Shown here: in pieces, positions 1 through 32,000 of the stretch | Layout of the letters: every line of letters starts with the position of its first letter | Position numbering within the stretch: position 1 is the stretch's first letter | DNA from: an uncultured Clostridia bacterium | Lineage (GTDB): Bacteria; Bacillota; Clostridia; Christensenellales; Borkfalkiaceae | Reading direction: 5' to 3' | NCBI GenBank assembly: GCA_964509935.1 | Contig: CAZDZH010000011.1 | Location: 1 to 32,000 of the forward strand | DNA length: 32,000 nucleotides | Position numbers and translations under genes: made by a program | The notes under the pieces: generated by a model | What the model was told of the DNA's origin: nothing | The model's input: only the letters and a program-made list of their open reading frames with translations | Databases searched by the model: none

Positions 1-25
1 TATAGAATGAATTTTAATTAATATC

Positions 26-54
26 TTGACAAGAGAGTATGCTTATGATACAAT
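26..54 (+). promoter_or_regulatory. Near-consensus SigA/sigma-70-type promoter (TTGACA - 17 nt - TGaTACAAT)
   Basis: TTGACA at 26-31, a 17-nt spacer, extended -10 TG at 46-47 and TACAAT at 49-54. It fires rightward, antisense to tRNA-Thr and toward the CDF gene. Its target is unclear. Confidence 0.45.
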
Positions 55-95
55 GCAGGGAATATTTTTGCGTAAAAATCCTATTGCGTTGTAAC

Positions 96-127
96 AAAAA
101 CAGGCAACCGACGAACGCGGTTGCCTG
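96..127 (-). terminator. Rho-independent terminator of tRNA-Thr
   Basis: Perfect 10-bp stem (caggcaaccg 101-110 / cggttgcctg 118-127) with a 7-nt loop. On the minus strand it is followed by TTTTT (plus-strand aaaaa at 96-100). It starts 3 nt after the tRNA CCA end. Confidence 0.85.
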
Positions 128-130
128 TTA

Positions 131-206
131 TGGAGCTGCTGAGCAGACTTGAACTGCCGACCTCATCCTTACCAAGGATGTGCTCTACCAACTGAGCCAC
201 AGCAGC
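131..206 (-). tRNA. tRNA-Thr, anticodon GGU, 76 nt, with encoded CCA
   Basis: The reverse complement reads GCTGCTG-TG-GCTC-AGTTGGTA-GAGC-A-CATCC-TTGGTAA-GGATG-AGGTC-GGCAG-TTCAAGT-CTGCT-CAGCAGC-T-CCA. This folds into a full cloverleaf, and the anticodon loop TTGGTAA gives GGT. Confidence 0.93.
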
Positions 207-225
207 AAAACCAATTTACTTGAAT

Positions 226-254
226 ATTATATTTTAAATACTTTTCATTGTCAA
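226..254 (-). promoter_or_regulatory. Consensus promoter of tRNA-Thr (TTGACA - 17 nt - TATAAT)
   Basis: On the minus strand, TTGACA is plus-strand tgtcaa at 249-254 and TATAAT is plus-strand attata at 226-231, with an exact 17-nt spacer. The predicted TSS lies about 13 nt upstream of the mature tRNA 5' end. Confidence 0.8.
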
Positions 255-296
255 TTCATTTTGACAGGAAAAATAAAAAAATTTCGGAGCAAAAAA

Positions 297-1190
297 ATGC
301 AGAACAATGATACTGAAAAGATTGCCGTAAAAACTTCGGTAGTAACGATAATCCTGAATTTTGCGCTTACCGCGTTTAAGCTTATAGCGGGCATCCTCGG
401 CAATTCGATGGCTATGATTTCCGACGCGGTTCATTCCGCGTCAGACGTCGTTTCAACGGTGATAGTTATAATTGGGGTAAAAATTTCGGCTAAGGCACCC
501 GATAAAAATCATGAATTCGGGCACGAACGTTTCGAGTGCGTCGCCGCGATAGTGCTTTCCGTGCTATTGCTCGGTACGGGTGCTGTTATAGGTTATAACG
601 GCATAAACAATATCGTAATGCAGGCTTATAATACGCTCAAAATGCCCACGTATCTCGCCCTTTCCGCTGCAATAGTTTCGATTGTAGTGAAAGAGGGGAT
701 GTTCTGGTATACGCGCGCCGCCGCTAAAAAGATAAATTCGGGCGCGCTCAAAGCAGACGCATGGCATCACCGTTCAGACGCGCTCTCTTCAATAGGAAGT
801 TTGATAGGCATTGTGGGCGCAATGTGCGGCGTAATGATTCTCGATTCTATTGCGAGCATAGTAATCTGCCTTCTCATAATAAAAGCCGCCGTAGATATTT
901 TTATGGACGCGATTAAAAAGATGACAGACCAGGCGTGCGATTCGCAGACCGAAAAAGATATAAAAGATTTTATATCATCCTGCGATGGAGTAAAGCGAGT
1001 AGACAGTCTTATGACAAGGTTATTCGGCAATCGCATATACGTTATAGCCGAAATCGCCTGCGATAAGGATTTGCCTCTCTATTCCGCCCACGCGATAGCG
1101 GAAGAGGTGCATGACGGAATAGAGGAAAAATTTCCCTTGGTTAAGCACGTAACCGTTCACGTTAATCCGTATATGGAAGAAAACGGGTAA
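297..1190 (+). CDS. Cation diffusion facilitator (CDF) family divalent-metal efflux transporter
   Basis: I trimmed ORF 180..1190 to ATG 297, which has GGAG 7 nt upstream. The longer N-terminus would overlap the tRNA and its promoter. The protein has a multi-TM N-terminal domain with HSASD and HHRSD metal-site motifs and a C-terminal cytoplasmic domain typical of CzcD/FieF-like proteins. Confidence 0.85.
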   Translation: MQNNDTEKIAVKTSVVTIILNFALTAFKLIAGILGNSMAMISDAVHSASDVVSTVIVIIGVKISAKAPDKNHEFGHERFECVAAIVLSVLLLGTGAVIGYNGINNIVMQAYNTLKMPTYLALSAAIVSIVVKEGMFWYTRAAAKKINSGALKADAWHHRSDALSSIGSLIGIVGAMCGVMILDSIASIVICLLIIKAAVDIFMDAIKKMTDQACDSQTEKDIKDFISSCDGVKRVDSLMTRLFGNRIYVIAEIACDKDLPLYSAHAIAEEVHDGIEEKFPLVKHVTVHVNPYMEENG

Positions 1191-1239
1191 AATACTACAA
1201 TTTTTTGCGCGTTCAGACTTAATATATAAACCGCTTAAA

Positions 1240-1268
1240 AGACTCTGCCATAAATCAGGGTCTTTTTT
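1240..1268 (+). terminator. Rho-independent terminator after the CDF gene
   Basis: An 8-bp stem (agactctg 1240-1247 / cagggtct 1256-1263, one G-U pair), an 8-nt loop, then TTTTTT. Confidence 0.75.
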
Positions 1269-1291
1269 AATTAAATGAATGCGATAATTTG

Positions 1292-1320
1292 TTGATTTAT
1301 ATCGTCGATTTTGATATAAT
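1292..1320 (+). promoter_or_regulatory. Promoter of the nine-gene acyl-transfer operon (TTGATT - 17 nt - TGaTATAAT)
   Basis: TTGATT at 1292-1297, extended -10 TG at 1312-1313 and TATAAT at 1315-1320. A 7-bp inverted repeat (TTATATC 1297-1303 / GATATAA 1313-1319) overlaps the spacer and the -10. Confidence 0.65.
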
Positions 1321-1356
1321 TAATGACGCTATTATTTTAAATTCAAGGCTTGAAAA

Positions 1357-3303
1357 ATGACTGACGCAAAAGTTAAAAGCACGCTAGGCGGTTATTCATC
1401 GATAAATACGTACGTAAAAGGTAAAATAGAAAAGTTTTCGGCAACCGACAAGAGTTTTTCATCACTGTTCTCTCTTATGTTTTCCGAGAAGGAAAACGCT
1501 ATGTTCGAGAGTACGGACGGCTATAAAATAAGGACCGTTTCGTACGGCGAAGCCGAGAAGAGGGTGGGGTTGTATTCTAAAAAACTCAATCACCTGTTGC
1601 GTGGCGCGGAAAAGGACTGCTTCGTAGGAATATCCATGCGCAATTCCGAAGAATGGATAGAAATTTTCTGGGCAGTGCTTATGAGCGGATTTAAGCCGCT
1701 TCTGTTCAATACGCGTCTTAGCGAAGAAATACTAAACGGAATATGCTCGACATACGGCGTCTTGGCGGTAATAAGCGACAGGACGCGTTACTGCGCTAAA
1801 ACCGTGTATCCGGAGGAGCTTTTAAACCTTCCTGACGGCGAATCTGACGGCAAATGGGGAAGCGGAATAATAGTGATGTCCTCGGGCACTTCCTTAAACG
1901 TAAAACTGTGCGAATATACGTCCGAGCAGATATGGTATCAGATAAACGACAGCGCAAAAATAATTACCGAATGCAGGCGGATATCAAAGCATTATAACGG
2001 CAGCCTCAAACTGCTTACGTTTTTACCTTTTTATCATATTTTCGGTCTTGTCGCCGTATATATCTGGTTTGCTTTCTTTTCTCGTACTTTCGTCCTTTTA
2101 AAGGATTTAAACGCCGACACGCTTTTAAACACCGTGCGCAAGCATAAAGTTACGCACATTTTTTCCGTTCCGCTCTTATGGAATAAAATCTACGACGCGG
2201 CGATTGCTAAAATAAAGGCGAAGGGTGATAAAACGTATAATAAATTCATAAAAGGTCTTGCAATCAGCGACAAAATTGCAAATGTTCCCCTACTTGGCGA
2301 AGCATTCGCGCGCAAAGCGTTTAAAGAAGTGCGCGACAATATTTTCGGCGACAGCATACAATTTTTAATAACCGGCGGAAGCGCGGTATCGCGTGAAGTT
2401 ATGCGCTTTTTCAACGGTATAGGTTATCGTCTTGCCGACGGGTACGGAATGACGGAAATAGGCATTACTTCCGTAGAGCTTTCCGATAACCGCAAATATC
2501 TCAATTCGCGCTCGGTCGGTCGTCCGTTCTCTTCGGTAGAATACAAAATCAATCAATCGGGTGAGCTTCTGGTTCGCGGAAAATCAATCGCTTCCGCTAT
2601 AATGCAGAACGGAGAGCGCAAACGCGTAGACAACTGCGAGTGGTTCAATACTCACGATTTCGCGCGGTTCGAGGACGGAAGATTTTATATAGAAGGTCGC
2701 CGAGACGACCTGATAGTATGCAGAAGCGGTGAAAATCTCAATCCTGAGCTGATGGAAAGCTTTATTAATATTGACGGAGCAAACGGCGTTTGCATAACCG
2801 CTTCGGGAAGCGGAGAAAGCATTTCGCCCGTGCTTTTGGTAAGCGTGAAAAAATATCTCCCGTCCGATAGATTGCGCGAAATAAAGTCGCAAGCCGCAGA
2901 GCAGATTAAACGCCTTAAACTTGACGGCGACGTAGAAAAGATTTTGTTAATTACCGACCCGCTTTTGCAGGGCGAAGAATTTAAACTGAACAGAATACGA
3001 ATAAAAAACAGTTTGAATTCCGGCATATTGCATATCGTCAATCCCGATATAAGCCGCGTGCAGGAGGACGACGCAGAGCTTGCCGCAGCAGTGTGCGCTT
3101 GCTTCGCGTCGGCGTTGAATAAAGACGTTGCCGATATTTCTTACGACGCGGACTTCTTTACCGATTTGGGAGGCACAAGCTTAGATTATTTCGCCTTGCT
3201 TTCGTTCATTAAAGATGAATTCGGCGCGTCGCTTCCGACGGATGACGAAAGCGGAATAAGCACGGTCAGTCAATTCGTAAAATTCATCAGCTCGCATATT
3301 TGA
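1357..3303 (+). CDS. Acyl-adenylating enzyme (ACSL/FAAL-like AMP-binding domain) fused to a C-terminal PCP-type carrier domain
   Basis: ANL-superfamily motifs are present: a divergent P-loop SSGTSLNVKL, YGMTE, GRRDDLIVCRSGENLNPELME and a FKLNR A10-like Lys. An ACSL-style insertion (KIYDAAIAKIKAKGDKTYNKF) is also present. The C-terminus carries FFTDLGGTSLDYF, a GGxS phosphopantetheine attachment motif with Ser608 at nt 3178-3180. Confidence 0.85.
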   Translation: MTDAKVKSTLGGYSSINTYVKGKIEKFSATDKSFSSLFSLMFSEKENAMFESTDGYKIRTVSYGEAEKRVGLYSKKLNHLLRGAEKDCFVGISMRNSEEWIEIFWAVLMSGFKPLLFNTRLSEEILNGICSTYGVLAVISDRTRYCAKTVYPEELLNLPDGESDGKWGSGIIVMSSGTSLNVKLCEYTSEQIWYQINDSAKIITECRRISKHYNGSLKLLTFLPFYHIFGLVAVYIWFAFFSRTFVLLKDLNADTLLNTVRKHKVTHIFSVPLLWNKIYDAAIAKIKAKGDKTYNKFIKGLAISDKIANVPLLGEAFARKAFKEVRDNIFGDSIQFLITGGSAVSREVMRFFNGIGYRLADGYGMTEIGITSVELSDNRKYLNSRSVGRPFSSVEYKINQSGELLVRGKSIASAIMQNGERKRVDNCEWFNTHDFARFEDGRFYIEGRRDDLIVCRSGENLNPELMESFINIDGANGVCITASGSGESISPVLLVSVKKYLPSDRLREIKSQAAEQIKRLKLDGDVEKILLITDPLLQGEEFKLNRIRIKNSLNSGILHIVNPDISRVQEDDAELAAAVCACFASALNKDVADISYDADFFTDLGGTSLDYFALLSFIKDEFGASLPTDDESGISTVSQFVKFISSHI

Positions 3304-3312
3304 TTTATACCT

Positions 3313-3954
3313 ATGAATAAATTCGTAACGGCATTTACAAAATTAACCGCGTGGCCGGTTCAATTCTTTTGTTTCCGAACCAAAGTATATTTTGAAAGTA
3401 AAAAACAGAAAAACAACCGCGTCAAAGGTGCGGCTATAATAATTTCTAACCATACGGCTTTGTACGATTTCGCGGTGATGCTCTTCGTATTCTGGCGCAG
3501 GATTATACGCTGTCAGGCGGCGGAAGTGCTGTTTAAAAAGAAAGGTCCTCTGCCCTGGTTTCTCAGGGCGTTAGGCTGTATCGAAGTCAACAGAGAAACG
3601 CATAATTTTTCGTTTGTCAGTAAAAGCGAGCAGATACTCGACGACGGCGGGGTAGTGTGTATTTTTCCCGAATCACGACTGCCGAAGCCCGAAGAAGAAA
3701 GACCGCTCGAATTTAAACCGAGCGCGGTTTATATAGCTCTGCAAACAGGCGCGCCGATAATTCCCGTTTACACGAACGGCAGTTATTTCAAACGCAAGCG
3801 GGCGAGGGTAATGATAGGCGATAAAATCTACGCGCGCGAGCTTTTACGCGAAGATTTGACTGAAAAGGAAAATATAGCCAATATTAACGCTATTATAAGA
3901 AAAAAGACGATAGAGCTTAAAGATGAACTCGAAAGAAGAATCAAAAATAAATAA
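3313..3954 (+). CDS. PlsC/LPLAT-family acyltransferase (lysophospholipid acyltransferase-like), copy 1
   Basis: HX4D catalytic motif NHTALYD, FPESRL (a variant of FPEGxR), and the PIIPV block. The protein is about 213 aa. Confidence 0.8.
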   Translation: MNKFVTAFTKLTAWPVQFFCFRTKVYFESKKQKNNRVKGAAIIISNHTALYDFAVMLFVFWRRIIRCQAAEVLFKKKGPLPWFLRALGCIEVNRETHNFSFVSKSEQILDDGGVVCIFPESRLPKPEEERPLEFKPSAVYIALQTGAPIIPVYTNGSYFKRKRARVMIGDKIYARELLREDLTEKENIANINAIIRKKTIELKDELERRIKNK

Positions 3955-4591
3955 GTATAGAACGCCTGATAATTATTTTGTCTACGATTTCATTAAAGTT
4001 ACGGGCGCGCCTTCCGCATTGATTTGGTTAAGACCGAAAAACATTTATTACGGCGATTCTAAAAAGAGAATAAAGGGCGGGGCGATAGTGTGTTGCAATC
4101 ATCTCGGCGTAACCGACCCTATCTACATACATTGCACCTTCTGGTACAGAAGACTGCATTTCGTGGCAATGAAGGAGCTGTTTGAAAGCGGACGGTCGTC
4201 GTGGTTTTTTCACAGGATGCACTGCATACCTATCGACAGAAATAATTTCAACTTCGGGTCGTTTAAAGAAATATGCAAGGCTGTTAACCGCGGAAAGATG
4301 GTCGTGCTTTTCCCCGAAGGCGGAATAAATACCGAGCAATCTAAAATTTCAGATTTTAAGTCGGGTATAGTTTTAATGGCGTATAAAAGCGGCGTGCCGA
4401 TAGTGCCTATATACAACGTACCTAGAAAAAAGTGGTACGACAGACTTAAAACGGTCGTCGGCGAACCGATAAACGTGAAAGAAATTCTCGGTGATAAGCC
4501 GTCTATGAGCGATATTGAAAGAGTGACTGTTTTGCTTCACGAGAGAGAGGTGGAGCTTATGAATTATTATAACGGCAAATGGAAGAAATAA
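3923..4591 (+). CDS. PlsC/LPLAT-family acyltransferase, copy 2
   Basis: HX4D motif NHLGVTD, FPEGG and VPIVPIY. The N-terminal region aligns with copy 1 (FVYDFIKVTG.. versus FVTAFTKLTA..). ATG 3923 is the only in-frame start and overlaps the upstream gene by 32 nt. Confidence 0.8.
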   Translation: MNSKEESKINKYRTPDNYFVYDFIKVTGAPSALIWLRPKNIYYGDSKKRIKGGAIVCCNHLGVTDPIYIHCTFWYRRLHFVAMKELFESGRSSWFFHRMHCIPIDRNNFNFGSFKEICKAVNRGKMVVLFPEGGINTEQSKISDFKSGIVLMAYKSGVPIVPIYNVPRKKWYDRLKTVVGEPINVKEILGDKPSMSDIERVTVLLHEREVELMNYYNGKWKK

Positions 4592-6105
4592 TGGAAAAAG
4601 TAGATTCCGTATGGGCAAAATATACGGATAAAGAGACGTTTGAAAGAATCGTCGATTATGAAAGCGTAGGCGATATGTGGGCGCACTGCGTTAAGGAGTT
4701 TTCGCAGAAAACGGCAATAGTCGACGGCGAGGAATATACCTATTCTCGGCTTGACGGATACGTGGCGCGTTTCCGCACGGCTCTTAAAAATAACGGTTTG
4801 GGTAAAGGCGGTCTTACAGGTATTTTATTGCCCAATTCGGTAGGGTTCGTCACCGCTTTTCTTGCCGTCACGACTTACGGAGCCGCCGCGGTGCTGTTCC
4901 CCGTACATATGGAAATCGGTAAAATACGCAGTTATATGCAGAAATTCAGCGTAACCGCATTGATTCACGACTATTCCACGGCTGAAACGGCGCAAAAAGC
5001 CGTTGACGGCGGCGAATGTACGCTAATAAATGTAAATAACCTTCCCGAAGAAAGCACGCCAGCAAACGAGTGTTCCCCGTCAGACGCGTGCGCGGTAATA
5101 TTTACGAGCGGAACGGACGGAAGAGGAAGGGGAGCTCTGCTAAATAACAGGGCTGTTATGCGAGGAGTTAAAAACGGCTGTTTCGGATATAAGGACGTGT
5201 TCGGACAGCGTTATTTCCTTATTTTGCCTCTTACTCACGTGTTCGGGCTTGTAAGGAATATGCTAACGCCCCTATATACGGGCAGTTCGCTTTATATCAG
5301 CGACAGAAACAAAAACCTGTTCAAAGAGATTTCTAAATTCAATCCGACTGTACTTGTTCTCGTGCCGGCACTTGCGGAAATGGCGTTGAATTTTTCAAAA
5401 CATTTTAAAAGAAATATGCTGGGTGACAGCGTAAAGTATATAATATGCGGCGCGGCGGCGGTTCCTCCTTATCTTGTTAAGAGCTACGCTGAATACGGTA
5501 TAAAGCTTTTCCCCGGCTACGGATTGACCGAAAGCGCGAATCTTGTAAGCGGAAATCCCGAAAGTCTTAATAAACCGGATTCTGTGGGGATCATTTACGA
5601 GGGGCTGGATTATAAAGTTGTGGACGGCGAGCTGTGGCTTAAAGGCGTCAACATGATGGACGGGTATCTTAACGATTCCGCCGAAAATGCCTCTGCTTAC
5701 TGCGGCGATTGGTTTAAGACGGGCGACCTCGTAAAGTTCGACGACGAAGGATTCCTGTATATAGTTGGCAGGAAAAAGGATATTATCGTATTGTCTAACG
5801 GCGAAAACGTTTCTCCCGTTGAGATAGAAACTAAATTTACCGATTTGTCCGTCGTTCAGGACGCTTTGGTGTACGAGGGTAAAAACGAAAACGGCAAACA
5901 GATTCTCGTTCTGGAAGTTTATCCGAGGAACGTAGAGCTTGAAAAACTTGAAAAGGCAGAGCGAGAGCCTTATTTAAGAAAGGTTATTGCCGATGTGAAC
6001 GAAACTTTGCCGTCGTTCGGGCGAATCCAGAAAGTTATTATCAGGGACAAGGACTTTGAAAGAAATTCCTCAATGAAAATAATCAGGAAAAAACATAATG
6101 ACTAA
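4591..6105 (+). CDS. AMP-dependent acyl-CoA/acyl-ACP synthetase (fatty-acid ligase-like)
   Basis: FTSGTDGRGRG P-loop, GYGLTE, WFKTGD, GRKKDIIVLSNGENVSPVEIE and a terminal SSMKIIRK (A10 Lys). I prefer ATG 4591, which forms a TAATG overlap with the upstream stop and has GGAAGA upstream. The ORF track's ATG 4579 is the alternative start. Confidence 0.85.
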   Translation: MEKVDSVWAKYTDKETFERIVDYESVGDMWAHCVKEFSQKTAIVDGEEYTYSRLDGYVARFRTALKNNGLGKGGLTGILLPNSVGFVTAFLAVTTYGAAAVLFPVHMEIGKIRSYMQKFSVTALIHDYSTAETAQKAVDGGECTLINVNNLPEESTPANECSPSDACAVIFTSGTDGRGRGALLNNRAVMRGVKNGCFGYKDVFGQRYFLILPLTHVFGLVRNMLTPLYTGSSLYISDRNKNLFKEISKFNPTVLVLVPALAEMALNFSKHFKRNMLGDSVKYIICGAAAVPPYLVKSYAEYGIKLFPGYGLTESANLVSGNPESLNKPDSVGIIYEGLDYKVVDGELWLKGVNMMDGYLNDSAENASAYCGDWFKTGDLVKFDDEGFLYIVGRKKDIIVLSNGENVSPVEIETKFTDLSVVQDALVYEGKNENGKQILVLEVYPRNVELEKLEKAEREPYLRKVIADVNETLPSFGRIQKVIIRDKDFERNSSMKIIRKKHND

Positions 6106-6352
6106 GGAAGAAATTAAAGAAAAATTACGGGAAATACTAAAACTATCTACAGATTGCACGGAAGAGCAGGCAATGTCTTACGACGAGCAATCGGGATTGA
6201 CTAGCGACCTCGGCTTGAATTCGGTCGGAATGCTTTATCTAGTTATCGCAGTCGAAGAATTTTTCAATATAGAGTTCGACGACGTGAATTTCAGCGATTT
6301 TAAAGTCGTGGGCGACGTAGTCGATTATATTTACGGAAAAAAGAACGGTTAA
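6098..6352 (+). CDS. Stand-alone acyl carrier protein
   Basis: An 84-aa acidic four-helix-type protein with DLGLNSVGML. The attachment Ser42 is at nt 6221-6223. The gene overlaps the upstream ligase by 8 nt. Confidence 0.8.
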   Translation: MTKEEIKEKLREILKLSTDCTEEQAMSYDEQSGLTSDLGLNSVGMLYLVIAVEEFFNIEFDDVNFSDFKVVGDVVDYIYGKKNG

Positions 6353-6354
6353 AA

Positions 6355-7410
6355 ATGAAGTGGGTGCTTGAAGAGGCGCAGTCAGGAGATATCGTACGCG
6401 TTCGCCTCGGCGAAATTTATCATTACGGAATTTTCGTTAGCGAAAGCGAGGTAATACAGTTCGGTATGCCTCCCGTAAACGTTGAAATGCTTGCGCGCGT
6501 CGACGTGAGGGTTTGCTCAACTGATATAGATACTTTCCGTTGCGGCAAATTTCCGGAAGTCGCGAAGCTTTCGCTTATAGAAAGATTAAAGCGCTTTTCT
6601 CCCGAAAAGACTGTGGCGACGGCTCGCGCAAGGTTAGGCGAATGTGGATATAATATAATTCACAATAATTGCGAGCATTTCGTTTACGAATGCGTATTCG
6701 GGACAAAATACAGCGCACAGACGGAAGACGTAAGGCAAAAATTCAGGAATCTTCCCATTACCGATATTTACGTTTCGCCTATCCCCGAACACGTTAAAAT
6801 TACTGGACTTTCCTGCGAGGGAAGAAACGCCGAAATAGAAGCTTGCTCCAATATAAAGGTAAAGGAGCAGAAATACTATGTTTGGAAACTTCTTGAAGCG
6901 GCGTTACAATATTCCCTCGGCTTAGACGCGGGCAAAATTACGTTCCGACGTTCGGAAAACGGGAAATGGGGCTGTAAAGAGTGTGAATTTTCGCTGTCGC
7001 ACAGTCAAGGCGCGGCGGCGGTCATCATCTCGCGCAGTCCCGCAGGAATTGACCTCGAAAAAATCAAACATACGGAGAAAACAGCGCGATATGCGCAAAA
7101 AGTTCTTACCGTAACGGAAAATGAAATTTTTTCAGCCTTGTCCGAAGAGGATAAGGACGACTTGTTTTACGGCTTTTGGTCCGCAAAGGAAAGTATATTC
7201 AAACAATCCGGCGAACGCTCTTTCAATCCTGTCGCAATCGAAGTCTCGTCATATATGGGCGTGAAATCAGGTATAGTCCGAATCGAAGGCGAGGATTACG
7301 CGCTTTCCTTTGTATCGGATACGAAAGCGAAAGAACGGTTTTATATTTATAATGGCGGGCAAACTACCGCTTTTAATGGTTTTACCCGAACACTTAAATT
7401 AGATAAATAA
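6355..7410 (+). CDS. Fusion protein: N-terminal LRAT/PLAAT-like (NlpC/P60 Cys-His) domain plus C-terminal Sfp-type 4'-phosphopantetheinyl transferase
   Basis: N-terminus: the YHYGIF His box (His23) and the NNCEHFV catalytic Cys box (Cys106, nt 6670-6672). C-terminus: FSLSHS, GIDLEKI and WSAKESIFK, which are Sfp-type motifs 1-3. Confidence 0.8.
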   Translation: MKWVLEEAQSGDIVRVRLGEIYHYGIFVSESEVIQFGMPPVNVEMLARVDVRVCSTDIDTFRCGKFPEVAKLSLIERLKRFSPEKTVATARARLGECGYNIIHNNCEHFVYECVFGTKYSAQTEDVRQKFRNLPITDIYVSPIPEHVKITGLSCEGRNAEIEACSNIKVKEQKYYVWKLLEAALQYSLGLDAGKITFRRSENGKWGCKECEFSLSHSQGAAAVIISRSPAGIDLEKIKHTEKTARYAQKVLTVTENEIFSALSEEDKDDLFYGFWSAKESIFKQSGERSFNPVAIEVSSYMGVKSGIVRIEGEDYALSFVSDTKAKERFYIYNGGQTTAFNGFTRTLKLDK

Positions 7411-7448
7411 CACCCCCGCGCTTAATCGGCGCGCTCACGGAGAAAACT

Positions 7449-8378
7449 ATGGACTGGTATTGGATAGCTTTAATATTAACCGTCGCGATAATCGCGCCGT
7501 TTATCCTTGCCTGTTTTACGGTTTTCTATAAAATATTCGGCAGGGGGAAAGAAGTTTCGCTCGCCGACGCCGACCTCGACGGCACGCAGTATATGCCCTA
7601 TAAGGATAAAATATGCACGGCGATAAGAGAGGTTGAGGCTTTACGTTTCAGAAAGGTACGGATAGAGAGAGAATGCAGTCTTTTCGGATATTATTACGAT
7701 TGCGGCGGTAAAAATACCGTTATTATGTTTCACGGCTACCGAGCCACGCCGTTCAATAATTTTGCCGTTTCCTGCAAAATTTTTATGGAAAAAGGCTACA
7801 ACGTGCTTATGCCCGTTCAGCGCGGACACGGCGAAAGCGGAGGAAAATTCATAACCTTCGGAGTAAAAGAACGGCTTGATTGCCTTGCCTGGACGGATTT
7901 TGCGGTTAAAGAATTAAAGCCCGAAAATATTGTTTTATACGGCGTATCTATGGGTAGTTTTTCTTTGATGTGCATATCCGACAGATTGAGCGATAAAAAC
8001 GTTAAAGCTCTTATCTGCGATTGCGGTTACCTCAACGCTTATGACGAGATAGGTCTGGAAATGAAGAGGAGAGCGGGTTTTCTTTATAAGATTATGATGC
8101 CTTTTATAAGGCTCGGCGCGATAGTATTCGGGGGATTCGACCCCGCGAAAGACAACGCGTGCGAATATCTTTCTAAGGCTTCCGTTCCCGTGTTCTTCAT
8201 ACACGGCGACGATGACAGAATTGTGCCCGTAGAGTGTGCGAAAAGGGCTTACGAAGCCTGTGATTCGCGAAAGTCTATATATTACGTGCAAAATTGCGGA
8301 CATGCCCAATCCTTTCTTGCCGACGAAGGCAAACTCAGCGAAAAGCTGTTTGATTTTCTGAACGACGCGCTTAAATAA
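7449..8378 (+). CDS. Membrane-anchored alpha/beta hydrolase (lysophospholipase/esterase-like)
   Basis: An N-terminal TM helix, the GVSMG nucleophile elbow, an HGDDDRIVP acid region and CGHAQSF His. GGAG lies 8 nt upstream of the ATG. Confidence 0.8.
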   Translation: MDWYWIALILTVAIIAPFILACFTVFYKIFGRGKEVSLADADLDGTQYMPYKDKICTAIREVEALRFRKVRIERECSLFGYYYDCGGKNTVIMFHGYRATPFNNFAVSCKIFMEKGYNVLMPVQRGHGESGGKFITFGVKERLDCLAWTDFAVKELKPENIVLYGVSMGSFSLMCISDRLSDKNVKALICDCGYLNAYDEIGLEMKRRAGFLYKIMMPFIRLGAIVFGGFDPAKDNACEYLSKASVPVFFIHGDDDRIVPVECAKRAYEACDSRKSIYYVQNCGHAQSFLADEGKLSEKLFDFLNDALK

Positions 8379-8413
8379 GCGTTGTATTATAAACCTGATT
8401 ATAAGGAGTTATT

Positions 8414-9343
8414 ATGAAAAAATTTATAGTTATGGCGGACGTGTGCTGCGATTTATCGGAAGAATTGAGAAAGCGTTTCGATATTCAATACATAAAAGGG
8501 CATATGACTCTGCCCGACGGTTCTACCGCGGAAACAACCTGCGACTGGAATACAATGGACGCAAAGCAATTTTATGCTTCGCTTAAAAACAAAAAGAACG
8601 TATATACTACCTCGCCTGCGAATATCGACGAATTTGCCAATGCATTCGAAGATTACGTTAAAGACGGTTACGACGTTCTTTGCCTTACCATTTCTTCTGC
8701 TCTTAGCGGCACTTACAGCTTCGCAAGCAAAGCGAAAGAACAGGTATTGGCTAATTATCCGGACGCTAAAATTTACGTTATCGATTCGCTGCGTTTTTCA
8801 AACGGGCTCGGGCTTCTTACTATCCACGCAAGTATTCTGCGCGAACAGGGAAAAACCATCGAAGAGACGGCGGCTTGGCTTGAAGAGAATAAAAACCGTT
8901 TCCATCAGTCGGGCTGGTTAGATGATTTGTCTTTCGTGGCGCAGAAGGGTCGAATTTCTCATAGCAAGGCTTTCTTCGGCACTTTGATTGGTATTAAACC
9001 GATAGGCGAATTTGACTATAACGGACTTACCACCGTTCTCGGCAACGCAAAGGGCGAAAAGGCGGCTTACAGCGTACTGTTAAATTACATAGAGAAGGTT
9101 ATCGAAAACCCCGAAGAGCAGATAATTCTGATTGCTCAGACCGACAGAAAGAGGCAAGCCGAAGCCTATAAAGTAATGCTGGAAGAGAAGTTCCACCCCA
9201 AGGAAATTATCATTACGGACGTTTATCCTGCGGATGGAATAAACTTAGGACCCGGACTGATGGCTGCATACTATATGGGCAAACCCATCTCCCAAGGACT
9301 TGTGGACGAGCGCGCGATAATAGAGGATTTGCTTGCGAAATAA
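8414..9343 (+). CDS. fakB: DegV-family fatty-acid-binding protein (FakB-like)
   Basis: An N-terminal VMADVCCDL block (equivalent to the DegV TDSxxDL block), SSALSGTY, and about 309 aa. A strong AAGGAG RBS is present. Confidence 0.8.
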   Translation: MKKFIVMADVCCDLSEELRKRFDIQYIKGHMTLPDGSTAETTCDWNTMDAKQFYASLKNKKNVYTTSPANIDEFANAFEDYVKDGYDVLCLTISSALSGTYSFASKAKEQVLANYPDAKIYVIDSLRFSNGLGLLTIHASILREQGKTIEETAAWLEENKNRFHQSGWLDDLSFVAQKGRISHSKAFFGTLIGIKPIGEFDYNGLTTVLGNAKGEKAAYSVLLNYIEKVIENPEEQIILIAQTDRKRQAEAYKVMLEEKFHPKEIIITDVYPADGINLGPGLMAAYYMGKPISQGLVDERAIIEDLLAK

Positions 9344-9346
9344 TTT

Positions 9347-10984
9347 ATGGATATATATAACTTAGACGGTTGCGTCTTTTACGATATGGTATGCAACGGT
9401 CTGGCAAATATCAGACTCAGCGAAATAACCATAAACAGACTCAATCTGTTCCCCGTTCCGGACGGCGATACGGGCACGAATATGCGCCTTACGTTGGAAG
9501 GAGGAGTTGCGGCTTGCAAAAAAACTCCGTCAATCGGCGAATATGCTAACAAGTTAGCCCGCGGTATGCTTATGGGCGCCAGAGGTAATTCGGGCGTAAT
9601 TCTCTCTCAGATATTCAAAGGAATCGCGCTCGCGCTTACGGATAAACAGACGGCGACTGCGATAGATTTTGCATACGCTCTGGTCAGCGGTTATAAGATG
9701 GCTTATTCGGCGGTGGTTCACCCCACCGAGGGAACTATTCTTACGGTCGCGCGAGAAGGCATAGAAAAAATCATTAACGAAATCAACGGCGCAACAACTA
9801 TAAACGCCCTGTTTACCGCATATCTGCATCAGATGGAAATAACTCTGTCACATACGCCCGAAATGTTGGAAGTATTAAGGGAAGCGGGATTCGTAGACAG
9901 CGGCGGTCAGGGATTGGTTACAATTTTCAGGGGTATGCTTAAATTCCTTACGGGCGACGTGCTGGAAACCGAACTGCCCGAACAACCTGCCGCGAATCAT
10001 GTCGACGAAGCGTCGTTTGACGCGGACAGCGAACTTGATTTCGGATATTGTACCGAGTTTATATTGCAGTTGCAGAATATAAAATGCAACCCCGCTCTGT
10101 TCGATTTAAATTGTTTTATATCCTTTCTCGAAACGCAGGGCGATTCTATCGTCGCGCTCAAAGAGGAAACGCTGGTAAAGGTGCATATACATACAAAAAT
10201 GCCCTCCGCTATTATAGCAAAAGCGCAGGAATACGGCGAGTTTATTTCGTTTAAAATGGAAAATATGGCTTTACAGCACAATGAAAATTTTACTAAAAGC
10301 CAAAGCAAAAAGTCGCATAAAGCCATTGCTTACGTCTGCGTGGCACAGGGCGACGGAATAATTTCTCTGTTTGAAAGTCTGGGGTGCGACGTGGTTCTTA
10401 ACGGCGGACAGACTATGAATACTTCCGCGGAAGAATTTGTAGACGCGATAAACAGCCTGAACGCCGATTCTGTTATCGTGATGCCGAACAATAAGAACAT
10501 AATTTCCGCAGCTTTGCAGGCGAAAGAGCTTTGCGGAAGGCAGAACGTTTACGTGCTTGAAACGCAGTCGGTAGCCGAGTGCTATTTTGCACTTTCAACA
10601 ATGCTTTCCGACGGAAGCGATTGTACGGTACAGCTTGAAGCAATGCGCCGCGGCTATCAGAACGTAACAACCGTCGCTGTGGCCAAAGCCGCCCGCGATT
10701 CTTTTGTCGGCGGAGTGGAATGTAAAGCAGGTCAGTACGTCGCCGTTTTAAACGGCAAAATAGTGTGCGCCGCAGCCGACCCGATTGTTGCGCTGCGCGA
10801 CGGTATAAAGTACGATAAATCCAACCTTGACAAAGAAATAATGCTTGTCTTTACGGGTCAGGCACTTAGCGAAGACGCCGCCGAGGGATTGGAAGAGGCG
10901 CTCTTTTCGGAATTTCCCGATATGGAAACGGGAATTATCGACGGCGGTCAGGACGTGTACGACCTTATCGTAGGGTTAAGTTGA
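9347..10984 (+). CDS. fakA: DAK2/DhaL-domain protein of the YloV/FakA type (fatty acid kinase catalytic subunit-like)
   Basis: The DhaL motif FPVPDGDTGTNM near the N-terminus, about 545 aa, and a C-terminal DegV-like half typical of YloV/FakA. The gene starts 3 nt after the DegV stop. Confidence 0.8.
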   Translation: MDIYNLDGCVFYDMVCNGLANIRLSEITINRLNLFPVPDGDTGTNMRLTLEGGVAACKKTPSIGEYANKLARGMLMGARGNSGVILSQIFKGIALALTDKQTATAIDFAYALVSGYKMAYSAVVHPTEGTILTVAREGIEKIINEINGATTINALFTAYLHQMEITLSHTPEMLEVLREAGFVDSGGQGLVTIFRGMLKFLTGDVLETELPEQPAANHVDEASFDADSELDFGYCTEFILQLQNIKCNPALFDLNCFISFLETQGDSIVALKEETLVKVHIHTKMPSAIIAKAQEYGEFISFKMENMALQHNENFTKSQSKKSHKAIAYVCVAQGDGIISLFESLGCDVVLNGGQTMNTSAEEFVDAINSLNADSVIVMPNNKNIISAALQAKELCGRQNVYVLETQSVAECYFALSTMLSDGSDCTVQLEAMRRGYQNVTTVAVAKAARDSFVGGVECKAGQYVAVLNGKIVCAAADPIVALRDGIKYDKSNLDKEIMLVFTGQALSEDAAEGLEEALFSEFPDMETGIIDGGQDVYDLIVGLS

Positions 10985-11014
10985 TTTGACTATTTGAATT
11001 TTAAATTTGTAATT

Positions 11015-11053
11015 AAATCGGGGCGAACCTTGTACCAAGGTTCGCCCCGATTT
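11015..11053. terminator. Strong bidirectional hairpin terminator between convergent operons
   Basis: A perfect 18-bp stem (aaatcggggcgaaccttg / caaggttcgccccgattt) with A/T-rich flanks on both sides. It sits between the stop at 10984 (+) and the stop at 11060 (-). Confidence 0.85.
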
Positions 11054-11059
11054 GAAAAA

Positions 11060-11902
11060 TTATCCGTTTTCTTCTATGAATTGTTTAAAATTTATAAATT
11101 CATAGCCCGTTTTTTTTAAAAATCCTATAAGCTTTCCTATTCTTTCGAGATAGTTCTTTCTGCTGCATTGGATATACAATTTATCGTGCAGGGAAAGATT
11201 ATCGGGGTAAGACAGCTTGTCTTTAAAAACCTCAAACGGGTGAACGTAGAAAAGATATGCGTCAGCGTTTTTTAAGTATCGCTTGACGGTAAACGTAATA
11301 AATGGTAATAATCTGAAATATCCCCCGCCCGAAACGGGAATGCGCCTGCCGAAATAATGCGAAGAGCAGGGTTTGAATTCGTAAAAGCCGTCGTTTTCAT
11401 AAGCGACATCGTTTAATTTTTTAAAGCGCGATAAATCTATTTTGCCTGAATTGACGGCGGGTGAAAAATCGAGGTCGCTGGAATCGTATTTAAACCCCAT
11501 AGAGTAAAGCTTTGCGACTGTTTCGTCGCTGACGCCGAAGCACGGGGCGCGGTAGCCTATAATTTTCGTTCCGAATTTTTCTTCGAGCACGCGTTTAGCG
11601 GTAACGGTATCGTTTATGAATCGCTTGTCCGACTGCGTAAGGGGCGAAACGTGGTTTAGTCCGTGTAAGGCTATTTCGTGTCCTTCTGAAATAGCATTCT
11701 TTAACTGACTGCCGCATTTATCCGCAAACGATGCAACCGTAAAAAACGTGCCTTTTATGCCGTGTTCGTTTAACAGTCCGCAAAAATCTTCTACCGACTG
11801 TTCGCATTGCGGACAGCTTTCCGGGCGGTAGTTTAATTCTTTTAAACAGCGAGCGTCGAGATAACTTTCGACGTCCATGCTCATAAACGCTAATTTACGC
11901 AT
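11060..11902 (-). CDS. Polysaccharide deacetylase (NodB fold) with a DUF3473-like C-terminal region; no signal peptide
   Basis: SMDVESY (a variant of the DVED motif 1), HEIALHGLNH (the His-His metal motif), YRAPCF and VSGGGYFRLLPF (DUF3473-type signature). It overlaps the upstream gene by 8 nt. Confidence 0.8.
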   Translation of the reverse strand: MRKLAFMSMDVESYLDARCLKELNYRPESCPQCEQSVEDFCGLLNEHGIKGTFFTVASFADKCGSQLKNAISEGHEIALHGLNHVSPLTQSDKRFINDTVTAKRVLEEKFGTKIIGYRAPCFGVSDETVAKLYSMGFKYDSSDLDFSPAVNSGKIDLSRFKKLNDVAYENDGFYEFKPCSSHYFGRRIPVSGGGYFRLLPFITFTVKRYLKNADAYLFYVHPFEVFKDKLSYPDNLSLHDKLYIQCSRKNYLERIGKLIGFLKKTGYEFINFKQFIEENG

Positions 11903-12869
11903 CGAATTTCTCTTGTATAAACTTTTGTATCGCCTCGTCGTACGCTTCTTTGTTGTTTATTCTGATATGAGAATGAGCTCCCTTATCGAACCATACGAGC
12001 TGTTTATCCGATTTACATTTGTCGTAAAGTATTTGCGCCTTTTCGGGTAAAGAAAACTTATCTTCCTTACTGTACAGGAATAGAATAGGCGCTTCAAGCT
12101 TGTCGATGCATTTTATTGGTCCGTACGTCATTCTGACGCCCGAATACAAGCGCATTATAAGCGCAATTTCCCAAATGAAAGGATAGATGGGGCGTTTTTC
12201 CTCTATCATATGGTTTTTAAAGGTTTCGTAAAAGGTAGTATACATACCGTCGGCGACTATACCCTGCATATAATCGGGGCAAGCCTTGCTAGTCAAAGCG
12301 TACAACGCCGTGGCAGAACCTATGCAAATGCCGTGCAATAAAATCTTTTTGTTCAGGAACTTATCGTGAAGGAGTTTCGCCCAGGCGAGTATATCCTTGT
12401 ATTCTTTCAGCCCGACGCAATCGTATTTTCCCTCGCTTAGACCGTGCGCCCTGTTGTCTATCACAAGCACGTTATAACCGGCTCGCTTATAGGGTTCGGA
12501 AAAATAATAGCTGTACCAAAGTGATTCAGTTCTGCCGGGTATCACTATGACTGCGCGGTCGCAGCCGAAGTCGAAGTATTCGCCGACAAGCTTAAATCCC
12601 TCGCTCGTAACCGAAACTTCTGTAATATATTCTCTGTTTTTTTCCGCCCATTGCTTGCCCGTATCGTACATCGCTACCTGTTCGGCATTGTCTGGGGCGG
12701 AGCACTCTCTTCCCCATTTTTCCGATGAGGTGCGTACGAGTTGGCTTTTATATACTTTTAAGGCAATAAACCAAGGGGGGAGAAATACGAAAACTATTAG
12801 TGCGACGAGCGCGCCGACGATAGAAAGACTTATTATCAGACCGTAGTTTGTAAGTACAGAAGTTATCAT
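11895..12869 (-). CDS. Membrane-anchored alpha/beta hydrolase with Cys at the nucleophile-elbow position
   Basis: An N-terminal TM helix. It is a paralogue of the 7449..8378 protein (GYNVLVIDNRAHGLSEGK versus GYNVLMPVQRGHGESGGK). The elbow is GICIG, with Cys182 encoded by TGC at 12324-12326, where the paralogue has GVSMG. Confidence 0.8.
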   Translation of the reverse strand: MITSVLTNYGLIISLSIVGALVALIVFVFLPPWFIALKVYKSQLVRTSSEKWGRECSAPDNAEQVAMYDTGKQWAEKNREYITEVSVTSEGFKLVGEYFDFGCDRAVIVIPGRTESLWYSYYFSEPYKRAGYNVLVIDNRAHGLSEGKYDCVGLKEYKDILAWAKLLHDKFLNKKILLHGICIGSATALYALTSKACPDYMQGIVADGMYTTFYETFKNHMIEEKRPIYPFIWEIALIMRLYSGVRMTYGPIKCIDKLEAPILFLYSKEDKFSLPEKAQILYDKCKSDKQLVWFDKGAHSHIRINNKEAYDEAIQKFIQEKFDA

Positions 12870-12884
12870 AAGTTTACCGTAAAA

Positions 12885-13955
12885 TTATTCGTATAAAGAT
12901 TTGTTTTCGGCTGTCGCGTAGCTTGTAATACAGAACGCGGTTACCGTAAAAAGGTCGGCAAGTATCTTTGAAAGAACGGGGTTTGCAGTAGAAATTAATA
13001 GCCCGCTTAGTATGCCGCAGTCAATTAAGCTTATTATCAGAGCGGTTAAAACGATTTTGATTATGCGCTTCAAAAAAGTGCGACGGTTTATTCCTCGGTA
13101 AAGAGCCGACGCTGTTATTTCTAATAGCAAGCAAAGAACCGTTGCCGCCGCGCAGCTCAGCCCGCAGCATAAAGCGGCGTAGGAGCAAGCGTCGAGAGAA
13201 AAATCGGTAACGCAGTTCTGCAAAATAAAGAAAAGCGCCAGATTGCAGATTAATGCGAAAACGAAAGGTAATGAGTACTGCATCACCACTCCGCAAATCC
13301 TGCAAAAATCCCTTACGGGTTTGAAATGGGTAGCCTGATTATTGTCTATGTAAACGGTTGCAATCGCCGTTTCTTTAATGGGAATTCCGCAACGCAGACA
13401 TCTTACGAGGACGTTCATTTCGTATTCGTACTTAGTTCCGCCTACGGATAGCATAAACGGCAGGAGTTCGCTTCCGAAAGCGCGCAGACCCGTCTGCGTA
13501 TCGTGCAATCGCCTGTGGTCGCAAAGCCTAAGTAGACCTCTTGCAACAACGTTTCCGAACGTGGATTTAAAGGGGATTTTACCTTCAAATTTTCTGCTGC
13601 CGAGCACAAGTCCGCAGCCTGTTTGCATGTATGTTTGAGCAACTTTGAGAATATCTTCGGGTTTGTGTTGTCCGTCGGCGTCTGCCGTAACTATTACCTT
13701 TTCTCCGCTTTGCGAAAGTATATGATAAAACGCCGTTTTTAACGCAGCGCCTTTGCCTGCGTTTGTCGGGTGTTTCAACAGCGTTAAATTATCGTATTCT
13801 TCGGCTCTTTCAAATATTTCCTGCGAACCGCGCGAGCCGTCGTCCACAAGAATGACCGAGCATCCCTTTAATGTGGCGGTTATGCCGTCGAGAACCTGCA
13901 AAAGCGATTCGTTCGGCTCGTAGGCGGGAATAACCACCGCAATTTCTCTTTTCAT
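12885..13955 (-). CDS. GT2-family glycosyltransferase (GtrB/DPM1-like polyprenyl-phosphate sugar synthase type) fused to a 4-TM GtrA-like C-terminal domain
   Basis: VVIPAYEPNES, ILVDDGS, TADADGQH (DxD) and DTQTGLRAF. The C-terminal approx. 130 aa form four hydrophobic helices. I trimmed the start to ATG 13955 (MKREIAVV), which has GGAGA 8 nt upstream. Confidence 0.8.
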   Translation of the reverse strand: MKREIAVVIPAYEPNESLLQVLDGITATLKGCSVILVDDGSRGSQEIFERAEEYDNLTLLKHPTNAGKGAALKTAFYHILSQSGEKVIVTADADGQHKPEDILKVAQTYMQTGCGLVLGSRKFEGKIPFKSTFGNVVARGLLRLCDHRRLHDTQTGLRAFGSELLPFMLSVGGTKYEYEMNVLVRCLRCGIPIKETAIATVYIDNNQATHFKPVRDFCRICGVVMQYSLPFVFALICNLALFFILQNCVTDFSLDACSYAALCCGLSCAAATVLCLLLEITASALYRGINRRTFLKRIIKIVLTALIISLIDCGILSGLLISTANPVLSKILADLFTVTAFCITSYATAENKSLYE

Positions 13956-13983
13956 ATTTTTTTCTCCGAATCCGTATGTTATT

Positions 13984-14012
13984 ATAATACCACACATAAA
14001 CGTTAAAATCAA
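13984..14012 (-). promoter_or_regulatory. Candidate promoter of the GT2-hydrolase-deacetylase operon (TTGATT - 17 nt - TGgTATTAT)
   Basis: On the minus strand, TTGATT is plus-strand aatcaa at 14007-14012 and TATTAT is plus-strand ataata at 13984-13989, with a 17-nt spacer. Confidence 0.5.
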
Positions 14013-14052
14013 TTCAAAGAAAGGTATAAGATAAAAATAGTAAAACTTGAAA

Positions 14053-14081
14053 TTGACAAATCTGGTAACATATAGTATAAT
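14053..14081 (+). promoter_or_regulatory. Consensus promoter (TTGACA - 17 nt - TATAAT) for the N/G/Y-rich membrane protein gene
   Basis: TTGACA at 14053-14058 and TATAAT at 14076-14081, with an exact 17-nt spacer. It is divergent from the GT2 operon promoter. Confidence 0.75.
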
Positions 14082-14106
14082 AAAATCGCAAATAAAGGAG
14101 GAATAT

Positions 14107-14712
14107 ATGAACGATCAGGAAAAGAACGACGAGCTGTTCGGTTTCGACAACGCAAACGGCGTAAATCCTAACGGAAATTACGGCAATCAAAGTCAGTCTG
14201 CTGGCGGAAATTATTACAATAACGGTTATAATAATCCCAATAACGGCAATAACGGTTATTATGGTAATAATAACAACTATAACGGCGGTTATAACGGGAA
14301 TAATTATAACGGCAATAACTACGGCGGCAACAACTATTATAACAATAACGGCAATAATTCCGGAGACGATCCCGGTCCTTGGAAGGTTTTTGCTATCGTT
14401 GGGTTCAGTATTGGCATAGTTGCTATCGTTCTCGGCGGTTTAGCGGGATTGTATTCATTTCTCGCTTTAATCAATATAAATTCTCAAAACGTCAACTATG
14501 CGCTTTTTGCATCGTTGAGCGTCCTCTTTTTTATATATGGAATAGCGTCGGGCGTGCCTGCTATCGTTTTTTCCGTGCTGGGATTAAGGTCAACCCGTCG
14601 CGTAGATAAGGCAAAGACGGGCTTGATACTTTCAGTAGTGGGGACGGGAATTGCTTTTGTTTCTTTTATAATGGCGATAGCAATTATCCCTACTATAGCT
14701 ACGTTTATTTAA
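14107..14712 (+). CDS. Membrane protein with an Asn/Gly/Tyr-rich low-complexity N-terminus and a 4-TM C-terminal domain (DUF4190-like architecture)
   Basis: I trimmed the start to ATG 14107, which has AAAGGAGG 6 nt upstream. About 85 residues consist almost entirely of N, G and Y (e.g. NGNNYGGNNYYNNNGNN), followed by four hydrophobic helices. Confidence 0.7.
   Translation: MNDQEKNDELFGFDNANGVNPNGNYGNQSQSAGGNYYNNGYNNPNNGNNGYYGNNNNYNGGYNGNNYNGNNYGGNNYYNNNGNNSGDDPGPWKVFAIVGFSIGIVAIVLGGLAGLYSFLALININSQNVNYALFASLSVLFFIYGIASGVPAIVFSVLGLRSTRRVDKAKTGLILSVVGTGIAFVSFIMAIAIIPTIATFI
14149..14364 (+). repeat. Degenerate codon-level repeat tract (AAT/AAC-GGC-TAT units) encoding the N/G/Y-rich region
   Basis: Reiterated aataacggc, aattataac and ggcaataac units lie in frame inside the CDS. 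Confidence 0.6.
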
Positions 14713-14738
14713 ATTAAACTTTCTTCCGGTGATTATTT

Positions 14739-15803
14739 ATGGACGCGAGAAAGAAGAAAAAAATCATAGCCGCTATTACGGCTGTCGCAGCGGGCAGTCT
14801 AAGTCTGGCTACCGTAGTTACGTCCGTAAACGTCTACGATTCGTTTTTCAAACGCTTTGAAAGACCCGATTATAACCTTGTCGCGGGCGTTTATAATTAC
14901 GAGCTTGTCAGGCAGGACCTTCCCAGGGAAGAGTTCTATTTTAAGTCGGACGGCGTTAATTTAAAGGGCTATTTATATCTGCAACAAAACTCTAAGGGGC
15001 TTGTTGTGGTCTGTCACGGCATTCACGCGGGCGCAGACGATTATCTTCCGGCGATAAATTATTTTTACGAAAATTCGTTCAGCGTTTTCGCGTTCGATTA
15101 TAAGGGTACTTACGATTCCGGCGGCGACGGAACCGTAGGAATGTGCGAATCGTTGGTAGACCTCGATCACGCATTGAACTACGTTTCCACCGACGCAAGG
15201 ATAAACGGATTGCCTTTGTTTCTGTTCGGTCATTCCTGGGGCGGATACGCGGTAACTTCTGTGCTTGCTATTCATAAAGAGGTGAAAGCCTGCGCCGCTG
15301 TGGCGGCTATGAATAACGGCTTTACGATGATTTTAGAAAAAGGGGAGGAATACGCAGGAAAATTTTCCTCTTTCCCAAAACCCTTCCTCGACGCGTATCA
15401 GTCGGCGCTCTTCCGCGATTACGTAAAGTATAACGGCGTCAAAGGAATAAATTCTACCGATATTCCCGTATTGCTGGCGCACGGCGTAAACGACAGGGTT
15501 ATTGCTTTCAACAGACAATCGGTTATTTCACATAAAAATGAGTTTACCAATCCAAACGTAATTTACTACGAGGGAGTAGGTTATCAGGGCGACCACAATA
15601 ATATCTGGCATTCCGTCGCCGCCGCAGAATATCAGGCGGAAGTAAAAGCGATGCTTGCCGACCTGAAAAAAAGTAAAGGGCGCGAACTCACTTACGAAGA
15701 AAAGACGGAATTTTATAAAACCGTCAATCACGAACTGTACAGTCAGGTAAACGAAGAGCTGTTTGAAAAAATTATAACTATGTATGAAAACAGTATAAAT
15801 TAA
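14739..15803 (+). CDS. Signal-anchored alpha/beta hydrolase (esterase/lipase or S9-like)
   Basis: A basic N-terminus plus a hydrophobic helix (KKKKIIAAITAVAAGSLSLATVV), the GHSWGG nucleophile elbow, an AHGVNDRV acid region and GDHNNIWH. Confidence 0.8.
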   Translation: MDARKKKKIIAAITAVAAGSLSLATVVTSVNVYDSFFKRFERPDYNLVAGVYNYELVRQDLPREEFYFKSDGVNLKGYLYLQQNSKGLVVVCHGIHAGADDYLPAINYFYENSFSVFAFDYKGTYDSGGDGTVGMCESLVDLDHALNYVSTDARINGLPLFLFGHSWGGYAVTSVLAIHKEVKACAAVAAMNNGFTMILEKGEEYAGKFSSFPKPFLDAYQSALFRDYVKYNGVKGINSTDIPVLLAHGVNDRVIAFNRQSVISHKNEFTNPNVIYYEGVGYQGDHNNIWHSVAAAEYQAEVKAMLADLKKSKGRELTYEEKTEFYKTVNHELYSQVNEELFEKIITMYENSIN

Positions 15804-15828
15804 AAATCCACCCGTCGGGTGGATTTTT
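15802..15828. terminator. Bidirectional rho-independent terminator
   Basis: aaaaatccaccc-gtc-gggtggattttt forms a 12-bp stem whose A-run and T-run give a U-tract in both orientations. It lies between convergent stops at 15803 (+) and 15832 (-). Confidence 0.85.
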
Positions 15829-15831
15829 AAT

Positions 15832-17541
15832 TTATAGATTGTTATCTTTTATAAACTTAATAAGGCAATCGCATTGCTTGCCGCTTTTATCATAACCCGT
15901 ATCGCCGCAGACTTTACATTTATACTGCGGAACGAATTGCTCTTTGTCGATTTTAAGCTTTGCAAGTCTTTCGTCGCCCTGTTTTTCAAGGGTTGTTATC
16001 TCGCTGCTCAATTCTTCGGCTTTTTGTGCGTCCTTGATTTCGGCGAAAGCCAACTGAATGGACAGAGAGTTTATTTTCCGCCTGATTTCGCCGTAAATTT
16101 TGTCGTCCGCGGCTTTTTTAAGAGCGGCTTCGGCTTTTCTTTCTGCTTTCGCGCGCAAATCGTAGTAATGTCTTTCGATAATCGCCCGTTTGCTTTCCGT
16201 GCCGACGGGTGAGGTCAATGAAACGTTATTTAAAGATTCTAATGTCACGGTTCCTGCAATTTTCCAGGACGACAGGACGCCGTTCATATAAGCTATCGGA
16301 TTGTTTTTGCCGGAAGAGAGTTCGGCAGCTTTGAATAGCATATCGTCGGAAAATCCCCAATCGCGCCACCTTTTAAGACATTCCCTGTCCGACGCGATGA
16401 TTTTTCTCGTAAGTCCGCAGGTTGAAAGAATATTTTTAATCAGTTTATCCTCAGCGGCAAGGGAAGAAAGTTTATCGGATACGGCTTTTTCGGTGACTAT
16501 TCCATCGTCGTAGAGTGAGAGGGTAAAATCGTTCATTGCTTCGAAGCTGTTTTTGCCGCGTATAAAGCAATAGTTGGCAATCAGCTTCAATGTTTCGCAA
16601 TCGAATCCGAAATTGCACCATACGCTCACGTAGTTTTCGATATACGGAGCGGGATTTTGCACGAAAACGCCCAACGCTTTCGCAACGTCGAGAGCGGCTG
16701 TGTATAGCGAATTTTTATTTTTACAATAGTCCTCTATCTCTTTTACGTCGAATTTTCTGTTCTTGTAAAGCTCGGAAAGCGCGGCGTCGATCTTTTCAGA
16801 CGATTTAGCTTTAAAATACTTTGCCGCGGCAATAATCGCGTCGTCGGAAAAACCGTATTCCGACGACCATTTTGCGTAAAACTTATCGTCGGTATAATCG
16901 GGGCGGCGGTTTATTCCGCAGGCTGAAAAAATTCTGACGAGCGCGGGGGTGGAAGAGGTGTAAGCCGAAAGCTTTTCTTCCGCTTTCTTGGCAGTGGTAA
17001 TTCCCTCCGCGGCGAAGCTCTTGGCTACCTTTTTTATGTATTGGAATCTGATGTCGTTACCTTTCATTGAAACGCAATAGTTGATAATCATAAGCAAAGC
17101 GTTTCTCTCAAATCCGTATTCTTCAAGCAGATAATAATATTCCATAAATTCGTTTGTGGAAATCATTCTTCCCGTAATGATGGACTGAACCTCTGTCGAA
17201 AAACCTGAATACTTTTCGGGGTTGAGTTTTTTCGGCTTACCGTAAACGTTGTCGCAGTCAAGAATTTTAACTTCAAACGGTGAAGAGGAAATAATGGAAA
17301 CAAGCTCGAACTCTTCAAGATATTTAAAATAGTTTTCAACCTGTTCTTCCGTAGTTTCGAGCTTTTTTGCCATATCGCCAATCGTATAGAGCGACTGCCC
17401 GCTCTGACTTAAATACAGAGCGAATAGATAAATTTTTACTGCTCCCGCTTCGAGTACGGGCAAATATTTAGTTATAAATTTGTTTTCGACGACCGTGAAA
17501 GATTTTTTTGCGGCTTCGTCGTCTAGCGAAATAAACGCCAT
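15832..17541 (-). CDS. DnaD/DnaB(Bacillus-type)-family replication initiation / helicase-loading accessory protein with four DDBH2-like repeats and a C-terminal Cys4 motif
   Basis: A DnaD-like N-terminus (FTVVENKFITKYLPVLEAGAVKIYLFALY). Four repeats are built around YGF/FGF/WGF cores (YGFERNALLMIINYC, YGFSDDAIIAAAKY, FGFDCETLKLIANYC, WGFSDDMLFKAAEL). These are followed by a coiled-coil stretch and CKVCGDTGY..GKQCDC. Confidence 0.8.
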   Translation of the reverse strand: MAFISLDDEAAKKSFTVVENKFITKYLPVLEAGAVKIYLFALYLSQSGQSLYTIGDMAKKLETTEEQVENYFKYLEEFELVSIISSSPFEVKILDCDNVYGKPKKLNPEKYSGFSTEVQSIITGRMISTNEFMEYYYLLEEYGFERNALLMIINYCVSMKGNDIRFQYIKKVAKSFAAEGITTAKKAEEKLSAYTSSTPALVRIFSACGINRRPDYTDDKFYAKWSSEYGFSDDAIIAAAKYFKAKSSEKIDAALSELYKNRKFDVKEIEDYCKNKNSLYTAALDVAKALGVFVQNPAPYIENYVSVWCNFGFDCETLKLIANYCFIRGKNSFEAMNDFTLSLYDDGIVTEKAVSDKLSSLAAEDKLIKNILSTCGLTRKIIASDRECLKRWRDWGFSDDMLFKAAELSSGKNNPIAYMNGVLSSWKIAGTVTLESLNNVSLTSPVGTESKRAIIERHYYDLRAKAERKAEAALKKAADDKIYGEIRRKINSLSIQLAFAEIKDAQKAEELSSEITTLEKQGDERLAKLKIDKEQFVPQYKCKVCGDTGYDKSGKQCDCLIKFIKDNNL

Positions 17542-17565
17542 ACGGCTAAAACTCCCGTTTTATGC

Positions 17566-17594
17566 TTGATTTCTTCAGTTAAATAGAATATAAT
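17566..17594 (+). promoter_or_regulatory. Candidate sbcDC promoter (TTGATT - 17 nt - TATAAT)
   Basis: TTGATT at 17566-17571 and TATAAT at 17589-17594 with a 17-nt spacer. This implies an approx. 95-nt leader before the sbcD ATG. Confidence 0.6.
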
Positions 17595-17631
17595 GATATG
17601 CAGAGTATTATCGAATTTTTTAACTATAACC

Positions 17632-17660
17632 ATTATAAGGGTTAAGAGAAAAAAAATCAA
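17632..17660 (-). promoter_or_regulatory. Candidate promoter of the DnaD-family gene (TTGATT - 17 nt - TATAAT)
   Basis: On the minus strand, TTGATT is plus-strand aatcaa at 17655-17660 and TATAAT is plus-strand attata at 17632-17637, with a 17-nt spacer. It is positioned face-to-face with the plus-strand promoter. Confidence 0.6.
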
Positions 17661-17696
17661 TAACTTTCCTCTAAATAATACAAATAGCTTTTTGCA

Positions 17697-18845
17697 ATGA
17701 GAATTCTTCACACTTCCGATTGGCATATCGGTAAAAAACTTATGGGCAGGGACAGAAGTCCTGAATTTATTTCCGTTTTAAATGAAATAGCGGATATATG
17801 CAGGGATGAACGCATCGAACTCTGCCTTGTCGCCGGCGACGTTTTCGACACTTATACCCCCGCCGCGGAAGCCGAAGAGATTTTCTACAACGCGGTTAAA
17901 AATATAGCGCGGTATTGCGCGGTGCTTATAATTTCGGGAAATCACGACGATTACGTGCGCCTTACCGCAGCGGCGGCTCTTGCAGGCGAACTTGGTATTT
18001 ATATAGTCGGAAATAATCTTTCAGCGATAAAGTGCAAAAAGACAGGGGAATGTTACCCTGCGGAAAGTGACGACGGTTGGGTAATATTTGAAAATTCAAA
18101 GGGAGAAAGGGTCTATATAGACGCGTTGCCCTATCCCAATGAAGCACGTTTCAAAGAGGGCAAGTCGGACGAAACTTTCGACGATAAGATGCGTCGCTGG
18201 ATAGATTTCGGCGAACGCGGCAACGTCGCCAAACTGCCCTCTGTATTCTTATCGCATATATTCGCTTTGGGCGGAAGCGTAGACGGTACAGAGAGGGAAA
18301 TCGACCTCGGCGGAGCGAGGCTTGTAAAAACCGAATTGCTTCCCGATTGCGATTATATCGCTTTGGGTCACCTCCATAAGAGGCAACGCCTCGGCAAAAA
18401 CGTTTATTATAGCGGCGCGATAATGAATTTTTCGTTTGATGAAGCCGCTACGGAAAAATCTGTCAATATTTTCGATTTAGGAGCGGACGGCGTAAAAAAT
18501 TTACGCCTGATTGCGCTTAAAAGCATAAAAAAACTCGTAAGATTGCAGGCTTTGTCCGCGGAAGAAGGCATCAGGCTTTTAAATGAGAACGCTGAAAGCT
18601 ATGCAGAGCTTACTTTGAATCTTTCGCAACCATTGAATCATACTCAGACGGTAGAACTGCACAGATGCGCAAATCTCGTATCTTTGAAAACTAACGTTGA
18701 AGGTATCAATTACGGAGCGGTTGCGGCTACGAGAAGGGGCAAAAGCGCTTCGCAGCTGTTCAGCGACTACTATAAAATCAGGTATAACGCCGAACCGTCA
18801 GACAAACTGAAAGAGTTGTTTCTTTCCCTAACGGAGGAAGAATGA
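17697..18845 (+). CDS. sbcD: Exonuclease SbcCD, nuclease subunit D (Mre11-like phosphoesterase)
   Basis: MRILHTSDWHIGK, VAGDVFD, SGNHD and GHLH phosphoesterase motifs. An ATGA overlap links it to the downstream sbcC. Confidence 0.9.
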   Translation: MRILHTSDWHIGKKLMGRDRSPEFISVLNEIADICRDERIELCLVAGDVFDTYTPAAEAEEIFYNAVKNIARYCAVLIISGNHDDYVRLTAAAALAGELGIYIVGNNLSAIKCKKTGECYPAESDDGWVIFENSKGERVYIDALPYPNEARFKEGKSDETFDDKMRRWIDFGERGNVAKLPSVFLSHIFALGGSVDGTEREIDLGGARLVKTELLPDCDYIALGHLHKRQRLGKNVYYSGAIMNFSFDEAATEKSVNIFDLGADGVKNLRLIALKSIKKLVRLQALSAEEGIRLLNENAESYAELTLNLSQPLNHTQTVELHRCANLVSLKTNVEGINYGAVAATRRGKSASQLFSDYYKIRYNAEPSDKLKELFLSLTEEE

Positions 18846-21511
18846 AACCGTTAAAATTATATTTCAAGGGAATAAACAGCTTTTCCGAGCCTGCGGAAAT
18901 AGATTTCGAAAAACTTACCGACAGCGGCATTTTCGGCATTTTCGGCGATACCGGCAGCGGGAAAAGCACAATTTTGGACAGCATCAATTTCGCGCTTTAC
19001 GGCGACGTTGACCGCAGCAAAAAAAAGACCGATATAATTAATTATAACTGCGACGGCGCGGAAGTTAAGTTCAGCTTCGATATGCTTATCGGAGGCAACC
19101 GCAAGACCTACACGGTTGAGCGCAGTATAAAGAAAAAGAGCGGTCTTATCAAAGCGGCGCTATACGAAGAGGACGGAAACTCTTCGCTGTGCATTGCAGA
19201 TAACACTTCAACCGTAACAGAAAATATAGAAAATATAATCGGCTTGAAAGCGGAAGATTTCCGTAAGTGCATTGCTCTGCCTCAGGGCGAGTTCGCCCGG
19301 TTCGTAACCAGCGCGCCCGCGGATAGATTAAAACTTATCGAAAGGCTGTTTTCTCTTTCAAAATACGGGGAAAAATTAAAGGAAAGGCTTGCCGCGAAGG
19401 AGAGTATCGTTAACGCGGAATTTAACGGCGTGGAGGGAGAGCTGTCCGCTTATTCCGATATTTCGCGCGAATGCGTCAGCGTATTTGAACGTAATCTTTC
19501 TGAAAACAGGAAGATTGCCGAGCGGCTCGATTCGGAAATAGAATCGGCTAAACGCGCCTATTCGGATATAGGTCGCCTGTACGAAAGCAGGCTCGAACTT
19601 GACGGAGTATCCGTAAAATTAAGCGAATTACTTGAAAAGCGCGGTGAAATCGAGGCTTTAAGGCGATCGTTAAAAATTTTGCCCGATTGCAAAGCCGTGT
19701 GCGACCGCGACGGCGAACTTTGCTCGTTAAAGAAAAAGAGCGAATCGCTCCGCGCTGAACTATCTCGTAACCGTGAAGCGCTTAATGGGAACGACGCCGA
19801 AATAGCGCGGTTAAACCGGAAAATTGCCGACGAGGAATACGATAAAAAAATACTTTGCGCGCAGCAGTTGCTCGCCTCGTATAAAGCCTGCGACGGTATT
19901 GTTGAAGAAATAGAAAATTACGACGAAAAATTAAATAAACTTCGTTCTAAATATTTATCGCTTTCCGAAACGGGCAAAAAACTGTTCGCCAAAGAAACCG
20001 CGTGCAAGCAAAAGACGCAGGATTTACAAAAAGCTTACGACGATTGCGCCGGTACGGATCTGAACGTATTCTTCGACGGGGCTTTCAGAAATTCCGTGCT
20101 TCTGGACGAATACAGAAAGCAAATAGTTTATTTAGGCGACCTGCGCGAGAGTATAAAAGGTTACGACGACCGTTCGGATCTGTATTCATTCGTTCGGGAG
20201 GAGCTTACTGCCCGAATAAAATATTACGAAAATCTCATTCTCTCGTCTGTCGGTCAGGAAATCGACGCAGAAAAAACCGTAAAGCAAATGCAGGCGGCTT
20301 TTGAAAAGCGCGAACGTATTTCCAGAGAGCTGAACGCAAGCCTTATCGATTATAAGGAGCTTTCCAAAGAAGTTACCGTAAACGCAGGCGAATGCGAACA
20401 CGTCAAGCGCGAAGGAGAAGAAACCGCTTCTCGGATCAAAGAATTGAAAAACAAACTTTCTACGGTTTTCGGTGAGCAGGTAACGGATTATCGTTCAGCG
20501 GTAGCCGCCGTTGAAAACAATATAAAAAAGCTTACGGCTTCCGCCGAAACGGATAAAAATTTGCTCGATAGCGCCGCAAAACGGCGCGAGGCGATAAATA
20601 TAAGGCTTACAGAGCTGACGGTTCTGATACAATCGACAGATGCTGAGATTAAAAAGACAGAACGCGAGCTTGGCGAGTATCTTAAAAAGAGCGGATTCGA
20701 TAATATTCAGGATTGCAAAAATCTTATTGACAGATTTGCAAATTATATCGACGCGGAATCGGAAATTAAAATATACGACGAAAGTTTGATAAGTCTTTCC
20801 GCTCGCCGCGCTCAGCTGGAAAAGACCGAGGGCATTTCAAACGTTACGCAAGAGTCTGTCAAAGCCGCAGAAAAGCTTTGCGCCGATTTGGACGAACGCG
20901 CCCGCGCAGCGCACGGAGAGATAAAACTCGCGCTGAATAAAATCGAGGAATTGACCGTTAAACTCGAAAAGAAAACGCAAATAGAAAATTCTTTAAAAAA
21001 GATAGCGGAAGAAAAAAATCTTATAACTCAGTTGAAAGAGCTGACAAAAAACAACAGATTCCTCGAATATATAGCAAGCGAATATTTATCGGAAATTTCC
21101 GCAATCGCGTCTGCTACACTTCTGAAACTTACGGACGGCAGATATTTTTTGAATTACGTAGACACTTTTTACGTCGGCGATAACTATAACGGAGGCAATT
21201 TAAGGGGGGTAAATACCCTGTCGGGCGGAGAAACGTTTTTGGTTTCTCTATCCTTGGCGCTTGCTCTGTCTTCGGTAATTTGCGCAAAATCGTCCAATTC
21301 TATAGAATTTTTCTTCCTTGACGAAGGCTTCGGCACTCTCGACGAAAATCTTATAGATACGGTGATGAATTCGCTTGAAAAATTAAAGAGTTCCGAATTT
21401 ACTATCGGCATTATCAGCCACGTGGAAGAATTGAAACACAGAATAGAAAGCAAAATTTTGGTAAGTAAGGCAACCGAAAGCCGCGGCTCAACGCTAAGGA
21501 TAATCTGTTAG
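18842..21511 (+). CDS. sbcC: Exonuclease SbcCD, ATPase subunit C (Rad50/SMC-like)
   Basis: Walker A GDTGSGKST, a long heptad-rich central region, the signature LSGGETFLVSLSLALAL, Walker B FFFLDEGFGTLD, and a D-loop/His (ISHVEEL). There is no CxxC hook motif. Confidence 0.85.
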   Translation: MKPLKLYFKGINSFSEPAEIDFEKLTDSGIFGIFGDTGSGKSTILDSINFALYGDVDRSKKKTDIINYNCDGAEVKFSFDMLIGGNRKTYTVERSIKKKSGLIKAALYEEDGNSSLCIADNTSTVTENIENIIGLKAEDFRKCIALPQGEFARFVTSAPADRLKLIERLFSLSKYGEKLKERLAAKESIVNAEFNGVEGELSAYSDISRECVSVFERNLSENRKIAERLDSEIESAKRAYSDIGRLYESRLELDGVSVKLSELLEKRGEIEALRRSLKILPDCKAVCDRDGELCSLKKKSESLRAELSRNREALNGNDAEIARLNRKIADEEYDKKILCAQQLLASYKACDGIVEEIENYDEKLNKLRSKYLSLSETGKKLFAKETACKQKTQDLQKAYDDCAGTDLNVFFDGAFRNSVLLDEYRKQIVYLGDLRESIKGYDDRSDLYSFVREELTARIKYYENLILSSVGQEIDAEKTVKQMQAAFEKRERISRELNASLIDYKELSKEVTVNAGECEHVKREGEETASRIKELKNKLSTVFGEQVTDYRSAVAAVENNIKKLTASAETDKNLLDSAAKRREAINIRLTELTVLIQSTDAEIKKTERELGEYLKKSGFDNIQDCKNLIDRFANYIDAESEIKIYDESLISLSARRAQLEKTEGISNVTQESVKAAEKLCADLDERARAAHGEIKLALNKIEELTVKLEKKTQIENSLKKIAEEKNLITQLKELTKNNRFLEYIASEYLSEISAIASATLLKLTDGRYFLNYVDTFYVGDNYNGGNLRGVNTLSGGETFLVSLSLALALSSVICAKSSNSIEFFFLDEGFGTLDENLIDTVMNSLEKLKSSEFTIGIISHVEELKHRIESKILVSKATESRGSTLRIIC

Positions 21512-21516
21512 CTTGC

Positions 21517-23208
21517 TTGAAGGAGTATGATTTGTCAAATATTTTGACGCCGAGTTCACTTTGGAAGGATTTTAACGACGGGCTAGATCTTTGCCCCGTT
21601 AAATTGGAAGAGAAAGTCGAGGACGGCATAAAATACGAATACGTTACCTTTTGCGGTAGAGATACGGGAGAAGGCAGAGTGCTTATCTATGCGGTTTTTG
21701 CGAGTTCTGTCGACAATCCTTCCGCCGACGGAGTTCTCGTACTGCCTGACGGCGGGCAGACGGTAGACGAAAGGCTGCTTAAAATGTTCGTCGAAAACGG
21801 TTATTCCGCATTAATGGTCGATTACCGAGGGAAGTGGGAGGGCGCCGAGCGCTACACCGTTTATCCGGATATTATATCCTACGCTAATTTTGCAACCTGC
21901 GGAAGATTTAAAGATTACGTAGATGAAAGCGCCGATAAAACAAGCTGGTACGAATGGGTTGCCGTCGGCATTTATTCGGTAAAATATCTGCTTGCAAGGG
22001 TTCAGAATAAGAATATTGCGGTTGTAGGTCTGCGCGACGGCGGAGAAATCGCCTGGAAGCTTGCATATTGCACGCGCCTTGCCTGCGCGGTCACCGTTTG
22101 CGCGGGAGGCTGGAAAGTATATGCCGGTTACGATAAATTCGGCGGGGAAGAACCTGAGTTGGACGAAGAAAGACACCGCTTTCTTGCGGGCATAGATTCT
22201 CAGGCTTACGCGCCGTACGTAAATTGTCCCGTCCTTATGCTCTGTTCCACCAACGACCCCGATTTCGATTACGACAGGGCGTACGATACATTTTCAAGAA
22301 TAAATCCCGAGTATGCGGAAGAGAGCGTTATTTCCTATTCGGTTAGAGCTAACGCCTGCGTCGGTATGAACAGTCTTAAAGATATGTTTATGTTTTTGGA
22401 CAGGTCGGTCAAACGCCGCAACGTATACGTCTCCAAGCCTGCCGAAATCACCGTGTCCGTAGACGAGGATGAAAATTTGATTGCAACCGCAACTTTCGAT
22501 GACTTCGGAGAAGTTTCTAAGTTTAAAATGTTTATGGCGGAAGACTGTATAAATTCTAAACTTAGGGATTGGTTCGAGGTTGAATATAAGAGAAAAAAAT
22601 CGGATACCGAACACGAATTCTATCTCAACGTTTACGAAAAAACTTCGATAGTCTTTCTGCTCTGCTGCGTAACGTATACCAACGGATTTACCGTATGGTC
22701 AAAGATCGTCGTAAAGAAAATCAACGGACAGTTCCGCAACAGCCAGCCTAAAAGCAACGTTCTGTATTCCTGTAAACGAGGTATAGACTGTTTTACCATA
22801 GCGGATTACAGGGCTAATTCGATAGGCGATACGATTATCAACAGCGATGAGGTTCTGCCAAAAATCGTAACAAAAGCCAAAGGATTGAAAGGATTATATT
22901 CTGCGGGCGGACTATCGACTTTCAGGCTTAACAGCCCGCAGTTTTCTCCCCGTGCGGACAGTATAATTAAGCTTGACGTATGCGCAGACAGCGATTGCGT
23001 TCTCGTACTTATTATGGAAAATCTTAGCGGGGGCGAAGCTTACGTTAACAAAGTTAGCGTAGTAGGCGGCGTATGGCAAAGCGTTCTTTTAAAAAGCCAG
23101 CAGTTTAAGAACGATAACGGCAAACCGCTTTCCGATTTCGCGCAGGGGTTGCATTTTGTTATCAAATGTAACGCTCCTTACGCAATCAACAACGTTATGT
23201 GGCTTTAA
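21517..23208 (+). CDS. Alpha/beta-hydrolase-fold-like protein (acetyl-esterase/dienelactone-hydrolase-like N-terminal half) with an uncharacterised beta-rich C-terminal half
   Basis: The N-terminal approx. 280 aa show the alpha/beta-hydrolase pattern (VLVLPDGG, GYSALMVDYRG, NIAVVGLRDGGEIA, PVLMLCSTNDPDFD). The elbow reads GLRDG rather than GxSxG. The start is uncertain: either TTG 21517 or in-frame TTG 21532, which lies 6 nt after AGGAG. Confidence 0.55.
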   Translation: MKEYDLSNILTPSSLWKDFNDGLDLCPVKLEEKVEDGIKYEYVTFCGRDTGEGRVLIYAVFASSVDNPSADGVLVLPDGGQTVDERLLKMFVENGYSALMVDYRGKWEGAERYTVYPDIISYANFATCGRFKDYVDESADKTSWYEWVAVGIYSVKYLLARVQNKNIAVVGLRDGGEIAWKLAYCTRLACAVTVCAGGWKVYAGYDKFGGEEPELDEERHRFLAGIDSQAYAPYVNCPVLMLCSTNDPDFDYDRAYDTFSRINPEYAEESVISYSVRANACVGMNSLKDMFMFLDRSVKRRNVYVSKPAEITVSVDEDENLIATATFDDFGEVSKFKMFMAEDCINSKLRDWFEVEYKRKKSDTEHEFYLNVYEKTSIVFLLCCVTYTNGFTVWSKIVVKKINGQFRNSQPKSNVLYSCKRGIDCFTIADYRANSIGDTIINSDEVLPKIVTKAKGLKGLYSAGGLSTFRLNSPQFSPRADSIIKLDVCADSDCVLVLIMENLSGGEAYVNKVSVVGGVWQSVLLKSQQFKNDNGKPLSDFAQGLHFVIKCNAPYAINNVMWL

Positions 23209-23832
23209 ATGATGAATAGTTTTCCCATTTGTATAGGCGAAAAAAAACAGAAATCGTATGCGTTTATCGTAAACGTATTATTGGTTATCGTCATCGCCGT
23301 ATTGTGCTTTAATATATATTTCAACGCGCGCTTTACTCGCGTGTACGTCGTTGGCAACTCTATGCTGAATACTCTCGTAGGGGCAAAGGACGAAAACGTT
23401 TCGGGCGGGGATTACGTCTACGTGGACAGAAACGCAGTGCCCCACAGGGGAGATATAGTAGTTATTGGCACTGAAAGAAAAATAATAATTAAGAGGATTA
23501 TAGCGTTCGGTGGCGACAGCGTCCGCATAAGCGACGGAGTTGTGTATCTCAACGGCGCGCCTCTCGACGAGCCGTACGTTTCCGATAGCAATAATCGCCT
23601 GAAAGAGGACTATCCGCGCGGCGGGGGAGAGATTACCGTGCCGCAAGGACATGTGTTTTTTCTCGGCGACAATCGGGACGTGAGCGTTGACAGCAGAAGC
23701 GATACTTACGGAACGTTGAGCGAGGATCAAATTCTGGGCGTGGTAACCGATTGGTCTGTTAAGCTGAAAGGTTTTTTCACGGGAATAAATACTTTTTTTG
23801 AGTTTACCGTTCCTTCGTTTTTCGGCGGTTAA
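23209..23832 (+). CDS. lepB: Signal peptidase I (S26 family)
   Basis: An N-terminal TM anchor, GNSMLNTL (catalytic Ser), IIKRIIAFGGDSV (catalytic Lys) and GDNRDVSVDSR. The gene starts immediately after the upstream stop. Confidence 0.9.
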   Translation: MMNSFPICIGEKKQKSYAFIVNVLLVIVIAVLCFNIYFNARFTRVYVVGNSMLNTLVGAKDENVSGGDYVYVDRNAVPHRGDIVVIGTERKIIIKRIIAFGGDSVRISDGVVYLNGAPLDEPYVSDSNNRLKEDYPRGGGEITVPQGHVFFLGDNRDVSVDSRSDTYGTLSEDQILGVVTDWSVKLKGFFTGINTFFEFTVPSFFGG

Positions 23833-23902
23833 GGAATAAAAGTTTTTATAATTTTAAAGAGAATTAATTAAAAAATAAAAAAATTTTTACGGAGATATAA
23901 AT

Positions 23903-24172
23903 ATGCGAGCAGTGGTAACGGTCGTAGGTAAGGACAAGACGGGCATAATTTCAAAAGTTTCAACCTTTCTTGCAGAAAAAGGCGTAAATATAGTAGACAT
24001 AAGTCAGACTATTTTAGACGAATATTTTGCGATGATTATGCTTGTCGACCTTGAAAACGCAAGTTCAAAACTTTCCGACCTTGCGCAGGAATGTGCGGAA
24101 ATGGGAGAAAAAATAGGAATGTCTATACATTTACAGCACGAGGAGATTTTTAACGCTATGCACAGCGTTTAA
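23903..24172 (+). CDS. ACT-domain protein (UPF0237 type)
   Basis: An 89-aa protein beginning [30 protein letters not shown], an ACT fold signature. It is paired with a UPF0210 gene, as is typical. Confidence 0.8.
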
Positions 24173-24182
24173 GGCGGATATT

Positions 24183-25538
24183 ATGTTCAATTACAACGAA
24201 GTACTCGAAACGATAAATATGATTGAGCGAGAGCATCTGGATATACGCACCGTAACGATGGGAATATCGTTGCTGCCCTGTATCCGAGCTACCGCAAAAG
24301 AAACGGCGAAAGCCGTGTACGACGCGGTTTGTAAAAAAGCGGAAAATATAGTTAAAGTTACAGGCGATTTATCAAAGGAATACGGGATTCCCATTGTCAA
24401 TAAAAGGGTGTCCGTAACGCCCGTTAGCTTAATATGCGCTCCGTTCGCGGGCGAAGCGGCTATTATAGGTAAATCGCTCGACGACGCGGCTAAAAGCCTC
24501 GGCATAGATTTCCTCGGCGGCTATTCCGCGCTCGTTCATAAGGGAATGGCGGACTATGAAAGAAAATTTATCGAAAGTATTCCCGAAGTGCTTGCAAGCA
24601 CGGAAAGGTTGTGCTCTTCGGTCAATATAGGTTCGTCAAAATCGGGGATAAATATGGACGCCGTAAAGCTTATGGGCTCGATTATAAAGCGCACGGCGGC
24701 GCTTACCGCAGACAGGGACGGATTCGGTTGCGCTAAGCTTGTCGTTTTCTGCAACGCTGTGGAGGACAACCCCTTTATGGCGGGGGCGTTTCACGGAGTA
24801 GGCGAAAGCGGAACAGTAATAAACGTGGGCGTATCAGGTCCCGGCGTAGTTCAGCATGCTATCGAAGCTATTCCGAACGCAGACCTAACGGACCTTGCCG
24901 AAATGATTAAACGCACGGCGTTTAAGATTACGAGAGCAGGTCAGCTCATAGCAAAGGAAGCCTCTAAACGGCTTAACGCCGAGTTCGGTATTGTGGATTT
25001 GTCTTTGGCTCCCACGCCCGCAAGGGGCGATTCTGTCGCGCAGATTCTGGAAGAAATGGGTCTTGAATGCGTAGGAACGCACGGAACTACGGCTTGCCTT
25101 GCTATGTTGAACGACGCAGTAAAGAAGGGCGGCGTAATGGCAAGTTCCAGGGTGGGCGGTCTTTCGGGAGCGTTCATACCCGTATCCGAAGATATAGGAA
25201 TGATAGAAGCCGCCGAAAGCGGTACGCTTTGCCTTGACAAGCTTGAAGCTATGACCGCCGTTTGTTCGGTTGGTCTGGATATGATTGCTATACCCGGCGA
25301 TACCTCCGAATCTACCATAAGCGCGATAATCGCCGACGAGGCCGCGATAGGTATGGTCAATAACAAGACTACCGCCGTAAGAGTAATTCCCGCGCCGGGC
25401 AAGGGCGTAGGCGACCAGGTGAATTTCGGCGGACTTTTAGGCAGAGCGCCTATAATGCCGGTGCACAATCAGGGCAGCAATAAATTCGTTGACAGGGGCG
25501 GTCTGATACCTGCGCCTATTCATTCGTTTAAAAATTGA
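24183..25538 (+). CDS. UPF0210/DUF711 family protein (function unknown)
   Basis: A 451-aa protein with an N-terminal [23 protein letters not shown] and a C-terminal [13 protein letters not shown], characteristic of the UPF0210 family that follows UPF0237 ACT genes. Confidence 0.8.
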
Positions 25539-25549
25539 AAGGGGAATAA

Positions 25550-27325
25550 ATGGAAAGAAATAACGTTGAATTATCTCATAAATGGAAACTTGAAGATATA
25601 TTTTCATCCGATGAAGAGTGGGAAAAAACCTACGTATGGGCGACGGAAAATATTGATTTTGCTAAATATTCCGGTAAACTCAGCGATAAGGATTCGCTGT
25701 TGGAATTTTTGAAAGAAAACGACGAATATTTGAAGGTGCTTGAAAAACTCGCGGTTTACGCTAGTATGCGCCGCGACGAGGATACGCGTATTTCAAAATA
25801 CGCCTCTTTCGAGGGTAAAGCGGATATGCTCTTTACAAAATACTGTTCGGAAACCGCCTTCTACGAGCCTGAGCTTGCCCGTCAGGACGATAAGTATTTA
25901 AAAAACCTTTTATGCGACGAAAGATTTTCCGATTACGATTATCAGATAAAACTATTAATTAAGGGTAAACCGCACGTTTTGTCGGCGGAAGAGGAAAAAC
26001 TTATCGCTCTTTCGGGTGAAACGCTGGGTACTTTTCAGGAAACGTTTGCGATGATAGACAACGCCGACCTGCCTTTGCCTGAAATAGAATTTAACGGCGA
26101 GACGGTCAAGCTTTCTCACGGTTTGTACGGACTTATTATGCACTCTTCCGACAGGGAGATGAGAAAAACAGCCTACGAGAAATATTACGGAGCGTATCAA
26201 AGCTTTATAAATACAATTACTTCGACTTATTACGGTAACGTAAAAAAGGACGTGTTTTTAAGCAAAGCGTACAGATACGATTCCTGTCTTGACCGCGCGC
26301 TTGCTACCGAGGACGTAGACAAGAGCGTCTATGATAATCTGTTGAAATCGGTTGAAGAGAATCTGCCCGCTATGCACCGCTATATTGCCGACAGAAAGAA
26401 GATTTTAGGTTACGACAAGCTTTATTTTTACGACGTAAACGCGCCTTTGGTAGGCGACGTTGAATTAAAGATGCCCTACGACGAGGCATACGAATACGTA
26501 ATAAAGGGACTTGCTCCTCTCGGTAAAGAGTATCAGGATTTATTAAGAAAGGGTCACGACGAAAGATGGATAGACGTTGAAGAAACCGAGGGTAAGCGCA
26601 ACGGCGCGTATTCCACTCACGCGCCCGACGTACATCCTTTCGTATTGCTCAACTATCAGCCCACGACAACGGATATTTTTACAATAGCCCACGAAATGGG
26701 TCATTCGCTTCATACCTACTTTTCTGCGAAGAATCAGCCGTTTGCAAAGAGCAGTTACCGCATTTTCGTTGCCGAAGTGGCAAGCACCGTAAACGAAGTG
26801 CTGCTTTTAAAGTATATGCTTAAAGAAGCGGAGGACGTAAATTTAAGGAAATATCTTTTAAATTACTATCTCGATTCCATACGCGCAACTTTGCACCGCC
26901 AGACAATGTTTGCAGAATTTGAATATAAAGCGCACGACCTTGTCGAAAAGGGTGAACCTTTGACGAAAGAAAATATGTGCGGTCTTTATGCCGAGTTGGG
27001 TAAAAAATATTACGGAGAGGCAATCGAACACGATTATAACATTTCGTGCGAGTGGTGCCGCATACCGCATTTCTATTCAGCGTTCTACGTTTATAAATAT
27101 TCGACGGGAATAATAACGGCAATCAACATTGCGAATAAGATTCTGACGGAGGGGGGTAAAGCTGTAAAGGATTATTTCTCGTTCCTGTCCGGCGGTTCTT
27201 CAACAGACCCCGTTTCTCTGCTGAAACTTGCCGGGGTGGATTTGACGAAACCGCAACCTTTCGAATTTGCAATGAAAGAATTTGAAAATACGCTCAATGA
27301 ATTTGAGAAATTGATGGAAATATAG
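25550..27325 (+). CDS. pepF: Oligoendopeptidase F (M3B metallopeptidase)
   Basis: About 591 aa, with the HEMGH zinc motif in the context FTIAHEMGHSLHTYF, a downstream EVAS, and overall PepF-like layout. Confidence 0.9.
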   Translation: MERNNVELSHKWKLEDIFSSDEEWEKTYVWATENIDFAKYSGKLSDKDSLLEFLKENDEYLKVLEKLAVYASMRRDEDTRISKYASFEGKADMLFTKYCSETAFYEPELARQDDKYLKNLLCDERFSDYDYQIKLLIKGKPHVLSAEEEKLIALSGETLGTFQETFAMIDNADLPLPEIEFNGETVKLSHGLYGLIMHSSDREMRKTAYEKYYGAYQSFINTITSTYYGNVKKDVFLSKAYRYDSCLDRALATEDVDKSVYDNLLKSVEENLPAMHRYIADRKKILGYDKLYFYDVNAPLVGDVELKMPYDEAYEYVIKGLAPLGKEYQDLLRKGHDERWIDVEETEGKRNGAYSTHAPDVHPFVLLNYQPTTTDIFTIAHEMGHSLHTYFSAKNQPFAKSSYRIFVAEVASTVNEVLLLKYMLKEAEDVNLRKYLLNYYLDSIRATLHRQTMFAEFEYKAHDLVEKGEPLTKENMCGLYAELGKKYYGEAIEHDYNISCEWCRIPHFYSAFYVYKYSTGIITAINIANKILTEGGKAVKDYFSFLSGGSSTDPVSLLKLAGVDLTKPQPFEFAMKEFENTLNEFEKLMEI

Positions 27326-27331
27326 AGTACT

Positions 27332-28783
27332 ATGTCTGACAAAACTAATGTAATGCCCAATAATTTAGACGCCGAACAGGCTCTTTTGGGCTGTATGCTT
27401 ATCGATAACGAGATACTGGCCGACGTACTGGAAAAGCTGAACGAGGACGATTTTTATCAGGAATCGCATCAATACATTTTATCTGCGATGAAGATTATTT
27501 TTGCCGAGCATAAGCCTTTGGACCTTATCACGATTATCGATAAACTCGATACCGAGGGCAATCTTGAAAAAGCCGGTGGAGTTTCTTATCTTACCGAGCT
27601 TACGCAAACTACGCCTTCTTCCGCAAATTATAATCATTATTTCGATATTGTCAGGAGAGACGCTATAAATCGCAGACTGATACGCGCGGCGAGGGATATC
27701 ATTAAATATTCCCAGACTAGCGACGATAACGTAAAAAGCGTTCAGTATGCCGAAAGTCTGGTTTACGATATTTCCAAGACAAACGACACTTCTACTATGA
27801 AGGATATACGTGAAAGCGACGGCGTGGACAGCGTTCTTATAAAATTTCAGAAGCTGGCTGAAGATAAAGACGCTTTCCGCGGTATACCTACGGGATTTAT
27901 CCGCCTTGACAAACTAACCAACGGTTTGCAGAAGTCCGACCTTATCGTCATTGCCGCCCGTCCCGGTATGGGTAAAACTTCGCTTGCTATGAATATAATC
28001 GAAAGCGCCGCGTTGAAACACGATAAGGTTTGCGCTGTCTTTTCGCTCGAAATGCCTGAAACTCAGATTATCCAAAGGCTTCTTTGCGGTTATGCGGGCG
28101 TGTCTATGGCGGACGCGCTTTCGGGTAAGCTTACCCCCAACGACTGGAAAAAGATTGTCAGGGCAAGCGAAGATTTGAAAAAGAGCAGAATAAATATTGA
28201 CGATTCCTCGCGCGTCACGCCCGCCGAAATTCTTTCTAAATGCCGAAGAATTAAGGCTAAAAATAACGGTCAGCTCGACCTCATTATGATAGACTACATA
28301 CAGCTTATGTCGAGCGGAAAAAAACAGTCGGGCGATATGAACAGAACGCAGGAAGTCGCCGATATCACGCGTGAATTGAAAATAATGGCTAAGGAACTCG
28401 ACGTTCCCGTAATCGCTCTTTCGCAGCTGCGCCGTATGTTGACCAAAGAACCTCAGCTTTCCGACCTGCGCGAATCGGGCGCGATAGAACAGGATGCAGA
28501 TATTGTAATGTTTATCAACCGTCCTGACGTAAACGCGAGCGACGAAGATATAAAGAAGAACAATATAGTTAAAGGTATGGCTGATCTTATCGTCGCGAAA
28601 CACCGTAACGGCGGCTTGGACAGAATTAAACTGCGCTTTAAAGGCGAGCTTACCAAGTTCGTCAATCCCGAACCCGACGACGATATTCAGGAGCCGGGAA
28701 GAAGCGGCGCGCCTATACCCGAAGATATTCCGCCCGAAGATAACGGCGGCGACGCGGATTACGACGGTGAAATGCCGTTCTGA
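27332..28783 (+). CDS. dnaB: Replicative DNA helicase (DnaB family; DnaC in Bacillus nomenclature) with an acidic C-terminal extension
   Basis: N-terminal LDAEQALLGCML, Walker A ARPGMGKTS, Walker B LIMIDYIQLM, LSQLRR, and SGAIEQDADIV. About 40 extra acidic and proline-rich residues end in DYDGEMPF. Confidence 0.95.
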   Translation: MSDKTNVMPNNLDAEQALLGCMLIDNEILADVLEKLNEDDFYQESHQYILSAMKIIFAEHKPLDLITIIDKLDTEGNLEKAGGVSYLTELTQTTPSSANYNHYFDIVRRDAINRRLIRAARDIIKYSQTSDDNVKSVQYAESLVYDISKTNDTSTMKDIRESDGVDSVLIKFQKLAEDKDAFRGIPTGFIRLDKLTNGLQKSDLIVIAARPGMGKTSLAMNIIESAALKHDKVCAVFSLEMPETQIIQRLLCGYAGVSMADALSGKLTPNDWKKIVRASEDLKKSRINIDDSSRVTPAEILSKCRRIKAKNNGQLDLIMIDYIQLMSSGKKQSGDMNRTQEVADITRELKIMAKELDVPVIALSQLRRMLTKEPQLSDLRESGAIEQDADIVMFINRPDVNASDEDIKKNNIVKGMADLIVAKHRNGGLDRIKLRFKGELTKFVNPEPDDDIQEPGRSGAPIPEDIPPEDNGGDADYDGEMPF

Positions 28784-28788
28784 TAATT

Positions 28789-29778
28789 ATGAATACTTGC
28801 ATTCTTGAAATCGACCAAAAATCGTTGCTTCTTACGAAAAAAGTAATCGAAGATGGCGGAGCTGTCGCCTTTCCTACCGAAACGGTTTACGGTCTGGGCG
28901 CTAACGCCTTCGACGACGTCGCCGTAAAAAATATTTTTAAAATTAAAGGCAGACCTGGCGATAACCCTTTGATTGTTCACGTTCATAAAGATTACGATAT
29001 TTCTAAGTTGGTTTCTTATATTCCAGAATATGCGCGCCTGCTCGCTAAGGCGTTTCTTCCGGGACCGTTGACTATGGTGTACAAGAGCCAAGGGTCGGTA
29101 AGTTCTGCCGTTTCTTGCGGATTGGATACCATTGCGATAAGAATACCCTCTCACGAGGGTGCGCAGGCGTTTTTAAGAAGCGTCAATCTGCCCATAGCAG
29201 CGCCCAGCGCGAATATTTCAAAGCACGTCAGTCCTGTAACCGCCACGCACGTCTACGACGATCTTAACGGTAAAATCGAATACATTCTCGACGGCGGAAA
29301 ATGTACAGGCGGCATAGAGAGCACCGTGCTTGACTGCACGGGCGACGTGCCCTGCGTGCTCAGAAGCGGACTGATCACCCGCGAAATGATAGCCGCCGTG
29401 GCGGGAGATTGTACTGAATATAAAATAGTAGAGGGCGAACGCGTGCGTTCCCCCGGAATGAAATACAAGCACTATTCGCCCCGTTGCAAGACTATGCTTT
29501 TTGATTACGAAAACAGGTTCGAGGCGTTTAAACAATATGAAAAACAGCTTAAAAACGGCGTAAAAGCGTATATTATGTGCGACGACGCCGTGGCGGAGGA
29601 ACTTGGCGCGGAAAATATTCTTAATCTCGGCAAAGATGAAATTCAGATAGCGGCTAATCTATACGACAAGCTGCGCGAGGGCGAAGAAATTGCCGACATG
29701 ATAATAGCCGTCGCACCTCAGAAACAAGACGGCGTAATGGTGGGCGTAATGAATAGATTGCGGAAGGCGTGCGGCTGA
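28789..29778 (+). CDS. tsaC: L-threonylcarbamoyladenylate synthase (YwlC/Sua5-type TsaC with a C-terminal Sua5 domain)
   Basis: AFPTETVYGLGANA, KGRPGDNPLIVH and SANISKHVSP. The 329-aa length implies the extra Sua5 C-terminal domain. Confidence 0.9.
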   Translation: MNTCILEIDQKSLLLTKKVIEDGGAVAFPTETVYGLGANAFDDVAVKNIFKIKGRPGDNPLIVHVHKDYDISKLVSYIPEYARLLAKAFLPGPLTMVYKSQGSVSSAVSCGLDTIAIRIPSHEGAQAFLRSVNLPIAAPSANISKHVSPVTATHVYDDLNGKIEYILDGGKCTGGIESTVLDCTGDVPCVLRSGLITREMIAAVAGDCTEYKIVEGERVRSPGMKYKHYSPRCKTMLFDYENRFEAFKQYEKQLKNGVKAYIMCDDAVAEELGAENILNLGKDEIQIAANLYDKLREGEEIADMIIAVAPQKQDGVMVGVMNRLRKACG

Positions 29779-30218
29779 TGAAAAGGAAGAAAATACTGTT
29801 TGTCTGTACGGGCAACACTTGCCGAAGCCCTATGGCTGAAGCTATTCTTAAAAGTTATATAAAAAAACGCAAGATAAAGTGGTGGGACGTATCTTCCTGC
29901 GGTATCAATGCTGAGATTAACTCCCCTATTAGCGAAAACAGCAAAGTCGCTCTTGCCGAAATGGGTATAACGGTCTCCAATTTCAAGCCGAGACAGCTTA
30001 CCCAGAAGAAAATAGAAAACAGCGAGGTCGTTATTACTATGACCTCATCGCAAAAGCAACTTCTTGAAGGTTGCGGAAACGTAGTCAGCGTAAAAGATTT
30101 ATGCGGCTTCGACGTACCGGACCCGTACGGCGGCAGTTTGGATACATATTTAACTACGCGCAGAGCGTTGGAAATTGCTTGCAATATAATAATAGAAAAA
30201 TATATTTTAAATAATTAG
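29778..30218 (+). CDS. Low-molecular-weight protein phosphatase (YwlE-like Tyr/Arg phosphatase)
   Basis: The CTGNTCRSPMAE (CX5R-S) P-loop and the DVPDPYG Asp loop. I prefer ATG 29778, which forms a TGATG overlap and has GGAAGG upstream, over GTG 29769. Confidence 0.85.
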   Translation: MKRKKILFVCTGNTCRSPMAEAILKSYIKKRKIKWWDVSSCGINAEINSPISENSKVALAEMGITVSNFKPRQLTQKKIENSEVVITMTSSQKQLLEGCGNVVSVKDLCGFDVPDPYGGSLDTYLTTRRALEIACNIIIEKYILNN

Positions 30219-30227
30219 GAGATAAAA

Positions 30228-30677
30228 ATGAAAATTGCACTTGCTTGCGACCACGGCGGTCTCAATCTCAAACACGAAATCATTAAATACCTTACTGAAA
30301 ACGGATACGAATACGAAGATTTCGGAACAAACACTACGGATAGTTGCGATTATCCCGATTTTGCTCTTCCCGCCGCAGAGGCGGTTGCGTGCGGTAAGTG
30401 CGACAGGGGTATCCTTGTCTGCTCCACGGGTATCGGCGTATCGATAGTTGCCAACAAAGTCCCCGGCGTGCGTTGCGCGCATTGTCACGATACCTATTGC
30501 GCCGAATTTACCAGACTTCACAACGACGCTAATATGATTGCGATGGGCGAAAAAATCGTAGGCGCAGGGTATGCTCTCAAAATAGTCGAAAAATTTCTGA
30601 CTACTCAATTCGAGGGCGGAAGGCACCAGAGAAGAGTAGATAAGATTACGGCAATAGAAAAGAAATATTGCAAATAA
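30228..30677 (+). CDS. rpiB: Ribose-5-phosphate isomerase B
   Basis: MKIALACDHGG, GILVCSTGIGVSIVANK (catalytic Cys context) and HNDANMIAMG, in 149 aa. Confidence 0.9.
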   Translation: MKIALACDHGGLNLKHEIIKYLTENGYEYEDFGTNTTDSCDYPDFALPAAEAVACGKCDRGILVCSTGIGVSIVANKVPGVRCAHCHDTYCAEFTRLHNDANMIAMGEKIVGAGYALKIVEKFLTTQFEGGRHQRRVDKITAIEKKYCK

Positions 30678-30679
30678 TT

Positions 30680-31477
30680 ATGATAGATATTCATCTGCAC
30701 ACGCGTTTTTCGTTCGACAGCAAGGAAGAACCCGAAAATTTTATCGGTAAGGCTAACTCTCTCGGAATAAAAAGTCTGGGATTTTCGGAACATTACGATT
30801 ACGACGCGTTCCTTGACGGGGCGGATATAAGTCTTTGCGACGTACCGGCATATGCCGCTTATTTAAATAAACTGCGCGAAAACTACCCCGATACCGAAAT
30901 TCTTTTCGGTATAGAGTTGGGTTACAGTCCTGCCGCGGAGGAAGAATTCAGAAATTTGACCAATCGTTATCCTTTCGATTACGTAATAAACAGTGTACAC
31001 ACTCTTCCGGGCAGGGGGGACTGTTATTATCCGAAATTTTTTGACGGGATTACTTTACGACAAGCGTATACCGATTATTTTAACGCCGTACTTGCAAGCG
31101 TAAAGGCGGATTACGATTATCAGATAGTAGGGCATATCGGCTACGTTTCACGCTATTGCAAAGGCGAAAACGCTTTAATAAAGTATTGCGATTATTCCGA
31201 AATTTTCGACGAGATTTTAAAAGAAATAATCAAACGCGACAAATGCCTTGAAATCAATACTTCGACAGGTGAAGCGAATTGCGATTTTTTCCCCGATAAA
31301 GATATAATAATAAGGTATCTGCAACTCGGCGGTAAAAAACTATCCTTTGCAAGCGACGCTCATTCCGCAGAAAAGTATCGCAAGGGCGCGGACAAAGTAA
31401 ATCAGTTTTTGTCTGCCGAAGGGGTCAGCGAGCTTTGCTATTTTAAAAATCGCCAATGTTTGTTTTACAAAATATAA
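30680..31477 (+). CDS. PHP-family phosphoesterase (histidinol-phosphatase HisJ/HisK-like)
   Basis: MIDIHLHTRFSFDS (HxH), EHYDY, GHIGY and FASDAHS metal-ligand blocks. I prefer ATG 30680 over TTG 30668. Confidence 0.75.
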   Translation: MIDIHLHTRFSFDSKEEPENFIGKANSLGIKSLGFSEHYDYDAFLDGADISLCDVPAYAAYLNKLRENYPDTEILFGIELGYSPAAEEEFRNLTNRYPFDYVINSVHTLPGRGDCYYPKFFDGITLRQAYTDYFNAVLASVKADYDYQIVGHIGYVSRYCKGENALIKYCDYSEIFDEILKEIIKRDKCLEINTSTGEANCDFFPDKDIIIRYLQLGGKKLSFASDAHSAEKYRKGADKVNQFLSAEGVSELCYFKNRQCLFYKI

Positions 31478-31595
31478 ATAATTAAATAATTAAATAATTT
31501 TATAACTTTTTTTATACGGCGCAGGCGAATGGCTTTACCCTTTTGCCCGCGCCGTATAAATTATTAAAAAAATTTAAATATATAAGTAAAAACAC

Positions 31596-31624
31596 TTTAC
31601 TTCTTTACCGCAATAAAGTATAAT
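31596..31624 (+). promoter_or_regulatory. Candidate promoter of the YerC-like gene (TTTACT - 17 nt - TATAAT), overlapped by TTTAC repeats
   Basis: TTTACT at 31596-31601 and TATAAT at 31619-31624 with a 17-nt spacer. The AAGGTGA RBS lies before ATG 31654. Confidence 0.5.
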
Positions 31625-31653
31625 AATTGCGTAATAAACGTTAAGGTGATAAA

Positions 31654-31941
31654 ATGAAAAACGTTGACGAGCATATTGAACAGCTTTACGATGTTCTGGT
31701 AAAGTTACAGACACGCGAGGATTGCAAGGCGCTTTTAGATGATCTTTGCACTTTTAAAGAGGTTGAACAGATGGCTCAGCGCGCATATGCGGCAAAACTG
31801 TTTCTGGAAGGGAAAACCTATACGGAAATTATTTCAGAAACAGAGCTTTCAAGCACGACGCTTTCGCGCATTTCACGTTCGGTTTCGCACGGTAGCGGCG
31901 GTTACAGAAAATTTATAGATTATTCGGGTAAGGAAGAATGA
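31654..31941 (+). CDS. yerC: YerC/YecD-family TrpR-like DNA-binding protein
   Basis: A 95-aa protein with LLDDLCTFKEVEQMAQRAYAAKLFLEGKTYTEIISETELSSTTLSRISR. This is the TrpR-like helix-turn-helix typical of YerC/YecD. Confidence 0.8.
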   Translation: MKNVDEHIEQLYDVLVKLQTREDCKALLDDLCTFKEVEQMAQRAYAAKLFLEGKTYTEIISETELSSTTLSRISRSVSHGSGGYRKFIDYSGKEE

Positions 31942-32000
31942 ATATTTACAGACAGGAAGAGGCGGTTTTATCCGACCTGACTTCACTATACGAAAGCAGA
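31938..32000 (+). CDS. 5' end of a further CDS (truncated by the window edge); possibly a HisZ/HisS-like protein
   Basis: ATG 31938 overlaps the yerC stop (ATGA). Only 21 codons are visible (MNIYRQEEAVLSDLTSLYESR), so the function is a guess based on context. Confidence 0.3.
   Translation, partial: MNIYRQEEAVLSDLTSLYESR

Follow-up and report, generated by a model that had tools for sequence, protein, structure and literature searches.

A tightly packed nine-gene operon of gut and rumen Clostridia with a possible role in carrier-based fatty-acid scavenging

Why would a bacterium keep two acid-activating enzymes, two carrier proteins and two acyltransferases together with a fatty acid kinase? 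This question is raised by a window of 32,000 nucleotides (the whole stretch of DNA that was analysed) from an uncultured Clostridia bacterium, in which nine co-directional ORFs lie between positions 1357 and 10984 of the + strand. The coordinates of all nine had been read from the sequence alone and were reproduced by our ORF check, and the domains assigned to them each exceeded the respective Pfam gathering score.

1357..3303, +: g1, A-T didomain protein (648 aa), a divergent ANL adenylating enzyme ending in an ACP-like carrier
3313..3954, +: g2, PlsC-family HX4D acyltransferase 'a' (213 aa; PF01553, 70.6 bits)
3923..4591, +: g3, PlsC-family HX4D acyltransferase 'b' (222 aa; PF01553, 84.3 bits)
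4579..6105, +: g4, canonical ANL acyl-AMP/acyl-carrier ligase, likely start 4591 (AMP-binding, 184.5 bits; AMP-binding_C_3)
6098..6352, +: g5, free atypical acyl carrier protein (84 aa; PP-binding, 30 bits)
6355..7410, +: g6, PLAAT/LRAT-like Cys-His domain joined to an Sfp-type PPTase (LRAT, 60.2 bits; ACPS, 42.5 bits)
7449..8378, +: g7, alpha/beta hydrolase, membrane-anchored at its N terminus (Hydrolase_4, 53.7 bits)
8414..9343, +: g8, DegV/FakB-type fatty-acid-binding protein (DegV, 200.7 bits; TIGR00762 over cut-off)
9347..10984, +: g9, FakA/YloV-type fatty acid kinase catalytic subunit (Dak2, FakA_M, FakA_C)

The gene combination had been thought to be uncharacterised, and indeed no characterised cluster, paper or curated family covers the gene set, which includes an unusual bacterial relative of mammalian PLAAT/LRAT acyltransferases fused to a carrier-priming enzyme.

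The nine genes form a tightly packed operon, every junction being either an overlap or a gap of 38 nt or less. The junctions listed earlier agreed with ours: a 9-nt gap at g1/g2, overlaps of 32 nt at g2/g3 and 8 nt at g4/g5, and gaps of 2, 38, 35 and 3 nt at g5/g6, g6/g7, g7/g8 and g8/g9, respectively. The TAATG at g3/g4 holds with g4 starting at 4591, and the equivalent start (504 aa) was given by an independent gene caller on an identical contig. That this is a single operon, as proposed, is borne out by the tight spacing of the identical gene pairs, which is retained in 50–61 loci with same-pair median gaps of −23 to +17 nt. Three candidate signals were identified at its borders:

1237..1272, +: intrinsic terminator of the upstream CDF (cation-efflux) gene; stem of 11 bp, then U6
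1292..1320, +: sigma-70-like promoter candidate (TTGATT, 17 nt, TG-TATAAT; 10/12 matches, extended −10 TG)
11013..11055, unstranded: strong bidirectional hairpin, from folding, where g9 and the deacetylase gene converge

The first of these is the upstream boundary of the operon, and its hairpin (1237–1266) has a dG of −12.2 kcal/mol with a z-score of −4.1, none of 200 shuffles being as good. The downstream hairpin contains an 18-nt perfect inverted repeat and folds with a dG of −34.5 (z −9.6) on the + strand and −32.2 (z −8.4) on the − strand. Both of the structures previously called terminators are thus real hairpins, but the U-tract of 11013–11055 is weak on the + strand. The promoter site is likewise present, but we consider it plausible only, because such sites as a class showed no clear enrichment (31 found versus 22.4 ± 5.1 expected). 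Since GC content is uniform (0.41–0.48) and core replication and repair genes flank the operon, we regard it as native and not as an island.

The operon is kept in approximately 100 uncultured gut and rumen Clostridia species. In the 80 species-level loci/genomes from gut and rumen Clostridia used for synteny, all nine genes were present in 63, at about 40–60% identity (medians of 32–57%), and were strictly colinear in 51; the genes are therefore co-conserved. The sequence-only reading had also described a self-contained nine-gene unit, which proved wrong because synteny runs past 10984. The conserved block adds a Cys-type hydrolase (d2, 69/80 loci), a small membrane protein (C7, 52 loci) and a third hydrolase (abH3, syntenic in 43 loci). 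In most relatives these come after FakA, and their equivalents in the window lie at 11895–15803, partly inverted; a neighbouring deacetylase is listed with them:

11060..11902, −: polysaccharide-deacetylase-family protein, loosely linked (Polysacc_deac_1 and DUF3473; weak NodB- and ArnD-like matches)
11895..12869, −: d2, alpha/beta hydrolase, anchored in the membrane and with Cys as nucleophile (Hydrolase_4, Abhydrolase_1)
14107..14712, +: small membrane protein (TM helices, linker rich in N/G/Y; from the translation, with gene-caller coordinates)
14739..15803, +: abH3, third alpha/beta hydrolase; its signal-anchor is KKKK + TM (Hydrolase_4, 64.2 bits)

Some members are optional. An MFS_2 transporter gene lies within the operon in 32 loci, and between DegV and FakA in 23 loci. 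About 20 loci lack the PPTase half of g6, three Lachnospiraceae loci lack g4, and in at least four loci (L001, L003, L023 and L071) the block has no DegV/FakA; some lineages thus do without the PPTase fusion, without the second ligase or without the DegV/FakA pair.

As an answer, we tentatively favour a carrier-protein-centred pathway that scavenges and remodels preformed exogenous carboxylic, most likely fatty, acids into membrane glycerolipids, and that would be mechanistically akin to Aas/LplT plus FakAB. In its favour count the FakA and DegV scores, the Aas/LplT-type matches of g2, g3 and g4, the PLAAT fold with its NCEHF motif, the weak lipase-like matches of the hydrolases, the PlsC-PlsC fusion and, in one locus (L048), a GpsA gene immediately upstream. 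Two readings had been offered earlier, glycerolipid assembly from scavenged acids and synthesis of a specialised lipid, and the context favours the former. The active sites of the operon enzymes are under selection, as described below.

In g1, scoring 123 bits for AMP-binding and 38.6 bits for PP-binding, residues K183, T432/D434, G447-R448-x-D450-D451, K543 and S608, the last being the predicted phosphopantetheine site, are kept in 65–67 of 67 orthologues. Its AF2 model (pLDDT 84.8) has McyG A-PCP, MenE and CAR A-PCP as top folds, and its family comprises 1742 or more proteins, none of them named and every one A-T. For g4, the P-loop T(G/S)GTTGKSKGA, GYGLTE, TGD, GRxKD and the A10 Lys are kept in 72–73/73; it matches the acyl-ACP--phospholipid acyltransferase family PRK06814 (E 3.5e-35), and its closest solved relatives are oxalyl-CoA synthetase, FadD13, MenE and AasS. 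Both ligases carry the A4 motif LPxxH (LPFxH, invariant, in g1), which in the NRPS code marks acyl or aryl acid activators, and lack the Asp-containing FDxS of amino-acid activators; both are accordingly of the carboxylic-acid type, not the amino-acid type. Neither sequence nor fold of g1 or g4 identified the acid, and it is the neighbouring genes, not the ligases themselves, that suggest long-chain fatty acids. The closest solved relatives of the two are MenE, MatB, oxalyl-CoA synthetase, FadD13 and CAR, and the first three count to some extent against such substrates.

The fused carrier of g1 is present as claimed, but it is not PCP-type: it scores as ACP-like (TIGR00517, PRK00982), not NRPS-PCP-like. 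In g5, Ser42 (in D-L-G-L-N-S) is kept in 67/67, and the protein was under the cut-off for every AcpP NCBIfam model. The operon carriers are thus not AcpP equivalogs. Their putative priming enzyme is in g6, where residues 1 to ~130 (6355 to ~6750) make up a PLAAT/LRAT-like Cys-His acyl-enzyme domain, and residues ~135 to 351 a complete Sfp-type 4'-phosphopantetheinyl transferase, a class more typical of secondary metabolism. Foldseek with the AF2 model (pLDDT 91.4) gave Sfp 4mrt (E 4.6e-11 over 221 columns) as well as PLAAT3, PLAAT4 and HRASLS2 at TM 0.75–0.82. H23, Q35, C106 (HNNCEHF motif), D233, E235, W275, K278, E279 and K283 were invariant in 42 fused homologues.

The acyltransferases g2 and g3 have T. 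maritima PlsC (5kym) as their sole PDB sequence match, and Aas/LplT-type acyl-ACP--phospholipid acyltransferases as next-best NCBIfam families. H47/D52 of g2 are kept in 59/61 and P119-E120/R122 in 61/61, while H60/D65 and PE of g3 are kept in 62/62. No transmembrane segment (hydrophobic 19-mer) was detected in g2. Both enzymes are under the AGP_acyltrn trusted cut-off, and motif III of g3 reads FPEG-H/G, without the usual Arg that binds the phosphate of lysophosphatidate.

These last features, together with the non-AcpP carriers and the Sfp-type PPTase, count against the scavenging pathway and suit another reading, in which two different acids on two carriers are joined to a dedicated acceptor, and the product is a diacylated envelope or signalling lipid, not bulk phospholipid. 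The acceptor could be an amino alcohol, a sugar, an amino sugar linked to polyprenyl, a lysolipid anchor, or PE, acylation of whose amine would give an N-acyl lipid. The closeness of the A-T didomain fold to McyG and CAR A-PCP fits this reading as well, mammalian PLAAT enzymes produce N-acyl-PE, and aryl-polyene clusters have a comparable parts list, i.e. two ACPs, an AMP-ligase, an LPLAT-type acyltransferase and a GT2. Moreover, the NodB/ArnD-like deacetylase and a polyprenyl-phosphate-sugar synthase-type GT2 adjoin the operon in the window. On the other hand, synteny does not extend to the GT2, and d2 is followed by the deacetylase in only 5 of the 80 loci (e.g. L029, L046, L048 and L057). 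Inheritance of the block follows the core chromosome across several families and is not patchy, and housekeeping-type FakA/DegV is embedded in at least 63 loci. Domain search detected no KS, KR, DH, ER or condensation domain among g1–g9, in agreement with the sequence-only reading, so that chain-building enzymology is absent, and reductase and tailoring enzymes were not found either. We thus consider a specialised lipid unlikely, although it deserves serious weight.

Perhaps g1–g7 and DegV/FakA are merely neighbours, a carrier/acyltransferase module beside a functionally uncoupled housekeeping pair. The g9 protein is a normal YloV-type FakA (TIGR03599, 519.8 bits versus a cut-off of 396), a weak hairpin (8367–8382) is found at the g7/g8 junction, and besides the four loci without the pair there is one (L021) in which it is divergently placed. 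However, the pair is embedded and not terminal, being followed in most loci by d2, C7 and abH3 on the same strand, which are also found in loci without it. Median gaps are only 17.5 nt from the abH gene to DegV and 10.5 nt from FakA to the next abH gene (50 loci each), and the insertion of MFS_2 between DegV and FakA also speaks against two units, which we find improbable.

Three hydrolases accompany these genes, with weak matches to lipase, monoacylglycerol lipase and lysophospholipase. The triad of g7 (Ser167-Asp256-His285) is kept throughout, with the GxSxG Ser, D256 and H285 in 57/57. In d2, which is mostly on the same strand and directly 3' of FakA in other loci and is inverted here, the catalytic residues are G-I-C182-I-G, Asp270 and His299 (Cys, D270 and H299 in 53/53), and the top PDB match is Pf2001 esterase 5g59 (E 7e-17). 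The abH3 triad, Ser166-Asp252-His286, is kept in 43/43. One hydrolase is predicted to face outward and two inward: K/R residues are more numerous before the TM segment than after it in 39/43 for abH3 (extracellular), more numerous after it in 42/57 orthologues for g7 (cytoplasmic), and d2 is predicted to be cytoplasmic-facing in 47/53.

Between d2 and abH3, 1–4 tandem copies of C7, a zinc-ribbon membrane protein, are found in 52 loci. The protein at 14107–14712, with no Pfam match, is its positional analogue, by position and with no tblastn match. The repetition of C7 beside d2, the two acyl-Cys-forming catalysts and the nearby deacetylase and GT2 in the window could suggest that carrier-bound chains are moved to C7 or to a cell-wall polymer by d2 and the PLAAT-like domain. 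No conserved acceptor motif was found in C7, though, and against the 'CCC motif membrane protein' model it reaches 33 bits, short of the cut-off of 65; the two PlsC-type enzymes point instead to glycerolipid acceptors, and protein or polymer acylation seems highly unlikely.

Under the scavenging pathway that we favour, abH3 would act outside the cell, releasing lysolipids or fatty acids from lipids of the diet or the host, and the MFS_2 transporter of many relatives would import the lipid-derived substrate. In the cytoplasm, DegV would hold the free fatty acid and FakA would phosphorylate it to acyl-phosphate. In parallel, both carriers would be primed by the PPTase half of g6, g1 charging its own carrier in cis and g4 charging the free g5. 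The two peripheral PlsC-type enzymes would then transfer acyl chains from the carriers to a glycerol-phosphate or lysolipid acceptor, and they probably act on successive positions of one scaffold, because g3 is fused to the g2 type (PlsC-PlsC fusion) in three Lachnospiraceae loci. At the cytoplasmic membrane face, the PLAAT-like domain and d2, through acyl-Cys intermediates, and the Ser hydrolase g7 may edit or exchange chains, by release from mis-loaded carriers or by Lands-cycle-type transacylation. Against this pathway counts the absence of PlsX, PlsY, CdsA or a head-group enzyme from the conserved block in the synteny survey, as well as the lack of DegV/FakA in some loci. Also, we know of no phospholipid pathway in which a PLAAT-like domain or an alpha/beta hydrolase of the Cys type takes part, and this lack of precedent counts against it too.

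The same combination of fatty-acid-binding, kinase, ligase, acyltransferase and esterase functions could serve in defence, with toxic unsaturated long-chain acids being captured and esterified into neutral or storage esters. The rumen and gut, where all the hosts live, are rich in such acids, which are bactericidal there, and in staphylococci Fak and lipase-mediated esterification are detoxifying. Nevertheless, no regulator, efflux pump or wax-ester/DGAT-type enzyme was found, the sole DAGAT match being sub-threshold (E 0.004), and the elaborate two-carrier design would be superfluous for simple detoxification, which makes this explanation very improbable.

We examined the nine forward-strand ORFs at 1357-10984 and found their coordinates and junctions as the sequence-only reading had listed them. 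The same gene set was present on an identical metagenomic contig annotated by an independent gene caller, which likewise placed the start of g4 at the TAATG overlap, the equivalent of window position 4591. The Pfam families which that reading had named were recovered for all nine proteins, above gathering scores, as follows.

Pfam families of the nine operon proteins (1357-10984, + strand)
g1, ligase-carrier didomain protein: AMP-binding and PP-binding
g2 and g3, acyltransferases: PlsC-type Acyltransferase
g4, ligase: AMP-binding and AMP-binding_C_3
g5, free acyl carrier protein: PP-binding
g6, LRAT-PPTase fusion: LRAT and ACPS
g7, alpha/beta hydrolase: Hydrolase_4
g8, DegV protein: DegV
g9, FakA protein: Dak2, FakA_M and FakA_C

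The claimed lack of chain-building domains also held, as no ketosynthase, reductase, dehydratase or condensation domain was detected among the 27 scanned window proteins. Folding against shuffled sequence indicated that both hairpins flanking the operon are real (1237-1266 followed by U6, z -4.1; 11013-11055, z -9.6). A promoter-like site exists at 1292-1320 and is plausible only, since the scan hits overall were not significantly enriched. The Rfam scan retrieved no riboswitch or leader, tRNA-Thr being its sole match. A weak 6-bp hairpin with a poor T-run was seen at the g7/g8 junction (8367-8382), where it could terminate part of the transcripts inside the operon and so separate the carrier module from DegV/FakA.

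The neighbours of the operon in the window are a CDF transporter, tRNA-Thr, a DnaD/DnaB-like protein, SbcCD, signal peptidase, DnaB helicase, Sua5 and RpiB. The mechanical cation-efflux ORF (180-1190) overlaps tRNA-Thr (131-206, - strand); the gene caller gave this gene 297 aa on the identical contig, which puts the true start near 296. Directly 3′ of SbcCD, a 563-aa ORF (21517-23208, + strand) had no Pfam match at E up to 0.001.

The LRAT-ACPS fusion had 439 relatives at 90% clustering, and both domains were present in all of the best 120 of these 439. Their source names were generic (lecithin retinol acyltransferase family or PPTase superfamily), from Clostridia and Ruminococcaceae MAGs. With one genome per GTDB species, 96 stretches encode such a relative, and we analysed 80 of them by tblastn with the window proteins. 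The 80 loci belong without exception to Clostridia of the gut or rumen (Oscillospiraceae, Ruminococcus and Acutalibacteraceae, with a few from Lachnospiraceae and some from mislabelled bins). Co-conservation in related genomes, on which the sequence-only reading had staked its claim, was borne out: all nine genes were detected in 63 of the 80 loci, with strict colinearity in 51, and most of the incomplete loci appear to end at a contig edge. Median identity of the nine genes was 32–57%, and median gaps between the same gene pairs ranged from -23 to +17 nt (50–61 loci). Because of this conservation and tight spacing across loci, the nine-gene set is, judging from sequence, most probably a genuine and ancient operon.

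Clustering of every ORF of the 80 loci and the window gave the consensus order g1, PlsC, PlsC, g4, ACP, LRAT (with or without PPTase), g7 hydrolase, DegV, MFS_2 (optional), FakA, d2, C7 (1–4 copies) and abH3, where d2 and abH3 are two further hydrolases and C7 is a family of small membrane proteins. The conserved block, running from g1 to abH3, is larger and more modular than the self-contained nine-gene unit that had been proposed. Flanking ORFs were heterogeneous and no family outside the block recurred in more than 8 of the 80 loci, which sets its start at g1 and its end at abH3. The window carries the following features after g9.

11060-11902, - strand: deacetylase with weak NodB-/ArnD-like matches, syntenic in only 5 of 80 loci
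11895-12869, - strand: d2, Cys-nucleophile hydrolase, beyond the span first proposed, its synteny with the operon kept in 69 of 80 loci
12885-14012, - strand: GT2, polyprenyl-phosphate amino-sugar synthase-like (PpgS/ArnC-like), with C-terminal TM helices, no synteny detected
14107-14712, + strand: gene at the C7 position
14739-15803, + strand: abH3, third hydrolase

The deacetylase and GT2 genes were inverted jointly with d2, and the C7-position gene and abH3 follow this inverted segment. No inverted repeats were found flanking the inversion, and GC content was flat across the region (0.41–0.48). The operon region is native chromosome; an origin as an island or mobile element was rejected on both grounds.

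Several loci departed from the consensus. A PPTase-free, stand-alone LRAT protein of about 135–140 aa was found in about 20 loci. In three Lachnospiraceae MAGs (L058:8458-9735, and also L072 and L077) the two acyltransferases were fused to one 425-aa protein, with g4 absent and the free ACP kept, and locus L021 lacked g1 and g2 and had DegV/FakA divergently placed. As the first variant lacks g4 while the second lacks g1 and g2, there is a hint of two modules, [g1+g2] and [g3+g4+g5]. DegV/FakA were missing from the block in L001, L003, L023 and L071. In L048, a gene for GpsA, the NAD-dependent glycerol-3-phosphate dehydrogenase, was located immediately upstream of g1 on the same strand (L048:3885-4883).

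Active-site residues of the operon enzymes were invariant or near-invariant across orthologues. The ligase g4 kept the canonical ANL motifs, and the motifs of g1 were divergent yet conserved (SSGTSxxVK with K183, GYGMTE, TxD434, GRxDD and K543). The carrier serines, Ser42 in g5 and Ser608 in g1, were also kept. The predicted model of g1 (pLDDT 84.8) was that of a generic A-carrier didomain, with McyG A-PCP, MenE, CAR A-PCP and MatB as the closest folds by Foldseek. In a PDB sequence search the closest solved relatives of g4 were oxalyl-CoA synthetase, FadD13 and MenE, with AasS more distant. Homology gave no call on the acid substrate, since the relatives of g1 and g4 are mixed (MenE, MatB, oxalyl-CoA synthetase, FadD13, CAR and NRPS A domains). 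The A4 motif distinguishes activators of acyl or aryl acids (LPxxH) from activators of amino acids (Asp-containing FDxS). Since both ligases carry LPxxH and lack the Asp-containing motif, they are predicted to load carboxylic acids. Dlt-like loading of an amino acid was rejected on the same motif, together with the absence of an MBOAT DltB and of DltD. Acylation of a protein or polymer by the operon is highly improbable.

Both acyltransferases matched PF01553 (70.6 bits for g2 and 84.3 bits for g3) and kept the His and Asp of HX4D in 59 of 61 (g2) and 62 of 62 (g3) orthologues, the FPE motifs being likewise conserved. Motif III read FPE(S/G)R in g2 and FPEG(H/G) in g3, the latter without the Arg of FPEGTR. 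PlsC (5kym) was the sole solved relative found for the two proteins by sequence. Against the housekeeping PlsC model TIGR00530 they scored 60.8 and 80.9, below its trusted cut-off of 102.95, and the only hit towards OlsB-type N-acyltransferases was weak and partial, between g2 and OlsF (E 2.2e-4, 19.9 bits, cut-off 620).

The AlphaFold model of g6 was confident (pLDDT 91.4). Its C-terminal half matched Sfp (4mrt) in Foldseek with an E of 4.6e-11 over 221 columns, and residues D233, E235, W275, K278, E279 and K283 were invariant in 42 fused homologues; with its pseudo-dimeric two-lobe fold of about 220 aa and its Mg/CoA-binding D..E and W/F..KE..K motifs, this half is classed as an Sfp-type (group II) PPTase. 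The N-terminal half reached 60.2 for PF04970 (LRAT; gathering score 24.3) and TM 0.75–0.82 with the catalytic domains of human PLAAT3, PLAAT4 and HRASLS2. His23 and Cys106, the latter within an invariant HNNCEHF motif, were kept in 63 of 63 sequences. The third triad position, a His in PLAAT, is Gln35 in g6 (45 Gln and 15 Ala of 63); a polar third residue would still be compatible with NlpC/P60 catalysis. No hydrophobic 19-mer, and thus no C-terminal membrane anchor, was found in g6, whose C-terminus is the PPTase. By its profile and motifs, we assign the N-terminal half to the LRAT/PLAAT Pfam family, of which its triad and missing anchor are atypical. When only the LRAT domain served as query, an exhaustive search gave 307 representatives at E up to 1e-10; as most are 330–350 aa long, the LRAT-PPTase fusion is the dominant architecture of the subfamily.

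The fold, the H-box His and the catalytic Cys of NCEHF are shared with the mammalian PLAAT (HRASLS)/LRAT enzymes and imply an acyl-Cys thioester intermediate. Unlike those enzymes, the g6 domain has no C-terminal anchor, is fused to a PPTase or stands alone, and occurs in a carrier-protein context. A second likeness is to the Sfp-type PPTase and type II thioesterase of NRPS/PKS clusters, where a promiscuous PPTase is co-encoded with the carriers that it primes, and an adjacent enzyme cleaving acyl-thioesters could regenerate mis-primed carriers. The candidate editing enzyme of the operon, however, is of papain-like PLAAT fold, joined to the PPTase in one protein, and not an alpha/beta hydrolase, and there is no NRPS/PKS assembly line.

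The three paralogous hydrolases had opposite predicted topologies. The N-termini of g7 and d2 are uncharged, with one TM segment followed by a K/R cluster, a pattern found in 42 of 57 orthologues of g7 and 47 of 53 of d2, which predicts catalytic domains in the cytoplasm. The N-terminus of abH3 has KKKK before the TM segment (signal-anchor), a pattern seen in 39 of 43 orthologues, and predicts an extracellular domain; abH3 would thus face outward and g7 and d2 inward. The catalytic triads are Ser167-Asp256-His285 in g7 and Ser166-Asp252-His286 in abH3. In d2 the nucleophile is an invariant Cys in place of Ser (G-I-C182-I-G, with Asp270 and His299, in 53 of 53 orthologues). Alpha/beta hydrolases with a Cys nucleophile, PHA synthase and BAAT among them, tend to transfer acyl groups from thioester donors, and this analogy suggests that d2, too, is an acyltransferase and not an esterase. 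With the LRAT domain, d2 would then make up a pair of acyl-Cys-forming catalysts, fitting acyl-S-carrier chemistry.

A transporter of the MFS_2 (GPH-like) family was found inside the operon in 32 loci (e.g. L018:12902-14239 and L048:12913-14280), located between DegV and FakA, between g1 and PlsC, or upstream. Domain scans of the window proteins detected no MFS gene. The MFS_2 proteins of relatives had no PDB sequence match and only weak similarity to GPH/MelB, so an analogy with the lysolipid transporter Mfsd2a is unsupported. The C7 family was present as 1–4 tandem copies between d2 and abH3 in 52 loci (including L010:12482-13066 and L044:10389-10820), with an N-terminal CxxC...CxxC zinc ribbon, a Q/P/Y-rich linker and 2–4 TM helices. 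The window protein at this position (14107-14712) has an N/G/Y-rich linker, lacks the zinc ribbon and had no tblastn match to C7, and is only its positional analogue.

In the last genes of the operon, g9 passed the YloV model TIGR03599 (519.8 bits, cut-off 396.1) and g8 passed the DegV model TIGR00762 (200.7, cut-off 99.7). Scores against the S. aureus FakA equivalog (401, cut-off 975) and the FakB1 equivalog (114.5, cut-off 350) fell below the cut-offs. From these scores we assign g8 and g9 to the DegV and YloV/FakA families, and they share the DegV and Dak2/FakA_M/FakA_C architecture of FakB and FakA from S. aureus, Streptococcus and Enterococcus. In those species FakAB feeds PlsX, PlsY and PlsC through the housekeeping ACP and, unlike g8 and g9, is not embedded in a ligase/carrier/acyltransferase operon. 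It is very doubtful that the pair is a housekeeping Fak pair merely adjacent to the operon, since DegV/FakA lie embedded between g7 and d2 with gaps of 10–18 nt, and in 23 loci the MFS gene is inserted between DegV and FakA. Detoxification of fatty acids is even more doubtful as the function of the system.

By analogy, the functionally nearest known systems appear to be E. coli Aas/LplT (and Chlamydia AasC/LpaT) together with FakAB. In Aas/LplT, including the fused LplT-PlsC-AMP-ligase proteins (PRK08633/PRK06814) and Chlamydia AasC-LpaT, an ANL ligase charges a carrier with a fatty acid, a PlsC-family HX4D domain passes the chain to a lysophospholipid, which is the role predicted in the operon, and a major-facilitator transporter is often co-encoded. 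Moreover, g2, g3 and g4 matched NCBIfam models of the Aas/LplT type (E 2e-14, 6e-19 and 3.5e-35). The operon differs in that its activities are on separate proteins and duplicated (two ligases, two carriers and two acyltransferases), its carriers are dedicated rather than AcpP and it has its own Sfp-type PPTase. The transporter of the relatives is MFS_2/GPH-like rather than MFS_1 as LplT, and nothing in Aas/LplT corresponds to the PLAAT-like domain, the three hydrolases or FakAB. Membership in the Aas family was rejected, given the separate proteins, the lack of LplT and scores of 24–121 bits against cut-offs of 886–1349 for the Aas equivalogs (NF005959, NF006386 and NF005291). In the lipid-anchoring part of aryl-polyene clusters and in Myxococcus ElbD (ligase-ACP-reductase-AGPAT), which we liken by description, an acid, once adenylated, is held by an ACP, from which an AGPAT/LPLAT-type enzyme esterifies it to a glycerolipid scaffold; the operon differs in having no KS, KR, DH or reductase domains. 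Membership in NRPS/PKS, Dlt or OlsBA systems fails in each case on a defining feature.

We tentatively favour, at a little below an even chance, a carrier-protein-centred pathway that would scavenge and remodel fatty acids. Outside the cell, abH3 would free acids or lysolipids, and MFS_2, where present, would import the lipid-derived substrate. DegV and FakA would yield acyl-phosphate. The Sfp half of g6 would prime both carriers, g1 would load its own carrier and g4 would load g5, and g2 and g3 would pass the chains to a glycerol-phosphate or lysolipid as ester-forming acceptor. Two successive acylations of a single scaffold are suggested by the PlsC-PlsC fusion. At the inner membrane face, chains may be edited or exchanged by the LRAT domain, d2 and g7.

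The lipid theme is favoured because FakA passes the YloV trusted cut-off and DegV its own cut-off, sequence searches with g2 and g3 gave no solved relative other than PlsC, g2, g3 and g4 all match Aas/LplT-type families, GpsA lies directly upstream in one locus, and inheritance of the block is vertical, along with the core chromosome. Points against scavenging and remodelling are that both acyltransferases score below the PlsC cut-off and g3 lacks the motif III Arg, that the carriers differ from AcpP and the PPTase belongs to the Sfp type, and that no PlsX, PlsY or CdsA is present in the block. The product may instead be a specialised diacyl or N-acyl lipid, which is possible but unlikely. A more specific proposal, which we consider rather improbable, is that the PLAAT-like Cys-His domain, aided by d2, is a carrier-dependent transacylase, moving chains directly between phospholipids and the phosphopantetheine thiol of the dedicated carriers, or from acyl-carrier to a lipid amine or hydroxyl (giving NAPE-like or other bioactive N-/O-acyl lipids). 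If so, abundant uncultured gut Clostridia would have a new bacterial Lands-cycle or N-acyl-lipid pathway related to mammalian PLAAT.

Overall, the observation made from the sequence alone was confirmed. Its interpretation, a glycerolipid from scavenged acids or a specialised lipid, was supported in part, with the span to be widened to about 1237-15803 and the acids and acceptor as predictions. Each part belongs to a known enzyme family and the logic of activating, carrying and esterifying an acid is known too. Full-text literature searches found no paper describing the conserved combination, the LRAT-PPTase fusion, the dual private carriers or the Cys-type hydrolase, and none of these is captured by curated NCBIfam equivalogs; a lipocone paper and a palmitate-rumen paper supplied background alone.

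To our knowledge, the routes of which the operon combines two have been studied in Gram-positives almost solely in pathogens and lactic acid bacteria. Here two such routes are joined with carriers and a PPTase of their own, a bacterial homologue of PLAAT and an alpha/beta hydrolase of the Cys type, in a block kept in about 100 genomes, counted at species level, from uncultured Oscillospiraceae, Ruminococcus, Acutalibacteraceae and related groups. These groups are abundant in human and ruminant gut communities. If the system scavenges and remodels fatty acids, it would account for the way in which these organisms make membranes out of lipids from the diet and the host, with a bearing on resistance to FASII inhibitors and on the influence of dietary fat on the microbiome. 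If its product is instead a discrete N- or O-acyl lipid, this would be a new class of host-facing microbial lipid. Either way, the LRAT-PPTase fusion offers a clear and testable handle on the role of PLAAT-type enzymes in bacteria. The LRAT-domain search also retrieved a 1125-aa protein (P0346) with nine LRAT-like stretches in an unusual tandem array.

Follow-up and report, generated by a model that had tools for sequence, protein, structure and literature searches.

Cys-thioester chemistry is established for papain-like and LRAT enzymes, and in LRAT/PLAAT enzymes the acyl-Cys intermediate is handed on to various nucleophiles. To our knowledge, every characterized LRAT/PLAAT enzyme moves an acyl group from a glycerophospholipid to its active-site Cys, and from there to water or to a lipid acceptor. 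PLAATs and LRAT are anchored in the membrane by a C-terminal transmembrane helix. Phosphopantetheinyl transferases (PPTases) are usually stand-alone or fused to synthases. Group II PPTases, which include Sfp of B. subtilis, AcpT, EntD, HetI, PptT and human AASDHPPT, are single chains of about 220-240 aa in two pseudo-symmetric halves, with the catalytic His in (F/I)S(L/I)SHS, Mg2+ ligands in G(I/V)D(I/L)E, and a third motif W/F-x-x-K-E-(S/A)-x-x-K. Gram-negative bacteria have the LplT-Aas system, which takes up lysophospholipids through the flippase LplT and re-acylates them, and which includes fused MFS-PlsC-acyl-ACP-synthetase proteins (PRK08633, PRK06814). As for where LRAT itself has been placed, a classification of papain-like enzymes (PMC10318531) enters it just as a CHH lipid-enzyme family. 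In full-text literature searches, we found no description of an LRAT-PPTase fusion or of its operon, and no biochemical characterization or assigned function of a bacterial LRAT/PLAAT-family protein.

Such a fusion is present in the window analyzed here, a 32,000-nucleotide stretch of DNA from an uncultured Clostridia bacterium. The open reading frame at 6355..7410 (+ strand) encodes 351 aa from an ATG start, and it begins 2 nt past the stop of the gene for an 84-aa acyl carrier protein (ACP), at 6098..6352, exactly the spacing first reported for it. The LRAT-PPTase protein is widespread in Clostridia of the gut and rumen as a so far unstudied member of a putative operon for lipid acylation.

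The N-terminal part, residues 1-120 (6355..6714, + strand), is an LRAT/PLAAT-type Cys-His domain by Pfam, PDB search, homologue alignment and Foldseek. The Pfam model PF04970 (NlpC/P60 superfamily) matches residues 8-117 with E=3.1e-16 and 60.2 bits against a cut-off of 24.3, and spans profile positions 3-118 of 120. A PDB sequence search matches residues 5-127 to PLAAT3 (4dot, E=0.003), and Foldseek on the AF2 model of the 351-aa protein (mean pLDDT 90.5, pTM 0.67) retrieves PLAAT2 (HRASLS2), PLAAT3 and PLAAT4 with target-normalized TM of 0.75-0.81. HMM and structure comparison thus uphold the LRAT fold. Motifs and alignment place the catalytic codons, all on the + strand, at 6421-6423 (His23, within YHYGIF), 6457-6459 (Gln35) and 6670-6672 (Cys106, within NCEHF). 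By alignment and Foldseek, His23 lies N-terminal to Cys106, which is the catalytic order of the permuted papain-like fold, with its Cys on a helix. Relative to eukaryotic PLAATs, Gln35 occupies the position of the second His of the Cys-His-His triad; it is invariant in our homologue alignment (A1), and an alignment-based census of the wider family finds Q, A, E, S or H there. That the third triad residue is Gln instead of His, and varies (A, E, S, H) in the family, is an observation against a role in lipid remodeling. Three arginines (R15, R91, R93) are conserved and family-specific, and the PLAAT3 residues aligned to them are non-basic. A Kyte-Doolittle scan predicts no membrane segment in the 351-aa protein, whose C-terminus is the PPTase. 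This too is a point against remodeling, since a soluble acyl-ACP would suit such a protein no less well than would a membrane lipid.

The C-terminal part, residues 135-351 plus the stop codon (6757..7410, + strand), is assigned to the Sfp-type PPTases by Pfam, NCBIfam, PDB, alignment and Foldseek. Pfam ACPS (PF01648) matches residues 231-289 (E=7.2e-11, 42.5 bits vs. a cut-off of 25), TIGR00556 falls slightly under its cut-off (41.9 vs. 45.35 bits), and the PDB sequence search matches residues 181-292 to Sfp (1qr0, E=6e-8). Foldseek again matches Sfp (4mrt_A, E=3.5e-11, target-normalized TM 0.65 over 226 columns), and this part of the model also retrieves AASDHPPT, PptT and PcpS. The domain is far under the cut-offs of all the NCBIfam equivalogs that we compared: HetI (46 bits vs. 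370), AcpT (46 vs. 174), EntD (31 vs. 169) and AusB (32.5 vs. 225). Its key codons, on the + strand, are those of His216 (7000-7002, in FSLSHS), Asp233 and Glu235 (7051-7053 and 7057-7059, in GIDLE), and Glu279 and Lys283 (7189-7191 and 7201-7203, in WSAKESIFK). Residues H216, D233, E235, K278, E279 and K283 are invariant in the same homologue alignment. Going by sequence and model, both domains are real and look catalytically competent. The two domain assignments of the original prediction hold up, and every motif and catalytic residue that it quoted is where it had been placed.

A fusion seen in an uncultured genome could be the product of a sequencing or assembly indel that merged two separate genes. 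The junction argues strongly against this. A linker helix (residues 121-134, 6715..6756, + strand) connects the two domains, AF2 secondary structure having helix 121-132 as the bridge, and the alignment runs without gaps through it. Across the whole junction (nt 6700-6800, residues ~116-149), 25 homologues of 40-48% identity align gap-free, with R127, P134 and Y139 conserved. A protein search gave 439 matches, and the best 120 of the 439 all have both Pfam domains. Relatives are encoded in at least 507 species-level genomes, all of them Clostridia MAGs from gut or rumen; the patterns of this genome scan were LRAT motifs, so that relatives with a dead LRAT domain cannot show up in that set. Because hundreds of independently assembled genomes share the architecture with its gap-free junction, we exclude an artefact, to which we give next to no probability. 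The reading frame across the junction, whose checking the original prediction had called for, is native, and one polypeptide joins LRAT/PLAAT and PPTase. The fusion had been called unusual. That is fair with respect to the literature, in which we have not found it described, but not with respect to genomes, in which the survey of relatives shows the architecture to be common. NCBI gives such proteins generic names, among them "lecithin retinol acyltransferase family protein" and "4'-phosphopantetheinyl transferase superfamily protein".

Which half of the protein bears the selected function? The new result here is the constancy of the LRAT domain; related genomes can do without the PPTase half. 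In one and the same operon slot, the LRAT domain is found in four forms: with an active PPTase, with a dead or truncated PPTase, as a stand-alone protein, and with the second PlsC as fusion partner. An alignment-based residue census covered 150 cluster representatives: about 143 of them retain His23 and Cys106, but only 74 have the complete PPTase tetrad H216/D233/E235/E279. Mean pairwise identity is 56% for the LRAT domain vs. 32% for the C-terminal half of the PPTase. The dead or truncated PPTases include 28 mid-length proteins (200-314 aa) and several full-length ones. The deletion in dead variants takes out the helix that carries WxxKE, and dead scaffolds persist in about 30 sequence clusters. 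The stand-alone LRAT proteins (138-141 aa) occupy the slot after the ACP. As an example of the fourth form, the operon of locus L081 reads A-ACP/PlsC/PlsC::LRAT, with no PPTase; the LRAT domain of its protein P0260 sits at the C-terminus of the second PlsC, and the protein has an N-terminal hydrophobic segment. In all four forms, His23 and NCEHF are invariant. With its repeated decay to a pseudoenzyme, the fused PPTase provides a clean natural experiment on this question.

The original prediction implied a tight catalytic coupling between PPTase and LRAT. That idea is weakened, as an intact LRAT Cys-His pair persists where the PPTase is dead, truncated, absent or replaced by PlsC. Since the LRAT domain is invariant and the PPTase half dispensable in related genomes, the fusion is best explained by shared operon membership, possibly with a shared closeness to the carriers, and not by obligatory catalytic coupling. 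We also considered a link to lipoprotein maturation, given that Lgt lies directly 5′ in the three stand-alone-LRAT loci; neither the other 80 loci nor the window has Lgt, and we therefore dropped it as a general clue.

That dead PPTase scaffolds have been kept for so long is a hint of some service of the fold to the LRAT domain, for instance carrier docking, and would favor a carrier-bound substrate for LRAT. In one such scenario the LRAT domain would be a thioesterase that hydrolyzes wrongly acylated carriers while the PPTase fold docks the carrier. The wrong acyl groups would come from a promiscuous Sfp-type PPTase using acetyl-CoA or another acyl-CoA, or from an adenylase that loads the wrong acid, and a papain-like fold would here do the proofreading for which type II thioesterases or trans-AT PKS acyl hydrolases are known. 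Such editing of carrier thioesters, one of the two roles raised in the original prediction, is a serious rival to the lipid-deacylase reading that we favor, even if we judge it unlikely. Here the fusion partner of LRAT is an enzyme that binds ACP, and the dead scaffolds have been kept in those roughly 30 clusters, as docking would have it; but the stand-alone and PlsC-fused forms have no PPTase scaffold at all, and the deletion of dead variants removes the WxxKE helix, a region that we take to contribute to carrier binding in Sfp (the 4MRT complex). The protein is predicted to be soluble, and its gene is directly 3′ of the ACP gene, or translationally coupled to it, in almost all loci, but the N-terminal hydrophobic segment of PlsC::LRAT would put the LRAT domain at the membrane. 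Finally, R15, R91 and R93 could be contacts for an acidic carrier or for the phosphate of phosphopantetheine, and thioester substrates would suit the Cys-thioester chemistry, but we know of no LRAT-family enzyme that acts on thioesters.

The surrounding operon, which the original prediction did not take in, gives the LRAT domain its likely role. The LRAT-PPTase gene is best read as belonging to a conserved nine-gene lipid-acylation operon at 1357-10984, whose genes lie on one strand, overlap or are closely packed, and have a promoter-like site ahead of them. This site (1292..1320, + strand), TTGATT-17-TATAAT preceded by a TG, is the best of the region but no more than a match to the consensus; it lies 37 nt 5′ of the first operon gene. 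That gene (1357..3303, + strand) encodes a 648-aa adenylating enzyme with a C-terminal carrier (A-ACP), the first of two carriers in the operon; Pfam places AMP-binding at residues 57-413 and PP-binding at 578-644, with the sequence DLGGTSLDY in the carrier region. The A-ACP heads the operon in nearly all loci that reach that far. Two PlsC-type acyltransferases follow on the + strand, one of 213 aa (3313..3954; PF01553 E=1.4e-19; NHTALYD, an HX4D motif, and FPES) and one of 222 aa (3923..4591; PF01553 E=8e-24; NHLGVTD and FPEG). The first of them matches NF006386, "acyl-[ACP]--phospholipid O-acyltransferase", with E=2e-14, under the family cut-off, and the best solved relative of the second is T. 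maritima PlsC (5kym). The retention of HX4D and FPEG-type motifs in the two PlsC proteins, and these likenesses to NF006386 and to T. maritima PlsC, are observations on the side of lipid remodeling. Next comes a second adenylating enzyme (4579..6105, + strand; 508 aa; Pfam AMP-binding E=3.5e-54), which is fatty-acyl-ligase-like: its best NCBIfam matches are long-chain-fatty-acid ligases, each under its cut-off, and its PDB relatives are oxalyl-CoA ligases, FadD13 and MenE. For both adenylases, the PDB and NCBIfam relatives are only generic acyl/aryl-CoA ligases, and they give no substrate hint. The 84-aa ACP (6098..6352, + strand; Pfam PP-binding E=6e-7, DLGLNS motif) is the second carrier, and its gene is directly 5′ of the LRAT gene in almost all loci.

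A carrier beside an LRAT domain could also mean that carriers are loaded without ATP, the first of the roles that the original prediction had put forward. The LRAT domain would then be a phospholipid:holo-ACP transacylase that takes a phospholipid acyl group onto Cys106 and passes it to the phosphopantetheine thiol of a holo-carrier freshly primed by the neighboring PPTase; the PlsC pair would use the acyl-ACP to re-insert the chain, and the PPTase or PPTase-like fold would be a carrier-docking module. If true, these bacteria would have a Lands cycle that runs through carriers and needs no ATP. The proposal accounts for both fusion partners, namely a PPTase that binds carriers and a PlsC whose N-terminal part has a hydrophobic segment, but the PPTase is dispensable. 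It can draw on the readiness of the LRAT/PLAAT acyl-Cys intermediate to react with different nucleophiles and on the adjoining ACP gene, but we know of no precedent for LRAT transfer of a phospholipid acyl group to a holo-carrier. Moreover, the operon retains one to two adenylating enzymes that would already charge the carriers, so that a bypass of adenylation is not needed. Altogether we find this improbable.

The 3′ part of the operon, all on the + strand, adds genes of probable fatty-acid handling. It starts with a 309-aa α/β-hydrolase with an N-terminal membrane anchor (7449..8378; Pfam Hydrolase_4 and Abhydrolase_1; TM predicted for residues 1-19), whose gene comes after the LRAT gene in most loci. 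Up to three α/β-hydrolases occur in the operon, and lipase activity could come from them, another observation against remodeling by LRAT. Then come a DegV/FakB-type fatty-acid-binding protein (8414..9343; Pfam DegV E=4e-59), which recurs 3′ in many loci, and a FakA/YloV-type protein (9347..10984; Pfam FakA-like_C, Dak2, FakA-like_M) of the family of the fatty acid kinase catalytic subunit, which scores 520 bits against TIGR03599 (YloV), over its cut-off. Across 80 loci the order is kept as A-ACP/(MFS_2)/PlsC/PlsC/A/ACP/LRAT-PPTase/α/β-hydrolase/(DegV, FakA). An MFS_2 transporter gene is within most related operons, and no MFS gene is present in the operon at 1357-10984.

These genes bear on a further alternative, in which LRAT is a third acyltransferase that N- or O-acylates a distinct acceptor (an amine lipid, a lyso-lipid or a small molecule) from acyl-ACP or phospholipid, so that a specialized lipid is made and bulk membrane lipid is not what the operon remodels. 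Having carriers of its own and two distinct adenylases, the operon seems suited to non-standard acyl groups, but its conserved core has no gene that would supply an unusual head group. The MFS_2 transporter of most operon versions could export the product, but DegV/FakA and the α/β-hydrolases indicate fatty-acid scavenging. PLAATs are described as N- and O-acyltransferases besides phospholipases (PMC11989323), which is a point in favor. We consider this alternative improbable as well.

The reading that we prefer, tentatively and somewhat short of an even chance, is that the PPTase primes the two operon carriers, and that the LRAT domain deacylates lipids or exchanges their acyl groups in an ACP-dependent pathway of glycerolipid deacylation and reacylation resembling LplT-Aas. 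Given its intact catalytic residues and its fold, the Sfp-type PPTase would transfer phosphopantetheine from CoA to serines of the A-ACP carrier and of the 84-aa ACP. The two adenylating enzymes, going by their family membership, would put fatty acids onto the holo-carriers as an acyl-ACP synthetase does. The PlsC-type pair would then move the acyl group from the carrier to a lyso-glycerolipid or to glycerol-phosphate, like the acyltransferase half of Aas. In the last and least certain step, Cys106 and His23 of LRAT would form an acyl-thioester, and thereby remove or exchange acyl groups of the same lipids in the manner of a phospholipase A1/2. Such a deacylase would supply lyso-lipid acceptors, and the operon would therefore be a deacylation/reacylation (Lands-cycle-like) machine.

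Whatever its chemistry, LRAT never drops out of this operon, which hundreds of uncultured Clostridia species from gut and rumen possess. Dedicated carriers are here brought together with adenylases, PlsC acyltransferases and genes of the fatty-acid-kinase type, and the whole offers a concrete setting for how anaerobes may take up acyl chains from dietary or host lipids and re-tailor those of their membranes. It would tie the lipid remodeling of eukaryotic PLAAT/LRAT enzymes to a prokaryotic pathway, and PPTase biology gains in LRAT a fusion partner that we have not found reported.

How does this locus compare with known systems? With the human PLAAT and LRAT enzymes (PF04970; 4dot, 4dpz, 7zot, 7zom) the clostridial domain has in common the circularly permuted papain-like fold and the His box before the NCEHF Cys. 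It differs in being bacterial, in having no C-terminal membrane anchor, in having Gln for the third-triad His, and in being fused to a PPTase within an ACP-dependent operon. With the Sfp-type PPTases, the second domain shares the two-half fold (about 215 aa here), the motifs and the intact Mg2+ ligands and, like group II PPTases, it is encoded beside its presumed carrier substrates. Unlike them, the clostridial protein has an N-terminal LRAT domain, and in related genomes its PPTase has more than once decayed to a pseudoenzyme or disappeared. To type II thioesterases and trans-AT PKS acyl hydrolases we see a possible functional analogy, the clearing of misacylated phosphopantetheine arms of adenylase-loaded carriers, and we do not claim membership; the folds are unrelated, α/β-hydrolase or AT-like there and papain-like here.

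LplT-Aas is similar to the operon in its list of parts, namely an MFS transporter (present in most of the related operons), PlsC-type proteins with HX4D, and an adenylase that may load ACP. Both PlsC proteins and the 508-aa adenylase match the Aas-family models PRK08633/PRK06814 of NCBIfam, far under the cut-offs. In contrast to LplT-Aas, the clostridial parts are separate and duplicated genes (adenylases, carriers and PlsC come in pairs), dedicated carriers take the place of AcpP, and the transporter of related operons is of the GPH/MFS_2 type and not LplT (MFS_1), the operon at 1357-10984 being without one. Finally, the clostridial system adds to these parts the LRAT domain, the PPTase, the α/β-hydrolases and FakAB.

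The original prediction held that the ORF at 6355-7410 (+) joins an LRAT/PLAAT-type domain to an Sfp-type PPTase, and we confirm it, because Pfam, a sequence search of solved structures, an AlphaFold2 model and Foldseek all agree. The ORF starts with ATG, 2 nt after the stop of the gene for an 84-aa ACP (6098-6352, +), and runs uninterrupted for 351 aa, with each of the five motifs first quoted in its expected place. Pfam assigns residues 8-117 to LRAT (PF04970, E=3.1e-16, 60 bits vs. a cut-off of 24.3) and residues 231-289 to the ACPS superfamily (PF01648, E=7.2e-11); the NCBIfam matches to the named PPTases HetI, AcpT, AusB and EntD are all sub-threshold. By sequence, the protein matches the solved structures of Sfp (E=6e-8) and of human PLAAT3 (E=0.003). 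In the model (26 homologues as input, mean pLDDT 90.5, pTM 0.67), residues 2-115 form strands and helices, 121-132 form a helix and 135-340 an α/β domain in two halves; no transmembrane segment is predicted in the protein. Against the PDB, Foldseek matches it to Sfp-PCP 4mrt_A (E=3.5e-11, 226 aligned columns, target-normalised TM 0.65), to further group II PPTases, and to PLAAT2, PLAAT3 and PLAAT4 (target-normalised TM 0.75-0.81). Thus, the domain HMM search and structure prediction proposed as checks support both domains.

The fusion is also native. A search of 5.8 billion proteins gives 439 matches, and the 120 of them listed are all 319-351 aa long, with 40-48% identity and both Pfam domains. 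The proposed survey of other genomes, scanned at one per species, finds at least 507 that encode a relative. The genome scan used the LRAT motifs as search patterns, so relatives with a dead LRAT domain could not turn up there; the protein searches do not have that bias. The 80 retained loci are all from Clostridia MAGs of gut, rumen or faeces (among them Oscillospiraceae, Acutalibacteraceae, Christensenellaceae, Ruminococcus, Saccharofermentans, Mageeibacillus, Ca. Scatosoma and Faecousia). One related locus with the full Clostridia-type operon (L074, contig CAZCKS010000003.1) bears the title 'uncultured Bacteroides sp.', probably through an error in binning or naming. An assembly or sequencing artefact is ruled out by the same two-domain architecture in hundreds of genomes, and by a domain junction free of indels in a 26-sequence alignment. 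As for the fusion being unusual, our full-text literature searches turned up no account of the fusion or the operon, nor a function for any bacterial LRAT protein, but the fusion is widespread and already in NCBI under generic names.

The same 26-sequence alignment has H23, Q35 and N105-C106-E107-H108-F109 of the LRAT half among the residues that never vary, along with S213, H216, G231, D233, E235, W275, K278, E279 and K283 of the PPTase half, and therefore both halves of the window protein look catalytically competent. Eukaryotic PLAATs have a Cys-His-His triad, whereas here Gln35 aligns at the second His.

Which half matters is the main new result: the LRAT domain is constant and the PPTase is dispensable. 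With only the LRAT domain (residues 1-132) as query, an exhaustive HMMER search gives 305 cluster representatives at E≤1e-10. Among the best 150 of these 305, once aligned, about 143 retain His23 and Cys106; only 74 have all four residues of the PPTase tetrad H216/D233/E235/E279, and 8 more have three of the four. Of 32 mid-length proteins (200-314 aa), 28 keep at most one tetrad residue; they have lost the GxDxE-to-WxxKE region and kept the N-terminal half and last β-strands of the PPTase fold, and Pfam no longer detects an ACPS domain in them. Several full-length proteins are substituted at the PPTase motifs (for example FSLACA, GLAVEN and WTRKQS), and 24 of 29 short proteins (<200 aa) have His23 and Cys106 and no PPTase residues. 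In active fusions, mean pairwise identity is 56% for the LRAT half vs. 32% for the C-terminal PPTase half. Four species of the genome set (loci L069, L072, L077 and L078) have dead PPTase halves inside operons that are complete in other respects, and the ACP of L078 still has its serine motif.

Stand-alone LRAT proteins are a real family (75 matches). At 138-141 aa, they take the same operon slot in three independent contigs, in the order A-ACP, (MFS), PlsC, PlsC, adenylase, ACP, LRAT. In another operon (L081: A-ACP, PlsC, PlsC::LRAT, without PPTase) the LRAT domain lies at the C-terminus of the second PlsC; this 387-aa protein (P0260, 5505-6668) has a hydrophobic segment at its N-terminus. 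The LRAT half is the selected, invariant partner of an A-ACP/PlsC/PlsC core.

Around these loci we also observe a second PlsC::LRAT protein, P0269, 61% identical to P0260, and genes for a metallo-β-lactamase-fold protein and a low-molecular-weight phosphatase after the L081 fusion. An Lgt gene (prolipoprotein diacylglyceryl transferase) lies directly 5′ of the operon in the stand-alone-LRAT lineage (L084 2030-2920, L085 282-1091, L086 1972-2760); neither the window nor the other 80 loci yielded one. A gammaproteobacterial LRAT-domain protein (P0273, 345 aa, L082 3478-4515) has α/β-hydrolase genes on both sides, a further LRAT-hydrolase association outside Clostridia. P0221 (1125 aa), probably eukaryotic, is made up of about nine PLAAT-like repeats in tandem, and HWAVYIG and NCEHF motifs occur in every one.

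In the window, the LRAT-PPTase gene belongs to nine tightly packed or overlapping genes, all on the + strand: A-ACP, whose adenylase is fused to a carrier (1357-3303), a pair of PlsC-type acyltransferases in which HX4D is intact (3313-3954 and 3923-4591), a second, fatty-acyl-ligase-like adenylase (4579-6105), the ACP, the LRAT-PPTase, an α/β-hydrolase (7449-8378), DegV/FakB (8414-9343) and FakA/YloV (9347-10984). The region's best promoter-like site, a consensus match, is just 5′ of the A-ACP gene. The operon's α/β-hydrolase and two more nearby, at 11895-12869 (-) and 14739-15803 (+), each have a predicted N-terminal membrane anchor, and relatives of all three recur beside the operon in other genomes. 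Outside the operon, the window is given over to housekeeping genes (DnaB, SbcCD-like, signal peptidase, PepF, Sua5). A 221-aa ORF at 14047-14712 (+) has an Asn/Gly/Tyr-rich low-complexity N-terminal half and then three predicted transmembrane helices; Pfam gives no match for it, and NCBIfam only one weak match (MAB_1171c family, E=0.005, far below cut-off). A 563-aa ORF at 21517-23208 (+), immediately 3′ of the SbcD/SbcC-like pair (17697-21511), has no match in Pfam or NCBIfam.

When the operon proteins are compared by tblastn with the 80 related loci, gene order is the same almost everywhere. Some lineages lack the second adenylase, and others both it and the ACP. Most loci have an MFS_2/GPH-type transporter, either after A-ACP or between DegV and FakA. 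This protein of about 620-645 aa is absent from the window operon (8378-9347 compared with L014, L037, L044 and others) and likewise from the four dead-PPTase loci.

What is directly established is limited to which domains are present, how far the residues and the operon are conserved, and how the architecture varies. The PPTase half would most simply be the operon's dedicated carrier-priming enzyme, because it is intact, Sfp-like and encoded beside two carriers; genomes without an active PPTase half presumably depend on another PPTase. For the LRAT domain, two observations point to a membrane glycerolipid substrate, because to our knowledge all characterised LRAT/PLAAT members take an acyl-Cys intermediate from glycerophospholipid and pass it to water or a lipid acceptor, and because one lineage fuses LRAT to a PlsC with an N-terminal hydrophobic segment. 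PMC10318531 treats LRAT as a CHH family of lipid enzymes, and PMC11989323 describes PLAATs as phospholipases that are also N- and O-acyltransferases.

These pointers lead us to prefer a deacylation/reacylation cycle, for which we infer all substrate assignments. In such a cycle, acyl positions generated or exchanged by the LRAT domain would be refilled by the pair of PlsC enzymes, which would draw on two dedicated acyl-carriers that the two adenylases charge, and FakAB, the α/β-hydrolases and, in most genomes, the MFS_2 transporter would supply exogenous lipid. Nearly as plausible is that the LRAT domain is a proofreading thioesterase, since the window protein is soluble, the LRAT gene follows the ACP gene in almost all loci, dead PPTase scaffolds are kept, and PLAAT3 has non-basic residues where this family has its specific R15, R91 and R93. 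Less probable, though chemically feasible, is transacylation from phospholipid to holo-ACP, as originally suggested; it would give one explanation for both fusion partners, PPTase and PlsC, but the operon's adenylases leave no need for it. It is unlikely that the domain is a third, product-forming acyltransferase.

The LRAT and PPTase families are each textbook, and on present evidence this is not a categorically new mechanism. We see here a lipid-acylation operon centred on LRAT, widespread and uncharacterised, in which the LRAT protein often bears the PPTase, and for specialists in bacterial lipid metabolism or PPTases it deserves an experiment. The operon also invites comparison with LplT-Aas, a lysophospholipid uptake and re-acylation system: the related operons parallel its parts list of MFS, PlsC-type acyltransferase and ACP-loading adenylase, and the operon's PlsC proteins and adenylase match Aas-family NCBIfam models, below cut-offs.
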